A DNA stretch of 64,000 bases, from assembly GCF_000332335.1 (NCBI RefSeq), contig NZ_KB235948.1, positions 4,158,977 through 4,222,976 on the forward strand. Direction: 5' to 3'. The translations under genes were made by a program, and so were the position numbers. This DNA comes from Oscillatoria sp. PCC 10802 (GTDB lineage: Bacteria; Cyanobacteriota; Cyanobacteriia; Cyanobacteriales; Oscillatoriaceae). The notes below the pieces were generated by a model. The model was not told the DNA's origin and ran no database searches. It saw only the letters and a list, made by a program, of their open reading frames with translations. Positions 1 to 64,000 of the stretch are shown here, piece by piece (position 1 is the stretch's first letter; each line of letters starts with the position of its first letter).

Positions 1-302
1 CTGCAGTGCCCGCACGCGGCATTGCAAATATCGTTCACCGCAAAGCTCATCATGTTCGGCAGATTCTTGTTTTGAATCGTCCGGTACAGGGCGCGAGCGA
101 TGAAGTTGGCCGCCGGCTTGCTGAACAGCGCTGGAGTGGAGAGCGAATAGACCGGGTATCCATTGCGGAAATGGATAATTTTGCTGTGGTTTAGATAAAT
201 TTTATACAGAATATTTACGAAATCCGTGCTGTAGTCAAGCGCCCGGGTAGCCAGAAACCACTTGAGGCGCAGATTATTGATCGCAGAGCGCACGTCAACC
301 AT
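1..302 (-). CDS. radical SAM domain protein, N-terminal ~100 aa only (gene continues past window start)
   Basis: ATG at 302 on the minus strand, open frame verified codon by codon to position 1. Translation ends ...SFAVNDICNAACGHC, a CxxxCxxC radical-SAM cluster motif at residues ~95-102. Not in the ORF track because there is no stop inside the window. Confidence 0.5.
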   Translation of the reverse strand, partial: MVDVRSAINNLRLKWFLATRALDYSTDFVNILYKIYLNHSKIIHFRNGYPVYSLSTPALFSKPAANFIARALYRTIQNKNLPNMMSFAVNDICNAACGHC

Positions 303-417
303 CTATTTGCCCTTCAGCCTAAACTTACTTTTTCCAAAGCTAGACTCACTTTATCACAGCCCCACTCCTGCCTGCCGGTGGCTTCAAAAAAATTAACACT
401 TCTCGGTGTTTAGGCCA

Positions 418-700
418 GGTTTGTAGTTGGGCTTTAGCCCAAAGGTTCGTAGTTGGGCTTTAGCCGAAAGGTTCGTAGTTGGGCTTTAGCCGAAAGGTTC
501 GTAGTTGGGCTTTAGCCCAAAGGTTCGTAGTTGGGCTTTAGCCCAAAGGTTCGTAGTTGGGCTTTAGCCCAAAGGTTCGTAGTTGGGCTTTAGCCCAAAA
601 GTTCGTAGTTGGGCTTTAGCCCAAAAGTTTGTAGTTGGGCTTTAGCCCAAAAGTTTGTAGTTGGGCTTTAGCCCAAAAGTTTGTAGTTGGGCTTTAGCCC
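418..700. repeat. 26-bp tandem repeat array, ~11 units (GGTTCGTAGTTGGGCTTTAGCCCAAA consensus; core hairpin GGGCT-TT-AGCCC)
   Basis: Direct reading: period 26 with point variants (ttcg/tttg, ccg/ccc, aaag/aaaag). No unique spacers between units. Confidence 0.95.
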
Positions 701-807
701 TACAGGGAGCGCGTGAGGTGGGACACAAGGGGGAGCGAACTTATTCCGCGACAGGATGACTGCTATCGCAGTGCCGGTCAGGAGAGATGGACAGCTGCCG
801 GTGCTGT

Positions 808-835
808 GTGGGGACGCGACATATCGCGTCCCCAC
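808..835. other. perfect 12-bp stem / 4-nt loop hairpin GTGGGGACGCGA-CATA-TCGCGTCCCCAC, 59 nt downstream of the minus-strand small gene
   Basis: Seen in sequence. No flanking T/U run, so it is a stable hairpin rather than a canonical intrinsic terminator. Confidence 0.5.
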
Positions 836-893
836 AAGGCGGGATTTGCGATTTCCTGGAAGTGCTGACAGAGAGCAATTCAAACCCCAATTT

Positions 894-1184
894 TCACAGG
901 TACTTCTCCTGTAATGCTTCCCATCGGGCTTGGTCGGGGTCAAAGTCAGGGGAAACGGGTTTAGCGTTGGCGAGCCAATCCCTAAAAATATTAATCCTAC
1001 AGGGGAAGTTTTGAGTTTCAGGCTGTTCGCCTGCCGGTGCCGGTCGGGGGTGACTCGCCTCACCGGCATTTTCAACTTCCTGCAAAACGATCACTTCTAC
1101 ATCTCCAGGAGGTAGCTGGAGCGGTCCTGCAAGAATCAAGTGGCCGTTACTGTCAATTGTTCCTTTCAGTTTGTAGGCTTGCAT
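894..1184 (-). CDS. small protein with AbrB/SpoVT-like swapped-hairpin N-terminus (hypothetical)
   Basis: 96-aa ORF. N-terminal KLKGTIDSNGHLILAGPLQLPPGDVEVIVLQ resembles AbrB/MazE-type looped-hinge helix. Bracketed by two 26-bp tandem arrays. Classification is from memory only. Confidence 0.35.
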   Translation of the reverse strand: MQAYKLKGTIDSNGHLILAGPLQLPPGDVEVIVLQEVENAGEASHPRPAPAGEQPETQNFPCRINIFRDWLANAKPVSPDFDPDQARWEALQEKYL

Positions 1185-1226
1185 GATTCAATCCGTCCTT
1201 GGGTTATGTGGTGCAAAGATGGGCCG

Positions 1227-1317
1227 ATTTGTAGTTGGGATTTAGCCCAAAAGTTCGGAGTTGGGCTTTAGCCCAAAAGTTCGGAGTTGGGCTTTAGCCC
1301 AAAAGTTTGTAGTTGGG
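1227..1317. repeat. second copy of the 26-bp tandem array (~3.5 units)
   Basis: Same unit as 418..700. Confidence 0.9.
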
Positions 1318-1740
1318 CTTTAGCCCTACCGGATCTCTTGCCGGCTGTATCTATTATAGACTATTCCCTGCCAATATAGTCTTGAATTTGCTGCATGTAT
1401 TCCTGGTAAAGTTCCAGAGCCAGACTCATGGCATGGTAAACGATGCGCATGACTCGCGCATCGCTGCGCCAGAGCGCAACGCATTCAGATATTTGGCAAT
1501 CGCCTGCAATTTGCGATTTCCAACTGCGCGGTCAAGGGGAGTCATTTTTTAAGCGTTCCAGAGTTTTGCGGATATACACAGGCTGGGAGCGCCGCAGCTT
1601 TTCAGTATCGGCATAAATCTTCCAAACTTTGAGCTGAAATTTGACAGCGATTTGGGAGCGGGTTTCTGGGTTGAAGGGATCGGAATTTTGCATCATTCTT
1701 CAAGTTTAGGGCACCGGCACTCAGAGTATGGGAGTTCCCT

Positions 1741-1830
1741 TGCTAGGACGATGGACCTCTCTTGCTCGGACGATGGACCTCTGAGTTCGACTGATGGACC
1801 TCCCTTGCTAGGACGATGGACCTCCCTTGC
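1741..1830. repeat. ~21-bp tandem repeat (CTTGCTAGGACGATGGACCTC-like, 4 units; shared core GATGGACCTC)
   Basis: Seen in sequence. A related array occurs at 41850..41965. Confidence 0.85.
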
Positions 1831-1973
1831 TCGTGGACATCTGCCAGCACCTGCCAGATGTCGCGCAAAAGCGCTATTGCACCGGCTTCCCTAAAATGCC
1901 GGCCTTCAGGGAACTCTCCATTTAGGGGCTGGCCCTCTATAAACTCCTCAACCAGATATATAGCACTAGGCAC
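1743..1973 (-). pseudogene. protein kinase fragment (catalytic-domain hinge/alphaE region) interrupted by the GATGGACCTC tandem repeat
   Basis: Translation YLVEEFIEGQPL...ALLRDIWQVLADVHEQG matches the Hanks kinase hinge plus alphaE helix. The reading then degenerates inside the tandem repeat and no HRDLKPEN follows. Confidence 0.3.
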
Positions 1974-2346
1974 TTAGGGCACGAACGTCCCAATCAGTGA
2001 GTGTCTTGCGCCAGAAAAGTCTGGCCAAATCCGCCGCCGCCGAGGTGTCTGACGACTTGACAGCGACCGGCTAGTGTGGATTCTGTCATAGGAGCGAGTA
2101 TTTATTTTGCAGTGGAGTCCGCACCCTCCATCCATACTAACTCACTGCGCTCTGTGTGCTTGGCGGCAGCGGCGGAAGGCGATTGCCGGCGGGAGTCTTT
2201 GGGAGAAACAGGAATTTGTTAAAAAACAATTATGAGTTTTAAAAGTGGGGTGAGTAACAGCCGGCAACTCACCGACTGTAGCCATATTTACTAAAGTGAG
2301 AGGCTCCCCGACAGTCAGCGCTTGCCGGTTGAGCCGGCTGGGACTG

Positions 2347-2397
2347 CATATAGCGGAGAAACCCGGTTTCTTTAAGAAACCGGGTTTCTCACTATAT
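2347..2397. repeat. MITE family A copy (palindromic core GAGAAACCCGGTTTCTTTAAGAAACCGGGTTTCTC with left arm ATATAGCGG)
   Basis: Perfect 35-bp palindrome shared with 8 other loci. Confidence 0.9.
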
Positions 2398-3042
2398 CTG
2401 GGACGGGAGCATGTTAATTTCCGTAAATATACTGAATCGCAGGGGCGATCGATGCGGGTTTTTTCTCTCACCTCTCTGCCCCTCTCCCCTCAATCCTGAG
2501 TTGGGCAATATGTTTGCCTCCCTTCAGATGTCCCCTTGCGGGACTGCCGGCGGAAGTTCTATAATTTCAGTAATTGTTCTGGCTTACTGTCAACTGAATG
2601 CTTGTTTAAAACTCGCCCCAGTCCTTGTTTCCCGCAAAGAGAGCAATTCGTCACCCCCCAAGTCAGGCCGTGCTTGTAACTCCGCCCAGTTGTCGCCCCA
2701 GTCGCTTCAGTAAAAACTTGGATGCAAGCCGGTTAACCTAGAGATTATTAAGTGATAGCTCTGAGGTTCAGATCACATTTAATTCTGACGAGAATCACCG
2801 AAAGGCGTGACGAAAAACACTGTTAAGTACGAGAGAGTAGTGCAGAATGAAGACAGTTAAGGAAAGCCCTCGATCGAGAAAGACGAGGCATCTGGATAAA
2901 TCAAAAGGAAATCAGGGAACTCTATAGGCAAGAGAGCTGTCTAATATCTGGGGTTACTTAGAAAGTTAAACCGAGAGACAGCGAAAAACATATACCGATT
3001 TTAGATAAAGGGCCGTCACCCATACCACTAAGGAGAATTATT

Positions 3043-3264
3043 ATGTCCCGCCCTACTACCCTAGCGCTCGCGATTGCTTTAGCCCTGGCTGCAGCAGGCT
3101 GCACTTCTTCTGTTTCGACTAGATATGTCTCAGAAAAAAGCTTGGGTCAAGAGCGGCTACTTCCGCTTTTAGACGCTTCGGGAAAGAAAGATAAGAATGG
3201 CGGCCAATCAGAGGCGCGATCATTATTTTGTCTGCCTTATCCTTTCCCCCCTTGGTGTATATAA
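3043..3264 (+). CDS. small putative lipoprotein (hypothetical)
   Basis: AAGGAG 7 nt upstream of the ATG. Signal peptide with lipobox LAAAGC. An overlapping alternative frame carries a Pmp3-like ...LSPLGVYK motif, so a frameshift is possible. Confidence 0.35.
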   Translation: MSRPTTLALAIALALAAAGCTSSVSTRYVSEKSLGQERLLPLLDASGKKDKNGGQSEARSLFCLPYPFPPWCI

Positions 3265-3419
3265 AATAAAAGACTGTAAATGACCCGTAAGGGTTGTATT
3301 CCTTAAAGCGAGATATTGGAAGTCTTCTCGCTTGATTTCAGTTCAAGGTTGAGGAAATTACTGATAGACAGAGAGCGGGGGGCGGTGTAGCATAGTGATG
3401 CGTCACCCCCCCTAATGGT

Positions 3420-5819
3420 ATGAAGCTTCCTGTTTGCCGACTCCTGTGGCTAGCTGCGAATTTAACTCTGTGCTGTCTCATTCCGGTCAACTCGGCGCGA
3501 GCGCAAATAGCAGCGGATGGCACCTTACCCACCAGCGTCACCGCCTCGGATAGCGCCAACTTTACTGTCGGGGCAGGCAGTCGCGCCGGAAATAACCTGT
3601 TCCACAGCTTTCGGGAATTTTCCGTGCCGGCTGGTGGCTCGGTTTTTTTCAATAACGCCCCAGAGGTGCTCCATATCATCAGCCGCGTCACGGGTGGAAA
3701 CATCTCCAAGATTGATGGCACCCTGAGAGCCAACGGCACCGCCAACCTGTTTCTGCTCAATCCCAATGGGGTGATATTTGGCCCCAATGCCAGCCTGGAC
3801 ATTGGCGGCTCCTTTTTTGCTTCCAGTGCCAACAGCCTCAAGTTTGCCGATGGCACTGAGTTCAGCGCCACAAACTCCTCTTCGGCTCCGCCCCTGCTGA
3901 CGGTCAGCGTTCCCACCGGCCTGCAATTCGGTTCCAATCCCGGGCCGGTCGTCAATCGCTCCCAGACCACTGTAGTGAATTCACCCACAGGACAGCCGGT
4001 TGGTCTGCAGGTGCAGTCCGAGCGAACCTTAGCTCTGGTGGGGGGTGAAGTGCGTTTAGAGGAGGGCAATCTCACCGCTCCCGGAGGACGGATTGAGTTG
4101 GGGAGTGTGGAAAGCAACAGTTCAGTGAACCTGAACTCGAGCAATAGAGGTTTTGCTCTCAGCTATGAGGGGGTGCAAAATTTCCGAGACATTTACCTGT
4201 CTGGGGGATCTGCGATTGACGTGACCAATTTCAGCCCTGTCGGAGGCAGTGGAGATGTCCGAGTCCAGGGCAGGCGCGTCACACTCACGGGGGGGTCGCA
4301 AATCGCCTCTTTCACCATCGGAGCAGTATCATCTGGCTCTATAGCAATAACGGCTTCAGAGTCAGTAGAACTCATTGGTACTGGGATTAGAAGAAATCCA
4401 ACATATCTGCCGGTTCGCACCAACTTGACTACCACAACAATTGGTGATGGCAATGCCGGAGACTTGACTGTCAGCACCCGACGACTGATTGTCCGAGATG
4501 GTGCCGGAATATTCACTAACTCTCTTTCATTCCCGATGAAGACTCCTCAAGGTCGGGCTGGGAATTTGAGAGTGATGGCCTCGGAATCGGTAGAAATCAG
4601 CGGTAGCGTGCCAATCTTGGGAGCGAGTGGATTAAGTGTTGAAACGAGAACTGGTGGAGATGCCGGAACTTTGGAAATTACCACCGGCAGGCTGATTCTC
4701 CGAGATGGAGCCGAGGTATCAGCAGCCACCTCCGGTGCCGGTCGGGGAGGAACTGTAACAGTAGTGGCTTCGGAGTCTGTGGAGGTCAGTGGCACCGGCA
4801 CAGACAGTCCGGGTCAGGTTTTGCCCAGCCGGCTGAAAGCGACCAGTGCCAGCGCGGGCGATGCCGGCAACTTGACACTCACCACCGGCACCCTCACTGT
4901 CCGCAATGGCGCTGAAATCACCGTCAGCGGCACGGGAACGGGAGGGGCCGGCAACTTAGACATCCAAGCGAGCCGGCTTCAACTCGACACTGCCGGTCGC
5001 CTGAGAGCCGAAACCGCAGCCGGCAGCAGGGGCAGCATTCAGCTAGACACCGGCAGCACACTCCTGCGCCACAACAGTTCTATCACCACAGAAGCCACCG
5101 GCACTGCTTCCGGCGGCAACATCACCATCAGCACCGGCACCATAACCGCCCTGGAAAATAGCAAAATCATCGCTAGTGCCATCGGGGGTGCTGGGGGGAA
5201 CATCCAGATCGACACCCGAGGCATCTTCCGGTCTGCCAACAGTGAAATCACGGCCAGTTCCCAGTTTGGAGTTTCCGGCACCGTCACGATCAGCAACCCA
5301 GAAGTAGACCCCAGTGCCGGATTAGTGGAATTGCCCTCTGCAGTGGAAGACCCCACCCAGCAAATCGCTGTTGGATGCGCCGCCGATCGGGGCAACTCAC
5401 TGACTGTCACCGGACGGGGCGGCTTGCCAGAAGACCCAACGGCCACGATCAGAGGCCAGACCGTTTGGCGAGATTTGCAAGATTTTTCCCAACCGGCACA
5501 GAGCCGCCAAAATTCCTCACAGCCGAATCCCCAGTCGCCGGTGCCCCACGGCGTTGCAGCGAAACAGGACTCACTCTCCAAAACCCCCATCTCTCTCTCC
5601 CCCTCCCGAAGCGCGGGGAGGGGGTTGGGGGGTGGGGTTCAGAATCCCCGGACTGGGCAACCCCTGCCCAACCCCCAACCCCAACTTGTGGAAGCCACCG
5701 GCTGGGCCATCGACGCCCGGGGCAATGTCGAGCTAGTCGCTTCTGTGCCGGCTGCCGGCTCTGCCCCGCACCGGCCACCAGACTGCCACACCGCTCACCA
5801 ACAGGGCAGGGCTCGCTAA
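3420..5819 (+). CDS. filamentous-haemagglutinin N-terminal (TPS/haemagg_act) domain protein, secreted
   Basis: Signal peptide, then the conserved TPS-domain block NNLFHSFREFSVPAGGSVFFNN...ISRVTGGNISKIDGTL...ANLFLLNPNGVIFG. Rest is G/T/S-rich beta-strand repeats. C-terminal GWAIDARGNVELVA. Confidence 0.85.
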   Translation: MKLPVCRLLWLAANLTLCCLIPVNSARAQIAADGTLPTSVTASDSANFTVGAGSRAGNNLFHSFREFSVPAGGSVFFNNAPEVLHIISRVTGGNISKIDGTLRANGTANLFLLNPNGVIFGPNASLDIGGSFFASSANSLKFADGTEFSATNSSSAPPLLTVSVPTGLQFGSNPGPVVNRSQTTVVNSPTGQPVGLQVQSERTLALVGGEVRLEEGNLTAPGGRIELGSVESNSSVNLNSSNRGFALSYEGVQNFRDIYLSGGSAIDVTNFSPVGGSGDVRVQGRRVTLTGGSQIASFTIGAVSSGSIAITASESVELIGTGIRRNPTYLPVRTNLTTTTIGDGNAGDLTVSTRRLIVRDGAGIFTNSLSFPMKTPQGRAGNLRVMASESVEISGSVPILGASGLSVETRTGGDAGTLEITTGRLILRDGAEVSAATSGAGRGGTVTVVASESVEVSGTGTDSPGQVLPSRLKATSASAGDAGNLTLTTGTLTVRNGAEITVSGTGTGGAGNLDIQASRLQLDTAGRLRAETAAGSRGSIQLDTGSTLLRHNSSITTEATGTASGGNITISTGTITALENSKIIASAIGGAGGNIQIDTRGIFRSANSEITASSQFGVSGTVTISNPEVDPSAGLVELPSAVEDPTQQIAVGCAADRGNSLTVTGRGGLPEDPTATIRGQTVWRDLQDFSQPAQSRQNSSQPNPQSPVPHGVAAKQDSLSKTPISLSPSRSAGRGLGGGVQNPRTGQPLPNPQPQLVEATGWAIDARGNVELVASVPAAGSAPHRPPDCHTAHQQGRAR

Positions 5820-5881
5820 GGGAGACGTTAAAATTTATTTAAAAATTTAAGCAAAACCCCCAGTTCCAGACGCGCCCGGTA

Positions 5882-6591
5882 TTGAGTACAATTGGAAATT
5901 ATCCCCAACGCCTACTTGCTGGGAGCGAGGCCGGCTCTATGGTCAAGTCCGATGCGAAAATCCACCTACCAACGAGCGACGAACTCCCTTGCTCGGATGA
6001 CTCTCCTGTGGACAGAGAAGACCAAAATTGGATTCCCAATTTCCTGTTATTCCTGCTGGAATTTATTTGGGGGAATCGCGAGGACGGGTATTTTGAGGCG
6101 GATATGGCGATCGATCGCACCACCGTCGTCAGTCCGCTGGTGCCGGCGGTTCCCGACGGGTTCTTAAGTCTGGTCGATAATGTTCCCCCCATCTCTATCA
6201 GAGCATTGGTTTCCCACACTTGCGGGGGGGAATACGACACCAAAAAGGAAATTTATGCCAATTTAGAGGTGCTGGATTCCCTGGTGTATAACCCGCAAGA
6301 TTGGCGGCAGGAGGGGCAGCAACCCTTTGAACTCTACCGGCCTCGGGAGGTGGCAGCTACCAGAAGCAAATTGGAGAGCATTTCTGGATGCCAGAAATCG
6401 GTTTGGGAATAGGGCGAGTGCAGTTGCTGGTAGGGGGAGCCGAGCGGGAAGTGCTGTGCTGGTACGACCGGCAGGGCGCTCGGGATAGGACCCCCTCTGA
6501 AGCCGCGCAACAAGCTAGGCAACGGCTGGAATTCGCCCAACAGCAACTGGAACGATACCGCATGTTATTTGGGGAGTTACCACAAGAGTAA
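5882..6591 (+). pseudogene. Uma2 family (DUF820) putative endonuclease, frameshifted near 6350-6400
   Basis: Frame A (5882..6412) carries LPTSDELPCSDDSP...DGYFEADM...PPISIRALVSHT...KKEIYANLEV. Frame B (6388..6591) carries the typical C-terminus VLCWYDRQG...AAQQARQRLEFAQQQLERY. The two halves of one family sit in different frames. Confidence 0.55.
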
Positions 6592-6603
6592 CCAAAAACC
6601 ACA

Positions 6604-9336
6604 ATGGCAATTATCCGCTGGCTACTGAGAAGCATTCACTCTGGCGTCAGGTTGGGGCGCGCCCAGCGTAAAACCGCGCCAAGGCAACGGGCCAGACTGT
6701 CTTTTGTCGGGCTGGCATTGCTGGCCCTGCTTCTCGTGACTGCGGTGCTGCCGGCAGTTGCCCGAGAGCCCGCTCCGCCGCCAGAGGTGGCAGGATCGCC
6801 GGTGTCAGCTGCGCCGCAACTGTTGCAGCAGGGAAAACAGCTCTACCAAGGGGGACGGTTTGTTGAAGCCGCCACCGTCTGGCAGCAAGCCGCCATTGAA
6901 TATGAAGCTGCCGGTGAATGGCTAAACCTCGCCCAAATCCTAAACTATCTGTCACTGGCGTATCAAGACTTGGGCGAGTGGGAGCGAGCGCGCGCCGCCA
7001 TCGAGAAAAGCCTGAACCTGCTGTCAAATCAGAACCAGCGAGAGGGAAAGAGCGAGGCAATCCGGGCTCAAGCGCTTAACGCTTTTGGCCGGCTGCAACT
7101 GGCAACTGGACAGACAGAAGCGGCTTTAGAAACTTGGAAAGCCGCCGAAGCCGCCTACCTGGCAGCGGGGAATCAGACCGGCAGGCTGGGAAGCCAGATT
7201 AACCAAGCCCAAGCCTTGCAATACCTGGGCCACTACCGGCAGGCAAAAACGCTCTTAGAGAAACTGCTCGATGAACTGCTCGCTCAGCCGGACACTGCCC
7301 TGAAAGCCGACGGATTGCGGAGTTTGGGCACAGTCCTGCAGCGAGTGGGAGATTTGCTGCGCTCGAAAGAAATCTTGGAGCAAAGTTGGGCGATTAGCCA
7401 GCGCCTCGGTGCCACTGCCGGCACTGGTGCGGCACTGCTGGGCATCGGCAATATTGCCAGAGACCTAGATCAATATGATGTCGCTCTGGCGTACTACCAG
7501 CAGGCGGCAAAAATGGCACAAGACCCCCTGGCTCGGGCGCAAGCGCAGCTCAACCAGCTCAGCCTGCTGGTGGACACCGAAAAGCGGTCATTAGCCAGCG
7601 CCCTCGTGCCGCAAATCGAGTCGGACCTGTCTGAACTGCCGCCCTCTCGCGCCTCTGTTGACGCCCGGGTGAATCTGGCAGAAAGCCTGATGAAGCTGTC
7701 TGCCGGTGGGGGCGAAGCATTCGGGCCGCGGACCTCTGGGGGCACGCCAGCAGGTGCCGGCCCTCTGGCGTCGCCCTTGCAGGGATTAGGGAACAAACAG
7801 CAAACGCCAACAGCCGGGCCCTTGAAAGTCGCCGGACTGCTGGCAACAGCCGTGCGAGAAGCCCGACAGCTGGGCGATCCGCGAGCTGAAGCGTCCGCTC
7901 TCAATCAGCTGGCAAAGCTCTACGAACAGACCCAGCAGTGGGAAGAGTCCCAAAACCTGGCGCAACTTTCGCTGCAAATTGCCCAGAAGATTGACGCCAC
8001 CGATCAGGTGGCTCGCGCCGCGTGGCAGCTGGGCCGCACTCTCAAAGAAAAAGGGGATATCGCTGCGGCAACAGCGGCTTATACTGAAGCAGTGAATGCG
8101 CTCGCTAACCTGCGCAGTGACTTAGTAGCGATTAATCGCGAGGTTCAGTTTAACTTCAAAGAAAGTGTGGAGCCGGTGTACCGAGAACTGGTGAGCCTGC
8201 TGCTGGGAGCGGGTGCCGGTCAAGCCAACCTCAGGAAAGCTCGCGAGGTGATTGAAGCCCTGCAACTGGCAGAATTGGACAACTTCTTTAAAGACGCTTG
8301 CGTGGAAACTCATCCCGTGCGGGTGGAGGGGATTGACGCACAAGCTGCCGTCATCTATCCAATTATTTTGAGCGACCGGCTAGAAGTGATTGTGTCCCTG
8401 CCCAATTCACCCAGCCGCCACTACGCCACCCCACTCCCTGGCCCGGAAATCGAAAAAAATATAAAAAAATTATATTCTTCTCTTTATATAGGGTATTCTA
8501 GTAATGAGCGATTGCGGCTCTCCCAAAAAGTTTACGACTGGCTGATCCGACCGGCTGAGGCGGATCTCGCCAGTCACGGCATCAAAACCCTGGTGTTTGT
8601 CCTGGATGGGGTCTTTCGCTCTTTGCCAATGGCTGCCCTTTACGACGGAAAGCAGTATCTCGTCGAGAAATACAGCGTCGCGATCAGCCCAGGGTTGCAG
8701 CTATTCCCACAGGGACTGTCAAGAAATCAGCTAAAAATCTTAGCGGTTGGGCTTGCCGAGGCGCGTCAGGGGTTTTCCGCCTTGCCGGGAGTGGAGGCAG
8801 AAGTCAAACAAATTGCTGTCTTAGCAAATTCTAAGGTACTTCTGAACCGGCAGTTCACGCGCGCCAGTTTTAAAGACCAGATAAACGGAACAGAATTTCC
8901 AGTCGTTCACCTGGCCACTCACGGTCAATTCAGCTCCAATCCTGAAGAGACATTTTTGCTCACGTGGGATGGCCGGATCGCGGTAAAAGATTTAGACCGC
9001 TTGCTGCAAGCGAGAGGGCAAGAAAATCTTAACCCCATTGAACTGCTGGTTTTAAGTGCCTGCCAAACAGCAGCCGGCGACGGGCGAGCCGCACTGGGAT
9101 TGGCGGGATTCGCACTGCGGTCAGGGGCCAGAAGTACCTTGGCAACCCTGTGGGCGGTCAGCGACAAATCCACGGCGAACTTGATGACTGAGTTTTACCA
9201 GAAGTTAACCCAGCCACAGCAGAATATTACCAAAGCCGAAGCGCTCCGTCAAGCTCAACTGGCCCTGCTGAAAAATCCGCAGTACAGCCACCCCTATTTT
9301 TGGGCCCCTTTTGTATTAGTGGGAAACTGGCTGTGA
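6604..9336 (+). CDS. TPR-repeat / CHAT-domain protein (caspase-like protease fold), N-terminal signal/anchor
   Basis: 910 aa. N-terminal hydrophobic segment, ~350 aa of TPR-like repeats, C-terminal CHAT signature (...HLATHGQF...LLVLSACQTA...YFWAPFVLVGNW). Confidence 0.9.
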   Translation: MAIIRWLLRSIHSGVRLGRAQRKTAPRQRARLSFVGLALLALLLVTAVLPAVAREPAPPPEVAGSPVSAAPQLLQQGKQLYQGGRFVEAATVWQQAAIEYEAAGEWLNLAQILNYLSLAYQDLGEWERARAAIEKSLNLLSNQNQREGKSEAIRAQALNAFGRLQLATGQTEAALETWKAAEAAYLAAGNQTGRLGSQINQAQALQYLGHYRQAKTLLEKLLDELLAQPDTALKADGLRSLGTVLQRVGDLLRSKEILEQSWAISQRLGATAGTGAALLGIGNIARDLDQYDVALAYYQQAAKMAQDPLARAQAQLNQLSLLVDTEKRSLASALVPQIESDLSELPPSRASVDARVNLAESLMKLSAGGGEAFGPRTSGGTPAGAGPLASPLQGLGNKQQTPTAGPLKVAGLLATAVREARQLGDPRAEASALNQLAKLYEQTQQWEESQNLAQLSLQIAQKIDATDQVARAAWQLGRTLKEKGDIAAATAAYTEAVNALANLRSDLVAINREVQFNFKESVEPVYRELVSLLLGAGAGQANLRKAREVIEALQLAELDNFFKDACVETHPVRVEGIDAQAAVIYPIILSDRLEVIVSLPNSPSRHYATPLPGPEIEKNIKKLYSSLYIGYSSNERLRLSQKVYDWLIRPAEADLASHGIKTLVFVLDGVFRSLPMAALYDGKQYLVEKYSVAISPGLQLFPQGLSRNQLKILAVGLAEARQGFSALPGVEAEVKQIAVLANSKVLLNRQFTRASFKDQINGTEFPVVHLATHGQFSSNPEETFLLTWDGRIAVKDLDRLLQARGQENLNPIELLVLSACQTAAGDGRAALGLAGFALRSGARSTLATLWAVSDKSTANLMTEFYQKLTQPQQNITKAEALRQAQLALLKNPQYSHPYFWAPFVLVGNWL

Positions 9337-9374
9337 GCGCTAAATCATTAACATTTGAATTGCGAGGTTTAATT

Positions 9375-10379
9375 ATGGTAAAATACAGAAGATCCGTTTC
9401 TCAAACAGTTTTTTACCTCTCCCTAGCCGGGACGCTGGCCACCGGCACCGGCCTGTGGGAGCCCGCACAGGCGCTCCAGCCGGTGTCAGGGGAGAAATGG
9501 CCGGGCGGTTCCCTCACCAGCTTGCAATTCAAGCCGCCGGGAGACGCCGCACCTGGCTCCACCGACGGGGGGGGGACCCGGGGTGATGTCAAATTCCAGC
9601 CGCCGGGGGACAGCACACCGGCATCCACCAACGGGGGGGGAACCCGGGGCGATGTCAAATTCCAGCCGCCGGGGGATAGCGCGCCGGCGTCCACCAACGG
9701 GGGGGGAACCCGGGGCGATGTCAAATTCCAGCCGCCGGGAGACGCCTCGCCCACGAACACCACCGGAGGAGGCACTCGCGGACCAGAATTCGAGCCGCCC
9801 TCCGATGCCGCACCGGTGTCCACCGTCGGGGCTGGAACTCGCAGCGAAGAGCTCTCGCAGCTGATCCCGCTGATTCCGGAGAATAAAATAGGGCGCACAG
9901 TGGCGGCGCGCCCGACATTTTTTGTTTACGTGCCTGCAACTTCCTCAAAAGAGGTATTTTTTAGCCTGCAAGACGAAAACAGAAACGTTCAGTACCAAAC
10001 TACCCTCAAAATGTCCGGTCAGGGGGGAATTGTCAGAGTAACTCTTCCTGCGGACGCGCCGGAACTGGAGATAGGGAAAAATTATATGTGGTTCTTCGCC
10101 ACTATCAATGAGGGAGACATTCTCCGCCCGGACAGTCGTGGGGTCAGCGGGTGGGTGAAGCGAGTGGAAGCCCCAACCAGCAGCGCCCAAAATTCATCCC
10201 TGACTCCTGTAGCGCTCGCCACCTTGTATGCCGAGTCTGGCATTTGGTACGATACAGTGGCAGTGCTCGGTGCGGCTAAACAGGCGCAGCCTGGAGACGC
10301 CACCCTAGCAGCTGAGTGGAAAGAGCTGTTGGAGCAGGTGGGACTGAAGGGGATCGCCACTCAGCCCCTAATCGACTGA
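9375..10379 (+). CDS. DUF928 domain protein with four perfect 20-aa N-terminal repeats
   Basis: ATG at 9375 with signal peptide. KFQPPGDSxPASTNGGGTRGDV x4 encoded by near-identical 60-nt repeats (9530-9790). C-terminal domain as in cyanobacterial DUF928 (family recall, not computed). Confidence 0.7.
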   Translation: MVKYRRSVSQTVFYLSLAGTLATGTGLWEPAQALQPVSGEKWPGGSLTSLQFKPPGDAAPGSTDGGGTRGDVKFQPPGDSTPASTNGGGTRGDVKFQPPGDSAPASTNGGGTRGDVKFQPPGDASPTNTTGGGTRGPEFEPPSDAAPVSTVGAGTRSEELSQLIPLIPENKIGRTVAARPTFFVYVPATSSKEVFFSLQDENRNVQYQTTLKMSGQGGIVRVTLPADAPELEIGKNYMWFFATINEGDILRPDSRGVSGWVKRVEAPTSSAQNSSLTPVALATLYAESGIWYDTVAVLGAAKQAQPGDATLAAEWKELLEQVGLKGIATQPLID

Positions 10380-10398
10380 GAGGGGTTATTCTGAGAGC

Positions 10399-12615
10399 AT
10401 GTGGCAAAAGCTGAGACAGCGAATTGGGGAGTGGGGAGGGGTTTTGGCGATCGCTCCTAGCGTGGCAGCACTGGCCATTGCCGGGAGCGCCGCTGGAGTT
10501 TTCCAGATGCTCGAATGGGCAACCCTCGACCAATTTTTTCACCAGCGTCCAGCAGAGCCCATTGACCGGCGCATTGTGCTGGTGACAATTGGCGAGTCAG
10601 ATATCAGTAAGGTCGGGCAATGGCCCATGCCCGACCGGGTGATGGCGCAGCTGCTGCGCAACGTGAGAGCCCAGCAGCCCAGAGCCATCGGTATGGATAT
10701 CTATCGGGACTTGCCGGTGGAACCGGGGCACAAAGAATTAGTGCAGGTGTTTCAGTCCACACCGAACCTGATTGGCATCGAAAAAGTCGGCGGCAACAGG
10801 ATCGCACCGCCGCCGGCGCTCAGCAAGTCCGACAGAGTGGCGGCGTCCGATCTGGTGTTAGATGCGGATGGCAAAGTGCGCCGAGCTCTGATATTAATTG
10901 GCGCTGAAGGCGGTCAATTTCGAGAGGGGCTGGGGGCGAAGCTGGCGCTTGCCTACCTGGAAAAGGAGGGCGTGTCTCTGCGCTCAATTGACGATAAGAA
11001 AAAAATCTATGGGTTGGGGCGTGCCGTGTTTGTGCCCCTGACGGGGAATGAGGGAGGCTATGTTGCCGGTGACACCGGCGGCTACCAGATTTTGTTAAAC
11101 TATCGCGGAGGGCTTGACAAGTTTCCCAGTATATCCATGACTGATGTGCTGGAAAACCGCATCCCCCCTGATTTGATGCGCAACCGCGCGGTTTTAATTG
11201 GCTCAACTGCAGAGAGCCTCAAGGACGTTTTCCAAACGCCCTACAGCAGCACTCTCTTCCGAAGCCCTGCCCTAACTCCAGGCGCAGTCATTCACGCGAA
11301 TATAACCAGCCAGATTTTGAGTGCCGCTCTGCAAGGGCGTCCGATGCTCCGAACTCCTACCAAAACCCTGAATTGGCTGTGGATTTTGGCTTGGTCTTTC
11401 ATCGGAGCGAGCGGGTGCTTGAAATTGCTGCAGACGAAAGTGTTTAAAAAGAATGTCTTTTTTGGAGGAGCCCTGTGCGGTACTTTAGTAGCAGGTAGCG
11501 CCCTCACCGGCACCTGCTATCTGGCGTTTCTGGGCGGCTGGATCGTCCCCGTATTTTCCCCCCTCGTCGCGCTGACCGCATCGGCCATTTTAATGGCCAA
11601 CTACCACAGCCACTGGGAATTAAAACTGGCTTGCGAGAAATTAGAAAAAGCCAATGAGCAATTAGAGGAATATTCTCGCACCCTTGAAATTAAAGTGACG
11701 GAGCGCACCGGAGAGCTGAAAAGCGCCCTCGACCATCTCAAAGCCACCCAAACCCAACTGATTCAAGCCGAAAAAATGGCTGCCTTGGGGCAGCTGGTTG
11801 CCGGCATCGCTCACGAAATTAACAACCCCACAAGCTTTATCTACGGGAATGTCGCCCATGCGGAAGAGTACGCCTCTCAATTAGTGAGCCTATTAGCCCT
11901 CTACCAGAAGCACTACCCGCCGGCACCAGATATTCGAGAATTTATTGAAGAGATAGATTTAGATTACATCCTAGAAGACTTACCGAAGTTGCTGGCTTCT
12001 ATGAAAACGGGAGCCTCGCGAATTCGGGAAATTGTTAAGTCTCTGAGAACGTTTTCAAGGCTGGACGAATCGGAGCTCAAAAAAGTTGATATCCACGAGG
12101 GGATTGACAGCACGTTAATGATCCTGCAAAACCGCTTAAAACAGCGGAGCGGCAGGCCAGAAATTATGGTAGTAAAAGAGTACGGGGAATTGCCTATGGT
12201 GCCGTGCTACGCAGGGCAGCTGAATCAGGTGTTTATGAACCTGCTGACGAATGCGATTGACGCTCTGGACGAGCGAAATACCAAGCTGAAACCCGAGGAA
12301 ATTGCGGCCAATCCCAGCGTGATTAAAATTGCCACTGCGGTGAGGGATAGCTCACAAATTGTGATCGCAATTTCTGACAATGGCCCTGGAATCCCCGAAT
12401 CGATACAGCAGCGGTTATTTGACCCCTTCTTCACCACCAAACCTGTCGGGAAAGGCACGGGATTGGGGCTGTCTATCTCACACTCCATCGTCGTAGAACA
12501 GCACGGCGGGCACTTGCGCCTCCACTCAGCACCCGGTCAGGGAAGCGAATTTCGCATCGAGATTCCCATACAACCGTCCAAGCTGCGCAAGCCGGTGCAG
12601 CCTCAGAAGGTCTAA
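10399..12615 (+). CDS. CHASE2-domain sensor histidine kinase
   Basis: N-terminal CHASE2 block (IVLVTIGESDI...WPMPD...AIGMDIY), 3-4 TM helices, coiled coil, HisKA H-box AGIAHEINNP, HATPase_c G-boxes. Confidence 0.9.
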   Translation: MWQKLRQRIGEWGGVLAIAPSVAALAIAGSAAGVFQMLEWATLDQFFHQRPAEPIDRRIVLVTIGESDISKVGQWPMPDRVMAQLLRNVRAQQPRAIGMDIYRDLPVEPGHKELVQVFQSTPNLIGIEKVGGNRIAPPPALSKSDRVAASDLVLDADGKVRRALILIGAEGGQFREGLGAKLALAYLEKEGVSLRSIDDKKKIYGLGRAVFVPLTGNEGGYVAGDTGGYQILLNYRGGLDKFPSISMTDVLENRIPPDLMRNRAVLIGSTAESLKDVFQTPYSSTLFRSPALTPGAVIHANITSQILSAALQGRPMLRTPTKTLNWLWILAWSFIGASGCLKLLQTKVFKKNVFFGGALCGTLVAGSALTGTCYLAFLGGWIVPVFSPLVALTASAILMANYHSHWELKLACEKLEKANEQLEEYSRTLEIKVTERTGELKSALDHLKATQTQLIQAEKMAALGQLVAGIAHEINNPTSFIYGNVAHAEEYASQLVSLLALYQKHYPPAPDIREFIEEIDLDYILEDLPKLLASMKTGASRIREIVKSLRTFSRLDESELKKVDIHEGIDSTLMILQNRLKQRSGRPEIMVVKEYGELPMVPCYAGQLNQVFMNLLTNAIDALDERNTKLKPEEIAANPSVIKIATAVRDSSQIVIAISDNGPGIPESIQQRLFDPFFTTKPVGKGTGLGLSISHSIVVEQHGGHLRLHSAPGQGSEFRIEIPIQPSKLRKPVQPQKV

Positions 12616-12635
12616 AAATATAGCGTTTCGCTCGT

Positions 12636-12720
12636 TCCCAGGCTCCGCCTGGGAACGCCGTCCTGGAGGCTCTGCCTCCTTTGGGCAGATAGGAAGATTA
12701 AAAGCCTAAAAGCTTAGTAA
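12636..12720. repeat. ~88-bp dispersed repeat (family E), copy 1; inverted partner at 15700..15790
   Basis: CGTTCCCAGGCTCCGCCTGGGAACGCCGTCCTGGAGGCTCTGCCTCCTTTGGGCAGATAGGAAGATTAAAAGCCTAAAAGCTTA is ~97% identical to the reverse complement of 15700..15790. Confidence 0.9.
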
Positions 12721-12775
12721 ATTGTGGATGCGTGGATTTTGGATGCCTGGATTTATAGCAATGGACAGTTAGTGC

Positions 12776-12875
12776 AAGGACATTGGGACAGGCGAGACGC
12801 CTGTCCTACGCCTTATTTCCCTAGGGCAGGCGTTTCCTCCGACCCCCCAAGGTCTAATGTCCTAATCAATTTGGC
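12776..12875. repeat. family B hairpin element (CATTGGGACAGGCGAGACGCCTGTCC...GGTCTAATGTCCTAA)
   Basis: Related copies at 19108, 20771, 31216, 32147, 34369 (two tandem), 48995, 49150, 57838. Confidence 0.85.
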
Positions 12876-13072
12876 TCGACCGGCAACTGTCCCAGCCCCC
12901 AGAGGCGATCGCAAGCAGAGAGGAGGTGCCGGCGGCACCGGCACTGTTAGTTTGCCGCCGGCAGCGCGCCTTGAGAACTCTAAAAATTCTCAACCTTCAT
13001 CCCAGAGACAGATCCGACTGCTCGACAATTGTTTTATTATATTACTATTCAACTTACTGTCACCGTTTGATT

Positions 13073-14581
13073 ATGCCTTTTCCAAGAGCGAGCGGGATTT
13101 TGCTTCACCCCACCTCCTTTCCCAGCCCATACGGGATTGGCGACTTGGGGAAAGACGCTTATGATTTCATTGACTTCTTGGCAGAAAGCAAGCAGCGGCT
13201 GTGGCAGATTTTGCCCCTCGGACCGGCGGGATATGGCAATTCGCCCTACATGTCTTATTCAGCCTTTGCCGGCAACCCCCTGCTGATCAGTCCGGAACGG
13301 CTCAAAGAAAAAGGGCTGCTGTCTGAGGCGGACCTCAGCAATTATCCGGTGTTTCCCGATGAAAGCGTAGATTTCGATCGGGTGATTCCCGCCAAGCTAG
13401 CCTTGCTCTGGCAAGCCTTCCAAAACTCCGACCCGAATGCTTCCCAGTATCACAGCTTTTGCGAGCGCCAATCTTACTGGCTAGATGACTTTGCCTTGTT
13501 TATGGCGCTCAAAGAAAAACACAATCAAGAACCCTGGTACGAGTGGGAAGACAAGCTGAAAAAGCGCAAACCAGAAGCCCTCAGCAAGGAACAGGAAGAC
13601 CTCAGCGACCGGATTAACTTCCACAAATTCCTGCAGTTTGAGTTTTTCAGCCAGTGGTCAGCGCTGAGGCGGTACGCCAAAGCTCGCGACATCCTGATTA
13701 TAGGCGATATCCCCATCTATGTGGGGGGAGACAGCGCCGACGTGTGGGCCAATCAGAGCGTGTTTTGCCTGGATGCCGAGACGGGTAAACCCAAACTGAA
13801 AGCCGGTGTGCCACCGGATAAATTCGAGCCAGAAAACGGCCAGATGTGGGGCAATCCAATTTATAATTGGAAGCAGCTGGAAATGGATGATTTCTCCTGG
13901 TGGGTGCAGCGCTTCCGGACGCTGCTGGATTATGTGGACGTGATTCGCATCGACCACTTCCGGGGGTTTGAAGCTTACTGGGAAATACCCGGGGAAGACA
14001 GCGTTGCCAAGAATGGACGGTGGGTGGAAGCGCCGGGAGAACTGCTGTTTCAAGTGGTCAGAGAAAAACTGGGAGTGCTGCCGATTATTGCCGAAGATTT
14101 GGGCGTGATTACCAGGAAAGTCAGGGCGCTGCGAGATCGGTTTGGATTTCCAGGGATGAAAATTTTGCAATTTGCTTTCGAGCCATTGCCTGACTTGCCT
14201 TTCTTACCTTTCAACTATACCACCCCAAACTGTGTGGTTTACACCGGCACCCACGACAACGACACCACCCAAGGCTGGTACAGCAAACTTCCCGACAAGA
14301 ATAAAAACACAGTGTGGCTGTATTTGTTGGGTAAAAAGCGATCCGAGTGCGATGAAAGTGAAATTCACTGGGAATTCCTCAGGCTAGCTTTGAGTTCGAT
14401 TGCCAATCAAGCAATCTTTCCCCTGCAAGATGTCTTGGGTTTGGGTGCGGAAGCGCGCATGAATTTGCCCGGTTCCTTGGGAAATTGGTGGAGCTGGCGA
14501 TACCAGCGCGATGCCTTAACGCCGGCAATCAGCAATCGCCTCAGGAGTCTGACTGAAATCTACGCTCGCACCGGCATATAA
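13073..14581 (+). CDS. malQ: 4-alpha-glucanotransferase (amylomaltase)
   Basis: MPFPRASGILLHPTSFPSPYGIGDLG...WQILPLGP...GNSPY is canonical MalQ. The ORF-track start at 12926 is an upstream extension. Confidence 0.9.
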   Translation: MPFPRASGILLHPTSFPSPYGIGDLGKDAYDFIDFLAESKQRLWQILPLGPAGYGNSPYMSYSAFAGNPLLISPERLKEKGLLSEADLSNYPVFPDESVDFDRVIPAKLALLWQAFQNSDPNASQYHSFCERQSYWLDDFALFMALKEKHNQEPWYEWEDKLKKRKPEALSKEQEDLSDRINFHKFLQFEFFSQWSALRRYAKARDILIIGDIPIYVGGDSADVWANQSVFCLDAETGKPKLKAGVPPDKFEPENGQMWGNPIYNWKQLEMDDFSWWVQRFRTLLDYVDVIRIDHFRGFEAYWEIPGEDSVAKNGRWVEAPGELLFQVVREKLGVLPIIAEDLGVITRKVRALRDRFGFPGMKILQFAFEPLPDLPFLPFNYTTPNCVVYTGTHDNDTTQGWYSKLPDKNKNTVWLYLLGKKRSECDESEIHWEFLRLALSSIANQAIFPLQDVLGLGAEARMNLPGSLGNWWSWRYQRDALTPAISNRLRSLTEIYARTGI

Positions 14582-14599
14582 AGGTTGCCTCGCCGGCAG

Positions 14600-14680
14600 T
14601 ATATAGCGGTTTCCAGTTGGATAAAATACGCATGAGAAACCCGGTTTCTTAAAGAAACCGGCTTTCTCAGTCCCTCAGTC
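14600..14680. repeat. MITE family A copy
   Basis: ATATAGCGG arm plus palindromic core, 19 bp downstream of the malQ stop. Confidence 0.9.
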
Positions 14681-14709
14681 TCGCTGAAAATAGCCGGTTT
14701 AAACCTTAT

Positions 14710-15168
14710 TTACTGATAGTTAAAAGCAGGTTTTCTCTGCCCCACCACTTCTGGCGCACCGGCGGCGAGACGCAGCTGGTCGCAGCAAACGGCAAGCCAA
14801 GGCTGACCTAAACCTAACATAGCAAAAGAACTCTCTGCGGGGATTTCTAACTGAGAGCCAATCAGACCCAGACGCGACTCAAACTCACCTTGAAAGAAGA
14901 GGAAATCAGAATTTAGGGCGCTCAAAACCGGCATTTTAAAAGGCAGCGGCAAGCTTAAGTTTTGCTGAGTGTGGGTGAGGCGGCACAGGAGCCGGTCGCC
15001 CTGACGGACAGTAACACGAGATCGCTCGCCCTTTTCCCATGTAAACTCAGCCAGTTCCTTAGGCAATCCCCAAATTTCTCTGCCGCCGGCAGCCGAATCC
15101 GCACTGTCAACATAGATGTGAGAAATCCAGCCCCCCCATTTGCCTGAATAGCTCACCAAACTAGCCAC
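14710..15168 (-). CDS. acetoacetate decarboxylase (ADC) family protein, short/possibly 5'-truncated
   Basis: DSADSAAGGREIWGLPKELAEF matches the ADC-family core. No ATG; frame opens with GTG and runs ~25 codons further upstream without a start. Flanked by MITE-A copies on both sides. Confidence 0.4.
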   Translation of the reverse strand: MASLVSYSGKWGGWISHIYVDSADSAAGGREIWGLPKELAEFTWEKGERSRVTVRQGDRLLCRLTHTQQNLSLPLPFKMPVLSALNSDFLFFQGEFESRLGLIGSQLEIPAESSFAMLGLGQPWLAVCCDQLRLAAGAPEVVGQRKPAFNYQ

Positions 15169-15262
15169 AACAATTAACTCGCTGTATTCGAGTGCGGAAC
15201 CGGCACCGTAGGATGCCAGATAAACCTCCCTGCCTGCTGGCAGGCAAGCGACAGGATTTTTC

Positions 15263-15375
15263 TATTATAGCAGCTCTCAGTTAGATGAAGTACGCTTCAG
15301 AAACCCGGTTTCTTTAAGAAACCGGGTTTCTCAGGCTCTCACTAATATGAGAAATGCGATATAGCAGTATGCACT
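15263..15375. repeat. MITE family A, full-length copy (~100 bp, both arms)
   Basis: TATTATAGCAGCTCTCAGTTAGATGAAGTACGCTTCAG + core + GCTCTCACTAATATGAGAAATGCGATATAG. Confidence 0.9.
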
Positions 15376-15699
15376 TAGGTTAGAACATTAGAGCTTTAGG
15401 GGGGCGTCCCGCCTGCCCTACGTCTATATAGCAGTAAGCATTTAAGAAACCTACATTCCGGCCTCCCTTCCTCCCCCGCTCCCGAAGTTTCTATTGTTCT
15501 AACCAATATGACTGCTGCTATAAAGCATCGGGGAGACGGTGAGAGCCAGGTGCCACCGGCACCCGCGCCGGCACCGGCATCCTTCCCAGACAAAACAAAT
15601 TGGCATCTGCTGTGCGTGCCGGTGTTCCTTTCACCAACAAAAAAGGGCTGATAACCGGCGGGTTCGCCACAATTATCAGCCCTTTTGTCAGGTAAGCTT

Positions 15700-15790
15700 T
15701 TAGGCTTTTAATCTTCCTATCTGTCCAAAGGAGGCAGAGCCTCCAGGACCGCGTTCCCAGGCGGAGCCTGGGAACGAGGGAACGAGGAAA
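15700..15790. repeat. family E repeat, inverted copy 2
   Basis: Reverse complement ~97% identical to 12636..12720. Confidence 0.9.
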
Positions 15791-15807
15791 ACCCCTAAAA
15801 CCGCTGA

Positions 15808-17721
15808 CTACTTAGTTTCAGAGAACTCAGCGTCAATCACATCGTCATCGCCGCCGGATTTGTCGGCCTTGCCGCCATCCGGAGCGGGCCCGCCGGCAGC
15901 TTCTGGGCCACCGCCGCCGGCTTGCTGGTAGATATTGCTGCCGATGGTGTAGAGCGCCTGTTGCAGTTCCGCCGTTAGAGTCTTGATGCGGTCGAAGTCT
16001 TCCTTGCTGCTGGCATCGCGCAAGTCTTTAACCAGCGCTTCCACCTTGCTCTTGTCAGCACCAGACACCTTGTCGCCGAGATCCTTGAGCTGCTTCTCAG
16101 CTTGATAAGCTAGGGAGTCAGCCTGGTTCTTCATATCGATCTTTTCGCGGCGCTCCTTGTCAGCAGCGGCGTTGCGTTCTGCTTCCTTCACCATCCGGTC
16201 AACTTCACCCTTGTCGAGGGTGCTCGCGCCGGTGATGCTGATGGATTGCTCCTTGCCGGTGCCCTTGTCCTTAGCGGTGACATTGAGGATACCGTTAGCG
16301 TCAATATCGAAAGTCACTTCGATTTGCGGGACGCCCCGAGGTGCCGGCGGGATGCCGTCAAGGCGGAACTGGCCCAGACTCTTGTTGTCGGTGGCTAATT
16401 CCCGCTCGCCTTGCAGGACGTGGATTTCCACATTAGTTTGCCCGTCCACCGCCGTGGAGAACACTTCCGACTTCTTGGTGGGGATAGTGGTGTTGCGGGG
16501 GATAATCTTGGTCATCACGCCGCCGAGGGTTTCCACACCCAGAGACAGGGGGGTAACGTCCAGCAGCAGGATGTCCTTCACCTCACCGGCCAGCACACCT
16601 GCTTGGATAGCCGCACCCACGGCAACCACTTCATCCGGGTTGACGGTTTGGTTGGGGTCCTTGCCCAGCACGCGCTTGACCAGCTCTTGCACCGCAGGAA
16701 TCCGGGTGGAACCGCCCACGAGCACCACTTCATCAATGGCACTCTTGTCGATTTTGGCGTCGCGGACGGCGTTTTCCACCGGTATGCGGCACCGGTCAAT
16801 CAAATCAGCGCAGATCTTTTCAAACTCGGCCCGCGTCAGGCTCATGTCCAGGTGCTTGGGCCCGTCTTGGGTTGCCGTAATAAACGGCAGGTTGATTTCC
16901 GTTTGGGTGACGCTGGAGAGCTCAATCTTGGCTTTTTCAGCGGCTTCCGTCAGGCGCTGCAGCGCTTGCCTGTCTTTGCGCAGGTCAATGCCTTCGGCTT
17001 TGCGGAAGGCTTCGGCGAGGTAGTCAACGATCTTCTTGTCGAAGTCGTCACCGCCGAGGTGGGTGTCCCCAGAAGTTGCCAGCACTTCAAATACGCCGTC
17101 GCCCACTTCCAGGATGGAAACGTCGAAGGTGCCGCCGCCGAGGTCAAACACCAGGATGGTTTCGTTGCTCTTCTTGTCCAAACCGTAAGCTAGAGAAGCG
17201 GCGGTGGGTTCGTTGATAATCCGCAGCACTTCCAAACCGGCAATCTTGCCTGCATCCTTAGTCGCTTGGCGCTGGGAGTCGTTGAAGTACGCCGGTACGG
17301 TGATCACTGCTTGAGTGACGGGTTCGCCCAGGTACTTGCTGGCGTCGTCTGCCAGTTTGCGCAGCACTTGAGCGGAAATTTCTTCCGGGGCGAACTGCTT
17401 GCCGGCGGCTGGGCAGTCCAGCTTAACGTTGGCGCTGCTATCCCGCAGCACTTTGTAGGACACTTCCGTCGATTCGTAGGTAACCTCGTCGAATTTGCGC
17501 CCGATGAAGCGTTTGACGGAGTAAAAGGTGTTTTCGGGGTTCATCACCGCTTGGCGCTTGGCGATTTGGCCCACCAAGCGGTCGCCGTTCTTTGTAAAGG
17601 CTACAACTGAAGGCGTCGTGCGGAAACCTTCTGCATTCGCGATCACGGTGGGTTTGCCACCCTCCATCACAGCGACGCAAGAGTTCGTCGTCCCTAAGTC
17701 AATTCCAACAACTTTTCCCAT
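15808..17721 (-). CDS. dnaK: molecular chaperone DnaK (Hsp70)
   Basis: [18 protein letters not shown]...DLGGGTFD...C-terminal GGGGPE...DDDVIDAEF. The ORF-track start at 17808 is an upstream extension. Confidence 0.95.
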
Positions 17722-17992
17722 ACGGGTGTTCCGGCTCCAATCGCTACAAAAATTTTGCTCTGTACCCGCCTGTTTATTTAGGCATACAAAATACTGGGAA
17801 TCAAACACCGTCGCGTTCGATTAGCAGCCCATCCAGCCTCAGTATTATTTAGATAAGTCTATTAATATACTGAGCTTGGTTAGGCTCCTGATGAAGGCGT
17901 ATTTACCGTACCTGAGAGGGGGCGGTTTGGCACCTGCCGGCGCTCGCGTTTCAGAGCCGGCAGGCTGTTCAGCCCGGAAAAACCCGCGCTCA

Positions 17993-18577
17993 TCAGGCGG
18001 CTGGCTCTGACGCCCACCCATCTTCTGAGAGTTCAGCATCCATAGGGGCACCGGCTTGACGGTTTTCTGCCGCAGGGGGGTTGCTATCACCGGCGTTTTC
18101 CGCTATAATACCTGCCTCAGACTCAGCGACCCTGACCTTAACCACCTCGGGGCGGGTGGCGGACAGTTTCGGTAAAGTCAGGGTGAGGATGCCGTCTTTG
18201 AATTCCGCTTGCAGCCGGTCGTTTTGCACCGGCTCGGGGAGCGCAATCAGGCGGCGGAACGTGCCGTACTGGAATTCTGAGCGCCACTTTCGCGCTGTGT
18301 GGCTAATGGGCAGCCGGCACTCCCCAGCGAGCGAGACGGCTTGCCGGCTGACGCGCACATCTAAATCTTTTGCTTCCACCCCTGGAACTAAAGCCCGCAA
18401 AATGAGCGCCATGCCGGTGTCTTGCAATTCAACTGCCGGTGCCGGGGCGACAGGGGGTTCCTGAGCGCTGACGAAAGGGCGAGCGCCAGTTTGAGAGAGC
18501 TCGTCAAACAGCCGGTTCAATTGACTCCGCACGCTATCGATCTCGCGCAAGGGCTGCCAGTAAATTAGTTTCGCCAT
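17993..18577 (-). CDS. Hsp20/alpha-crystallin family small heat-shock protein
   Basis: Alpha-crystallin domain (ELQDTGMALILRALVPGVEAKDLDVRV...AEFKDGILTLTLPK). Adjacent to and co-oriented with dnaK. Confidence 0.9.
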   Translation of the reverse strand: MAKLIYWQPLREIDSVRSQLNRLFDELSQTGARPFVSAQEPPVAPAPAVELQDTGMALILRALVPGVEAKDLDVRVSRQAVSLAGECRLPISHTARKWRSEFQYGTFRRLIALPEPVQNDRLQAEFKDGILTLTLPKLSATRPEVVKVRVAESEAGIIAENAGDSNPPAAENRQAGAPMDAELSEDGWASEPAA

Positions 18578-18885
18578 AGGTTTACCGAGGTTGAGAAGAT
18601 ATCGCCATTCTGGGGCTGGGGTGAGTGAAGTTTGAAGCGAAAAGGTTGAGCCTCAAAACCTTATAACACCGCCGGTGAAGTTAAGAAATAGCCGCTGCGG
18701 GAGCGAGGTTTCAACCGCACGCGCTTATTCCTAACTGAATTCCATAGTAGGTGTGGCGGCGGTTGCAGGAATTGGGGCAAACCGTAAACCGCCAGTTGTA
18801 TTTGCCGCTCGCACCGGCACGAGGGGGAAAACCGCCCCCCCCAGCTCGCTGCCCCATGAGCAAGGGCGAGCTGCCGGTGGGCCGG

Positions 18886-19067
18886 CTTGTAGTTGGGCTT
18901 TAGCCCAAAAGTTGCGCAGTTGGGCTTTAGCCCAAAAGTTGCGCAGTTGGGCTTTAGCCCAAAGAAAGTAGTTAGGCTTTAGCCCAAAAGTTGCGCAGTT
19001 GGGCTTTAGCCCAAAAGTTGCGCAGTTGGGCTTTAGCCCAAAGAAAGTAGTTAGGCTTTAGCCCAAT
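18886..19067. repeat. third 26/27-bp tandem array, higher-order structure (2x GTTGCGCAGTTGGGCTTTAGCCCAAAA + GAAAGTAGTTAGGCTTTAGCCCAAA, duplicated)
   Basis: Seen in sequence. Confidence 0.9.
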
Positions 19068-19300
19068 GGGAGCATTCCGATTTTGTACATCTATTCATTT
19101 TTTGTAGCACAGGCGTCTCGCCTGTGCCTGAAACTCTGGGACAGGCTTTTTGGCCTGTCCTACAAGAGATGGGTAAAAAAAAATGGGATGCTCCCAAGCC
19201 CAATCGCAGGCTATCGCCTCACTACAAACAGGAGCTAGAGTCTCAGTTGCGATAAAATAAGATAGCATAAAGAAGTCAGACTCCCATCCCGACTCTAACC

Positions 19301-20374
19301 ATGCCCGTCCTCTCCCCTGAATTAAAGCAAAGACTGTCCACCCCCCTGAAAATCGGCAAGTTTGAGGTCAGGAGCCGCGTGCTGCAATCGCCGCTCTCCG
19401 GCGTCACGGACTTGGTATTCCGCCGGCTGGTGCGCCGGTACGCGCCAGAGTCGATGATGTACACCGAGATGGTGAACGCCACCGGCTTGCACTACGTCAA
19501 GGAACTCCCGAAAATCATGGAGGTAGACCCGAACGAGCGCCCGATCAGCATCCAGCTATTTGACTGCCGGCCCAATTTTTTGGCAGAGGCGGCTGTGATG
19601 GCGGTGAGAGAAGGCGCGGATACTATTGATATTAACATGGGCTGCCCGGTCAACAAAATTACCAAAAATGGCGGCGGTTCTTCCTTGCTGCGGGAACCGG
19701 AAACAGCTGAGGCAATTGTGCGGGCGGTGGTGAGAGCGGTAGAGGTGCCGGTGACGGTAAAAACTCGCATCGGCTGGTCAGAGAAGGAAATTACTATCCT
19801 GGAATTTGCCAAGCGCATGGAAGAGGCCGGCGCTCAGATGATTACGGTACACGGTCGCACTCGCGCCCAAGGGTATAATGGGCCGGCTAAGTGGGAGTGG
19901 ATTCGCAAAGTTAAGGAAATCCTCTCAATTCCGGTGATTGGCAATGGGGATATTTTTTCTGTTGACGCTGCTGTGCGCTGCTTGGAAGAAACCGGCGCAG
20001 ATGGCGTGATGTGTTCGCGAGGGACCCTCGGCTATCCTTTCTTGGTGGGAGAAGTTGACCACTTCCTGAAAACCGGCTGCGAGTTGCCACCGCCAACGCC
20101 GGTTGAGCGCCTGCAGTGCGCCAGGGATCACCTGCAAATGCTCTGGGAATATAAGGGAGAGCGCGGCGTGCGCCAAGCTCGCAAGCACATGACTTGGTAC
20201 GCCAAAGGATTTGCCAATGCCGGGGAGTTGCGCGACAAGCTTTCGCGGATGGAAACTGTCGAGGAAGGGTACAGGTTGATTGATGGTGCGATTGAGCAGC
20301 TGGCGTCGGGTGATTCACCCGGTGCCGGTGGCGACGCAGACACGCCTAGCTGGGAGTTAGTCGAAGTAGGTTAA
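19301..20374 (+). CDS. dus: tRNA-dihydrouridine synthase
   Basis: Dus family motifs (LAPMAGVTD-like SPLSGVTD, NMGCPV, HGRTR). Confidence 0.9.
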   Translation: MPVLSPELKQRLSTPLKIGKFEVRSRVLQSPLSGVTDLVFRRLVRRYAPESMMYTEMVNATGLHYVKELPKIMEVDPNERPISIQLFDCRPNFLAEAAVMAVREGADTIDINMGCPVNKITKNGGGSSLLREPETAEAIVRAVVRAVEVPVTVKTRIGWSEKEITILEFAKRMEEAGAQMITVHGRTRAQGYNGPAKWEWIRKVKEILSIPVIGNGDIFSVDAAVRCLEETGADGVMCSRGTLGYPFLVGEVDHFLKTGCELPPPTPVERLQCARDHLQMLWEYKGERGVRQARKHMTWYAKGFANAGELRDKLSRMETVEEGYRLIDGAIEQLASGDSPGAGGDADTPSWELVEVG

Positions 20375-20493
20375 TTGCGGGAGAACAAGTACAAGTAGTC
20401 GGGTGCGCTACCCTTTCGGTAAGGCACCTCACTTGCCGGTTATCGGAAAGTAAGTACCAGTGGTGGGTGCGTTACGCTGTCGCGCTCCGCACC

Positions 20494-20706
20494 CTACAAG
20501 TTTTCCATTTGCTTGCGCAGACTCAGCGGTCGCATGTCTGCCCAGACTTCGTTGATGTAGGCGAGGCATTCTTCCTTTGTGCCGGTTTTCCCGGCATCCT
20601 TCCAGCCAAGAGCGTTCTCCCGGTCAGCCGGCCAAATAGAATACGGCTCCTCCTCGTTCACCACAACCTTATAAATCGTAGTGTCTTGGTTATCGTCACC
20701 GCTCAT
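20494..20706 (-). CDS. MbtH-like protein
   Basis: 70 aa. ...YKVVVNEEEPYSIWPADRENALGWKDAG..KEECLAYINEVW matches the MbtH signature (three invariant Trp positions). Confidence 0.75.
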   Translation of the reverse strand: MSGDDNQDTTIYKVVVNEEEPYSIWPADRENALGWKDAGKTGTKEECLAYINEVWADMRPLSLRKQMENL

Positions 20707-22093
20707 GTTGCCTCCTTTTAACAGGAACTCTCAATACCATTTTGGTTTCATTAGCGAGTGTAGCAATAAACATTGGGACAGGCAAGATGCCTGTCCCTGC
20801 GAGCTGTATCCGCAGGTGCTGCGTCGCGCCGAGCCTCAATGTCTAATGTCCTAAGCAATGTGGCAAGTGGTATAAAGTACCTTCCCCACTCATGCAATCT
20901 GTAATTTTCACAGGTTTTCAGGGGAAACGCTTTCTATAATATCTCTATCCATGCCGGCGCACAAAGCACAAGGTAAGCCTCAGTCAGTTGCGCACCGGCT
21001 GATGGGAAAGCCGTTTCCAGGGCTCTGCCCCCTTGAGGTTCCTCCCGCAGGGAGCCACCCCCTTCGGGGGAAACCTCTCCCTGCCAATGGGGACTTTCGC
21101 CCGCCCTGTTAAGATTGGCGTGGCGCAGGGATGGCGCAGCCCGAGTCATGGCACCGGCACGCCCAGCTGGCATTTAACTAGAACGCGGTCAGAGCCAGAT
21201 TACATTAATGTTGTTTAACATTTGCGCCTAGAGGTAGGTTGGTGCTAATTTAGCATAAAGCGCAAAACAATTCGCTTGTGAGTTCCACTCTGGCGGCGAG
21301 GCTCAAGGCAGGTATAGCGGAACCTGTCGCGCATGGCCCATATAATTTTTTCGCCAGGTGCGGAACGCGCCCTCGAATAGGGAAACCTATCTTTTAAGTA
21401 GCGCTCCCGCACCGGCACCTCAGCCTGCCGGTGTAATCCGCTCTCCCCCGTTCTTGTCCATTTTAGTTGATTCTTGTCCATCTCTTACATGGGTTATATC
21501 CTCCGGTGCCAGTCTTTCCCCCTCTCCCAGTCACCACCAGCTAGCCCTGGCGCTCCCTCAGGACATTGTTCAAATCAGCCTGGTGCAATTCTACAGGAAA
21601 TGCCCGCCTGCTTTTCCCGGCAATTTTTATAGCAAACGCGGTCAGCGCTGGAGAAGTAGTGAGTTTCAGAACCCGCACAACCGCGTTCGGGCGCACAGGG
21701 ACGAAAAGAGGAGGGTGGTTAGGATTAGAGATCGCTACTTGTGTGGCGACTGTCATATTGATGGCCGTCTAAAATGCCTCGCCCTAGGGTCCCTATAGGC
21801 CAGAATTATTGAGCTTGAGGAGGGAGCGTAACGAGTGGGGACATCTCCTAAACTAACTCTCAGAAGTGCCAGTGAGTTCTCTGCTGCTGTCCGCGAGATT
21901 CAGAAGCATTTCGCCAAAGGCCGGCGCTCAGCATGTGGGGCGTGCTAATGCCCGGAGGCGGGAGCGAGCGCGAGACTCGCGCAGCTAGATTCACTCTCAA
22001 CCTTCCTGTGGGAACTTGATAGCGACTTGCGTGCGTTAGCTGACAAATCTACCCCGAGGCCGATCTGTCCCGAATATGAAGTGAGTAGAATAA

Positions 22094-24253
22094 ATGACTG
22101 GAGAAAGTAAAAGTCAGAATGCAGGCGATATCCTAACCGAGGGAATGCTGTTGAATCGGATGACCAATCGCATCCGCCAGTCCCTGGAGCTGCACGAGAT
22201 TCTCTCCGCGACTGTGGCGGAAGTGCGCTCGTTTTTGAGCACAGACCGGGTGAAAGTTTACCGGTTTGAGCGGGATGGCAGCGGCCAAGTGATTGCCGAG
22301 TCTGTTTATCAAAACCGGCTGCCGTCGCTGCAGGGGCTGCACTTCCCCGCCACCGACATTCCCCCCCAGATCCGCGAGATGTTTGTCAAAGCGCGAGTCC
22401 GCTCAATTGTGGATGTTCCAGCACAGCGAATTACCCTCAGCCCCTCCGACACTCCGGAGACGACCGGCAGCCTGACGCTGGAAGACATCCGCCAGCGCCC
22501 GATTGAAGAAATCCTCCAGCGACCGGTTGACCCCTGCCATATAGAGTACCTGACGGCAATGGGGGTGAACTCCTCGCTGGTGGTGCCGATTTTGCACGGA
22601 AAGGAACTCTGGGGCTTGCTGGTATCCCATCACGTCCAGCCAAAAACCTTCTCAGCTTCCGATTTGCAGATTGTCCAGATGGTGGCAGATCAGGTGTCCG
22701 TGGCCATCGCCCACTCGGCACTGTTGAGCTCCACCCGCTCACAGGCTCGCCGGGAAGCGTTAATCAACCAGATTTCCACCCTGCTGCACGCACCGCTGAA
22801 CATTCAAGAAATCCTCCAGGGAGTCCTGGAAAAAATCGTCGCTGCAGTCGGGGGCGCAGGCGGCAGACTTTACCTCAATCCGATGGAAACAAGCTCGCGC
22901 CCTGAACTTTACACCACCGGCAAACTGCTCAAACTCTCAGGGGAAACCGGGGAATCGGAGTGGCTGGAATACCACCCGTTCTGGCAGCAGCTGATGGCCA
23001 TCGCCACCCTGCCGGTTCAGGGGACTGGCAGCTGGGGTGAAAAGTCCCTGGATCGCAGCCCAAAACAAGCAGCAGCGCCGGTGCGGGCGATCGACGACCT
23101 CTACCAGGAACCCAGACTGGCGCAGGTGGCTTTTGCGTTCCAGCAAACCCCGATCCGGGGAATGCTGCTGATGCCCCTGCGGTACAGCCAGCAGTCGTTG
23201 GGCTGCCTCACCCTGTTCCGCAGCGAGATTGATACGGACATCTTCTGGGCCGGTCGCTTCGATCGAGATGAGCGCAACGCAAAGGTGCGCCACTCCTTTG
23301 AAGCTTGGCGAGAGCTCAAGTACGGCTGCGCCCACCCCTGGACTGAGGAAGAAATTGAGCTGGTTGAGGGAGCGGGCACCCACCTGTCAATGGCGGTGAT
23401 GCAGAACCGGCTATACCAGTGGGAGCGAGAGCACCGGCTGCTGGTGGAAATGCGCAACCAAGAACTGCAAGCCGCCCGCGCCGCCGCCGACGAAGCGAGC
23501 CGGCTGAAATCGGACTTCCTCTCCTCCACCAGCCACGAATTGCGCACCCCCCTCGCCTCAACGCTCAACTACCTGAAACTTCTCAAAGAAGGCTTCTACG
23601 ACAGCGAAGAGGAATTCAAAGAATATGTCCACATCGCCCACCAGTCAGCAGAAAACCTCGTAGCCATCATCAACGATGTCCTGGACATTGCTAAGATTGA
23701 AGCCGGTCGCATGAGTGTCAGCCAGGAGCGAGTCTCGCTCGCTCCCCTGCTCGAGGAGCAGCGCCGCCTCTTCAATCTCGACAGCCGCCGCAAGGGAATA
23801 CTCCTGGCTGTTGAGTGTGAGGTGGAGAGCGTTTGGGCTGATCAAGTCAAACTCCGACAGATTCTCACAAACCTCCTCTCCAATGCCTTCAAATTTACTA
23901 GCGCCGGTGCTGTGCGCGTGCGGGCGGTCCTGCGCCCTGGAGGCGAGCCGGCGGCTCCGCCCCCACCGCTGGTTGAGATTTCCGTCACTGACACCGGCAT
24001 TGGCATCGATCCGAGCAAAACAGAACTCCTCTTCGAGCCTTTCGTGCAAGCCGATGGCTCCATCAAGCGGCGCTATGGCGGCACCGGTTTGGGTTTAACA
24101 GTGTGCAAGCGGTTGGTACAGCTGATGGGGGGTAAAATCTGGCTGGAAAGTGCCGGGAAGGGTGAGGGAACGACCGTCACTTTCACCCTCCCTTACCGGG
24201 CATCACCCAGCGACTCTGACACCTTGAAAGCACAGGGAGAAATAAGCGCGTGA
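22094..24253 (+). CDS. GAF-domain sensor histidine kinase (two GAF domains + HisKA + HATPase_c)
   Basis: H-box SHELRTPL, N/G1/G2 boxes. GAF-like regions 22.1-23.4 kb. Confidence 0.9.
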   Translation: MTGESKSQNAGDILTEGMLLNRMTNRIRQSLELHEILSATVAEVRSFLSTDRVKVYRFERDGSGQVIAESVYQNRLPSLQGLHFPATDIPPQIREMFVKARVRSIVDVPAQRITLSPSDTPETTGSLTLEDIRQRPIEEILQRPVDPCHIEYLTAMGVNSSLVVPILHGKELWGLLVSHHVQPKTFSASDLQIVQMVADQVSVAIAHSALLSSTRSQARREALINQISTLLHAPLNIQEILQGVLEKIVAAVGGAGGRLYLNPMETSSRPELYTTGKLLKLSGETGESEWLEYHPFWQQLMAIATLPVQGTGSWGEKSLDRSPKQAAAPVRAIDDLYQEPRLAQVAFAFQQTPIRGMLLMPLRYSQQSLGCLTLFRSEIDTDIFWAGRFDRDERNAKVRHSFEAWRELKYGCAHPWTEEEIELVEGAGTHLSMAVMQNRLYQWEREHRLLVEMRNQELQAARAAADEASRLKSDFLSSTSHELRTPLASTLNYLKLLKEGFYDSEEEFKEYVHIAHQSAENLVAIINDVLDIAKIEAGRMSVSQERVSLAPLLEEQRRLFNLDSRRKGILLAVECEVESVWADQVKLRQILTNLLSNAFKFTSAGAVRVRAVLRPGGEPAAPPPPLVEISVTDTGIGIDPSKTELLFEPFVQADGSIKRRYGGTGLGLTVCKRLVQLMGGKIWLESAGKGEGTTVTFTLPYRASPSDSDTLKAQGEISA

Positions 24254-24657
24254 ATATTCTACTCGTAGATGACGATTACCTCTTGGCCAAGGGAACTGCC
24301 AAATTAATCCAGCGCATAGGAGGGCACCAAGTCACCATCACAGACACTCCTGCTGAAATTTTCCAAAAATGTCAAGCTGGAGAAGTGGACGTGGTGCTGA
24401 TGGATGTCAACCTGCCCGGGGCGTTCTGGGAGGGGCAACAAGTCAGCGGGGCGGACTTGGCTCGCCTGCTCAAAACTCAACCGGCAACCGCCCACATTCC
24501 TATTATTATGGTAACAGCCTACGCCATGCTGACCGAAAGGAAAACCCTCCTGGCGACTTCCCAAGCAGATGAGTTATTCACAAAACCCATCACTGACTAT
24601 CAGGGACTTTTACAATTAATTGAGCAGCTCTGCGAGAACAAATCGGGAATTAGCTGA
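24250..24657 (+). CDS. response regulator receiver domain protein (CheY-like, stand-alone)
   Basis: NILLVDDD...VDVVLMDVNLPG. 4-bp overlap with the kinase stop. Confidence 0.85.
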   Translation: MNILLVDDDYLLAKGTAKLIQRIGGHQVTITDTPAEIFQKCQAGEVDVVLMDVNLPGAFWEGQQVSGADLARLLKTQPATAHIPIIMVTAYAMLTERKTLLATSQADELFTKPITDYQGLLQLIEQLCENKSGIS

Positions 24658-24854
24658 GAGTTCAGGCTTCATCCCAGGAGGGTGAGGGGGGCCGGTGAGC
24701 GGGAGCATCTCTGTGCCTGAAAACAGACCGAAACCCCCAGCCCCCTTCCCTAAACGGGAAGGGGGAGAGGTTAGCGAGCCGGTTTGAAGGAGGTAAATCT
24801 CTGTTTCCTCCTTGATTTTCACTCTTTCATATTTTCTCTGTGAGCCCCATTAAA

Positions 24855-25259
24855 ATGCACAAAATAGCTGTAGTTGACGATGACGAATACTGGGGTCTGG
24901 CAGTCCAGCGCTTCTTCAGGATAGATTTTGAAGTTTCTGTTTTTAAAGGGGTGGACAGGTTTTTGAATAAAGCCGGCCAGTATGACTTAGCGATTGTAGA
25001 CTTCTCAATTCCCCCAGCTCGCTACGAAACAAGTATGACCGGCAGCGAATTAATCCGCCACCTCAAAGAAACGATGCCAGACCCTCCCTTGCTGGTTCTA
25101 TCCAGCGGATTTATTAGCAAAACTGACAGAGAAATTGGCTATCAAATTTGCCCAGAAGCGGACGACTTTATCGCCAAAGATGCTGGTATCGACGAGATTT
25201 TGCAGCGCGTTAAGACATTGCTAGACTCGAAAAAATCTCAGCCGGTGGATTCCGAATAG
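24855..25259 (+). CDS. response regulator receiver domain protein (CheY-like, stand-alone)
   Basis: MHKIAVVDDDE...LAIVDFSIP. ATG at 24855 preferred over GTG at 24840. Confidence 0.8.
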   Translation: MHKIAVVDDDEYWGLAVQRFFRIDFEVSVFKGVDRFLNKAGQYDLAIVDFSIPPARYETSMTGSELIRHLKETMPDPPLLVLSSGFISKTDREIGYQICPEADDFIAKDAGIDEILQRVKTLLDSKKSQPVDSE

Positions 25260-25655
25260 GGGGCTGCCGCTTGCCGCTGGGCTTTAGCCCCACCGTTTGT
25301 AGTTGGGCTTTAGCCCTTTCTCCCTCCAAGGGGAAATGGGAAAATTATTGATTGATTTTTCCTCCCTCTCCCTTACAGGCGTTGGGTGCGGGGGGTGAGG
25401 GTGACAGTCTTGGCACAAGTGGGATGCTCCCCGGCTGGCGATACTGCCAGTTTCCGAAGAGGGGGAACACAAACATCCGCTGATTTCGGTATAGTTGTAC
25501 GCACTAGCACCCTGCCAAATCTGCTAAGTTCGTAGTGAGAGCTTTAGCCCTCACTAGAAACGAGGAATAGCGAGCTTGGCGGGCGGGACGCCCGCCCGAA
25601 TCTGCTGCGAATATCAATTAGAGTAACACTACAGGATGTGATGTGAGGAGGATGT

Positions 25656-26576
25656 GTGGAAGCACTGAAAGGACGGGATTTCTTGAGTCTGGCAGACCTG
25701 AGTGTGGGGGAATTAGACTTTCTCCTGCAGCTGGCTAAGCAGATGAAAGCCGGCAGGGCGAACCCGCACTGTAACAAGGTGCTGGGTTTGCTGTTCTACA
25801 AAGCGTCCACCCGGACGCGGGTCAGTTTCACTGTGGCCATGTACCAGTTGGGGGGGCAGGTGATCGACCTCAATCCCAGCGTCACTCAAGTCAGCCGGGG
25901 GGAACCTCTGGTGGATACGGCGCGCGTGCTAGACCGCTATCTCGATGTTATAGCGATTCGCACTTTTGCCCAAGAGGACTTGCAAACGTTTGCCGGCTGC
26001 GCCAAGATTCCGGTGATTAATGCCCTCAGCGATCGAGCCCACCCCTGTCAAACTTTGGCGGATTTGCTGACGGTTCAGGAGTGTTTTGGGCGGCTGGAGG
26101 GCGTCACCCTCACCTACTTGGGCGACGGCAACAATGTGGCCAACTCCTTGCTGCTGGGCTGCGCGATGGCGGGGATGAATGTCAGAGTGGCCACACCTGA
26201 GGGCTACGAACCGGATGCCTATTTCGTGGAAAAGGCGCGGGAAATTGCCAAAGGGAAGAGCGAAGTTACTGTCACTGGCGATCCCGTGGCTGCGGTTAAA
26301 GGCGCTCAAGTCCTCTATACCGATGTCTGGGCTAGTATGGGTCAAGAGGAGGAAGCCCGAAATCGCATTCCCCTGTTTCAACCTTACCAGCTCAACGAAC
26401 AGCTGCTTAGCTGTGCGGATGCAGACGCTATTGTGCTGCACTGTTTGCCGGCACACCGGGGGGAAGAAATCACCGATGAGGTGATGGAAGGCTCTCACTC
26501 TCGGGTTTGGGACCAGGCAGAAAACCGCATGCACGTTCAAAAGGCTTTGCTGGCAAGTTTGCTCGGTGCGGTTTGA
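25656..26576 (+). CDS. argF: ornithine carbamoyltransferase
   Basis: STRTR, HPCQ, HCLP motifs. Confidence 0.95.
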   Translation: MEALKGRDFLSLADLSVGELDFLLQLAKQMKAGRANPHCNKVLGLLFYKASTRTRVSFTVAMYQLGGQVIDLNPSVTQVSRGEPLVDTARVLDRYLDVIAIRTFAQEDLQTFAGCAKIPVINALSDRAHPCQTLADLLTVQECFGRLEGVTLTYLGDGNNVANSLLLGCAMAGMNVRVATPEGYEPDAYFVEKAREIAKGKSEVTVTGDPVAAVKGAQVLYTDVWASMGQEEEARNRIPLFQPYQLNEQLLSCADADAIVLHCLPAHRGEEITDEVMEGSHSRVWDQAENRMHVQKALLASLLGAV

Positions 26577-26612
26577 ACCAGGCACCCCAAGTCGAACATC
26601 AAGAAACTATAA

Positions 26613-26650
26613 ATAAACCGGGTTTCTTAAAGAAACCCGGTTTCTTATAA
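26613..26650. repeat. MITE family A core copy, 37 bp after argF stop
   Basis: Palindromic core only. Confidence 0.85.
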
Positions 26651-26695
26651 ACGCTTTCGCTCCCAGCTCAAATCGGGAAATACAAGGAACACAAG

Positions 26696-28201
26696 ATGCA
26701 AGAAGAACAGCGCGACAGGACACTCGCAGCTTGGCAGGGGTTTCTGAACACGCCGGTGGAAACTTTCCTGCAAGAACACAGCCAAGCTAACGCACCGGCT
26801 GCTGCTATAGAATTGTTTCGCTCCGTGGCTGCCACCGTGCCGGCCTATCAGGCTTTTCTCAAGGAATATGGCATAAAACCCTCCTACATCCAGACCTTTG
26901 AAGATTTCCAAAAATTGCCGCTGCTCACAAAAGAGAATTACCTGCTGCGCTACCCTTTGCCGAGTCTGTGCCGGCGCGGAAAGTTAGAAACTTGCGATCT
27001 AATAGCAGTCTCCTCTGGCTCCACCGGCTCCCCGACATTTTGGCCTCGCTTTATCGCGGATGAGTTCCCGGTTGCGGCGCGTTTCGAGCAAATTTTTCGC
27101 GACAGTTTCCAGGCTGACTCCCGCCGCACTCTGGCAGTGGTTTGCTTCGCTTTGGGAACTTGGGTGGGCGGCATGTACACGGCGAATTGCTGCCGGCACT
27201 TGGCGGCGAAGGGCTACCCCATCACCGCTATCACCCCTGGAAATAACAGGGCGGAGATTCTCCGCACCGTGCGGGAATTGGCACCGGCTTTCGAGCAGGT
27301 GGTGCTGCTGGGATACCCGCCGTTTCTTAAGGATGTGATTGACGCCGGCATTGCCGAAGGGATAGAATGGGAAAAATACTCCATTAAGCTTGTAATGGCG
27401 GGGGAAGTGTTCAGCGAGGAGTGGCGGACTTTGGTGGGGGACCGCACCGGCTCTCAAGATGTTTGCTACGATTCGGCTTCCCTTTACGGAACTGCAGATG
27501 CGGGGGTTTTGGGAAATGAAACGCCGGTGAGTGTCTGCATCCGCCGGTTTCTGGCGTCTCGCCCGGATGTCGCCCGCTCCCTGTTTGGGGAATCCCGCCT
27601 CCCGACGCTGGTGCAGTACGATCCGCTGTCGCGGTTTTTTGAGGTTCACGAGGGCACTTTGCTGTTTTCTGGGGATAATGGCATTCCGCTGGTGCGCTAT
27701 CACATTTCCGATACCGGCGGCATTATTCCTTTTGAGGAGATGATCCGCTTTCTGGTGGACTGGGGGTTCGATCCGCTAGTGGAATTAGAGCCTCAGAGCA
27801 CCCGGGGAATCTATTCTTTGCCTTTTCTGTATGTTTTTGGGCGCTCTCACTTTACGGTGTCGTATTTCGGTGCCAATATTTACCCGGAAAATGTTACAGT
27901 AGGGCTGGAGCAGCCGCCGGTTCACGACTGGGTGACGGGCAAGTTTGTGCTGGAAGTGAGGGAAGGCGGTGACAGGAACCGGTTTCTTTCGGTTGCGGTG
28001 GAGCTCGCGCCTGGGGTGGGTGCGACTGAGGAGATGCGGGAGACGATTGCCCATTCTATTGTAACTCAGTTGTGCCGGTTGAATAGCGAGTTTGCGAATT
28101 ATGTTCCGAAAGAGTATCAAATGCCTCAGGTGAGCTTGCTGCCTTTGGGCGATCCGGAATATTTTCCGGTTGGGGTGAAGCACCGCTACACGCGCCGGTG
28201 A
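26696..28201 (+). CDS. adenylate-forming enzyme, phenylacetate-CoA ligase (PaaK)/F390-synthetase-like family
   Basis: P-loop-like SSGSTGSPTFWP, overall PaaK-like length and organisation. Family call from memory, moderate. Confidence 0.5.
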   Translation: MQEEQRDRTLAAWQGFLNTPVETFLQEHSQANAPAAAIELFRSVAATVPAYQAFLKEYGIKPSYIQTFEDFQKLPLLTKENYLLRYPLPSLCRRGKLETCDLIAVSSGSTGSPTFWPRFIADEFPVAARFEQIFRDSFQADSRRTLAVVCFALGTWVGGMYTANCCRHLAAKGYPITAITPGNNRAEILRTVRELAPAFEQVVLLGYPPFLKDVIDAGIAEGIEWEKYSIKLVMAGEVFSEEWRTLVGDRTGSQDVCYDSASLYGTADAGVLGNETPVSVCIRRFLASRPDVARSLFGESRLPTLVQYDPLSRFFEVHEGTLLFSGDNGIPLVRYHISDTGGIIPFEEMIRFLVDWGFDPLVELEPQSTRGIYSLPFLYVFGRSHFTVSYFGANIYPENVTVGLEQPPVHDWVTGKFVLEVREGGDRNRFLSVAVELAPGVGATEEMRETIAHSIVTQLCRLNSEFANYVPKEYQMPQVSLLPLGDPEYFPVGVKHRYTRR

Positions 28202-28356
28202 GTTTTAGGGATTGGGAACTCTAGATCCCAGCCCCTTCCTCGCGTGCGGGGAGGGGGAGAAGCAGAGACAAGGGCACCCCCTTGTCTCTACTTCCTGAGA
28301 GTGAGTGTCGCCGTTTTCTTCGTTCCCACACGAGCCTGTGGGAACAAGAACAAAGC

Positions 28357-28575
28357 TTACAAACTTTCCCACTCCTCCTTGCTGATTTCTGCCTGACGCA
28401 ATATCCGCGCTAAAAGCTCTCTGCCGATTTCTCCCTGATGAGGATTTGGCAATATCAAGGTGATATTTCCTTTTTTCATGTGCTGGTGTTTGCCGCCAGA
28501 AGCTGGGCCACTGAATCCCAACTGTTTCAGGTAAGCAATTAAGTCTTTTCGTTTAACTGGGCCAAAGCTAGGCAT
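28357..28575 (-). CDS. hicA: type II toxin HicA (mRNA interferase)
   Basis: GKHQHMKKGNITLILPNPHQGEIGRELLARILRQAEIS matches HicA consensus (SHH.F.HP...TVPHP..dl..gtlksIlkqag). Confidence 0.7.
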   Translation of the reverse strand: MPSFGPVKRKDLIAYLKQLGFSGPASGGKHQHMKKGNITLILPNPHQGEIGRELLARILRQAEISKEEWESL

Positions 28576-28817
28576 TAAACCGCCTCCTTGACAGTTAGCT
28601 CAATTCCATCCACAATTGGCAAAGGCAAATGGTCTGCAACTCTTATCAAAATCCAATCTTCTAAAGCGGACAGCAATTCTTCCCTACAGGCTTCCAGATT
28701 GGGAGCATTCGCCCAAACGCCTTGAAAGCCTGGGATTTCCCCATAGAAGCTGCCATCGTCACTGAGGATTTCGTATGTGGCTTTGCGCATCGCTGCTTGA
28801 ATGTAATTTGTCAGCAT
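28575..28817 (-). CDS. hicB: HicB-family antitoxin (UPF0150-like)
   Basis: 80 aa, YEILSDDGSFYGEIPGFQGVWANAPNLEACREEL pattern. Stop overlaps the hicA start. Confidence 0.6.
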   Translation of the reverse strand: MLTNYIQAAMRKATYEILSDDGSFYGEIPGFQGVWANAPNLEACREELLSALEDWILIRVADHLPLPIVDGIELTVKEAV

Positions 28818-28853
28818 CTGGCACTCTCCAAAAAGAACTCGGTGATTCTGTTC

Positions 28854-28968
28854 CTGCTGCGCGTTCGCTATGCACGCCCCCTTCTCTCTGGATTATAACC
28901 AGTGGGAGATGCTATTTTTGTCAGCGGAAAGGGGAACCCCACCCCCCAACCCCAGCCCCTTATCCCCA
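28854..28968. repeat. ~110-bp direct repeat, copy 1 (copy 2 at 29139..29245), each ending in a family C G/C-rich palindrome
   Basis: CTGCTGCGCGTTCGCTATG(C/A)ACGCCCCC...ATTATAA(C/T)CAGTGGGAGATGCTATTTTTGTCAGCGGAAAGGGGAACCCCACCCCCCAACCCCAGCCCC. Confidence 0.9.
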
Positions 28969-29138
28969 GAGGGGGCCCCACCTTCCCCGGTTGCGGGGAG
29001 GGGGAGAAAGACAGGAGAGGAGTTGCTCTTACTGTTTCAGGACTTACGCAGCACACTGTGGTATGGTGCCGGTTACGATAATTAATGTGGTTGCCGGTTA
29101 CGCTATCGCGTTCCCCACCCTACAGATAGAGGCTGTGA

Positions 29139-29245
29139 CTGCTGCGCGTTCGCTATGAACGCCCCCAACTCCTCTGCATTATAATCAGTGGGAGATGCTA
29201 TTTTTGTCAGCGGAAAGGGGAACCCCACCCCCCAACCCCAGCCCC
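29139..29245. repeat. ~110-bp direct repeat, copy 2
   Basis: See copy 1. Confidence 0.9.
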
Positions 29246-29583
29246 GTGCACGGGGAAGGGGAGAAAGAGATGTGTTTATCCTATTAATGTGCAACGCTCC
29301 CGCACCGGCATGTCTCGCACCGGCATGTCTGGCACCGGCATTTCTCGCACCGGCATTGTTTCCCGCGCCGGCACTTTCCTTGCGCCAGGGGGTGCCGGTC
29401 CTCCCCGCCCGCCTCTTGACATCTGGCAGTTGCCGCGCACAGTCAAAGAAACCAGCAACCTCCCCGCAGGCGGCTGCCGCTCAACACCGGCAGCCACCGG
29501 CAGTAATATAAGGAAAGAAACCTTTACAAAACTTGACCACCACCCCGGACAGGGGCTAGCCCACCCCCACCCCCCAACCCCTA

Positions 29584-29771
29584 TGGCAATATTTCGTCAG
29601 TACATTGCACCGCTGTTGATAGTATTGGTCTTCTTGGTAGCCCTTGTAGCAGTGGGCGCTCGCAGCTTTTTGCCCAGCGACATGGCTTCCCCCGCACCCG
29701 TGGAAGAAACCGCACCGGCAACATCGCTGCTGCCCGGTGCCGGTGGGGCGCTGCAGGAGCCGGTGTGCTGA
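29584..29771 (+). CDS. small single-TM membrane protein (hypothetical), 62 aa
   Basis: MAIFRQYIAPLLIVLVFLVALVAVGARSF... Overlaps the GNAT start by 7 bp. Confidence 0.3.
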
Positions 29772-30241
29772 TACCGGGATACACTCTGCGCACCGGCTCG
29801 CGGCTGGATCGGGCGCGGCTGCTGAAATTCATGCAGCTCACCTACCAAGAGATCTGCCCGGATGGGGATTTCTCCCATCTCGCCCAAACCGTCGAGCAAT
29901 ATTTTGGCAGCAACACACCCCTGTGGTGGGTGGAGGCAACTTCCCCATCCCAAAAGGTGCCGGTGGGCTGTCTGTGGTTGGGGAGCGCTATCGATCAGGT
30001 GAGCGGCGATCGCCACGCCCACATTTTTCTCGTCTACGTCGCCCCAGAACACCGGCGTCGGGGAATTGGCTCCGCCCTCATGCAGCACGCCGAAACTTGG
30101 GCCAAAGACAGGGGCGACCGGCAAATTGGCTTGCAAGTCTTTCTCACAAACCAGCCGGCGCTCAATCTTTACCGCAAACTGGGCTACGACACCCAGTCTC
30201 TGTGGATGCTCAAACCCCTGAAACCGCGATCGGACAGGTAA
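29765..30241 (+). CDS. GNAT family N-acetyltransferase
   Basis: Acetyl-CoA binding motif VAPEHRRRGIGSALM. Confidence 0.8.
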   Translation: MLIPGYTLRTGSRLDRARLLKFMQLTYQEICPDGDFSHLAQTVEQYFGSNTPLWWVEATSPSQKVPVGCLWLGSAIDQVSGDRHAHIFLVYVAPEHRRRGIGSALMQHAETWAKDRGDRQIGLQVFLTNQPALNLYRKLGYDTQSLWMLKPLKPRSDR

Positions 30242-30394
30242 AGTGGGGGCGTTGAATATTCCACCGGATGAAGAACCCCACCCCCCTACCCCCTCGCCGC
30301 TTGCAGGGAGGGGGAGAAAGAGATGGCGTTTGGGTGAAATCATCTTGTCTTGCTGCAACGCCGAAGTGGGGCGGTGCTGCAGTAGATTGAAAAT

Positions 30395-31141
30395 ATGAAC
30401 AGTCAAGATCGCACAGGCGCACTCAATATCGAGGATGAGCTGGAAAGCCCTTTGGATCTCTTAGCGGAGTCAGAACCCCCCAAACCAGATCCAGAGGAAA
30501 TGCTCCCACTCCTGCACTCCCCAGAACCGCAGCAGCGCATGCTGGCGGCGCGGGCGTTTTGCGACCTGCAGGAGGAGCGGGCTATACCCCAGCTGATTCA
30601 CCTGCTCACCGATGCTTGTCCCCTCGTGCGGGTGAGCGCCGCTTACGCTTTGGGACGCAATCCCAGCCCAAATGCCGTCGAGCCCCTGATTCACCAGCTG
30701 AACCGCGACTGGAATGGCTATGTGCGCAAAGGCGTGGTGTGGGCGCTGGGCAATTGCCGCGATCGCCGGTCGCTCGCCCCCCTGCTGGACGCGCTGAAAA
30801 CCGATATTTCCGCAGTGCGCCTGTGGGCGGCGAGCTCCCTCGGTCAAATGGCGCAAGTGGGTTACGATGCCGTTATCGCTGCAGTGCCCCCCTTAATTGA
30901 AGGCTTGCGCAGAGATCCCGTGCCGGCTGTGCGCAGCAACTGCGCCTGGACTTTGGGACAGCTGTGCCGCGAACTGCCCTCAAATGTTGTGTACGCCACA
31001 GCCATTGATGCCCTGATTGAAGCTTTTGCGGAAGACGAAGATATGGGCGTCCGCGAAGATGCCAAATCTTCCATGCTGCGAGTCGGCGATCCGCGCGGTT
31101 TGCAGCTCATTGAAGAATTGGAGCAAGAAGGATTCCTGTAA
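30395..31141 (+). CDS. HEAT-repeat (PBS-lyase-like) protein
   Basis: Tandem ~31-aa repeats ...VR..AA.ALG.... Confidence 0.75.
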   Translation: MNSQDRTGALNIEDELESPLDLLAESEPPKPDPEEMLPLLHSPEPQQRMLAARAFCDLQEERAIPQLIHLLTDACPLVRVSAAYALGRNPSPNAVEPLIHQLNRDWNGYVRKGVVWALGNCRDRRSLAPLLDALKTDISAVRLWAASSLGQMAQVGYDAVIAAVPPLIEGLRRDPVPAVRSNCAWTLGQLCRELPSNVVYATAIDALIEAFAEDEDMGVREDAKSSMLRVGDPRGLQLIEELEQEGFL

Positions 31142-31215
31142 CAGATATAGCGGTTCTCAGTTGGATGAACTATGGCTCAGAAACCCGGTTTCTTTAAGAA
31201 ACCGGGTTTCTTATG
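31141..31215. repeat. MITE family A copy directly after the HEAT-protein stop
   Basis: ACAGATATAGCGGTTCTCAGTTGGATGAACTATGGCTCAG + core. Confidence 0.9.
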
Positions 31216-31325
31216 CCTAGGACAGTAGGACAGGCGAGACGCCTGTCCTACGCCTTTTTCCCTAGGCCACTGATGTCCGTGCCCATGCCCCATGCCCAAT
31301 ACCCCATGCCCAATCTAAAATAGGA

Positions 31326-32099
31326 TTATTCCAGCAAATCAGGCTCTTTGCGCACAATCATATCGTAAAGCGGCTGAAAGCTAAACCAGCCCATATGGTG
31401 CGAGCCCACTTGCCGGTATGTGCGGCGGGCGCATTCCGGTTCGATGAGCACCGGCTTGCCCGCCGCCTCCGCCATCAGTTGCGCTTGACAGGAGCGCTCC
31501 ATTGTGATGAACCACCAAGCCGCTTCATCGACGCTGCGCCCGACAGTTAGCAAACCGTGATTGCGAAGAATAATCGCTTTTTTCTCACCGACGGTTTTGG
31601 CAATCCTCTGGGCTTCCTCAATTTCCAGCACCACGCCGGTGTAGTCATCAAACAGGGCGTGATCCTCATAAAACGAACAGGCATCTTGTGTCAGCGGATC
31701 GAGCAAGCGACCGAGACTTGACCAACTTTTGCCGTAAGGGGAGTGGGCGTGTGCGGCGGCGACGACTTCTGGGCGGGCGGCGTGAATCTGGGAGTGAATA
31801 GCAAAAGCCGCCTCGTTCACCGGCTTGTTTCCTTCCACCACTTCCCCCCGGTGGCTGACTAAAATCAAATCGCTAGCTCGAATCAGACTGAAGTGCATTC
31901 CGAAGGGGTTCACCCAAAAATGATCTGAGCGTTCGGGATCGCGGGCGGTAATGTGACCGGCAATCCCCTCATTAAACCCGAAGCAGGAAAACAGGCGGAA
32001 TGCGGCGGCGAGGCGCTGCTTGCGGTGGTGGCGCTCCTCTTCCACAGAAGTAAATACCGGCGGCTGAGGAATGTTTTGAGGGACCCTTACTGTCTGCAT
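31326..32099 (-). CDS. class II aldolase/adducin family protein
   Basis: GHITARDPE...NHGLLTVG pattern. Confidence 0.8.
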   Translation of the reverse strand: MQTVRVPQNIPQPPVFTSVEEERHHRKQRLAAAFRLFSCFGFNEGIAGHITARDPERSDHFWVNPFGMHFSLIRASDLILVSHRGEVVEGNKPVNEAAFAIHSQIHAARPEVVAAAHAHSPYGKSWSSLGRLLDPLTQDACSFYEDHALFDDYTGVVLEIEEAQRIAKTVGEKKAIILRNHGLLTVGRSVDEAAWWFITMERSCQAQLMAEAAGKPVLIEPECARRTYRQVGSHHMGWFSFQPLYDMIVRKEPDLLE

Positions 32100-32223
32100 A
32101 GATTTAACTTTTATGAAGTTGTAGCTGGATTGTAGCGTTCCCCTAGGGGGAAAGGACAGGCAAGATGCCTGTCCTACAAGATTGTAGATTGTAGCGTTCC
32201 CCTGGGGGAAACGCTACTTTTAC

Positions 32224-32892
32224 TCATTTCCTTAACTCAGAGAGGCGCAATCCCGCGATGTTCCGGCAGTCAAACGTTGCGTTATTGCCGGGTTGGCGCT
32301 CGATCAGCTCTATAATTTGCCCCGCCGAGTTCCGGAGGAACCACTGGGTTAGAGAGCCATAATCCAGAGGCTTTTCCGACATGGGAGCGAAGCCTTTTTC
32401 TTTCCACAGTTTAGCCGCTGCGCGCACGTCATCAGCGCGAATCGCAACGTGGTGAACACCAGCCAATCCCCTCTCCCGCAAAAAGCGGTCAGTGCAATCC
32501 CCGGCTGCGTGAGGTGCCTGCAGCACCACCAGTCCGCCCGATGGCAGTAACAGCGTCTGCAGGTGCACCCACAAATCTGCCGGGACAGAAGTGTTTTCGC
32601 GACAAAATTCTTGGGGGAATAAGGCGGGGCCTTCTACGACTTTAGCATCAAAAGGGCGAAAAGATTCGGCGTATTTTTCGAGGCTGTGCTGGTTGGGGAA
32701 TGTCAGGAGACAGTGGTCTATCCAAACCAGAGCGCCATACAGGTGCGTCAGAAAAGACCAGCCGGCAAAAAATTCTGGAGAGGTGAATCCCTCTTTGAAC
32801 TCCAGCAAGCCATTCCTCTCGCGAAAAGGCGACTCTAAGGCGAAAACAAAATTTTTCTCTGATTCTCCTGCTGGCCGAGGAAAATTTTTCAT
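32224..32892 (-). CDS. VOC (glyoxalase/dioxygenase fold) family protein
   Basis: GAGGAG 5 nt upstream of the ATG at 32892. C-terminal HHVAIRADD VOC-like motif. Confidence 0.5.
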   Translation of the reverse strand: MKNFPRPAGESEKNFVFALESPFRERNGLLEFKEGFTSPEFFAGWSFLTHLYGALVWIDHCLLTFPNQHSLEKYAESFRPFDAKVVEGPALFPQEFCRENTSVPADLWVHLQTLLLPSGGLVVLQAPHAAGDCTDRFLRERGLAGVHHVAIRADDVRAAAKLWKEKGFAPMSEKPLDYGSLTQWFLRNSAGQIIELIERQPGNNATFDCRNIAGLRLSELRK

Positions 32893-33071
32893 GAATCTCC
32901 TCTCACGAGTTATATTATAAGGTGCAAGTTCCGTATTCACCGCTTTTTGAGCTTCCCAAAGGGAGCCCGGGTGAGATTTTCCCGAGCTCCTGAAGGTCAG
33001 ACTGGCGCTACTTGTAATAAAACTTAACACAGGGGGGGAGAAAATGCCAACCGCAGCAGTGGGGCGGGTTA

Positions 33072-34331
33072 TTAAGACAGCGCACCCATTGCCTGACCGG
33101 CAATCCAGCCGGTTGTCCAGGCATTCTGGAAATTAAAGCCTCCCGTCACGGCGTCAATATCGAGAATTTCGCCGGCAAAGTAAAGTCCGGGGCAGAGGCG
33201 GCTCTCCAGCGTCTTGAAGTCCACCTCTTTGAGGGTGACGCCGCCACAGGTGACAAATTCTTCCTTAAAAACGCCCTTACCGGCAATCTGGTATTTGCCC
33301 TGAATCAGTTCTTCGAGCAGCAGGTTTAGGGATTTATTGGACACTTCCGCCCAGCGCGTCTCCTCGGCAATACCCGCAGCCCCAATCAAACGCTCCCAAA
33401 GGCGGCGGGGGATGGGAACGGGACAGCTAGAGGATATCTCCCGTCGCGGCAGCTGGTTCTTCACCGCCAGCAGCATTTGGCGCAGATCGTCGGGTTTGTA
33501 CTGCGGCAGCCAGTTAACCTGCAGGGGAGTGTCATACCAGCAGTCGTGCAGGAATCTCGCACCCCAAGCGGATAGTTTCAGCACTGCCGGACCGCTCAAC
33601 CCCCAGTGAGTGACGAGCACCGGCCCAGTCTGTTCTAATTTGGCCTCTGGCAATCGCACGCGGGCGTTTGTCACGGAGATGCCGGCTAAATCCCTCAACC
33701 GTTCGTCGCGAATATTAAAGGTAAATAGAGAGGGAACCGGCGGCTCAATCGTGTGTCCGAGGGATTTAGCAATCTGGTATCCCGCTGGACTGCTGCCGGT
33801 GGCGAGCAGCAGCCGGTCAGCGGTCAAAACCCCGCCGGTTTTTAACTGAATTTCAAAGAAAGGGGAGTTCTTTAATACGGCATCTTTTGCCGGTACGCCA
33901 CTCATCCCGTCTTGATAAGAAACCCCAACCGCCGGCGTGCCGGTGCGAAGTTCCACCCCAGCGTCTTCAGCTGCCCGGATGAGACAATTAACAATGGTGG
34001 CGGAATCGTCAGTGGTGGGAAACATCCGCCCGTCTGACTCAGTTTTCAGTTTCACCCCTTGACTTTGAAACCACTTTACAGTATCAAGAGGCTGAAAGCG
34101 AGTGAAGGGTCCCCGGAGGGCTTTGCCGCCTCTGGGGTAGTTTTGCGCCAGGACAGCCGCGTCAAAACAGGCGTGGGTGACATTGCAGCGCCCCCCGCCA
34201 GAAATGCGAACTTTTTCCAGCGGTTTGCGACCGGCTTCTAGCAAGGTGACGCGCGTGTGGGGGTGAGTTTTCGCGCAGGTAATTGCGCAAAAAAAACCCG
34301 CCGCACCGCCACCAATCACGACAATTTTCAT
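33072..34331 (-). CDS. HI0933/BaiN-like FAD-dependent flavoprotein (aminoacetone-oxidase family)
   Basis: MKIVVIGGGAAGFFCA...GGGRCNVTH. Confidence 0.85.
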   Translation of the reverse strand: MKIVVIGGGAAGFFCAITCAKTHPHTRVTLLEAGRKPLEKVRISGGGRCNVTHACFDAAVLAQNYPRGGKALRGPFTRFQPLDTVKWFQSQGVKLKTESDGRMFPTTDDSATIVNCLIRAAEDAGVELRTGTPAVGVSYQDGMSGVPAKDAVLKNSPFFEIQLKTGGVLTADRLLLATGSSPAGYQIAKSLGHTIEPPVPSLFTFNIRDERLRDLAGISVTNARVRLPEAKLEQTGPVLVTHWGLSGPAVLKLSAWGARFLHDCWYDTPLQVNWLPQYKPDDLRQMLLAVKNQLPRREISSSCPVPIPRRLWERLIGAAGIAEETRWAEVSNKSLNLLLEELIQGKYQIAGKGVFKEEFVTCGGVTLKEVDFKTLESRLCPGLYFAGEILDIDAVTGGFNFQNAWTTGWIAGQAMGALS

Positions 34332-34457
34332 GGAATTAATCTAACTTTCTCCTGCTGGTTGCGCCTGGTTGGGACAGGCGGGACGCCGGTCCTGCGGGTC
34401 AGGGGACAGGCGGGACGCCGGTCTTGCGCCTGAAGGGTGGGGTAAAATGCCACAACA

Positions 34458-35333
34458 TCAGACCTTTCCCCGCAAAGCCTCAAATTCTTCCCGCAAGGAC
34501 AGGGGCTGGTAGCCCAGCGCGAACGCCTTTGAACTGTCCAAAGACACGTCTGGCGGTCTGGGCGCGGCCATTTTAACATCAGCTTGCCGGCACTTCTTTA
34601 TTTTAGCATCGCTCAGTCCGAGAACTTCTATTAAGAGCCGCATAAAATCATAGCGCGACACCCGTTCCTTCCCGCCCAAGTGAATGCGCCCCTGAACATT
34701 TTCCAGAGCCAAGAGAAGTCCGCGCGCGGCGGCTGTTCCGCTCACCGGCGTGCGGAACTCATCGACAAATAAAGCCAGTTCTTGCCCCTCTCTCAGGGAT
34801 CGCAGCATGGGCTGAATGAAACTTTTAGCCGCCGGTGCGCCACAGCCAAACATCAGGGGAAGCCGGCAAATCGCTGTTCGGGAATAGCGTTCCAGCATTC
34901 CTTCTTCAGCCATAATTTTTTGCTCGCCGTAAAGGCTGAGAGGTGAGACGGGATCTGTTTCGCGGTAGGGAGCGTTTAAACCGTCAAAAACCAGGTCAGT
35001 GGAAGTAAAAGCGCAAGGAATGGAATAATCCGCGCAAAGCCCCGCAAGATTCCAAGAAGCTGTCACATTGATGGTGCGAGATTCCTGCGGGTGAGTTTGG
35101 CAGTAGTTTGGCTGAGATTGGGCCGCTGTGTGGATAACTGCATCGGGCTTTATTTCCTGAAACAGGCGCTGGAGTTCTTGAAAATCCGTCAAGTCAACCG
35201 GCAGCTGTTTGACGCCCGGAATCTCGATCCGATGGGAGAAGTGCGTGCCATATACCTGCCACTCTCGCTTAGCGAGCTGGCAGAGGTTCCATCCCAAGAA
35301 ACCGCTGCTGCCGGTGACTAATAGTTTTTTCAT
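34458..35333 (-). CDS. NAD-dependent epimerase/dehydratase; dTDP-4-dehydrorhamnose reductase (RmlD)-like
   Basis: LLVTGSSGFLGWNL Rossmann motif, ~290 aa. Confidence 0.65.
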   Translation of the reverse strand: MKKLLVTGSSGFLGWNLCQLAKREWQVYGTHFSHRIEIPGVKQLPVDLTDFQELQRLFQEIKPDAVIHTAAQSQPNYCQTHPQESRTINVTASWNLAGLCADYSIPCAFTSTDLVFDGLNAPYRETDPVSPLSLYGEQKIMAEEGMLERYSRTAICRLPLMFGCGAPAAKSFIQPMLRSLREGQELALFVDEFRTPVSGTAAARGLLLALENVQGRIHLGGKERVSRYDFMRLLIEVLGLSDAKIKKCRQADVKMAAPRPPDVSLDSSKAFALGYQPLSLREEFEALRGKV

Positions 35334-35375
35334 TTACCTTTAGCAATTTTGGATTTTAGATTTTAGATTTTGGAT

Positions 35376-35450
35376 TTTGTACTGAGAAACCCGGTTTCTT
35401 AAAGAAACCGGGTTTCTCGTCGGCCATAGTTCATCCAACGGAGAGCCGCC
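35376..35450. repeat. MITE family A copy, inverted orientation
   Basis: Core + GTCGGCCATAGTTCATCCAACGGAGAGCCGCCATAT (reverse complement of the left arm). Confidence 0.9.
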
Positions 35451-35507
35451 ATATCGCTTTTCTCCAAGATTTTCCCCCTTCCCCTAACAGTGATACGCCT
35501 CGCGAAA

Positions 35508-35666
35508 TTATGCCGGTTCAAAAGCCTCTTTAGCCGCGCCGCAGACGGGACACACCCAGTCATCGGAGATATCTTCAAAAGGGGTTCCTGGTGGTATTCC
35601 CCCTTCTGGGTCGCCTTCTTCTGGGTTGTAGGTAAAGCCGCAGACGGTGCATATATATTCTTTCAT
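35508..35666 (-). CDS. rubredoxin
   Basis: [13 protein letters not shown]...[10 protein letters not shown] (two CxxCG knuckles). Confidence 0.9.
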
Positions 35667-35877
35667 TGCTTCTCTCTCCTGACGGACTGTCCGCATGGCG
35701 CAAACCTTCCGAAACGAAGTTCCGGAGGCGAACTTTAAAATTATACCAGCCGGTCGCCGCGATTGGGGTGCCGGTGCCTGTGTGGGGGATTAAATTAAAG
35801 TTAAAATTCGCCAGATTTCACCGGCTAGCCGGCGCGTGCCGGACCCCACCCGACTTGGGGGTGGGGTTTCTGTCCGA

Positions 35878-36645
35878 TCACACCCTGGCCAGAGGTTTAG
35901 ACCAAACGCCACTTTCATTTTCTTCGTACTGCCGGCGAATGGCATCCCAGGCGGCTTGTTCAGCCTTCATTTCATCGCTGGTTTCATCAAATGCAGCATT
36001 GTAACGCTCGATAAATGTCTTTTGAGCGTCTTCAGATAAATGGGAGCTGATTTCGGGAGCCAAATCTGCTAGACTGTCGCACCGGCCTGGACAGGGATGG
36101 GGCAGCGTCATGTCGCTGGCAGAGATTTCCTCACCGCCGGCACTTTGCAGCAGCAGCTGAATTTCCCCCGATTTATCGGCGGTAATTTCTGCCATGACCA
36201 GAATTTCTCCCGCTTCCAAACGAGTTTGATAGAGAGTGGCTTTCTCTTCTGGCATTCCCAGCGCCACCAGTGCGGAAACCAAACCGGCACCGGCACTTCC
36301 CGCCAGTGCGCCGCCGGCAGCACCGAGGAGTACCGCACCCAGCGGTCCCGCTGCCACAACCGGCCCAACAAAAGGAATAAACAGCACGCCAACGCCCGTC
36401 AGCAGGCTCAAAACTGAACCGAACAGGGAACCAAAAATTGCGCCGGTGCGCAGCCCGCCCAAAATCACGTCTTTCCTGCTTATAAAGCCGGCAATCCGCG
36501 TTTTGGATTGGAAATTTTTCCCCATCACCGAGATGCGATCCTGAGGCACGCCCCGATCCAGCAGCCGCCGAATTACGCTATCCACTTGCTCTTCTTCCTT
36601 GAAGGTGGCGGAAACGGTTCGCTCTGCTTTGTATTGTTCAGGCAT
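35878..36645 (-). CDS. general-stress-protein YflT domain + C-terminal ChaB domain protein
   Basis: N-terminal YflT-like region, central Gly-rich TM segment, C-terminal ChaB motif [17 protein letters not shown]...[10 protein letters not shown]. Confidence 0.55.
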
Positions 36646-36795
36646 GTTGCTTTCTCCTCGAATTTTATGAGTTATCTCTTCTGGAAGAATAGCAAGGCAC
36701 CCCCCCTCTCCGAATCTGCCCAGGGATTGATTTCCGTTGAGCGGGGGAGTAGAAAAGCCGGCAGCCGGTGCAGCCGGCAGGGCTCACCCCATACA

Positions 36796-38451
36796 TTACT
36801 CCCTTGATTCGGCGGATTGTTCTTCGTGCAGTTTGGCTGCCAGCTGAGTTAAAATTGATATCAAACCGGCATCTTGCCCGCCAGAAGGAACCCCCCGATC
36901 TTCCGGACTGGTTTCTGCGTTCGCTTCCAGCCAGGACTGATAGGCGTCACAGAAAGCCTGGTGGATTTTCGCCTTATTGATGCCGGCAGCCGCCCGCAGC
37001 TGAACGGCGAACAGGCTATCTGCTTTTTGCTCAACACTCTGGAGCGACAGTTCGGCGTCCGTATTTTCTGAGCGCACCTGATTGAAAGCGTGGAGAAAAG
37101 CTTGCCAGTTCATGCCGGTGCGGAAAACTAGATCGACGGAATTGAACGCCGGCTGAAACAGCTGCGCGAACTCTCCGGGGGCGAACTCTCCGCTCAGAGG
37201 GCGGCGCTCTACTTGAAAGTTGAGCAAATAAACATACTCGCAAATGACTCCATCGAGCCGGGTGTTGCTGTCAATCTTCCAATTCCCTATCAAAGCGCCG
37301 GTGAGTTCGGCTGAGGAGAGATCAGCGCCGGAAGCGAGAGAGGCAGACAGATTTGCAGACTTTAAACAGGCACCTTGCAGAGAGGCTTCAGTGAGATTTG
37401 TTTCCCGCAAATCGGCGTGGCTGAGGTCAGCACCGGCAAGGTTGGCACCCCGGAGATTAATGCCGGCATAAGATTTATTCCGCCCAGAGCCGCTAACAAG
37501 CAAATCTCGAATAGCAGGGTTAGCCAGTATCGAATTGCCAAGTCGGGCTCGGTCAAGTTCGCGGGCTTGCAGCCAGCAAGTGCGGGTGAGATTTGCCTTT
37601 CGGAAATCGGTTTTTTTTAGCACCGCCTGGCTGAAATTGACGTCGGTTAAATCAGCCCGGCGGAAGCTTGTCCCGCCGGCAGTGGCAAAAGCAACGGCTA
37701 TCTTGCCAATCGCGGCGAAACGCTCGTCTCCAGACAGAGCTCGCCGGCTCGCCCAACCGCACCCCACACCCACCGCCACACACACCGCAAAAGCCCAAAC
37801 CGCAGTCGAAGCCCAAGCATCCTGAAACAGCCCGCCCAGAAACCCAGCCCCCGTGCCGAGGGCAGCCCCAATCAAACCCCAAAACCACGCCAAAGCGCCG
37901 GTGATAGCCCACGCCCTGCCCCCACCCGCCGCCAGAGAGGCAGCCCCCGCCAAAGCGAGCGCCCAAGCCCAAGCCGCCATTCCCGCCACCTCCCAAATGC
38001 CGGTCAGAGCCCAGTCCCAAGCTAAAAACCAGGGCTTTAGCCCAGCCGAAGCCCCAGCCACCGCCGCCACCACCGCCACCGCCCACAAACCCGCCTCCAT
38101 CCCCCGGCGCAGGGTGACGAGAAAAAAGAGCGCCAGCAGCAACAAGACGGCGACGCCGGGAAAAATGGTGTTGCCTTTGATGAATTGCGGGTTGAGCAAA
38201 GCGCCGGCAAACGCGCCCGCCAGTGTGGCCAGCAAGCCGGACAGTGAGGCCAGGAGTGGCGGGAGGATCGCGAGTGCGGCGGTTTGCCGGCGCGGCACCC
38301 CAGCGAGGGCACCTGTGAGGTTTGCGCCGGTGAGGTTTGCGCCGGTGAAGTTGGCACCCCGGATGTCTGAATGCGCGAAGTTAGCGCCGGTGAGGTCTTG
38401 ATTTTTAAAGTTGCGTCCTTGGAGATTTTGTCCAGAGAAGTCTACAGGCAT
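36796..38451 (-). CDS. pentapeptide-repeat membrane protein
   Basis: Two pentapeptide tracts (A[DN]LxG-type) flank a ~250-aa polytopic Ala/Gly/Trp-rich membrane region. The C-terminal ~120 aa is non-repeat. Confidence 0.8.
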   Translation of the reverse strand: MPVDFSGQNLQGRNFKNQDLTGANFAHSDIRGANFTGANLTGANLTGALAGVPRRQTAALAILPPLLASLSGLLATLAGAFAGALLNPQFIKGNTIFPGVAVLLLLALFFLVTLRRGMEAGLWAVAVVAAVAGASAGLKPWFLAWDWALTGIWEVAGMAAWAWALALAGAASLAAGGGRAWAITGALAWFWGLIGAALGTGAGFLGGLFQDAWASTAVWAFAVCVAVGVGCGWASRRALSGDERFAAIGKIAVAFATAGGTSFRRADLTDVNFSQAVLKKTDFRKANLTRTCWLQARELDRARLGNSILANPAIRDLLVSGSGRNKSYAGINLRGANLAGADLSHADLRETNLTEASLQGACLKSANLSASLASGADLSSAELTGALIGNWKIDSNTRLDGVICEYVYLLNFQVERRPLSGEFAPGEFAQLFQPAFNSVDLVFRTGMNWQAFLHAFNQVRSENTDAELSLQSVEQKADSLFAVQLRAAAGINKAKIHQAFCDAYQSWLEANAETSPEDRGVPSGGQDAGLISILTQLAAKLHEEQSAESRE

Positions 38452-39029
38452 GGCCGATCTTGGGGGGTGGGAGCCGGTGTTGCTATAGGGCAGGCAGCAG
38501 CAAGCGATTTGCCACCATATACTGATCTATGCTATACTTTGCTCAAGACATCCACCACGACCCGAAAACCAAAGGCGGGTGGTTGCTCTGAAAAGTCCAA
38601 AACAGCTATCTAAACCCGATTTCCACTCGGTAGGTGGCTGTGTCTAAATCGCCTTAAAGCCCGAACCCCAAAGGCAAATGGCCTTTAGACTTGATTGAGA
38701 CAGCTTCTTTCTCAAAGGAAGTCACTTTGTCAGGAGTTTGGACGTTGTGCTCGCGGGTTCCCTGCGGGCATTGGTTGATACGCCTTGGTTCTGGAGCTAG
38801 CCTCCTGTGCTTATGTATTTGCTATCAATTGACAGCAATTGATAGCAAAAATGTATCGGATAGCATACAAGCCCCTGGAATGTTTAGGTGCCGGTGTCCC
38901 AGAAAGCCGCGCTCCCACACGGCTGTGCCGGTGAGGGCAAAACTCTTGCCCGAGACTTGGGTTTATCGCGTTCCCGACAAGTCGCTAGCGGAGATGATAG
39001 AGCGCGTCTAAATCATTCGTGTAAATTTC

Positions 39030-39065
39030 AGAACCCCGGTTTCTTAAAGAAACCGGGGTTCTGCG
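39030..39065. repeat. MITE family A core variant (CCCCGG instead of CCCGG), ~110 bp downstream of the HNH gene
   Basis: CAGAACCCCGGTTTCTTAAAGAAACCGGGGTTCTG. Confidence 0.8.
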
Positions 39066-39170
39066 CCAAGAGCGGTTGCGCCAATTATTGAGAACTGCTA
39101 TACGAGGCAATTCCACCTCACCCTATGCACTCTTTTTCTTTTTTATCAATCAGTATAGAGAGGAAAATTT

Positions 39171-39818
39171 TTAAGGCACAAAGTAGTGTTTGAGGATGTA
39201 GGTTATCGCCCCACAAAACGGCGCGTGCTGTCCATTTGCGTCGGGGTTTTCACAGCCTTGAGCTAGCAGCTGAATTTCTTCGCCGGTGAGTCCGTCAATT
39301 GCCTCCAAAATCCCGTCAATCGCCTCGCGGCGCATAGCTCTCAGCTTATCAATGTCGAGTCCGAGCTTGTCAATCGTTTTGACTGCAGCATCTTTTTTAT
39401 CTGCCTCATCTGTTGGCAGAATCTCTCCAGAACCCAGGTAGCGAAAGAAATCCGCACAGTTAGCCTCCAGAGGCGAAACCATAAGCCGCTCATCGTACCA
39501 GTCGTCTTTCTTCTTGCCACAATGGACTGGCTCAGACTTCTTACTCTCTCTCTGGCATGAAGCCAGCAGATTCCTGTACTCCAGTGCTAGATCCTGATAG
39601 TACCTCTGGGGCTTGAAATGTTCGAGATGACTGCTGTCCACCGCAATCCGCATGCCGCAGTAACAGCAGATATAGCCCTGCTCGCGCAGCAACGAATGAT
39701 GCAGATCAGTTTTTACTTCTCCCCGAAGGTCATCATAGGTTGGCGTCCAATTTTCGTTAGCCAGTTTCTTCCAGTCTGCCAACTTTTCTGGCTCCTCACC
39801 CTTTTGAATGTGTTTCAC
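39171..39818 (-). CDS. HNH endonuclease, Septu PtuB-like (TIGR02646-type)
   Basis: CCYCGMRIAVDSSHLEHFKPQ HNH core. GTG start overlapping the stop of the upstream ATPase (GTGA). Local GC lower than neighbours. Confidence 0.75.
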   Translation of the reverse strand: MKHIQKGEEPEKLADWKKLANENWTPTYDDLRGEVKTDLHHSLLREQGYICCYCGMRIAVDSSHLEHFKPQRYYQDLALEYRNLLASCQRESKKSEPVHCGKKKDDWYDERLMVSPLEANCADFFRYLGSGEILPTDEADKKDAAVKTIDKLGLDIDKLRAMRREAIDGILEAIDGLTGEEIQLLAQGCENPDANGQHAPFCGAITYILKHYFVP

Positions 39819-41146
39819 TTGTTGAGAATCTCCTTGCGGCGAATCAGGATATCTGCTCGGACAAACTCCGGCTCATCAGCGCCAATTTCGTTAGCCAGCT
39901 GCTGGCGCAATTGCCGAGCGCCATCGAGATTTCCCCGGTCAATAAGTCGAAACAGCTCAAGTAAATCCTCCTTAATGTCCTGCGGACGATCTGGAACACC
40001 CATGAGGTCTTCAAGGATACGATTGCTGTCTCTCCCAAAAGAGCTTTCTGGACGCTTAGCGACGATACCTTCAGGTGTTTTCTCCAACAGGTAGACCCCT
40101 TCAGGGCGCACATGGCTGACCACTTGCGGCGAATGCGTTGTGACAATAAATTGGCAGTTTGGGAAAGTTCTTGTCAGCGCCGGTATAATCTCGCGCTGCC
40201 ATTTGGGGTGAAGGTGCAGCTCAATTTCGTCAATCAGCACAACGGCGCTTCCTGCGAGTGAGTCTGACAGTCCCGGGTTGGCAATTGCCAGCCTTCTTGC
40301 TAAATCCCCCACCATTGCCAGCAAGCATTTCTCACCATCAGACAGCTGATTGATAATCAGCTCCTCACCTTGTTTGCTCACCGTCATTCGCAGGGGCGAG
40401 CGCCGGACGCGCAGGTTCGAGAACCCCGGTAGCAGGGAGGAGATAGCATTTCTTACAGCTTCTAGTTTGCCATCTCGAAACGCAGGATTGTCTCGCCGCT
40501 GTTCATTTTCCAAATCTTCCCAGTCTCTAAACCATTGGAAAAACATTTCAAAATTGATTGCTTTACCTTGCAGGGCACCGTCATAGGCGTCCGCTACTTT
40601 AGTAATAAGCTTATTAGGTCTTTGCAGGGAGATATCGCCAACCTCCCGACTGACAGGGTAGTAAACTGCCAGAGGTATGTTGGCTGGTTCATTAGTTTTC
40701 CCTTTTTGGCGGATACCACCAGTAACTCGCTCTAACTCTGCCAGGTTGCTGTTTGGTTTTTTGCTCCCTTTTTCCAGAGTCTGGGTGAGAGCCCAGCTCA
40801 CTTCCTGCGAGTCCAGTGAAAGTGTAATTTCGCTGCGGGTCTGGCTGGCCCCATTTTTGATGTCCTGTTCGCTAAAGGAACGATCATCTGCCAGGTCTTC
40901 TTGCTGAAATCCGCTCCGGAAGTTTTTGCTAAACACTTTCACAGATTGCTGCAAATGTTCTCGGGTTTCTGGATCGAATACAATCCGCACCATAAACCAG
41001 GACAGGAGAATGGCGAGACAGTCAAGAATACTCGACTTTCCCACACCGTTGACGCCGATGAGTACAGTAGGCTCACCGGCATCAAACTCCAGAGTCAGCT
41101 CGCCGATCCCACGGAAGCCGGTCATTTGTAGGCGTTTGACTTTCAT
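39815..41146 (-). CDS. ABC-type AAA ATPase, Septu PtuA-like
   Basis: Walker A GVNGVGKSS, Walker B/D-loop VVLIDEIELHLHP, H-loop TTHSPQV, N-terminal SMC/RecF-like head. Confidence 0.75.
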   Translation of the reverse strand: MKVKRLQMTGFRGIGELTLEFDAGEPTVLIGVNGVGKSSILDCLAILLSWFMVRIVFDPETREHLQQSVKVFSKNFRSGFQQEDLADDRSFSEQDIKNGASQTRSEITLSLDSQEVSWALTQTLEKGSKKPNSNLAELERVTGGIRQKGKTNEPANIPLAVYYPVSREVGDISLQRPNKLITKVADAYDGALQGKAINFEMFFQWFRDWEDLENEQRRDNPAFRDGKLEAVRNAISSLLPGFSNLRVRRSPLRMTVSKQGEELIINQLSDGEKCLLAMVGDLARRLAIANPGLSDSLAGSAVVLIDEIELHLHPKWQREIIPALTRTFPNCQFIVTTHSPQVVSHVRPEGVYLLEKTPEGIVAKRPESSFGRDSNRILEDLMGVPDRPQDIKEDLLELFRLIDRGNLDGARQLRQQLANEIGADEPEFVRADILIRRKEILNK

Positions 41147-41286
41147 CTTTTGACGCTAACTGCACGTATAATTTTAATTTTACTCTGTATTAGACCATAA
41201 CGATCTCACCCAAGCTCGCTGCGCGTTCCGCGCCGAAGGGCGCTAACGCCACCCTTTATATCGCTCCAGCATAGGAAAAAATTCAC

Positions 41287-41802
41287 ATGACCCAACCTCT
41301 CCCCAACCCTTCCCCCATAAGTGCCGGCAAAAACTCCGACGCCGCCACCGTGGAGCGCCTGCGCAAACTTAGCAATCTCCTCGACAACGCCATTGGCATC
41401 CCGGGGACGCCTTTCAGCATAGGACTGGATGGCATCTTGGGGCTAATCCCAGGCGGCGGCGATATCCTCGGAGGACTTCTCTCCGCCTATATCGTGTTCA
41501 CATCAGCTAAGCTGGGCTTGTCCAAAGAAACCTTGGTGCGCATGGTTCTCAACATCGTCTTGGATACCTTGATTGGCACAGTGCCGGTGCTGGGAGACTT
41601 GATGGATTTCGCCTGGAAAGCCAATACCAAAAACATGGAGCTGCTGGAAACCAACTTAAAATATCCCCAGGCGACCACAAAAAAGGCCGACCGGTCGTTT
41701 ATCCTCCTGCTGCTGGCCGGTGTGATACTCTTTGTCATACTTGTGGCTGTTTTGAGCGCCATCGTGATTGGCGCGATCGTCGGACTGATCGCCCGCAGGT
41801 AG
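41287..41802 (+). CDS. DUF4112 domain membrane protein
   Basis: GTPFSIGLDGILGLIPGGGDILGGLLSAYIV...VPVLGDLMDFAWKAN matches the DUF4112 core as remembered. C-terminal TM helix. Confidence 0.65.
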   Translation: MTQPLPNPSPISAGKNSDAATVERLRKLSNLLDNAIGIPGTPFSIGLDGILGLIPGGGDILGGLLSAYIVFTSAKLGLSKETLVRMVLNIVLDTLIGTVPVLGDLMDFAWKANTKNMELLETNLKYPQATTKKADRSFILLLLAGVILFVILVAVLSAIVIGAIVGLIARR

Positions 41803-41849
41803 TAGGGTGCGCCGAAAACCCCACTCCCCACCAGTAGCGTTCCCCCCTG

Positions 41850-41965
41850 GGGAACGCACCCTACTCGACCGATGGACCTCAGAGCTCGACCGATGGACCT
41901 CAGAGCTCAGAGCTTGGACGATGGACCTCCGAACTCCACCGATGGACCTCAGAGCTCGACTTTTA
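41850..41965. repeat. tandem repeat CGACCGATGGACCTCAGAGCT (~5 units), related to the 1741..1830 array
   Basis: Seen in sequence. Confidence 0.85.
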
Positions 41966-42008
41966 GAGATGGGACATTCATGCGTTCGCACCCTCCGGCG
42001 TAGCTCCC

Positions 42009-43160
42009 TTGCTCGACCTCCCTGATAGCCCAGTCCTTCCCCAAACCCCAAACCCCAAACCCCTATACAAAAGAATCCAGACGTGGGATAATAATCTAAC
42101 TGTTGTCTGCCAATCCCTGATGGTTCCGCTTCCCCAGTCTCCCGACGAGCTTGCTGCTGCCCTCGCCGGCATCACCGACCTAACTTTCGAGCTGCCCGAT
42201 CCAGAAGACGAAGAAATTCCCGAGCCCCAATTTCAGCTCCAGCTTGACAGCGCCTGGAAAGTGTGCGATCGCTTTGACCTGCAAACCCAAATCTGGCGGG
42301 GGCGGATCTTGCGCTCAGTGCGCGATCGAGAGAAAAAAGGCGGCGAAGGGCGGGGGAAAGGCTTCCTCAACTGGCTCAAAGAGCGAGAAATCAGCAAAAG
42401 CCAAGCCTACGCCCTCATAGAACTGGCCAAGAGCGCCGACACCCTGCTCGAAGAGGGACAGCTAGACCCCGCTAGCATTAACAACTTCAGCATGCGCGCT
42501 TTTGTGGAAACCGCCAAAGCCAGCCCTGAAATCCAGCAGCTGGTTACAGAAGCCGCCCGCACCGGCAACCGCATCACTCGACGCGAAGTCCGCCAGCTGG
42601 CTGACGAGTGGACAGCCATGAGCTCAGATCTCCTCCCCGAGGAAATCAAGGAAAAAGCCTCTGCCGGTTCCCTCCCCACCAACTACCTCGCCCCCCTGGT
42701 GCGAGAGATGGAAAAATTGCCAGAATCCCACATCAGCGCCATTCAGGAGGAAGCCGCAGAGAATCCCGACGTCGATACCGTGAAAAAGCTGACCTCAGAA
42801 GCCCGCAGCCTGTCCCGCTATCTCGACGCCGCCGCCCAAGTGCAAGCCATCAGCCAGACATCCGTGGACGTGGAAATGGCCCTCGAAGAAGCCCTGCGAA
42901 CCGGCTGTTTGAACACCACAGCCGATCTGGTCAAGCAGGCGGCTCAGCTCGAGCAAATGATCGCCAAGCTTTACACCACCTGGAAGCGCGTTGGCAATCT
43001 CGCCGACCGGCTCTATGTAGAGACCGGCGCGAGCACCCCCAACCTGCGAGCCCTCCTGACCTGTCTCGACCGGCTCGCCCGCGACGTGATGGAAGTCCAG
43101 CTTGGCGATGGCAGCGACCGCTCCATTCGCCTGCGAGTCCTCTCCGAACCCGATTCCTAA
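42009..43160 (+). CDS. hypothetical protein (acidic, coiled-coil-rich)
   Basis: Long ORF with coding-like composition. No recognisable domain. Start uncertain (alternative ATG at ~42119). Confidence 0.5.
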   Translation: MLDLPDSPVLPQTPNPKPLYKRIQTWDNNLTVVCQSLMVPLPQSPDELAAALAGITDLTFELPDPEDEEIPEPQFQLQLDSAWKVCDRFDLQTQIWRGRILRSVRDREKKGGEGRGKGFLNWLKEREISKSQAYALIELAKSADTLLEEGQLDPASINNFSMRAFVETAKASPEIQQLVTEAARTGNRITRREVRQLADEWTAMSSDLLPEEIKEKASAGSLPTNYLAPLVREMEKLPESHISAIQEEAAENPDVDTVKKLTSEARSLSRYLDAAAQVQAISQTSVDVEMALEEALRTGCLNTTADLVKQAAQLEQMIAKLYTTWKRVGNLADRLYVETGASTPNLRALLTCLDRLARDVMEVQLGDGSDRSIRLRVLSEPDS

Positions 43161-43630
43161 ACACAGCAGCCGCCCCTCTCCGGGGCGCTGCGCCCTTTGC
43201 CCCGGCAAACCCGAAAAAAACTTTCTGTTGCTGCCCCGCGCCCGAAACAGCACAGTTAGCGCCCCTTCCCCGTATCCCGTGTCTGCTATTTCCCTATCAA
43301 CCCACTCAAACGCTTCCAAACATAGCGCGGGCGAAAATAGCGCCGGTACTTGGCAGCCGCTTCTTTCCCCACCAGCAGCAACCCCAGCCAGAAAGCGACT
43401 TCTGCCAAAACCGCCAGCACTGGCACCAGCAGAGCTTTTTGCCCCACTGTCAAAGGCAAAACAGGCAAAAGCGCCACTCCCCCCAAGGGAAAAACGAGAA
43501 AACGATTAAAACCGGCCCCTATTTCCGTATATTTCCTAACTCTCACAGACCTCAAACCGGGGGAATCGGAATTTTCCCCAATATCCAATCCCCCAATCCC
43601 CAAATCCCGGCACTCAACCGCTCTCAGGGG

Positions 43631-44350
43631 TTAAATATTCCAACCGCCCGCGATTTCCACAACTTGACCAGTGATGTAATCCGAATCTGGCGCGATAAAG
43701 AAATCCACAGCACGCACCAGCTCATCGAGAGTGGCGAGGCGACCGGAAGGGATTTGCTCCAGAGGCTGACTCACAGAGGTTTCCGCAACCCCAGGCGAAA
43801 CTACATTAGCGGTAATGTTATATTTTATTAGCTGTTTTGCTAAGGCTTTTGTGTACAGAATAATGCCTGTTTTAGCAATCGCATAGGGAGCGATTGAGGG
43901 GCGCGCAATTAAGTTCTGCGCTCCCGCAAACCCCAGGTTAACTATGCGCCCCCAACCGGCTGCTTTCAGGTGAGGCAGAGCCGCTTGAGTGACGTAAAAG
44001 GTGGCATTCAAGTTGGAATTTAAGATTTCATGCCACTCTTCGACATTAACATCTTCTATTGGTTTCTTAAGGTAGTTGCCCACATTATTGACCACCACCG
44101 AGAGTCCCCCCAACTGCTCCGCCGCACTTCCCACCAAATAGCGCACTTCCTCGGGATCTGTCACATCAGCTTGCAGGGTCAGAGCTTTAACTCCAAAGGA
44201 TGCAGCAAAATCGGCTACTTCTCTAGCCGCTGACACACTGCGGTTATAATGCACTGCGACGTCAAAACCTTTGTTTGCTAAATCAAGCGCAATAGCTCGA
44301 CCAATCCCTTTGGCCGCTCCGGTAACCAAAGCTTTCTTAAGCCTTGCCAT
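43631..44350 (-). CDS. SDR family oxidoreductase (FabG-like)
   Basis: TGAAKGIGRAIA, catalytic YxxxK. Confidence 0.85.
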   Translation of the reverse strand: MARLKKALVTGAAKGIGRAIALDLANKGFDVAVHYNRSVSAAREVADFAASFGVKALTLQADVTDPEEVRYLVGSAAEQLGGLSVVVNNVGNYLKKPIEDVNVEEWHEILNSNLNATFYVTQAALPHLKAAGWGRIVNLGFAGAQNLIARPSIAPYAIAKTGIILYTKALAKQLIKYNITANVVSPGVAETSVSQPLEQIPSGRLATLDELVRAVDFFIAPDSDYITGQVVEIAGGWNI

Positions 44351-44771
44351 TTGTTTGCTCTAAATAAGTTTCAATCAGTACGCGGGTGTAAGTGTTTAGA
44401 GGATAGCGCAATGCGTCTTGTGGGAAAACCCACTCCCACTCCACAATTTCTTCATTGGGTGTTACCTTTTCCGACGACGCTGCGGCGTAGTAGTTGACCA
44501 GTACAAAATGCGCTTCTTTGTAAAACTGGGGGTCGATGACCGCTTCCTGCAATAGGGCAAAACGAATCTCAGTAAGTTCCAGCCCCACTTCCTCGCGAAA
44601 TTCGCGCACAAGCGCAGCTTCTAGGGATTCCCCCCACTCTACTTTGCCCCCTGGGACGCCCCACAAACCTGTCCATTTAGTAGTTTTTGCGATTAAAACT
44701 CGACTGTCAGAGCCGGTCACTAGAGCTCCTACGGTAACAACTGGCAGAAGGTTTCGATCAGTTGGTTTCAC
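44337..44771 (-). CDS. NUDIX hydrolase
   Basis: Nudix box GGKVEWGESLEAALVREFREEVGL. Confidence 0.85.
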   Translation of the reverse strand: MKPTDRNLLPVVTVGALVTGSDSRVLIAKTTKWTGLWGVPGGKVEWGESLEAALVREFREEVGLELTEIRFALLQEAVIDPQFYKEAHFVLVNYYAAASSEKVTPNEEIVEWEWVFPQDALRYPLNTYTRVLIETYLEQTNGKA

Positions 44772-46257
44772 GACTGGATCTTGAATTTAGACGCTAGCAA
44801 TCATTCTACTCTATTTGTAAACTTTTCGACCGGCGGACTATTCCCAACAGAGGATCGCTTTATCTATTTGGGGAAACTCCACCCATTAATCTCTATCGTT
44901 TTCATTGGAAAAATCCTCTGGAACTCGGCTGCGGGTTCCTACTGGGCGCGCAGACCTAATGCCGCGCAAAGATAAGCGCGATTCGCGCCTTGACAGGCGG
45001 GTTGCAGCCTGGTGAGCGCTCTCGAATTTTCGGTGCGAGCGCAATACCCAGTTCCCTTGGCTCCCGCTTGTGGCGTCCATCCCCCCGCCCTCGAAGAGGC
45101 TAACTGTATTGGGGCATCCGCTGCAAAGCGGACGATCTTATCTTACTGCACGCCGGCGTCAGCCTTTAACAATTTTTTAATCCTTCTTGTCCCCTCTCAC
45201 CCAAACCGCTCCACCGGCGCGCCATCAGGGGTTTTGCGGGGGCTCGTCACAGGGCCACCATGTCTGGAAACAGGGCGGCGGAGCCGGCTGCGGCCAGCCC
45301 CGATAGATTGGCAGCCGCTTAATTAGAGCCTTTATATTTTAAGCTCTAGCGAACTTTAGCGAAGTGCGGCGGATGATTCTACGCTCACAGTCTGGGCAGG
45401 TAAAGGCTGGACCGGCCAGGAAACGGCACGCCGGCAGCCCTCTGTCAGGGGGCAAAGCTGGGCTGACCGGCGGTTTTTTCCCACTCGGTGCCGGTGCGGG
45501 AAAATCCCTGACGCCGCGCCGGCGGCGGGCCTCAGGGGCCATTAGGTGGGGAGCCGGTGTCCCCACATGAGTGCCAGGAACAGGGGGAGCGCCTGAAGTG
45601 GGAGCGCAATCACCCCTCAGGCGAGAGCCGCCAGCGCAATCGCTGGCTGGGCCCAAAAATTCAACAAAAACAGGACTTACGCTTGCGTCTCTATCTGTAG
45701 GGTGGGTTAGCGCTAGCGTAACCCACCCCACACCACATGAAGTGTCGTTGCGTAAGTCTTGAAAAATTAAACCGGGCCAAGGGATCGCCCGGCAGCGCCC
45801 GGGCACAACCCTGAAAGCCGGTCACAGCCGGCCCCAGTCTCGGTGGAATGGGGGCTCAACCGGCAGCAAGCTGGCCCGCTGCCCCGTGCTGGCCGGTCTT
45901 GCAGGGGTTCTGTGGCTTTCGGCGGAGGCCGCCTGCCGGCGAGCCATTGTAGAACTTGCTGTCAGGCCGCCAATTCATCAGATTTCCTTATGGGTTGGCA
46001 AAGGAATCAAAATCAGTTCAGCCCCCGCGATTTGGTAATATGCAGTCAGCGCTACTTTTTTTTACGCTCGCGGCTGATATGGCGGCTGCCGGTGGAACTC
46101 TTCAGAATGGCGGATTCCGGCAAGAGGAGTAAATCCTGCGTTGAAAGTAGGTAAATTACACTATAAGCTTAAAAGTACGCGCTCAATTTCGCAAAAACCC
46201 CTAGAGTGTAAGCTTCGCTCTACCATCTACCACCCTTGCGCAGGAGAAAAGACAGCT

Positions 46258-46953
46258 ATGCCGCAGCTTGAGCTCAGCCCAGAAATAAACTTCCACAGCG
46301 AAACCTACAAGGACGCCTACAGCCGCATCAACGCCATTGTGATTGAAGGCGAACAAGAGGCCAATGACAACTACATCAAACTGGCTGAACTGCTGCCGGA
46401 TCACAAGGATGAGCTGATTGCCTTGTCCAAAATGGAGTCGCGCCACATGAAAGGGTTCCAAGCCTGTGGCCGGAATCTCCAGGTGACGCCAGATATGGAG
46501 TTTGCCCGCAACTTCTTTGCCGACCTGCACCGGAATTTCCAAGAAGCCGCAGCCGAAGGCCGCACTGTAACATGCTTGTTGATTCAGGCGCTGATTATTG
46601 AGTGCTTTGCGATCGCGGCGTACAACATCTACATCCCCGTAGCAGATGCGTTTGCCCGCAAAATCACCGAAGGCGTCGTCAAGGACGAATACTCCCACCT
46701 CAACTTCGGCGAAAAGTGGCTCAAAGCACACTTTGAAGAGTCCAAAGCCGAACTGGAGCAAGCCAACCGGCAAAACCTGCCCCTGGTCTGGCGGATGCTC
46801 AACGAAGTGGAAGCCGACGCCAAAATCCTGGGCATGGAAAAAGACGCCCTGGTGGAGGACTTCATGATTGCCTACGGTGAAGCCCTCAGCAACATTGGCT
46901 TCAGCCCCCGCGAACTGATGCGCCTGTCCGCCTACGGTCTGGCCTCTGTCTGA
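46258..46953 (+). CDS. ado: aldehyde-deformylating oxygenase (alkane biosynthesis)
   Basis: Canonical ADO sequence incl. di-iron ligands (EANDNY...MESRH...EYSHLNFGE). GGAG upstream of ATG 46258. Confidence 0.95.
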
Positions 46954-47141
46954 GGGCCCATCAGGGAGGCCACCGGCCTGTTGAGCCAAAATTCGCTCAA
47001 TTTCCGGCAAGGCGCGGCGTGCCGCGCCCTTGCTTTTTTTTTGCGCCCCTCTGCCGTACTGTGTTTATGGTTAAATAATATTTAACATTTTTTTCAATTC
47101 CCCGCTCGCCCCCTGATTCACCGGCTTACTGGTAGAACTTC

Positions 47142-48167
47142 ATGTTTGGTCTAATCGGTCACCTTAACAGTTTGGAACACGCCCAGTCTGTAGCCAGAGA
47201 TCTGGGCTACCCAGAATACGCCGATCAAGGGTTGGATTTTTGGTGCTCCGCGCCCCCCCAAATCGTTGACGAGATTACCGTCACCAGCATCACTGGCCAG
47301 AAAATAGAAGGCCGGTACGTGGAATCCTGCTTCTTGCCCGAGATGCTGGCCACCCGCCGGATTAAGGCCGCCACCCGCAAAGTTGTCAACGCGATGGCTC
47401 ACGCCCAAAAGCACGGCCTGAAAATCACCGCCCTAGGGGGCTTCTCCTCGATCATTTTTGAAAATTTCAACCTGCAGCAGCTGCAGCAAGTCCGCACCAT
47501 CAAGCTCGAATTTGAGCGCTTCACCACCGGCAACACCCACACAGCTTACATTATCTGCCGGCAGCTGGAACAGCTCGCGCCCCAGTTAGGCATTGAACTG
47601 TCCAAAGCGACCGTGGCCATTTGCGGGGCAACCGGCGACATTGGCAGTGCCGTGTGCCGGTGGCTGGACGCCCGCACCGATGTGGCGGAACTGCTGCTGA
47701 TCGCCCGCGATCGAGATCGCTTGCAAGCGCTGCAGGAGGAATTGGGGCGCGGCAAAATCATGCAGCTCGAAGAAGCGCTGCCCCAAGCTGATATCGTGGT
47801 TTGGGTGGCCAGCATGCCCAAGGGCGTGGAAATTGACCCGGCGCAGTTAAAGCAGCCCTGCCTGCTGATAGATGGCGGCTATCCCAAAAACCTGGGCAAT
47901 CAAATCCAGCACCCGGGGGTGTATGTCCTCAAAGGGGGCATTGTCGAGCACTCCCTCGATATCGACTGGCGGATTATGAAAATCGTCAACTTGATGGAGA
48001 TGCCGGCACGCCAGCTGTTCGCCTGCTTTGCCGAGTCGATGCTGCTGGAATTTGAAAAATGGCACACTAATTTTTCTTGGGGCCGGAATCAGATTACTGT
48101 GGAAAAAATGGAGATGATTGGGCAGGTTTCGCTCAAGCACGGATTCCGCCCCCTGCTGTCATTCTGA
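47142..48167 (+). CDS. aar: long-chain acyl-[ACP] reductase
   Basis: [15 protein letters not shown]...[10 protein letters not shown]. Immediately downstream of ado. Confidence 0.95.
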
Positions 48168-48243
48168 GGGCCTTTTTTGGGGAAGAGTGTGGCGGCTGGC
48201 ACCTCCGCCCCCAACCCGCGCACCTCCGGCAGCCGGCGGGCCC

Positions 48244-48735
48244 TTATCCCACCGGCTCCCCCTCTTCCCACACGAAATTTTTGATGTTCATCACTTCTAT
48301 AATTTTCTCGCCAATCTCATCGGGGATTTCCAAAGCGTGCCACAGCTGAATCATAAATTGCTTTTCTTCTTTAGTGAAAACCGCATCCGCTAAAATTAGA
48401 TCGGCGGCAATCGCAAACGCAGTTTGTCGCTGTTTCGGCGTTAGCGCTTTTTTTGCAGCAGCAAACACCGCAGGTGAACTGTGCTGCTCTATCAGCTTCA
48501 AGACTTGACTGAAAAGCTCTTTGAACTGCTCGCCTGAATAAGATTTGAACATCCGGACGCGGTTGGCAGACAGCGCCCACTTCTCCTCCTCAACTATCTT
48601 CCCATCCGCAGCCGCAGCTAGCACAAAAATAGCCACCAGCGCCTCCGCCGGCTTCAGCGACCGCACTGGCGCGCCGGGGAACGCCCTCTCATTTCCGAAT
48701 AATTCCTTTCCGTCTCTCGGGGGTGTTGGGGGCAT
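48244..48735 (-). CDS. TerB-like (tellurite-resistance TerB fold) protein
   Basis: EALVAIFVLAAAADGKIVEEEKWAL... and second half-repeat LTPKQRQTAFAIAADLILADAVFTKEEKQFM. Confidence 0.5.
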   Translation of the reverse strand: MPPTPPRDGKELFGNERAFPGAPVRSLKPAEALVAIFVLAAAADGKIVEEEKWALSANRVRMFKSYSGEQFKELFSQVLKLIEQHSSPAVFAAAKKALTPKQRQTAFAIAADLILADAVFTKEEKQFMIQLWHALEIPDEIGEKIIEVMNIKNFVWEEGEPVG

Positions 48736-49683
48736 ATTTGTTTCCTTTTAGTTTAAATTATGTGGTCTTCTCCCTCGTTGCCCTCGTTCCAGGGCAGAGC
48801 CCCAGAACGCAGTTCAGGAGGCAGGGCCTCCTTTCTGCAATAAGCAAATTAAAAGCGTAACAGCTCAGGATTTTCCCCTCGTTCCTGGGCGGTCGCTCTT
48901 TCCCGTACCCACAGAATAACTCGTTCCGGGGCAGATCCCCGCAACGCAGTTCAGGAGTAGAGCAGTATAGCAGCAGCCATTTAGGTTAAGACGTAGGACA
49001 GGCGTCTCGCCTGTCCCTATCCCTACTAGCAAGTGACATGCCTTGTCTTAAACTAACTGTGGATTGCTATAGTCATATGGGTTAGGACAATAGGAGCTTC
49101 GGGAGCAAGGGAGCAAGGGAGGCCGGAATGTACCTTCCCTAAATGCCTACTGCTATATAGACTTAGGGCAGGCGGGACGCCTGCCCTGAAGGTCTAATGT
49201 CCTAATCTAAGTGGCTCCTGCTCTATCTGCCTCTTTTTTGCAACAAGCAGCATGATTAGCGTAACAGCTCAGAATTTTTTATGAAAGAGGAAAACTGCTC
49301 GATCCCCGAGTTTTCAATTCCATTCTCCGGACATCTAAAATCCAAAATGGCTATTGAGGGGGGGTGGGGGGTGGGAGAGTGTGCGGCTGGCTTTCAGCAC
49401 AACCCGCAGGGCTGGCAGGGGCTGGCCTGCGGTGCGGGCCGGCAGCCAGACGCTCTCGTGCAGTTGCAGATAGTTGTGCTTGATTCAATTGAAAGCCGCA
49501 ATAACTGCGGAGCCATCCCTATGCTGGCACAGGTGGAAGCAATCGGCTGGCGTGCCGGCGGCGCGGGGATCACCGGCAGCAGACGGCCTCAAACGAGGCA
49601 ACCGCTCTCGGGGGGATCTGCGATCCGCACTCGACAGGTTAAGATTTTATAAGAATCCACTCAATGCTATCCGAATTCCTATT

Positions 49684-50664
49684 GTGGCCAGTCCCGAGCG
49701 CAAACCCCTCCTTCTCGACTTTGAAAAGCCCCTGGCGGAGCTAGAGACCCGCATTGACCAGATCCGCCAGCTGGCAGAGGAAAATGGCGTCGATGTTTCC
49801 GAGCAAATCCGCCAGCTGGAAGCTCGCTCAGAGCAGCTGCGCCAAGAGATTTTTAGCAGCCTGTCGCCCATGCAGCGGCTGCAGCTGGCCCGCCACCCCC
49901 GGCGTCCCAGCACTCTGGATTACGTTCAGGCGATCGCCGACGAGTGGATGGAACTGCACGGGGACCGGCGGGGCTCCGACGACCCCGCCCTCGTCGGGGG
50001 GCTAGCCAGACTGGGAGGGAAGCCGGTGGTCATCGTTGGCCACCAAAAAGGCCGCGACACCAAAGACAATGTGGCCAGAAATTTTGGCATGGCGTCTCCG
50101 GGGGGCTACCGCAAGGCAATGCGCCTGATGGAACACGCCAACCGCTTTAGCATGCCGGTACTCACCTTCATCGACACCCCCGGCGCTTGGGCCGGCATCG
50201 AAGCCGAGCATCTGGGCCAGGGAGAAGCCATCGCCTACAACCTGCGGGAGATGTTCAGCCTCGATGTGCCGATCGTCTGCACTGTCATTGGAGAGGGCGG
50301 CTCCGGCGGTGCCTTGGGCATTGGCGTCGGCGACCGGCTGCTGATGTTCGAGCACGCCGTTTACACCGTCGCCACCCCGGAAGCTTGCGCCGCCATTCTC
50401 TGGAAAGACGCCCGCAAGGCACCCCAAGCCGCCGAAGCCCTGAAAATCACCGCCGGTGATTTGAAAAACCTCGGCATCCTCGACGAGCTGTTGCCCGAAC
50501 CCAGTGGGGCTGCCCACGCCGATCCCCTCAAGGCGGCGGAGATTCTCAAGCAGGCGCTCTTACAGAATTTAGAGGAACTCTGTGGGATCACCGCCGCACA
50601 CCGCCGCGAACTTCGCTATCAAAAGTTCCGCCGCATTGGCATGTTTCTCGAAGGTGCCGCCTAG
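49684..50664 (+). CDS. accA: acetyl-CoA carboxylase carboxyltransferase alpha subunit
   Basis: GTG start at 49684 gives [21 protein letters not shown]..., the canonical AccA N-terminus. The ORF-track start at 49474 is an extension. Confidence 0.9.
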
Positions 50665-51478
50665 CGCCGCCGGTCAAAGAATACCACAAACCGTTTTTTT
50701 TTGCATGGCGCAAAGTAACCCGGTTTCTTCCCACTCCCGAACCATACAGCACCTGTTCTCCCGTCCCCCACTCACCATGCCTCACACCCCTCCCCCATGC
50801 CAGATATCCCCAAGAGTCTTGGCATCTGTTACATTCCCTCCCAACGCCGCCGCCCACTCACTGCCTGCCACCGCCAGAAAGTCGGGCAGCGCCTCATATC
50901 TAGCCCTGTTGTGAACCGCTTCAGTACGGGGGCGCAGGGAGCGCAGCCAGAGCCCTGTCTGGGGTTGGCTATCACTGCTTGTTGGCGAGGGACAGAAATC
51001 TAATTGCCGGCACGGAAATTTCCGTTAGATTAGTGTCTTGTTTTTAGAGGCTGGCATTAGCTGAAACCCAGTAAAATCATGGTTTATAGCGTTCAGGCCA
51101 GAATCAAAATAGACAACTGAAAATTCGCTCTCCTGTCAGGGAGGAGGAAAATTCAGTATATCTGCTCATTGTAGCTGCGGTTGTGAGTGATAAAATGGGA
51201 GCGTAACAATTTTTAATGGTTATTTAATCTTGCCTAGTCTCGTTGTCCTCGACTGGGGTGATACCGGGCACAGTCCCAAACAAAATCACCCTAGGGTAGC
51301 CCCAGTCAAATTTCCAGAATCCTGGTAAGGGTGGGGCGATGTATAGATTGCGATCTTCCCAACCAGCCGGTGCAAATCCATTGAGAAAAGCTGAGGGATA
51401 ATGTCCACCAGCAGTAAGTCTCGCACAACTGGCGTCAGCCAGAAAATTAGCTCATTAGAAGCACTTTTGGAAATCTGA

Positions 51479-52204
51479 ATGAATTTCCCAACAAAACGGC
51501 GCGCCCCCCTCGCAGGGGCTAGCAGTGGGATTGGCAAAGCCACAGCCTTGGCGTTCGCAAAAGCAGGAATAGATGTTGCTTTAGTCAGTCGATCCCAAGA
51601 AAAATTAGAAGCCGTCGCTCAAGGCGCACGGCTGTGTGGCGTCAAAGCAGGGGTTTATCCCTTGGACTTGGCGAAAGTCTCCTCGGTGCGCGAGGGAATT
51701 GCCGCCATTGCAGCCGAAGAAAACCCCATCGATATCTTAGTGAACAGCGCCGGTATGGGGTACACCGGCACCTTAATGGATACCCCCCTTGCCGACTGGC
51801 AGCGCCTCATAGACTTAAATCTGACCAGCGTCTTTCAGTGTGTCCAAGGCGTCTTGCCCGCCATGCGATCCCGCCGAAGCGGACTGATAGTCAACGTCGC
51901 CTCCATTGCCGGCAAACAAACCTTTCCCAACTGGGGTGCCTGCGCCGTCAGCAAATTTGGCGTCATGGCGCTTTCCAAAACCCTGGCAGAAGAAGAGCGC
52001 CCCCACGGAATTCGCGTCACAGCTATCTGTCCCGGCGCTGTCAATACCCCCCTCTGGGATGCGGAAACAGTGGGAGCGGACTTTAACCGCTCTAGCATGC
52101 TAACCCCAGAAGTTGTCGCCCAGTCCATCTTGCATATCGCACTGCTCCCAGAAACAGCAGCGCTGGAAGAATTGACCCTAATGCCCAGTGCCGGCACCCT
52201 CTAA
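51479..52204 (+). CDS. SDR family oxidoreductase
   Basis: GASSGIGKATA, YxxxK. Confidence 0.85.
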   Translation: MNFPTKRRAPLAGASSGIGKATALAFAKAGIDVALVSRSQEKLEAVAQGARLCGVKAGVYPLDLAKVSSVREGIAAIAAEENPIDILVNSAGMGYTGTLMDTPLADWQRLIDLNLTSVFQCVQGVLPAMRSRRSGLIVNVASIAGKQTFPNWGACAVSKFGVMALSKTLAEEERPHGIRVTAICPGAVNTPLWDAETVGADFNRSSMLTPEVVAQSILHIALLPETAALEELTLMPSAGTL

Positions 52205-52337
52205 AAGCATTCAGCATTCAGCAACCGAATCTGAAATTTTTTCAGGCAATCGCCTTTTTCAAAATCCGGAACCGGCTGACAGCTGAAATTGACGCGCTCG
52301 CCCTGTCAACTCCTCATACAGTTAACCCAAACTTATC

Positions 52338-53072
52338 ATGACTGTTACCTATTCCAACGGTTTTAATGGCTCCAGCTCATCCGTAGATAATAGTGCCAAA
52401 ATGTCTCAAACTCCAGAAATTATCCCCAGCTTAGAAACGCGACCCGACCGCAATACCTTGGACGGTCAGCGCCAACCCCACCTGCACTCCCCTAGCGAAG
52501 AAGATAACCAGCAGCTGATGGAATCTGTGCGGACGATGCTGCTGAGCCTCGGAGAAGATCCAGAGCGGGAAGGACTCCTGAAAACCCCCAAGCGGGTGGC
52601 AGAAGCGATGCGATTTCTCACCAGCGGCTACTCCCAGTCCCTAGAAAAACTGGTCAACGGAGCCATCTTTGATGAAGGTCACAACGAAATGGTTCTCGTC
52701 CGGGACATCGACTTCTTCAGCCTCTGCGAGCACCACATGCTGCCGTTTATGGGCAAAGCTCACGTCGCCTACATCCCCAACCAAAAAGTAGTCGGACTGA
52801 GTAAATTAGCCCGGATTGTCGAGATGTACGCCCGCCGGCTGCAGGTGCAAGAACGCCTGACTCGCCAAGTCGCCGAAGCCATTCAAACCATCTTGGAACC
52901 CAAGGGAGTCGCCGTTGTCATGGAAGCCACCCACATGTGCATGGCCATGCGGGGCGTGCAAAAACCCGGTTCTTGGACAGTCACCAGTGCCATGCTCGGC
53001 ATCTTCGACGAAGACCACAAAACCCGCGAAGAATTCCTCAACCTGATTCGCCACCGCCCCGCCTTTTTTTAA
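52338..53072 (+). CDS. folE: GTP cyclohydrolase I
   Basis: CEHHMLPF...canonical FolE. N-terminal ~50 aa extension. Confidence 0.95.
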
Positions 53073-53125
53073 AGAAGAGGGGTGCCCTAATACAGGGTGT
53101 TTTGTAAACACAAAGTGAGGGCTGC

Positions 53126-53165
53126 CAGAAACCCGGTTTCTTCAAGAAACCGGGTTTCTCCCCCT
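53126..53165. repeat. MITE family A core copy, 54 bp after folE stop
   Basis: CCAGAAACCCGGTTTCTTCAAGAAACCGGGTTTCTCC. Confidence 0.85.
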
Positions 53166-53196
53166 ATTCTCCCCGGTTTCTCAACCCCGCACCGGC

Positions 53197-55788
53197 TCAA
53201 AACCCAAACAATCTGCCATCCTTATTGCCGGTGCGCGCTACCGAACAGCCGGGCGCGATGTCCCACGCCCCGCGAGAATTGCCGGTCAAATCGCAGTTTT
53301 CCACCGTTCCAGAACCGTTGGAGTCAGCGCACAACCCGTAAGTATTCCCATAAATCTTGCACCGGCGAATCGCAGGATTGCTGCCCTTGGCAATCCTCAC
53401 CCCTGCAGAAGCGTGACCAAAAATATGGCAGCCCTCTAATGTCCCCTGAGCGCTCTCCGTCAGGGACACACCGTTATTCGGCCCGTCATGAATTTGGCAG
53501 CGCTCAATCGCCGGATTGCTGCCCCGCTCAACCCTCACCTGAGCGCCGGCATTGCCAAAAATATCGCAGCCAGCAACTGTCCCCCTAGCGTTTTGGGCAA
53601 TCCAAATACCATTCTGTTTGCCGTCGCGAATTTTGCAGCCCCGGATAACCGGATTGCTTTTGTTAGTAATTCCCACCCCCGGATAGGCGTTGCCAAAAAT
53701 ATCGCAATCCTCTACAGTCCCCTCAGCGCTCTCAGTAATCCAGACACCGTTCTGCTGTCCGTCCCGAATTTCGCAGCCCCGGATAACCGGATTGCTTCCC
53801 CCCACAATTCCCACCCCTGAATGGGCGTTGCCAAAAATATCGCAGCCGAAAACTGTCCCCAAACCGCCCGCAGCAACCCACACGCCAGATGCTCTCCCGT
53901 TGCGAATTGTGCAGCGCCGGATTGTGGGATTGCTATTCTTCGTAATTTCCACCCCCGGAGCGTCGTTGCCAAAAATATCGCAGTCCTCCACAGTTCCCTG
54001 ACTGTTGTGGCAGAAATAGACACCAACATTTTTCCCGCCGTGAATTTGGCAGCGCTGGATCAGGGGATTGCTGCCCAGAGTCACTCCCACCCCCGGCATT
54101 GCGTTGCCAAAGATATCGCAGTCCTCTACAATCCCCTGACTGCGCTCGGAAATCCAAATCCCATTATGCTGCCCGTCGTGAATTTTGCACCGGCGGATAA
54201 CCGGGTTGCTGCCCGAGACAATTGCCACTCCCGCACCGGCATTCCCCCTAATATCGCACTCCTCTAATATCCCCTGACCGTTTTCGCTAACACACACACC
54301 GGCGTCTTTCCCGTCGCGAAATTTGCAGCCCCGGATCAAAGGATTGCTGCCTTGCTTGATTCCGGCACCGGCACCGGCATTGCCAAAGATATCGCAATCT
54401 TCTACAGTCCCCTGACTGTTGCCCTCAAACAAAATACCACAATTCCTGCTATCGTGAACAGCGCACCGGCGGATAGCGGGGTTGGCTCGTTCCGTGCCAA
54501 CCGCTATTCCAGGGCCGGTTTCCGAGGCAATATCACAGTCCTCAAGTATCAGGCATCCCTGAGTCACCCACACCGCACTGTCGCAGGACCGCCCAGATGC
54601 CGGTGGGAGACTGCCGTCGCCCCCCTCTGGCACAAGCCCCCGCCGGCGCACAGTCAAACCCCGCACTGTGGCGCAATCCGCCCGCATGACAATCCCCGGC
54701 GAGTCCCCACTCTCGATCGCGATCTCCCCCACCGGCCCATCCCCGAGAATCCCCACTGGCTTGTCAATGGCAATGCTTTCGCGGTATAATCCAGGACGCA
54801 CCAAGATGCTCGCTCCCGCCCGGGCGTTTTTGAGCGCTTCGCCAATCGTTCTAAAGTCAGCCGGCCCCCATTGGGCCACCACCAAACTCTGTGCCGCTGG
54901 CGGATTTAAAGCAGCCAGCACCCGATCTGCTGACTGATAGCGATCCCTCACCAACTCGTGCAGCAGGTTGTCCAAAATTTGCCCCAGCTCGTCGCTCACT
55001 GCAGCGCCCGGTGGCAGGCGTTCGCGCCAGAACCAGCGATTTTCCACAGGATTGTGCAGTCGAGAGGGGTGAGTGCCTGTCAGCAGGTGCAGGCAAGTCG
55101 CGCCCAAGGCGTACAGGTCACTCGCTGGGTACGCTTTGCCAAATTGCAGCTGTTCCGTCGGGGCGTACCCTTTTGTGCCGGTGCGAGTCCCCGCTTGAGC
55201 CGGCTTTGTTCCTGACAGCTGTTTGGAAACCCCAAAATCAATCAGCACCAATTTGCTGTCGGACTGGCGGCGAATAATATTATCTGGCTTGATGTCTCGG
55301 TGAATGACGCCCCGATCGTGGATAAATTTAACCACCGGCAGGATATCCGCCAAAAGCTCCCGGATCTGATTTTCGCTGTAAGGCCCTTTTAAGTTCCTTT
55401 CTGCCAGCAAATTCTGCCCGTCGATGAATTCTTGCACCAGATACAGCTGCCGGTCTTGCTCAAAGTAGGCGATCAGGTCGGGAATCTGCGGGTGCGCCCC
55501 CAGTTCGTACAGCCGCCGCGCCTCTTCGTTAAACAGGCGAATGTATTCCTGCAAGTGGGCGGGATTTTGCTGCACGTGCGGCGGCGGCGACAGTTGCTTG
55601 ATCACGCAGGGTTCGTCAAATTTGCCGTGATTGACCGCCCGAAAGGTTCGCCCCATACCCCCCTGACCGAGTGGCGAAATCGCCCGGTACAGGTCTTTGA
55701 GCAGCAATTTTGCGCCGCACTGCTGGCAAAATTTATTGCCGGCAGGGTTTTGTGGGTTCTGGCACTGGGGGTTGAGGCAATAGCTCAT
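53197..55788 (-). CDS. Ser/Thr protein kinase with N-terminal zinc-ribbon and C-terminal array of ~16 right-handed beta-helix (PbH1/NosD-like) repeats
   Basis: CLNPQCQNP..CQQCG, Hanks kinase (VIHRDIKPDNI, DFG), then 22-aa repeats GxxVxxxSNPxIRxCxIxDGxxNGxW. Confidence 0.85.
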   Translation of the reverse strand: MSYCLNPQCQNPQNPAGNKFCQQCGAKLLLKDLYRAISPLGQGGMGRTFRAVNHGKFDEPCVIKQLSPPPHVQQNPAHLQEYIRLFNEEARRLYELGAHPQIPDLIAYFEQDRQLYLVQEFIDGQNLLAERNLKGPYSENQIRELLADILPVVKFIHDRGVIHRDIKPDNIIRRQSDSKLVLIDFGVSKQLSGTKPAQAGTRTGTKGYAPTEQLQFGKAYPASDLYALGATCLHLLTGTHPSRLHNPVENRWFWRERLPPGAAVSDELGQILDNLLHELVRDRYQSADRVLAALNPPAAQSLVVAQWGPADFRTIGEALKNARAGASILVRPGLYRESIAIDKPVGILGDGPVGEIAIESGDSPGIVMRADCATVRGLTVRRRGLVPEGGDGSLPPASGRSCDSAVWVTQGCLILEDCDIASETGPGIAVGTERANPAIRRCAVHDSRNCGILFEGNSQGTVEDCDIFGNAGAGAGIKQGSNPLIRGCKFRDGKDAGVCVSENGQGILEECDIRGNAGAGVAIVSGSNPVIRRCKIHDGQHNGIWISERSQGIVEDCDIFGNAMPGVGVTLGSNPLIQRCQIHGGKNVGVYFCHNSQGTVEDCDIFGNDAPGVEITKNSNPTIRRCTIRNGRASGVWVAAGGLGTVFGCDIFGNAHSGVGIVGGSNPVIRGCEIRDGQQNGVWITESAEGTVEDCDIFGNAYPGVGITNKSNPVIRGCKIRDGKQNGIWIAQNARGTVAGCDIFGNAGAQVRVERGSNPAIERCQIHDGPNNGVSLTESAQGTLEGCHIFGHASAGVRIAKGSNPAIRRCKIYGNTYGLCADSNGSGTVENCDLTGNSRGAWDIAPGCSVARTGNKDGRLFGF

Positions 55789-56137
55789 ATTCGCAATCCA
55801 TCAGCCAATGGATTCTATGATAGCGGCGGCAGGAGAGGGTCACGGTTGGGGGGAGCGCCAGTGATAGTTTTTATTAATATTTGAACCGCCAAGACGCCAA
55901 GGACGCCAAGGAAGAGAGGGGGAGAGTGTGAGGTTGGGGGAATTTACTGGGGATTGGGGGAGCGGGCCCACAGGCCGGTGCTGCCGGGACAGCAGTGCGT
56001 CAGGGATGTGCTGCCGGCGCGAGAGGGCCAGGGGGGTGCCGACCTGTGGGCCAGCCGGCAACCGATTCGGTGAAGTTTTACAATTAGTTCCAGGGAAAGG
56101 CTTATTTTCTGTTTGAAACTTTCTGGGGCCCGATTCT

Positions 56138-56797
56138 ATGACATCGTATGCAACCTCCACTGCTAAAGCCGAAATAAATGAACTCCGGCGCTTGAAAGGC
56201 TTGCTGCCGCCGGAATTGCAGAGCTGGGTCATGGTGGAGAAGACCGCTGAGGTCAACCCCCCCCTGATCCGCTGCGAAGAGATTGGCAAGGATCAGGTGG
56301 AGATCCAAATTGACCTGGTGAAGTGGGAGCAGCTGGCGCTCGACCAGAGAAATCTGCTGTTTTGGCATGAAGTGGCCAGAATTCAAAACGACACCATCCC
56401 TAAAGAAGGGTGGGAAATGGCGGCGCTGGCGATTGGTCTGGGCGGCGCTGTGGGCGAACTCTGGGTGCAGGATGGGTTGCTGCTGCTGCTCGCCCTGGCG
56501 CTGTGCGGGGTGGCGGGGTACCGAATGTATCAGAAAAATAATGGCGACAAGCAACTCCAAGAAGCGATGGATGCTGACGAAAAAGCCATTGCCCTGGCCA
56601 CTCGGTTTGGCTATTCTCTCCCCAATGCCTACAAGAGTCTGGGCAGCGCCTTGAAAACTTTGGTCGAGCTCACCCCCAAGAAGGGGCTGCGGGCTAAGTA
56701 CGAAGCCCGGTTGCAAGCTCTCAAGCGCAGCGCTAACAAGGCTAAAGCCAAAGCTAAATCCCCCCGCGACACCAACCAATCTGAAAGCGTTTATTGA
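56138..56797 (+). CDS. conserved hypothetical protein with one TM segment (tentatively DUF3318-like)
   Basis: Clean ORF. The DUF assignment is from memory only. Confidence 0.5.
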   Translation: MTSYATSTAKAEINELRRLKGLLPPELQSWVMVEKTAEVNPPLIRCEEIGKDQVEIQIDLVKWEQLALDQRNLLFWHEVARIQNDTIPKEGWEMAALAIGLGGAVGELWVQDGLLLLLALALCGVAGYRMYQKNNGDKQLQEAMDADEKAIALATRFGYSLPNAYKSLGSALKTLVELTPKKGLRAKYEARLQALKRSANKAKAKAKSPRDTNQSESVY

Positions 56798-56905
56798 CTG
56801 TTGGGCATTGGGCATCACGCAAAAGGGCAGGGGAGCTTGCGAGCAGGGGAAATCGGGAGCGGGGGAGCGCTATGCCCCATGCCCCATGCCCCATGCGCTA
56901 TGCCA

Positions 56906-57700
56906 TTACAGCTGGCCCAGGATTTTGTGCGTCTGCGGCACCACTCGCACTTGTTTGAGCTGGCGCTTGACCAGCGCTTGCCATTCCAGCACTTGCTCAG
57001 GTGCCGGTGCCAGCATCACCGGCACCTGTCCCGCCTCTCCCTCTGACGGCGCATTGGGTGTCACCGGCTGCAAAAACACCGGCACCTCCGGACTCACCGC
57101 CGCCACCATCTCCGCCGCCTGCTCTAACTCCTCTGGGTTCGTCTGGCTGGAAATAATTATCTTGACAAAAACTTCCTTTTGTGCTATTATGCACATCTTC
57201 AGAAATTCCGCGTGTGCCGGCCAGTGGCTTTCCCCGCTGACACTGGGCAGCTTGATGTCCATGCCTGCGGAGTCCAGATAGGGCAGAATCGCTGCCAGCT
57301 GCTGGGGGCGGTGGCCACCCGTTTCCAGGTAGACCGGCAAGCCGGTTCTGGCGCGAAGCTGGGGCAGAAATTCCGCCAAGAAGGGGGCGTGCAGCAGGGG
57401 TTCGCCGCCGGTCAGGCTAATGCTGTCGTGCAGCCCCGGTTGATTTTGCCGGTCTGTCCATTCCAGCAAGCTGTCAAGCGGCACGGGATTGGGGTGGGTT
57501 TGAAAGTCCCGCAGTCCGGGGGTTTGCTCGATGCTGCAAGTGGCCGGTGCCTGCCAGGTGTGAGCGCTGTCGCAAAAGTGGCAGCGCAGATCGCAGAGGG
57601 CAAAGCGGATGAAAATCTGGCGAGTGCCGACATTGAGCCCTTCGCCTTGAATGGCGGAGAACACTTCGATCAGCCTCGCAGTCGGGGTTTGATAAATCAT
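56906..57700 (-). CDS. queE: 7-carboxy-7-deazaguanine synthase (radical SAM)
   Basis: ATG at 57700. CDLRCHFCDS cluster motif, QueE-like length. Confidence 0.8.
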   Translation of the reverse strand: MIYQTPTARLIEVFSAIQGEGLNVGTRQIFIRFALCDLRCHFCDSAHTWQAPATCSIEQTPGLRDFQTHPNPVPLDSLLEWTDRQNQPGLHDSISLTGGEPLLHAPFLAEFLPQLRARTGLPVYLETGGHRPQQLAAILPYLDSAGMDIKLPSVSGESHWPAHAEFLKMCIIAQKEVFVKIIISSQTNPEELEQAAEMVAAVSPEVPVFLQPVTPNAPSEGEAGQVPVMLAPAPEQVLEWQALVKRQLKQVRVVPQTHKILGQL

Positions 57701-57976
57701 AAAACAAACAAATAATGTCTTAGCATCCGACACCAAAAGCATTACATGGCTAAAGCCCAGCAAATATTATTATGTAATTTACGGTTGAATTGATTGTGTG
57801 TATAAACCGGTGTGGGCTTCGGGGTGCCGGCTCGGGAGACGTAGGACAGGCGTCCCGCCTGTCCTGCGGGGGGGTCAGGATGTGGGCGTTGCAGTAAAAA
57901 AAGATAATGTCACCAAAACCCCCATCTCTTTCTCCCCCTCCCCGCTTTTCGGAGAGGGGGTGAGGGGGTGAGGTTG

Positions 57977-58864
57977 TTAAATCTCAGCCACAGCGCGTTC
58001 AATCAAGCGGCGCGCCAGAGTTTGGATGCCGGTGTGTTCGTAATAGTTGGTGGTCATGTCGAGGAAAGCGCCGAGATAGTCCAACTTATCGTCGGCAATA
58101 TCCACAAACCGCGACAGGTTGCTGACCACACTTTTTGGGGTTAAGTTGTGATCGGCGACGAAATTGTTCATCCAGCCAGAAACTGAGGAGACGCTTTCGC
58201 CAATAAAGCCCAACTTTCCGGCGGAACTTCCGCCTGGAATCTGATCGCTGATCTGCTTGAACGCCGGATTTTCCTCCAAGTCCGAGGGAGTCATTCCCCC
58301 GATTTGCTGGAGCGCCATCTGCACGAAGTTCGCACCGAGGGGAATCAAACCGTCGAAGCAAACCAGCGCCGCCATCCGGATCAGTGACTCGCCGCTGTAT
58401 TGAGCCAAAGATCCGAGAAAATCGCCAATGCTGTCTCCGGGAATGCCGTTGATTTGGCAGAAAGCCAGCAACTCGGTGATAACTTTCAAGGAAAAATCAA
58501 TGGTTTGAGCTTTCTCGGGTTTGGGAGTGATATTGCCCAAGAAGGACAAAAAGGAAACGTTCTCGCTCACTTTTTTGGCGAGGGCGGCTGTGCCCAGGGC
58601 GCTAGCGGTACTGTCAATGGTTTGGTAGAGCCACAGAGCTCGCTGGTATCCCTGGGATTTGTCGTTAAACAGGATAACAGCGCGGTCGCCGATTTGCTGG
58701 ATAAGGTCTTCGTCTTCTTCGCCGGTGACGGCGCGAATGGTGTTGACGAAGCCCACGGTATTTTGCCACTCACCGGGGAGAACAAAATCCAGCGCTCGCA
58801 GCGACTTTACGGTCATGTTGTTGGTGGGCAGCTGATCGACTAATTCAAAAATTGGCTTGCTCAT
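57977..58864 (-). CDS. hypothetical protein (295 aa, no recognised domain)
   Basis: Coding-like ORF, co-oriented with and 52 bp downstream of the lipoprotein gene. Confidence 0.5.
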   Translation of the reverse strand: MSKPIFELVDQLPTNNMTVKSLRALDFVLPGEWQNTVGFVNTIRAVTGEEDEDLIQQIGDRAVILFNDKSQGYQRALWLYQTIDSTASALGTAALAKKVSENVSFLSFLGNITPKPEKAQTIDFSLKVITELLAFCQINGIPGDSIGDFLGSLAQYSGESLIRMAALVCFDGLIPLGANFVQMALQQIGGMTPSDLEENPAFKQISDQIPGGSSAGKLGFIGESVSSVSGWMNNFVADHNLTPKSVVSNLSRFVDIADDKLDYLGAFLDMTTNYYEHTGIQTLARRLIERAVAEI

Positions 58865-58915
58865 CAGAATTGGCTTGTGTTATCTGGGTTGTCTCTTGTC
58901 TGTGCTGATTTGAGC

Positions 58916-59404
58916 TTACTTGAGGCTGGCAATACCGCTGAGGTTAAATTTTTGCAGCCACGCTTCCCGGTCGCTCGGGCTAAAGGAGGGATCGAGGGAG
59001 CGGACTTTGACTTGGAATCGGTCGGCCACGAGAATGCTGGTCATGGTACTGCCTTGGGTGGCTGCGGGATAGCCGGCAATTCTCTGGGTGCTTTGCTTGA
59101 ATTTCGCCCGCGTATCGGGGGTGTTGACGGTATCCGTGATGGACAGTTCGGCTACGTCCTTACCCCCTTTCTTCAATTTGGCTATGGCGGCTCCCTTTTT
59201 TTCCTGGGTGTAGACCCGCTCGTAGCCACCGCCTCCTGCGGGAAAGTATTTATTGAATGAACCGCCCGATGCAGACTCTCTGACGACCGCCGGACCTTTT
59301 GGCGGTGGATCAAAGCGGGATTGCTGCCCACCACAGGCGGTGACCAGCAGCAACACGGACAGTAGCACCGGCGCTAAAATTTTACGCCAACCGAAAATTC
59401 TCAT
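58916..59404 (-). CDS. putative lipoprotein (signal peptide + LVTAC lipobox), hypothetical
   Basis: MRIFGWRKILAPVLLSVLLLVTACGG. Confidence 0.55.
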   Translation of the reverse strand: MRIFGWRKILAPVLLSVLLLVTACGGQQSRFDPPPKGPAVVRESASGGSFNKYFPAGGGGYERVYTQEKKGAAIAKLKKGGKDVAELSITDTVNTPDTRAKFKQSTQRIAGYPAATQGSTMTSILVADRFQVKVRSLDPSFSPSDREAWLQKFNLSGIASLK

Positions 59405-59714
59405 TGCTGTCTCCTTAGATGTACTTAATTCGGTGTTTCTGGGTTTCCAGTAACGCTGTCGAAGCCTGCTGGGAGCGGTGACGCTCCCAACCCCGCTTTC
59501 CCGCAGGGGCTTCTAACCGACTATGTTAGTGCGGGCTGTTCCCAGTTGGGAACCCCCGATTCCCAGTCCTCTATCTAAGACCTGATTTATAAAGTAATTG
59601 TTAAGCCTGAATGGCGCTAGAAACCTGGTTTCTTCTCTGGGAGGTCGGAGGGAACGCCAGCCCCGGCGGTTTTTCCCGCTTCCCCAGCACAAGCCAGCCG
59701 GTTTCTTGTGCCTT

Positions 59715-59830
59715 CAGTTTTTCGTTATATAGCGGTTCTCCGTTGGATGAACTATGGCCCAGAAACCCGGTTTCTTTAAGAAACCGGGTTTCTCAGTACC
59801 TCACTAATATGAGAAAGGCTATAAATCAGC
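59715..59830. repeat. MITE family A, full-length reference copy (~100 bp with 13-bp imperfect TIRs TATAGCGGTTCTC / GAGAAAGGCTATA)
   Basis: CGTTATATAGCGGTTCTCCGTTGGATGAACTATGGCCCAG + core + TACCTCACTAATATGAGAAAGGCTATAAATCAG. Confidence 0.9.
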
Positions 59831-59899
59831 TCTCATATCTGAATTAGGCAGCTTTGACCCCCGTCAGGGCTGCTGCTGCGCCGGCGCGTCCCGGACGCC

Positions 59900-60480
59900 G
59901 ATATGTTATTGCCGCTGGAAAATCAAGTCTTTGACCGAAATACCCCCCAGACTGTTACAAAACTCAACAGAATCCGCGAGTGGCGAACGTGCCTGAGATC
60001 CCTGATGCCAGACTTGGCTCGAAGGGATACTTTATTCTCTTTGCTCGCTGCCAGACTGTTCTTTGGCAATCTCACCTCTGGTCAGGACAACTTTCAAACA
60101 GTGGGTTCTCTTTCTCTATCCACCGGCAGAGTGATTTTGCCATCTTTTAGGGTAACAGATCGGGCCTGCCAGAACATTGGATAGAATTGCTTCGCGCGCC
60201 ACGGGGATTTCATCGCTCGCCCCTGCTTGGGGTTCTTTTTGGTGCTGCCGGTGTTGCCAGTGAGAGCTTGACAGACCCTCTGAACCGGTTGAAAGTGGGG
60301 AGCCAACTTCCCTTTAGTTGCGCTTTGCCATTCTGTCCGCTTAGGCCATTAGGTTCTTGGCCTTCTTGATTCTGGGTTAATATCTTGACACAGGTGAGCT
60401 GCCCGAAACTGTTCTTCTTGAGCGGCTTTCAGTCGCTCAAACCATTGGGGTTCTCGATAGCCAAGCCGGTATATGGTTTT
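59900..60480 (-). pseudogene. possible degraded transposase/mobile-element remnant
   Basis: Minus-strand translation from ~60480 begins MPKTIYRLGYREPQWFERLKAAQEEQFRAAHL, then the frame is lost. A second fragment at 60094..60306. Weak. Confidence 0.2.
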
Positions 60481-60951
60481 TGGCATTATACCACAAGATA
60501 GCGCATAATTTCCCCCCACTCATCAACAAGAATTGTTAAGAATGTGTTCGTAAATAAACTTAACAGCCGCGCTCATCGCAGGCCGATGGGGAAGGCTAAA
60601 ACGGGGCCGGTATTCCCGCGCCCTCTTTTAAAGCGATTTTCAGAAGGGGCGGTGGCCATCGCCGAAGTCGTCTTGCCGTGTTCGCAGCTCCCACACCGGC
60701 GGCGGGTTGCCGGCGGTGCTGCTGCCGGTGGGGCTTGCGCCGCGCTGCCGGCCCCTCCAGGAAGCCCAAGAGCTTGTGCTGTATCGGGCAAATAGACCCG
60801 CCTTTTCGCCGGCTGCCGCAAAAGTGGCCCGCACGCACCCAGATTGGGAATTCCAGCCACCCCCCGAGGCCGGCGCTTTGGGGGCAGAAACATCTCCGAC
60901 ACCCCACGGTCAGTGAATTCCAGTTCTGGGATTGCAACCCCAAGCAACCCC

Positions 60952-61407
60952 TCAGTCGGCGCTCAGCGGTGGGACTTCTATCACTGCTTCGCCGGTGGCG
61001 ATGTCCAGCAAGTGTTCCAGGGTGACTGGCTGCATCGTCTGGGGGTGGACTGGATCGAGAACGTCCATCAGCAGCAGCAGTTGGTCGATAGCGAGGCGGG
61101 TGATCTTTCCTCCTTCTATGCGATTGATCTGCGGGCCCGATATTCCTGGCACCAGTTCGGGGTCGATGTTCAATTCTTTGGCGCGGCGCAAGAGCAACTG
61201 GGACTCTTGCGCACCAATGTATGCCCCCAGCTCGTGGACTGAACTCCAGCCGCGATAGTGTCTGAGCCAGCGCAGATACCGGCCCAGCTGCATTAGCCCT
61301 ATCTGGGTTAACCGGCGGTTCTTTTTCAGTGCGTTTTGGGGCATGGGGGCGCTATCAGTCTGCGGAGTTACACCCTCAAAATAGCACGTCTTTTTTAAAT
61401 CCCACAT
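60952..61407 (-). CDS. XRE-family helix-turn-helix protein (hypothetical)
   Basis: ...GPQINRIEGGKITRLAIDQLLLLMDVL resembles the XRE HTH recognition helix. Probable start at internal Met (61344). Confidence 0.45.
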   Translation of the reverse strand: MWDLKKTCYFEGVTPQTDSAPMPQNALKKNRRLTQIGLMQLGRYLRWLRHYRGWSSVHELGAYIGAQESQLLLRRAKELNIDPELVPGISGPQINRIEGGKITRLAIDQLLLLMDVLDPVHPQTMQPVTLEHLLDIATGEAVIEVPPLSAD

Positions 61408-62789
61408 TCTCTATAAATAACTCTTAACTTTTTTATAGCACATCAACAATTTGTAATATCTCCCAGGAGGCAGCGCGGCGCAGGGGGATACCGGTGTACT
61501 ATCCGAATAAGCACTTATTAATACACCTGAGGGGAGAGGATCATTAATTAAGTTTATTAGAGACAATATAACAGCCGCAGCCTAAAGAGTTGCACAGATA
61601 AAAATAACGGATAAAGGAAAGGGGGAGCGAAGTGCTAGCCTTGAGGAGGGCCGGATGTCAGGGGGGAGGTGTGGCGGTCTGCTGCCGGTGGGGCTGGCGG
61701 CCAGTGATGGTCGTGGCCAACAGGAGCGGGCCGGGAGACTGTTACATAAATGTGAGGGGGCACTGAGAGGGGGGAATTCTGAAGTGGGGGCAGCAGCAGA
61801 GGCCCCACCGCGGGCCTGACCGGCACACGGTGGATGGAGAAGCGAGAGTGGGGGCAGCACCCGGTGGATTTCCCCACCACCGGGAGAGTGAGCTGGGGGC
61901 TGGGTGCGGCCACGAGCGCCCGGATGCTTGCCATGTTTTTCGCAAGTGGTGAAAGATTTCCGCGCTGCTGGAGCAGCAGCAGGAGACGCAGCTTTACAAA
62001 ATATAAAAAAAACGTCTAAAAGCTTTACCAAAACTTTTTTTTCAGTTTATTCGACCTGGGTTATAATGGAGATAATCGAGAAAGCAGCCAAAGCGGGATA
62101 ACTGTGTTGAGAGATGATTGTTAAGTGCCTGTGCCATCAAAGAACTGTGGCGTGCGTGTGCAGCTACCCTTTGAGTTTTAGCTTTCCAGCAGGAGTAGGG
62201 ATTGAGATGCCACGCCCGCCTGTCATGCAGCCTTCAGCAGATAGAGAGAGCCGGTTAAAGAAATGAGCAGTGAGGGGTGCATTCGGGTTGTGAGAAGTGG
62301 GTTCGAGAGCTTCGTTACAGCGCCAGAGCTTCTGGCTAGTTGTGGCAAAAAGGCTGCAGCAGCAGTGCCGGTGCGTGCGCTTGCGCAGGGAAAAACCCCA
62401 AATTCAGCTTTCCACACCCTAAGGTGGTGGGGTAATCAGATGAATCAGTGCCGCAGGGCTCGGCTTGACGGAGGTGTTTTTAGAAAAGGGAAAAGAAGAA
62501 AGCCATCAGGGGAATACTATCTTTTGCAGGCTGCCGGTGGCGCGAGAGCAGACGGGGAGAGATCGTCCGCTTTGGCCAGAGGGCGCGGCCTGACCAGAAT
62601 CAGGGATATAAATACGAGCGCTATCAACAGCACATAAAAGGAATGCGCCCAAATAGCTCCTCCGGAGAGCCACGGGAAGCCCTAGCGCCCCAAACTGCTC
62701 GCTCCCCTCTGGCAGCATCCCCAATCCCGACTGCCCAGAGACACTGACTGAACTTCTCTGTCCACAAACCAGGCATAAGATTACAGACG

Positions 62790-64000
62790 ATGCGTATCTT
62801 GATTTATTCCTACAACTACTACCCAGAGCCTATCGGCATAGCCCCTCTAATGACGGAACTGGCAGAAGGTTTAGTCAAGCGAGGTCATCAAGTCCGCGTT
62901 GTCACCGGCATGCCAAACTATCCAGAACGGCGCATCTACCCGGGCTACGAGGGCAGGTGGTACATGACCGAGCGAAAAAACAGCGTCACCATTCAGCGCA
63001 GCACCCTGTGGATTCGCGGTCCCCGTCCGAATTTGCTAGACCGGATGTTGCTGGACGCCAGCTTTATTTGCACCAGCATGGTGCACGCCCTGAAGAGCTG
63101 GCGGCCAGACGTGATTTTGGCCACCGTGCCGCCGCTGCCGATTTGCGTGCCGGCAACCCTGCTGGGATGGTTGCGCAATTGCCCAGTGGTTCTCAACGTC
63201 CAGGACATTTTGCCGGACGCCGCCGTGGCAGTCGGTTTGCTGAAGAACAAAAAGATGATCCGGGTTTTTGAAGCCCTAGAAAATTTCGCCTACCGCCACG
63301 CACACACGATTAGCGTCATCGCCGACGGGTTTGTGGACAACCTGCAGGCCAAGGGAGTGCCGGCCAGCAAAATGGTGAAAATCCCCAACTGGGTGGATGT
63401 CAATTTCATCCGCCCCTTACCCAAAGAAAACAATGCCTTCCGCGCCACCCACCAGCTGCAAGACAAGTTCGTGGTTCTCTACTCCGGCAACATTGGCCTC
63501 ACCCAAGGCTTAGAAACCGTTGTCGAGGCAGCCGTGCGCCTGCGCCACATCCCAGATCTTACCCTCACGATCGTCGGAGAGCCCAGCGCCATCAGCGAAT
63601 TGCAGGATTACTGTCGCGCCCGCAGTGCGGATAACGTGCTGCTGCTGCCGTTTGAACCGAGGGAAAAATTGCCGGAACTGCTGGCGGCGGCAGATGTGGC
63701 TTTGGTGATGCAGAAGCACAACGTAATTTCCTTTAACATGCCGTCCAAAATTCCTGTCTACCTGGCCAGCGGTCGCCCGATCGTGGCCTCCGTTCCCGCC
63801 ACCGGCACAGCAGCCACTGCCGTCAAGCAGAGTGGCGGCGGCATTGTGATTCCCCCAGAAGACCCGGAAATCTTGGCAGGGGCGATCTTTGACCTGTACG
63901 AACACCGGGAGAAAGCGGAAGCCCTCGGTCGCGCCGGCAGAAACTTTGCCCTGGAACACTATGCCTTCGAGGAAGCTTTAACCCGGTATGAGGAGATGTT
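62790..64000 (+). CDS. glycosyltransferase family 4 (WcaI-like), 5' portion; gene continues past window end
   Basis: ATG 62790. MRILIYSYNYYPEPIGIAPLMTELAEGLVKRGHQVRVVT... typical GT4 N-domain. No stop before position 64000, so it is absent from the ORF track. Confidence 0.85.
   Translation, partial: MRILIYSYNYYPEPIGIAPLMTELAEGLVKRGHQVRVVTGMPNYPERRIYPGYEGRWYMTERKNSVTIQRSTLWIRGPRPNLLDRMLLDASFICTSMVHALKSWRPDVILATVPPLPICVPATLLGWLRNCPVVLNVQDILPDAAVAVGLLKNKKMIRVFEALENFAYRHAHTISVIADGFVDNLQAKGVPASKMVKIPNWVDVNFIRPLPKENNAFRATHQLQDKFVVLYSGNIGLTQGLETVVEAAVRLRHIPDLTLTIVGEPSAISELQDYCRARSADNVLLLPFEPREKLPELLAAADVALVMQKHNVISFNMPSKIPVYLASGRPIVASVPATGTAATAVKQSGGGIVIPPEDPEILAGAIFDLYEHREKAEALGRAGRNFALEHYAFEEALTRYEEM

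Follow-up and report, generated by a model that had tools for sequence, protein, structure and literature searches.

A set of four genes, encoding in order a TpsA-type exoprotein with a TPS secretion domain, a TPR-CHAT protease, a DUF928 protein and a CHASE2 receptor, recurs across cyanobacteria, and one copy of it lies in the 64-kb stretch of Oscillatoria sp. PCC 10802 DNA analysed here (64,000 nt; 'the window'). Sequence analysis shows its gene linkage, intact domains, extracytoplasmic targeting signals, conserved motifs and interchangeable output domains. It could form an envelope-spanning module that couples the surface exoprotein to CHASE2 signalling via periplasmic proteolysis and a DUF928 adaptor, a reading that is favoured here with slightly less than even confidence. 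An initial annotation of this DNA had noted that these genes are not known to have an established molecular function; no description of a TPS-CHAT-DUF928-CHASE2 module was found in the literature searched, and the gene set appears to have been unstudied so far.

Gene layout and conservation of the module

Five co-oriented units were found between 3420 and 12615: the TPS exoprotein gene, a decayed Uma2 gene and the genes for the TPR-CHAT protease, DUF928 and the CHASE2 histidine kinase (Table 1). ORF calls and Pfam matches bore out the coordinates and domain content given by the initial annotation, which had also described the gaps across all five genes as tiny. This holds for the last three genes, with 38 nt between CHAT and DUF928 and 19 nt between DUF928 and CHASE2 (the longest DUF928 ORF opens at TTG 9300, with the gene start taken at 9375), but not for TPS and CHAT, as they are separated by 785 nt that contain the Uma2 pseudogene.

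Table 1. Features of the module and its flanks (window coordinates, 5' to 3')
Feature	Position (nt)	Strand	Description
Lipoprotein-like ORF	3043..3264	+	73 aa, LAAAGC lipobox; directly 5' of TPS; possible accessory gene
Promoter-like site	3365..3393	+	27 nt 5' of TPS start codon; consensus scan alone, 9/12 matches; weak
TpsA-type exoprotein	3420..5819	+	799 aa; signal peptide aa 1-28, TPS domain aa 28-282, repetitive shaft, conserved C-terminal tail
TPS C-terminal tail	5298..5816	+	aa 627-799; PEVDPSxGLVELP, Cys653, TGRGGLP, Pro/Ser/Gln-rich linker, beta-hairpin, Cys789
TGRGGLP motif of TPS tail	5409-5429	+	
Beta-hairpin of TPS tail	5688-5741	+	VEATGW..G.VELVA
Uma2-family nuclease pseudogene	5939..6591	+	two-frame alignment to intact Uma2 gene of locus L009
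TPR-CHAT cysteine protease, predicted periplasmic	6604..9336	+	910 aa; Pfam; signal peptide/anchor aa 34-52, TPR ~aa 70-600, CHAT aa 638-908
CHAT catalytic motifs	8908..9069	+	HLATHG (His773, nt 8920-8922), LSACQT (Cys820, nt 9061-9063)
DUF928 protein	9375..10379	+	334 aa; signal peptide ~aa 1-33 (AQA/LQ), five 22-aa units, DUF928 domain
Five tandem 22-aa units	9522..9848	+	FxPPGDxAPxxTxGGGTRGxV; Arg at aa 69, 91, 113, 135, 156
DUF928 domain proper	9852..10376	+	seven-strand FN3/Ig-like beta-sandwich plus four-helix cap
CHASE2 sensor histidine kinase	10399..12615	+	738 aa; TM1, CHASE2, three TM, coiled coil, HisKA, HATPase_c (Pfam, sequence/hydropathy inspection)
Periplasmic CHASE2 domain	10465-11409	+	aa 23-337; PF05226 E=6.1e-68
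Terminator-like hairpin	12784..12808	+	170 nt past kinase stop; 11-bp stem, 7 GC pairs; consensus scan only

The Uma2 remnant gave no Pfam match even at E<=10, yet the window sequence from 5939 to 6588 could be aligned, in two frames, with an intact Uma2 protein of 241 aa encoded at the same position in Oscillatoria princeps (locus L009; Pfam PF05685, E=2.9e-13), which revealed a frameshift near 6337-6349 and two deletions of 18 and 7 aa. The gene is confined to the window and its two closest relatives, being intact in one of the three loci and decaying in the other two, and is absent from the other 76 loci. Thus, the frameshifted gene of the initial annotation was confirmed as a pseudogene via its intact ortholog, while its membership in the unit was not upheld: judged by sequence comparison, Uma2 is a clade-specific insertion outside the module, and it was rejected as a functional member on the basis of its absence from the 76 loci and its decay in the window.

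At the flanks, the small lipoprotein-like ORF upstream of TPS matched no family but is kept directly 5' of TPS in O. princeps (62% identity) and in locus L046 (38% identity), and the hairpin downstream of the kinase gene is a possible end of the transcription unit. The promoter and terminator consensus scan gave no discriminating signal within the module and is uninformative on operon structure. No Rfam match was found in positions 1-16000 of the window, and PADLOC and NCBIfam scans of the module proteins returned no system-level family.

The conservation of the gene set was determined in 79 cyanobacterial loci that were found via DUF928, with one genome per species. CHAT is directly upstream of DUF928 in 63 of 73 loci and CHASE2 directly downstream in 61 of 75, so that the CHAT-DUF928-CHASE2 neighbourhood, which the initial annotation had put forward, is real. 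Moreover, 40 of 57 loci have a TPS gene upstream, and the full set of four is colinear in 34 of 54, which makes TPS a genuine conserved member of the unit, as had been proposed. According to Pfam-labelled gene calls, the gaps among CHAT, DUF928 and CHASE2 measured 3-92 nt in four of five loci, and ORF clustering over the module loci yielded no further family in more than 13 loci. On a Pseudanabaena plasmid the order is TpsB-CHASE2-TPS-CHAT-DUF928, the set being retained despite the reordering. The adjacency exceeds chance, as it recurs in 79 independent cyanobacterial loci. The module partners are found across cyanobacterial orders, mostly filamentous ones.

Properties of the module proteins

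The N-terminal part of the exoprotein is a complete TPS secretion domain (PF05860 E=1.6e-67 over aa 28-282, full model covered; TIGR01901 E=6.2e-26), preceded by a putative Sec signal peptide, which on sequence inspection consists of a hydrophobic segment followed by SARA/Q. Across 51 module TPS proteins and 89 tail sequences, the motifs of its C-terminal tail are conserved: C653, G665, G667 and G668 do not vary, and R666 and C789 are each at least 90% conserved, with Lys at the R666 position in Pseudanabaena. Cys653 and Cys789 are the sole Cys residues of the mature protein. The AF2 model of the tail is disordered and mostly of low confidence apart from the hairpin (pLDDT 85-95), and a protein search with the tail as query returned short fragments only.

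The initial annotation had singled out the lack of a TpsB transporter gene in the window. This was borne out, as Pfam scans of all large ORFs detected no TpsB in the 64-kb window and a tblastn search of the window with six cyanobacterial TpsB proteins returned nothing (best E 0.27), but it is not anomalous: TpsB genes are abundant in cyanobacteria and are often unlinked, standing alone (one orphan TpsB was found in a Kamptonema sp. MAG), and TpsB is linked to the module in only a minority of cases (3 of 79 related loci, plus loci L090 and L092). Export of the window protein through a TpsB encoded outside the window is assumed here.

The CHAT protein carries TPR together with a strongly matching CHAT domain (PF12770 E=4.6e-66) behind an N-terminal hydrophobic segment that represents a signal peptide or anchor. 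Its catalytic dyad, the inspection of which the initial annotation had proposed, is intact: H773 and C820 do not vary among 62 module CHAT proteins, and both surrounding motifs are at least 95% conserved in 68, so that the protein is predicted to be competent as a protease. A search of solved structures by sequence matched the TPR region only, with none for the CHAT domain. HetF of Nostoc and Csx29 of the type III-E CRISPR 'Craspase' are cytoplasmic TPR-CHAT proteases that likewise join TPR to a CHAT domain with a His/Cys dyad; by contrast, the window protein bears a signal peptide or anchor and its gene partners encode envelope proteins.

DUF928 was matched over positions 2-184 of the 184-position model (PF06051 E=7e-54), and the window protein is 100% identical to an annotated K. 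formosum protein. Instead of the four perfect 20-aa repeats described by the initial annotation, five units with a 22-aa period are present, three near-identical and two diverged (TRF: 66-nt period, 3.3 copies, 89% matches, 9526-9743). In a family-wide logo built from 377 units spaced by 22 or 23 aa, Gly(-3) and Arg are 100% conserved. The unit (FxPPxxxAPxxTxGGxxRG) is present as one copy in 89 and as several copies in 32 of 147 representatives. Most of the family has it once, at the mature N-terminus, and it is amplified in the subfamily of the window, where 0-12 units were counted. Where one genome has paralogous modules, their unit variants differ (GGG[T/V/A/I]RG). In the AF2 model the units are disordered except for aa 51-60 (pLDDT 82), where part of the first unit is docked onto the DUF928 domain.

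The window receptor is a histidine kinase with hydrophobic segments at ~aa 13-35 (TM1) and ~aa 326-400 (three TM), the CHASE2 domain being placed between them, a HisKA domain (E=4.9e-7) with H472 (nt 11812-11829) in the H-box IAHEINNP and a HATPase_c domain (aa 607-725, E=3.5e-26). In agreement with the initial annotation, no Response_reg domain was detected near the kinase among the window ORFs scanned. All 52 module receptors examined keep CHASE2, while their outputs comprise SpoIIE/PP2C (24), HATPase_c (22), REC (15), cyclase (14) and GGDEF (1); the output domain is thus interchangeable between loci. In 13 related loci the gene for a PP2C-output CHASE2 receptor precedes those for a DUF6272 protein and a STAS/SiaC-like protein, a set that resembles SiaABCD, a partner-switch system of P. 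aeruginosa. The likeness does not extend to the window copy, whose output is a kinase, and the sensor domain also differs.

Proposed mechanism and alternative readings

From these features we infer the molecular interactions, cleavage sites, signalling direction and physiological output of the module as follows. A beta-helical protein of the TpsA type would be exported through a TpsB pore, while its conserved C-terminal tail (Cys, TG[R/K]GGLP, proline-rich linker, beta-hairpin, Cys) would be retained in the periplasm. There, the TPR-CHAT protease would bind and cut linear motifs, either in the TPS tail, in the N-terminal FxPPGDxAPxxTxGGGxRG units of DUF928 or in both. DUF928, an FN3-like protein of the periplasm whose gene directly precedes that of the receptor, would serve as adaptor or co-sensor for CHASE2, and the receptor would act through a cytoplasmic output that varies by locus and is an orphan histidine kinase in the window. 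The net effect would be an outside-in report on whether the surface filament or adhesin is anchored, engaged or released, with adhesion, aggregation or gliding behaviour as likely targets. This scheme is compatible with the N-terminal signal sequences of TPS, CHAT and DUF928. A Cys653-Cys789 disulfide, if formed, would put TGRGGLP inside a loop, so that a cut there alone would not release the protein. Among the explanations offered by the initial annotation, a proteolytic or signalling system at the cell surface is still the best class.

The main alternative, unlikely but deserving of weight, is that two separate systems adjoin: TPS and CHAT would form an adhesin maturation or release pair (as in CdrA/LapG or FhaB/SphB1) and DUF928 and CHASE2 a sensor pair, co-located or co-regulated with no hand-off between them. 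Each half is indeed found alone, as O. acuminata carries a TpsB-TPSx4-CHAT sub-module with the same TPS tail and with neither DUF928 nor CHASE2, and DUF928-CHASE2 pairs exist that lack CHAT and TPS; the 785 nt between TPS and CHAT in the window also fit this reading. As such sub-modules occur separately, a direct coupling between TPS/CHAT and DUF928/CHASE2 is not obligatory. However, the four genes are colinear in the majority of loci described above, the Pseudanabaena set was retained through its change of order, and CHAT, DUF928 and CHASE2 are closely spaced. Furthermore, CHAT-DUF928 pairs that lack CHASE2 also occur, as does a TPS-CHAT-DUF928 sub-module; DUF928 therefore associates with both halves and is the shared hub.

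Less probable still is a peptide signal, in which DUF928 would be a tandem-repeat, polyprotein-like pro-ligand: CHAT, triggered by the state of TPS, would cut after the Arg of each unit, and the peptides or the new N-terminus would be the CHASE2 ligand, with TPS acting as scaffold or trigger. Several clan CD proteases (metacaspases, gingipain R and separase) cut after Arg, and cleavage after Arg by CHAT is a guess made by analogy with them. The family-wide presence of the unit at the mature N-terminus, its amplification with a period of mostly 22 or 23 aa, its modelled disorder and the distinct variants among paralogous modules are all consistent with a pro-ligand, as are descriptions of CHASE2 ligands as unknown (PMC10581220). 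On the other hand, the number of units shows no clear trend with the presence of an adjacent CHAT gene (four informative loci only), tandem amplification could result from replication slippage in a low-complexity linker, and the partial docking of the first unit fits a structural role equally well.

A Lap-like inside-out control is improbable. Here, the cytoplasmic state of the CHASE2 protein would, via its periplasmic domain and DUF928, sequester or free CHAT to cut the TPS tail and thereby set adhesin retention. The conserved cysteine pair of the tail points in this direction, but what the receptors carry in the cytoplasm are transmitter domains (histidine kinase, cyclase, PP2C), unlike the degenerate GGDEF-EAL receiver of LapD, and interchangeable outputs suit an input module better. 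Finally, the TPS domain, the caspase fold of CHAT and weak PADLOC matches of CHAT to BovA (E ~1e-5) and to a generic TPR model could suggest CdiA-like contact-dependent inhibition or toxin delivery (the contact-dependent system of the initial annotation) or a caspase-like cell-death or anti-phage system, yet these very improbable readings were rejected, as the TPS C-terminus is short, mostly disordered and conserved over 51 loci rather than a polymorphic toxin, ORF clustering of the module loci revealed no recurrent small immunity ORF downstream, CHAT is targeted outside the cytoplasm, and TPS, DUF928 and CHASE2 had no PADLOC match.

Relation to known adhesin and sensor systems

The coupling favoured here has parallels in characterized adhesin systems. 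LapD is an inner-membrane c-di-GMP receptor that mediates the control of LapG. CdrA of P. aeruginosa is a type Vb adhesin whose release depends on regulated proteolysis in the periplasm. Its tail contains two cysteines, the 'cysteine hook', and serves as a substrate of the periplasmic cysteine protease LapG, the activity of which is tied to intracellular c-di-GMP (PMC5422565; PMC11898600); the hook is believed to tether CdrA to CdrB (PMC11898600). The window TPS tail similarly has exactly two conserved Cys along with conserved linear motifs, and, as in CdrA, it is proposed to stay periplasmic. The differences from CdrA/CdrB-LapG/LapD are several: the protease is TPR-CHAT (clan CD) rather than a LapG-family enzyme, a CHASE2 transmitter takes the place of the receptor LapD at the membrane, DUF928 is additional, the TAAG motif is absent from the tail, TpsB is unlinked, and the signal likely runs outside-in. 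By analogy, the module may work like Lap, yet it is not a Lap member.

The FhaB prodomain contains a proline-rich stretch, and its extreme C-terminus is conserved. FhaB/FhaC of Bordetella and the window protein share the TPS domain and a beta-helical shaft, and the periplasmic FhaB prodomain is processed by several proteases. The window protein is far shorter (799 aa), its candidate protease is encoded adjacently and belongs to another family, and a sensor gene is linked. The title of Noel et al. 2012, as listed in PMC5422565, states that the C-terminal prodomain of FhaB stays intracellular, and the genes for the proteases that mature FhaB lie apart from the tps operon (PMC5422565).

On the sensor side, the signal of CHASE2 is described as unknown (PMC5192318; PMC10581220), which applies both to the window module and to the Burkholderia 'BiofilmReg' operon (response regulator, LysM-FecR, CHASE2 kinase and DUF4136). 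In the latter, a periplasmic LysM-FecR accessory gene is located directly upstream of the CHASE2 kinase gene (PMC5192318), as the gene for secreted DUF928 is here; that operon, however, has LysM-FecR in place of DUF928, its own response regulator, and neither TPS nor CHAT.

For CHASE2, a sensor domain widespread in bacteria, the module provides genetically testable candidate input partners, namely DUF928, a periplasmic caspase-like protease and a surface exoprotein; it may reveal the input of this domain, which has long been an orphan. Were the pro-ligand reading true, it would give the first CHASE2 ligand and activation mechanism and would establish protease-generated peptide signalling in the periplasm of multicellular cyanobacteria, with the paralogous modules and their unit variants as separate, non-interfering channels. 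If the coupling of exoprotein and receptor is real, it would show how cell-surface events reach kinases, cyclases and phosphatases, assign a role to DUF928, a family of thousands of members, provide the first envelope function of a CHAT protease, and extend adhesin control by periplasmic proteolysis beyond LapG/LapD. For the cyanobacteria themselves, the module may be relevant to gliding, aggregation and the formation of mats.

Gene content of the window

Each of the domain calls made by the initial annotation for the four intact genes of the module, which encode a TPS exoprotein, a TPR-CHAT protease, a DUF928 protein and a CHASE2 receptor, was borne out by Pfam. The annotated start of the DUF928 gene is ATG 9375, and its longest ORF opens at TTG 9300; its product is 100% identical to the NCBI protein from Kamptonema formosum. 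MalQ (+ strand) and DnaK (− strand) lie downstream of the module. The tiny gaps claimed along the module hold only in part, as the TPS and CHAT genes are 785 nt apart and a pseudogene occupies the spacer. The CHASE2 kinase was rightly described as having no response regulator adjacent, since none was found among the window ORFs scanned.

Features of the module and of other parts of the window
Feature	Position	Strand	Length and support
Region 5′ of the module	1-3400		~3.4 kb
Short ORF	1743-1973	−	
ORF with lipoprotein-type signal	3043-3264	+	73 aa
TPS protein ORF	3420-5819	+	799 aa; Pfam TPS E=1.6e-67
Broken reading frame (Uma2 pseudogene)	5882-6591	+	ORF calling
TPR repeats + CHAT ORF	6604-9336	+	910 aa; Pfam E=4.6e-66
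DUF928 ORF	9375-10379	+	334 aa; Pfam E=7e-54
CHASE2 kinase ORF, with HisKA + HATPase_c	10399-12615	+	738 aa; CHASE2 Pfam E=6.1e-68
Long ORF	26696-28201	+	501 aa; no Pfam match
AAA_21/AAA_15 ATPase and overlapping ORF	39171-41146	−	443 aa and 215 aa
Long ORF	42608-43831	+	407 aa; no Pfam match
Ser/Thr kinase-beta-helix protein	53197-55788	−	863 aa

Directly 5′ of the TPS gene, the small ORF with the lipoprotein-type signal (LAAAGC) matches no family and is kept at the same place in the Oscillatoria princeps locus (L009; 62% identity) and in locus L046 (38%). The region 5′ of the module holds no ORF >135 aa, yielded nothing in Rfam and may be degraded or non-coding; the short ORF looks like a putative protein-kinase fragment. 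Elsewhere in the window, a Ser/Thr kinase domain and a large right-handed beta-helix (Beta_helix/NosD) region are fused in one protein, and an AbiEii-like/OLD-like ATPase overlaps the stop of the 215-aa ORF, with which it may form a small defence or toxin-antitoxin pair.

Conservation of the four-gene module

By aligning DUF928 homologues and scanning one genome per species, 79 distinct loci were obtained, all of them cyanobacterial and including Oscillatoria, Kamptonema, Microseira, Moorena, Symploca, Coleofasciculus, Nostoc, Cylindrospermum, Geitlerinema, Prochlorothrix, Spirulinaceae and Lusitaniella. Based on tblastn with the window domains, CHAT is directly upstream of DUF928 on the same strand in 63 of 73 loci, CHASE2 directly downstream in 61 of 75 and TPS upstream in 40 of 57, with all four genes colinear in 34 of 54; the neighbourhood that the initial annotation had named is thus conserved in order. 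Independent gene calls with Pfam labels gave the same order, and in four of five loci the last three genes are separated by short gaps (3-92 nt). Furthermore, when 892 flanking ORFs were clustered all against all, the four module families alone were present in most loci, and no other family exceeded 13 loci.

The gene set outlasts change of gene order: on a Pseudanabaena plasmid it reads TpsB-CHASE2-TPS-CHAT-DUF928. In the unicellular Gloeothece PCC 7424, CHAT is divergently transcribed beside DUF928-CHASE2. Several genomes carry two or three paralogous modules, at loci L013 (two in tandem), L012 with L045, L014, L061 and L071. A gene for a large secreted protein, whose repeats are of the DUF11/CLIPPER, SdrD_B and RTX calcium-binding types, was met at 13 loci and in most cases immediately precedes the module TPS gene (L027, L043, L053-L055, L060, L061, L064, L077 and others; L006 846-3677). 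At a distant TPS-CHAT-DUF928 locus (L097), an 877-aa protein without Pfam match (2595-5228) stands between TPS and CHAT.

The Uma2 gene had been read both as dead and as part of the transcription unit. The window copy gave no Pfam match even at E≤10. At the same position in the orthologous O. princeps locus, which has MalQ and DnaK synteny in common with the window, stands an intact 241-aa gene (6357-7082; Uma2 E=2.9e-13), to which window 5939-6588 aligned in two frames at 69-76% identity. Relative to that gene, the window copy lacks 18 aa, and with them part of the core, lacks 7 aa at a second deletion and is frameshifted near 6337-6349. Three stages of decay are therefore seen, namely the intact gene, the frameshifted and deleted window copy (5939-6591) and two short remnants in Oscillatoria sp. 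Prado101 (L008, 2770-3035). Because the other 76 loci have no Uma2, it must have entered the spacer between TPS and CHAT in a single clade and is now decaying; the window copy is indeed dead, and the gene is a passenger outside the system.

TpsB, the outer-membrane transporter partner, had been reported missing, and neither Pfam scans of all large ORFs in the 64-kb window nor tblastn with six cyanobacterial TpsB proteins (best E=0.27) found one. Only 3 of the 79 loci have a module-linked ShlB/POTRA_2 gene, and two of these carry it between CHAT and DUF928 (L033 6123-7835, Microcoleaceae MAG; L035 7180-8907, Okeania). As cyanobacterial homologues are very numerous (>4263 at E≤1e-20) and TpsB stood alone amid housekeeping genes in two look-ups (a Kamptonema sp. 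MAG and Nostoc carneum), an unlinked transporter is the normal arrangement in these cyanobacteria and no anomaly.

Motifs and domains of the four products

The TPS protein consists of a signal peptide, the TPS domain, a repetitive shaft and a conserved C-terminal tail common to 51 module TPS proteins and 89 tail sequences. The tail comprises, in order, PEVDPSxGLVELP, Cys653, NSFxVTG-R-GGLPxDP, a variable Pro/Ser/Gln-rich linker, a beta-hairpin (VEATGW..G.VELVA) and Cys789. Cys653, G665, G667 and G668 are invariant, while R666 is ≥90% conserved (Lys in Pseudanabaena). In the AF2 model the tail is disordered apart from the hairpin (pLDDT 85-95). Cys653 and Cys789 are the sole cysteines of the mature protein, and the TGRGGLP motif would sit inside a putative C653-C789 loop.

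The CHAT protein opens with a long basic N-region, a 19-residue hydrophobic segment and AVA|RE, followed by a TPR stretch of ~500 residues. A check of the Cys/His dyad found H773 (HLATH773G) and C820 (LSAC820QT), both invariant in 62 CHAT homologues, and the protease is predicted from sequence to be catalytically competent.

In the DUF928 protein, the signal peptide is followed by units of the consensus FxPPGDxAPxxTxGGGTRGxV. Rather than the four perfect 20-aa repeats first described, there are five units with a 22-aa period, three near-identical and two diverged (TRF: 66-nt period, 3.3 copies, 89% matches, 9526-9743). The model of residues 160-334 is confident (pLDDT >90) and shows a sandwich of seven strands, with four helices in addition. 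The 377 units counted in 83 DUF928 proteins are spaced at 22 or 23 aa, and all of them keep Gly(−3) and Arg. A full domain search returned 4640 cluster representatives; since most of the top matches inspected (230-260 aa) have exactly one unit, which directly follows the signal peptide and often has a Cys behind it, the window subfamily has amplified an ancestral N-terminal motif. Moreover, paralogues within a genome have distinct variants, each module with its own (GGGTRG, GGGARG, GGGVRG or GGGIRG), and these are conserved between species.

In the CHASE2 kinase, TM1 precedes the periplasmic CHASE2 domain; three hydrophobic segments come next, and then the H-box (H472) and the ATPase domain. 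Among 52 module receptors, CHASE2 is retained in all and the output is swapped between loci (PP2C 24; kinase 22, of which 15 also have a receiver domain; cyclase 14; GGDEF 1). Downstream of genes for PP2C (SpoIIE) receptors come DUF6272 and STAS/SiaC-like genes (L021, L026, L030, L039-L042, L044, L052, L059, L071, L077), a run reminiscent of a SiaABC-like partner-switch cassette, and beyond it there are often MscS-type channel genes.

A proposed coupling, its alternatives and known systems

The four products carry extracytoplasmic targeting signals and are genetically linked across cyanobacterial orders, and two of them (TPS and DUF928) have disordered regions in which conserved linear motifs are exposed. 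We tentatively propose a coupled model, whose interactions we infer. The TPS protein would be exported by a TpsB and retained through its periplasmic tail; TPR-CHAT would bind and cut the tail and/or the DUF928 units; and DUF928, whose gene immediately precedes that of the receptor, would convey the state of the surface protein to CHASE2, which would then signal inward. Two points weaken this model: TGRGGLP would be enclosed by the putative C653-C789 loop, and the number of DUF928 units does not track the presence of CHAT in the four informative loci.

Sub-modules were also found, namely TpsB-TPSx4-CHAT in O. acuminata (where the TPS tail is that of the module), TPS-CHAT-DUF928 and DUF928-CHASE2, and DUF928 is the member common to both halves of the module. 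That the halves are adjacent but independent pairs is rather unlikely. More doubtful still is DUF928 as a cleavable peptide pro-ligand. Lap-like inside-out control is improbable because the cytoplasmic domains are transmitters. A CDI toxin or defence system, in line with the contact-dependent reading once offered, is hardly credible, as the tail is conserved and not polymorphic, no immunity gene recurs among the clustered flanking ORFs and PADLOC matched no defence system except a generic TPR model and weak BovA matches for CHAT.

The closest precedent for the coupled model is Pseudomonas CdrA, whose C-terminal tail lies in the periplasm and is cleaved there by the cysteine protease LapG, with c-di-GMP exerting control (PMC5422565); CdrA is thought to be held in CdrB by a cysteine hook (PMC11898600). 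In Burkholderia, too, the gene directly upstream of a CHASE2 kinase encodes a secreted accessory protein (LysM-FecR). By analogy of function, the module would resemble adhesin proteolysis of the Lap/CdrA type combined with a CHASE2 sensor that depends on an accessory protein. It is a member of neither class, because CHAT, CHASE2 and DUF928 stand in place of LapG, LapD and FecR, and the TPS tail lacks the TAAG motif. Full-text literature searches found no published description of the module, in agreement with its presumed novelty; one paper notes the CHASE2-DUF928 adjacency in Nostoc punctiforme (PMC5587647).

No single part should astonish specialists, and the interest lies in the conserved combination. 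The recognition target of CHASE2 has been stated as unknown (PMC5192318; PMC10581220), and this combination makes what CHASE2 senses directly testable by experiment.

What the first reader, a model, noticed from the sequence alone, without database searches (positions are those of the whole stretch)
39171..41146. Low-GC two-gene ABC-ATPase + HNH nuclease pair resembling Septu (PtuA/PtuB): candidate anti-phage island
- A 443-aa ATPase has Walker A GVNGVGKSS, Walker B VVLIDEIELHLHP and H-loop TTHSPQV.
- A 215-aa HNH protein (CCYCG...HLEHF) follows it and starts with a GTG that overlaps the ATPase stop (GTGA).
- The pair is visibly lower in GC than the flanking genes.
- It is bounded by a MITE-A core at 39030-39065 and an intergenic stretch at 41147-41286.

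Architecture and motif pattern match the Septu defence system (ATPase + TIGR02646-type HNH). No reverse transcriptase or msr/msd-like ncRNA is adjacent, so it would be stand-alone Septu rather than a retron-Septu.
Basis: partly seen in the sequence, partly recalled or inferred. Interest (0 to 1): 0.55.

Follow-up and report, generated by a model that had tools for sequence, protein, structure and literature searches.

The report
Ordinary stand-alone Septu defence gene pair

Summary
Both match PADLOC Septu models over their full length (PtuA1 E=1.7e-155, PtuB1 E=1.4e-74). PtuB passes the curated TIGR02646 cutoff. Both align to solved PtuA/PtuB structures with the experimentally essential residues conserved. 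No reverse transcriptase or retron RNA was found in the 64 kb, and PtuA lacks the retron-specific N-terminal extension and insertion, so this is stand-alone Septu.

The "island" idea is not supported:
- The GC dip is small (50.5% vs 55.0%). Two neighbouring housekeeping genes share it, and codon usage is native.
- The "MITE core" is a 35-nt palindrome found mostly at gene 3' ends.
- The cassette sits at the same position in O. princeps RMCB-10, Oscillatoria sp. Prado101 and one metagenome contig. Its synonymous divergence is like its neighbours', and it is under purifying selection.
- More distant cyanobacteria lack it at this locus but often carry 60-69% identical cassettes elsewhere.

The proteins are already in RefSeq (WP_017718186.1, WP_017718185.1). 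The verdict is a correct call on an ordinary, already known kind of system.

The parts
39815..41146 (-). ptuA: 443-aa ABC/SMC-like ATPase (RefSeq WP_017718186.1, 'AAA family ATPase')
   Evidence: ORF. PADLOC PtuA1 PDLC00271 E=1.7e-155, covering aa 1-442 against profile positions 1-418 of 421. Pfam AAA_21 and AAA_15 above cutoff. PDB: 8ee4 E. coli Septu PtuA aligns over the full length at 2.3e-37, and retron Ec83 PtuA at 1.9e-54. The top 50 Foldseek hits of a low-confidence model are all PtuA chains. Exact-sequence look-up gave the accession.
41030..41056 (-). PtuA Walker A GVNGVGKSS (aa 31-39; K37)
   Evidence: G31, N33, G34, V35, G36, K37, S38 and S39 are invariant in 30 homologues. K43 of Septu EcB88, in the same motif, is essential for defence (PMC13096335); the correspondence to K37 is by motif, not by alignment.
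40328..40345 (-). PtuA ABC signature motif LSDGEK (aa 268-273)
   Evidence: invariant. It aligns to LSQGEK of Ec83 PtuA. By spacing from Walker B, E272 corresponds to Ec78 Q361, the position where E. coli Septu carries Leu (PMC12819146); this mapping is inferred.
40205..40243 (-). PtuA Walker B / D-loop VVLIDEIELHLHP (aa 302-314; D306, E307)
   Evidence: It aligns to the same motif in Ec83 PtuA. E396Q in Ec78 PtuA and D316 in Septu EcB88 abolish defence (PMC12819146, PMC13096335).
40121..40141 (-). PtuA H-loop TTHSPQV (aa 336-342)
   Evidence: T336-V342 are invariant in 30 homologues.
39171..39818 (-). ptuB: 215-aa TIGR02646-type HNH nuclease (RefSeq WP_017718185.1, 'retron system putative HNH endonuclease')
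   Evidence: ORF. PADLOC PtuB1 PDLC00346 E=1.4e-74, aa 1-211. TIGR02646 scores 111 bits against a cutoff of 52.15. PDB PtuB chains 9n69_F 1.2e-12, 9vh1_F 6.9e-12 and 8ee7_C 3.2e-8. Accession.
39570..39668 (-). PtuB catalytic core: C51-x2-C54, H64-L-E-H67-F, N83 (C88, H99 and C100 follow just downstream)
   Evidence: H67 aligns with Ec78 PtuB H57, where H57A abolishes defence, and N83 aligns with N73 (PMC12819146). C51, C54, E66, H67, N83, C88, H99 and C100 are at least 96% conserved in 50 distinct PtuB homologues of 24-93% identity.
39815..39835 (-). Translational-coupling junction: AAGGAG (39830-39835), then the ptuB GTG start overlapping the ptuA TGA stop (GTGA, 39815-39818)
   Evidence: In relatives of 43% identity or more whose contig reaches ptuB, the ptuB match begins at the base where the ptuA match ends. 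The overlap is annotated explicitly in the Annamia plasmid and in L031, L033 and L034.
41147..41286 (.). 140-bp intergenic region between the divergent ptuA and DUF4112 genes; presumed promoter region for both
   Evidence: The part next to ptuA is conserved in O. princeps RMCB-10. The consensus scan found no sigma-70-like site here, so the promoter is inferred, not shown.
39029..39063 (.). Perfect 17+17-nt palindrome 108 nt downstream of the ptuB stop, one member of a dispersed hairpin family; possible 3'-end or terminator hairpin, not an island boundary
   Evidence: It is conserved at the same place in L003 and L004. No T-run follows it, and the terminator scan did not call it.

Best explanation
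A stand-alone (PADLOC type I) Septu anti-phage system in the chromosome of Oscillatoria sp. PCC 10802.

Shown here:
- ptuA and ptuB are a translationally coupled pair.
- PtuA is an intact ABC/Rad50-like ATPase with Walker A, signature, Walker B and H-loop motifs.
- PtuB is an intact HNH nuclease with the catalytic His/Asn and four conserved cysteines. The cysteines are presumed to bind zinc.
- The pair is homologous over its full length to characterised PtuAB.
- It is under purifying selection.
- No retron accompanies it.

Inferred from characterised homologues:
- PtuA oligomerises and holds PtuB through its C-terminal extension. E. coli Septu forms a 6:2 PtuA:PtuB complex.
- ATP binding keeps the nuclease off in uninfected cells.
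- A phage cue releases the nuclease, which damages nucleic acid and aborts phage replication. Tail-fibre sensing has been reported for one Septu system.
- The substrate could be DNA, which is nicked or cleaved by E. coli Septu. [quoted passage not shown]
- Which substrate and which trigger apply in this cyanobacterium is unknown.

Evolution: the two-gene cassette entered this locus, between the DUF4112 gene and a pentapeptide-repeat gene, before the PCC 10802 / O. princeps / Prado101 lineages split. It has been inherited vertically since.
For: Family membership:
- PADLOC PtuA1 E=1.7e-155 and PtuB1 E=1.4e-74, both full length.
- TIGR02646 111 bits against a cutoff of 52.
- Pfam AAA_21 and AAA_15.
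- phmmer to solved PtuA chains (8ee4 full length 2.3e-37; Ec83 1.9e-54) and PtuB chains (1.2e-12 to 3.2e-8).
- The Foldseek top 50 hits are all PtuA chains.

Intact active sites:
- Motifs located.
- PtuA motifs invariant in 30 homologues.
- PtuB C51, C54, H67, N83, C88, H99 and C100 conserved in 50 homologues.
- H67 corresponds to Ec78 H57 (H57A is dead, PMC12819146).

Operon: a 4-nt overlap plus a Shine-Dalgarno sequence. PtuB follows PtuA directly in about 50 related loci.

Stand-alone status:
- No RT domain in Pfam scans of the ORFs of 150 aa or more within +-10 kb. The summary scan of the rest of the window showed none among the 25 of 32 families listed.
- No YxDD motif in any of the 50 selected (longest, non-overlapping) window ORFs of 110 aa or more.
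- No RT-like ORF in 87 related loci.
- No Rfam hit.
- PtuA starts at the residue aligned to Ec83 residue 62 and lacks Ec83 residues 266-318. These correspond to the retron-specific NTE and helical-flap insertion (PMC12819146).

Selection and inheritance:
- dN/dS is 0.33-0.42 for ptuA and 0.23-0.39 for ptuB.
- dS is 0.14-0.23, within the range of flanking genes (0.07-0.29 against L004, 0.42 for RmlD against L003).
- Gene order is the same in L003, L004 and L035.

Mechanism from the literature: the 6:2 complex, DNA cleavage and ATP inhibition (Li et al. 2024, as summarised in PMC12640716 and PMC12819146); tRNA-Tyr variable-loop cleavage by stand-alone Septu EcB88, and its dependence on the Walker and HNH residues (PMC13096335).
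Against: - There is no experimental evidence for any cyanobacterial Septu. The literature search found only passing mentions.
- The cassette is not in a defence island, and the neighbours are metabolic or housekeeping genes.
- Conservation at one locus across several species, with native codon usage, is less typical of fast-turnover defence genes.
- PtuA is closer in sequence to retron-associated PtuAs than to the E. coli stand-alone PtuA whose mechanism is best known (188 vs 132 bits over the full length; 90 vs 35 bits over the first 300 aa). Details such as stoichiometry, ATPase activity and substrate may therefore not transfer.
- In Oscillatoria sp. Prado101 a 73-bp deletion removes the PtuA C-terminus and the PtuB start. 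This hints that the system is dispensable or decaying in one lineage, or that the MAG has an assembly error.
- No promoter or terminator was identified by consensus scans.
Confidence: 0.92

Rival explanations
1. The pair is the effector module of a type I-A retron (PADLOC 'Septu type II'). Its reverse transcriptase and ncRNA would lie elsewhere in the genome or have been lost, so activity would be controlled by msDNA rather than by the protein alone.
For: PtuA and PtuB score better against retron-associated PtuA/PtuB structures than against E. coli stand-alone Septu. The second-best PADLOC model for PtuA is retron ATPase_I-A at 350 bits. NCBIfam retron-Ec78 PtuA scores 336 bits and PtuB 122 bits. 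RefSeq names PtuB 'retron system putative HNH endonuclease'.
Against: - Both NCBIfam retron equivalogs are below their cutoffs (336 < 500; 121.8 < 150).
- No RT or retron RNA in 64 kb, nor next to any of about 87 related loci.
- PtuA is 443 aa against about 545. It lacks the N-terminal extension that binds the RT and the insertion that forms the msDNA-encircling flap (PMC12819146).
- The best PADLOC model is stand-alone PtuA1, full length, at 517 bits.
Confidence: 0.03
2. The pair is a housekeeping DNA-repair or recombination ATPase-nuclease (RecF/SbcC/Rad50-like) rather than an immune system. That would explain its vertical inheritance and native codon usage.
For: The cassette is syntenic in at least four genomes or contigs, with dS like its neighbours. 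Codon usage is in the native range. The neighbours are housekeeping genes. There are weak N-terminal P-loop similarities to RecF and Rad50. The 60-69% identity to other cyanobacterial homologues is similar to that of housekeeping neighbours.
Against: - RecF TIGR00611 scores 38 bits against a cutoff of 172, and the Rad50 models 20-32 bits against cutoffs of 700-1087. Both match only part of the protein: the first ~50-85 residues, or aa 258-341 for one Rad50 model.
- The cassette is absent from this locus in all 25 more distant cyanobacterial loci, 21 of which have more than 2.5 kb of upstream sequence.
- It sits at different loci in other cyanobacteria and on plasmids and phage-like contigs across phyla. 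That patchy, mobile distribution is typical of defence genes.
Confidence: 0.03
3. The pair belongs to another ATPase-nuclease defence or toxin-antitoxin family that shares the AAA_15/AAA_21 ATPase, such as Gabija/OLD, PARIS AriA, AbiEii-like or MADS, rather than Septu.
For: The Pfam AAA_21 description is 'putative AbiEii toxin'. There are weak hits to AriA (33 bits), an OLD-family nuclease (28 bits), MADS3 (43 bits), retron Eco8 effector (32 bits) and TIGR04435 restriction-associated ATPase (65 bits).
Against: All of these matches are partial, far below the curated cutoffs, and hundreds of bits weaker than the PtuA models. PtuA has no TOPRIM domain. The partner is a TIGR02646 HNH protein, which is the Septu hallmark.
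Confidence: 0.01

Closest known systems
Septu type I (stand-alone PtuA/PtuB; Doron et al. 2018; E. coli Septu structures 8EE4/8EE7/8EEA, Li et al. 2024; Septu EcB88, PMC13096335)
   Same: A two-gene ptuA-then-ptuB operon. PtuA is about 440 aa with an ABC-type ATPase. PtuB is about 215 aa and of the TIGR02646 HNH type. There is no RT. The PADLOC PtuA1 and PtuB1 matches are full length, and PtuA aligns end to end with 8ee4. The essential Walker and HNH residues are present.
   Different: Similarity to E. coli Septu PtuA is much weaker than to retron-type PtuAs (132 bits against 188.5 for Ec83; Foldseek alignments give about 27% identity). The ABC signature keeps a canonical acidic residue (LSDGE) where E. 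coli Septu is reported to carry Leu and to lack ATPase activity (PMC12819146; position mapping inferred). The host is a filamentous cyanobacterium. The cassette sits among housekeeping genes and is conserved across species.
Type I-A retrons Ec78/Eco7 and Ec83/Eco4 ('Septu type II'; PDB 9E8Z, 9N69, 9KJX, 9NNB, 9VH1)
   Same: PtuA and PtuB are homologous, and these are the best-scoring solved relatives. The PtuA C-terminal extension and the PtuB catalytic His/Asn align.
   Different: There is no RT, ncRNA or msDNA partner. PtuA lacks the roughly 60-aa N-terminal extension and the roughly 53-aa insertion containing the helical flap. The NCBIfam equivalog cutoffs are not reached. PtuB has His at position 99 (49 of 50 relatives), where retron PtuBs have Arg.
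Cyanobacterial PtuAB cassettes (e.g. Nostoc sp. 'Lobaria pulmonaria' CP026692, Argonema antarcticum, Annamia dubia plasmid pANN4383.02)
   Same: The same two overlapping genes at 43-69% identity and about the same lengths.
   Different: The genomic location differs. In 14 fetched loci the cassette lies just downstream of a Tat-signal metallophosphoesterase gene, and in Annamia it is on a plasmid next to a resolvase. In the window it lies between the DUF4112 and pentapeptide-repeat genes.

Membership tests
Septu (stand-alone, PADLOC type I) | PtuA: ATPase of the ABC/AAA_15/AAA_21 type matching PtuA profile HMMs | tested here: met
   PADLOC PtuA1 PDLC00271 E=1.7e-155, aa 1-442 on profile positions 1-418 of 421, and more than 20 other PtuA models. 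Pfam AAA_21 94.6 bits (cutoff 27) and AAA_15 73.7 bits (cutoff 32.1).
Septu (stand-alone, PADLOC type I) | PtuB: HNH nuclease of the TIGR02646 type matching PtuB profile HMMs | tested here: met
   PADLOC PtuB1 PDLC00346 E=1.4e-74, full length. TIGR02646 111 bits against a cutoff of 52.15. No Pfam family hit.
Septu (stand-alone, PADLOC type I) | ptuA and ptuB adjacent, co-oriented, ptuA first | tested here: met
   A 4-nt GTGA overlap with a Shine-Dalgarno sequence. The same arrangement is seen in about 50 related loci.
Septu (stand-alone, PADLOC type I) | Intact ATPase motifs required for defence (Walker A Lys, Walker B Asp/Glu) | tested here: met
   K37, D306 and E307 are present and invariant in 30 homologues. 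Their necessity was shown in EcB88 and Ec78 (PMC13096335, PMC12819146).
Septu (stand-alone, PADLOC type I) | Intact HNH catalytic residues required for defence | tested here: met
   H67 aligns with Ec78 H57 and N83 with N73. Four Cys, H67, N83 and H99 are conserved in 50 homologues.
Septu (stand-alone, PADLOC type I) | PtuA fold and PtuA C-terminal extension / PtuB C-terminal domain interface | tested here: inconclusive
   Sequence alignments run to PtuA residue 441-443 and PtuB residue about 195 of the solved complexes. The AF2 model has pLDDT of only 59. Its top 50 Foldseek hits are all PtuA chains with TM 0.5-0.6. No complex was modelled.
Septu (stand-alone, PADLOC type I) | Confers phage resistance; PtuAB complex with ATP-inhibited nuclease | not testable with these tools
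   Needs phage challenge and biochemistry.
Type I-A retron (Ec78/Ec83; Septu type II) | Adjacent reverse transcriptase gene | tested here: not met
   No RVT domain within +-10 kb (Pfam). The summary scan of the rest of the window showed none among the 25 of 32 families listed. No YxDD motif in any of the 50 selected window ORFs of 110 aa or more.
Type I-A retron (Ec78/Ec83; Septu type II) | msr/msd non-coding RNA next to the RT | tested here: inconclusive
   No Rfam match at gathering threshold in the window, and none at E<=1 in 38300-41400 beyond two chance-level hits. Whether Rfam covers type I-A retron RNAs was not checked. A structured 369-nt insert lies at 38489-38857, but there is no RT.
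Type I-A retron (Ec78/Ec83; Septu type II) | PtuA N-terminal extension (binds RT/ncRNA) and helical-flap insertion (encircles msDNA) | tested here: not met
   Window residue 2 aligns with Ec83 residue 62. Ec83 residues 266-318 have no counterpart. The elements are defined in PMC12819146.
Type I-A retron (Ec78/Ec83; Septu type II) | NCBIfam equivalogs NF041760 (PtuA) and NF041761 (PtuB) above cutoff | tested here: not met
   336.1 bits against 500, and 121.8 bits against 150.
RecF / SbcC / Rad50 repair ATPases | Full-length match above the curated cutoff | tested here: not met
   RecF TIGR00611 scores 38.1 bits against 172, over aa 3-85 only. Rad50 models score 20-32 bits against 700-1087.
Gabija GajA / OLD-family nucleases | ATPase fused to a TOPRIM nuclease domain | tested here: not met
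   No TOPRIM domain in Pfam. The only match is 28 bits to the ATPase part of 6p74.

The most novel reading that the evidence does not exclude
This cyanobacterial clade may be the stand-alone lineage closest to the PtuAB that type I-A retrons co-opted. The clade comprises hundreds of 417-461-aa PtuAs at 60-69% identity. Its members score much better against retron PtuAs than against E. coli Septu, lack only the retron-binding N-terminal extension and flap, and keep a canonical ABC signature residue where E. coli Septu has Leu. If so, it could be an ATP-hydrolysing Septu, possibly one that cuts tRNA, that shows the pre-retron state. It would also be unusually stably inherited for a defence system.
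Probability: 0.2. Interest if true: 0.35.

Novelty: already known. Interest (0 to 1): 0.12.

Why it matters
It matters little beyond annotation. It adds one correctly classified Septu locus to a cyanobacterial genome whose RefSeq names ('AAA family ATPase', 'retron system putative HNH endonuclease') are vague or misleading. Two points may be useful to specialists. First, Septu has not been studied experimentally in cyanobacteria, where cyanophage defence is ecologically relevant. Second, this clade is a retron-free close relative of the retron I-A effectors, so it could serve as a comparison point for how retrons co-opted PtuAB.

Tried and rejected
1. MITE or island boundary. The 39029-39063 element is only a ~35-nt palindrome, and its flanks are not repeated. 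Eight of nine copies lie downstream of gene 3' ends, by my reading of the and 33 positions against the ORF list. It is conserved in sister species. Rejected as an insertion scar.

2. Flanking direct repeats or target-site duplications around the cassette. Only short chance-level matches were found.

3. Foreign codon usage. ptuA ranks 9th and ptuB 18th of 35 genes for atypicality, so neither is an outlier. Part of the GC deficit is at codon position 2, which reflects amino-acid composition.

4. Other defence genes making an island. A PADLOC scan of the other window ORFs found only PD-T4-6/kinase-model hits to one Ser/Thr kinase 12 kb away. These are confined to its kinase domain. That is a generic kinase similarity, not convincing evidence of a defence system.

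5. Retron RNA or other ncRNA. Rfam gave nothing, and there are no tRNA genes.

6. Promoter and terminator scans. Nothing was found in the ptuA upstream region or downstream of ptuB.

7. Structure prediction of PtuA from 30 homologues. The model was poor (pLDDT 59). It was used only to show that all top fold hits are PtuA and cannot discriminate stand-alone from retron type.

8. Li et al. 2024 (PMC12318543) could not be read. Its findings are cited second-hand from PMC12640716 and PMC12819146.

9. A 25-mer from the 369-bp insert was not found in JGI metagenomes.

10. A metallophosphoesterase as a third Septu gene. It is seen next to ptuA in 14 related loci, but it carries a twin-arginine export signal, the gap to ptuA varies from 5 to about 860 nt, and it is absent from the window. 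It is most likely a housekeeping neighbour and not a system component.
Full report
**1. Observation**

The two ORFs exist exactly as described. ptuA is 39815-41146 on the minus strand (ATG, 443 aa) and ptuB is 39171-39818 on the minus strand (GTG, 215 aa).

- The ptuB start overlaps the ptuA stop as GTGA, and an AAGGAG Shine-Dalgarno lies 11 nt upstream.
- Every quoted motif is present. In PtuB they are CCYCG (51-55) and HLEHF (64-68).
- The pair is 50.5% GC against 55.0% for the window, at the 3.4th percentile of equal-sized windows. The dip is shared by the SDR and NUDIX genes at 43631-44771 (49%).
- Synonymous-codon usage of ptuA and ptuB is unremarkable, ranking 9th and 18th most atypical of 35 genes.
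- The 'MITE-A core' is a perfect 17+17-nt palindrome at 39029-39063. It has 8 good copies in the window against none expected by chance. Only about 35 nt is repeated, and the copies lie mostly just downstream of gene 3' ends.

**2. Identity**

- Against PADLOC, PtuA matches PtuA1 model PDLC00271 at E=1.7e-155 over residues 1-442. PtuB matches PtuB1 model PDLC00346 at E=1.4e-74 over residues 1-211.
- PtuB passes the curated TIGR02646 cutoff, 111 bits against 52. PtuA passes Pfam AAA_21 and AAA_15.
- Against the PDB, PtuA aligns end to end with E. coli Septu PtuA (8ee4, 2.3e-37) and even better with retron Ec83/Ec78 PtuAs (down to 1.9e-54). PtuB aligns with eight solved PtuB sequences (1.2e-12 to 3.2e-8).
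- PtuB H67 and N83 align with Ec78 PtuB H57 and N73. H57A abolishes defence (PMC12819146).
- Across 50 distinct PtuB homologues collected here, C51, C54, E66, H67, N83, C88, H99 and C100 are at least 96% conserved. All PtuA nucleotide-binding motifs are invariant in 30 homologues.
- An AlphaFold model was of low confidence (pLDDT 59). Even so, its top 50 Foldseek PDB hits were all PtuA chains.
- Housekeeping alternatives fail. RecF scores 38 bits against a cutoff of 172, and the Rad50 models score 20-32 bits against 700-1087. These matches cover only part of the protein.

**3. Stand-alone or retron-linked**

- Pfam scans of the ORFs of 150 aa or more within +-10 kb found metabolic and housekeeping genes: class II aldolase, HI0933-like flavoprotein, RmlD-like reductase, ChaB/YflT, a pentapeptide-repeat protein, DUF4112, SDR, NUDIX, aldehyde decarbonylase with a neighbouring NAD-binding reductase-like ORF, and AccA. 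None has a reverse-transcriptase domain. A summary scan of the rest of the window showed none among the families listed.
- None of the 50 selected window ORFs of 110 aa or more contains a YxDD motif.
- Rfam and ARAGORN found nothing.
- PtuA begins at the residue that aligns with Ec83 residue 62 and has no counterpart of Ec83 residues 266-318. These are the regions that PMC12819146 identifies as the retron-specific N-terminal extension and helical-flap insertion.
- The NCBIfam retron-Ec78 PtuA and PtuB equivalogs are below cutoff (336 < 500; 122 < 150).

**4. Source and evolution**

- An exact-sequence look-up identifies the proteins as WP_017718186.1 and WP_017718185.1 of Oscillatoria sp. PCC 10802, listed by NCBI under Kamptonema formosum. 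RefSeq names them 'AAA family ATPase' and 'retron system putative HNH endonuclease'.
- The flanking DUF4112 protein was used to fetch 27 loci from species-representative genomes. O. princeps RMCB-10 (L004) and Oscillatoria sp. Prado101 (L003) have the same order: pentapeptide gene, ptuB, ptuA, DUF4112, a conserved 383-aa ORF, SDR, NUDIX. PtuA is 84-88% and PtuB 90-93% identical, like the flanking genes. A JGI metagenome contig (L035) shows the same arrangement.
- Synonymous divergence of ptuA and ptuB (0.14-0.23) falls within the range of the neighbours: 0.07-0.29 against L004, and 0.42 for the one flank computed against L003. dN/dS is 0.23-0.42. This indicates co-divergence with the host under purifying selection.
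- The pair is about 49-50% GC in all three genomes, against 53-55% for their loci.
- None of the 25 more distant loci carries ptuAB next to DUF4112. Twenty-one of these have more than 2.5 kb of upstream sequence. In Myxacorys the ChaB gene abuts DUF4112, and in another Leptolyngbyaceae MAG the HI0933 gene does. The cassette, perhaps together with the pentapeptide gene, was therefore inserted before the genus-level split.
- No integrase, tRNA gene or flanking direct repeat marks the insertion.
- It is thus an old two-gene insertion, not a recent island.

**5. Wider family**

- The large protein search returned 7,876 relatives at E<=1e-20. The nearest outside the genus are cyanobacterial PtuAs of 417-461 aa at 60-69% identity, from Nostoc, Nodularia, Argonema, Trichocoleus, Symplocastrum and others.
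- In about 50 related loci PtuB follows PtuA directly. In relatives of 43% identity or more whose contig reaches ptuB, the ptuB match starts at the base where the ptuA match ends.
- The cassette occupies different places. In 14 loci it lies downstream of a Tat-signal metallophosphoesterase gene. In Annamia dubia it is on a 42-kb plasmid near a resolvase. More distant homologues occur on plasmids of many phyla and on a few phage-like contigs.
- No RT-like ORF was seen in any of the 87 fetched loci.

**6. Mechanism**

Shown here: a translationally coupled pair encoding an intact ABC-type ATPase and an intact HNH nuclease, homologous to PtuAB and under purifying selection.

Inferred from characterised homologues:
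- PtuA oligomers hold PtuB through the PtuA C-terminal extension. E. coli Septu is a 6:2 complex.
- ATP binding inhibits the nuclease, and infection releases it.
- The released nuclease nicks or cleaves DNA (Li et al. [quoted passage not shown] Either outcome halts phage replication in an abortive-infection-like manner.
- Which substrate and trigger apply here is unknown.

One nuance concerns how far these inferences transfer. This PtuA is closer to retron-type PtuAs than to E. coli Septu PtuA (188 vs 132 bits; 90 vs 35 bits over the first 300 residues). It also keeps Glu in the ABC signature, at the position where E. coli Septu reportedly has Leu and no ATPase activity (PMC12819146; the position mapping is my inference from motif spacing).

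**7. Verdict**

The finding is real and correctly interpreted as stand-alone Septu. The 'low-GC island bounded by a MITE' framing is not supported. The system falls squarely inside a known family, is recognised by standard HMMs at extreme E-values, and is already in RefSeq. The novelty rating is 'already known' and interest is low (0.12).

The most novel reading not excluded is that this cyanobacterial clade represents the retron-free sister of the retron I-A effectors, with somewhat different enzymology. I put its probability at about 0.2, and it would be of modest interest if true.

Noticed in passing
window 38489-38857 (spacer between the pentapeptide gene and ptuB): A 369-bp segment is present in the window but absent from the otherwise well-conserved orthologous spacers of O. 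princeps RMCB-10 and Oscillatoria sp. Prado101. It is unique within the window and the fetched loci. Its + strand folds much better than shuffles (z=-4.9), while the - strand does not (z=-1.9). It contains a promoter-like site at 38509-38538 on the + strand and a perfect 14-bp palindrome at 38818-38849. There is no Rfam match, and a 25-mer from it is absent from JGI metagenomes. It could be a lineage-specific small RNA gene or a non-autonomous insertion; this is unresolved.
   Followed up: partly
L003 (Oscillatoria sp. Prado101 MAG) about 4524-4540, orthologous to window about 39806-39878: A 73-bp deletion spans the ptuA stop and the ptuB start. PtuA ends 19 residues early (424 aa), losing part of the C-terminal extension that binds PtuB in solved complexes. 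ptuB loses its GTG start and Shine-Dalgarno sequence. This is either decay of the system in that lineage or a MAG assembly error.
   Followed up: partly
window 2357, 14635, 15299, 31179, 35385, 39030, 53127, 59761 (weak copy at 26615): A dispersed ~33-35-nt perfect palindrome, AGAAACCCGGTTTCTTWAAGAAACCGGGTTTCT. Eight of nine copies lie downstream of a gene's 3' end, several of them between convergent genes. It looks like a REP-like or 3'-end hairpin family rather than a MITE. No T-run follows the copy at 39030.
   Followed up: partly
L031-L034, L036-L042, L045, L049, L062 (relatives of the window's PtuA at 54-68% identity): In 14 fetched loci the PtuAB cassette lies immediately downstream of a ~300-315-aa Metallophos gene, with a gap of 5-8 nt in some loci and 600-860 nt in others. 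That gene has an N-terminal twin-arginine (KRRxF) signal, and a divergent conserved membrane-protein gene lies beyond it. The window has neither gene. The Metallophos gene is probably a conserved housekeeping neighbour or integration spot rather than a third Septu component, but the tight spacing in several genomes is curious.
   Followed up: partly
window 53197-55788 (-): An 863-aa Ser/Thr protein kinase (HRDIKPDN, DFG) matches PADLOC PD-T4-6 models at up to E=2.7e-118, but only over its kinase domain (aa 1-304 of 863). The match is probably generic similarity in a multidomain cyanobacterial signalling kinase, not a defence system.
   Followed up: partly
window 35878-36645 (-): The ChaB/YflT-domain gene lies between the RmlD-like and pentapeptide genes in the window. 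It is missing from that position in both sister genomes L003 and L004, whereas in Myxacorys it directly abuts DUF4112. The region upstream of DUF4112 has been rearranged repeatedly.
   Followed up: no
window 41287-41802 (+) and 42009-43160 (+): The DUF4112 gene and a 383-aa ORF without a Pfam match (49-75% identical across cyanobacteria) are adjacent in 10 of the 27 fetched genome loci, and 3-6 kb apart in 2 more. They form a conserved pair of unknown function, unrelated to Septu. DUF4112 shows dN/dS of about 1.1 against O. princeps, with low dS (0.07).
   Followed up: no
PtuB residue 99 (window about 39522-39524): His99 is conserved in 49 of 50 stand-alone PtuB homologues collected here. The aligned residue is Arg in the retron-associated PtuBs 9n69_F and 9vh1_F. 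This may be a stand-alone versus retron difference in the HNH metal site.
   Followed up: no
window 3420-14578: A cluster of large genes whose products carry TPS secretion, CHAT, CHASE2, DUF928 and beta-helix domains, from the Pfam summary scan of other window ORFs. Individual ORFs were not assigned to domains.
   Followed up: no
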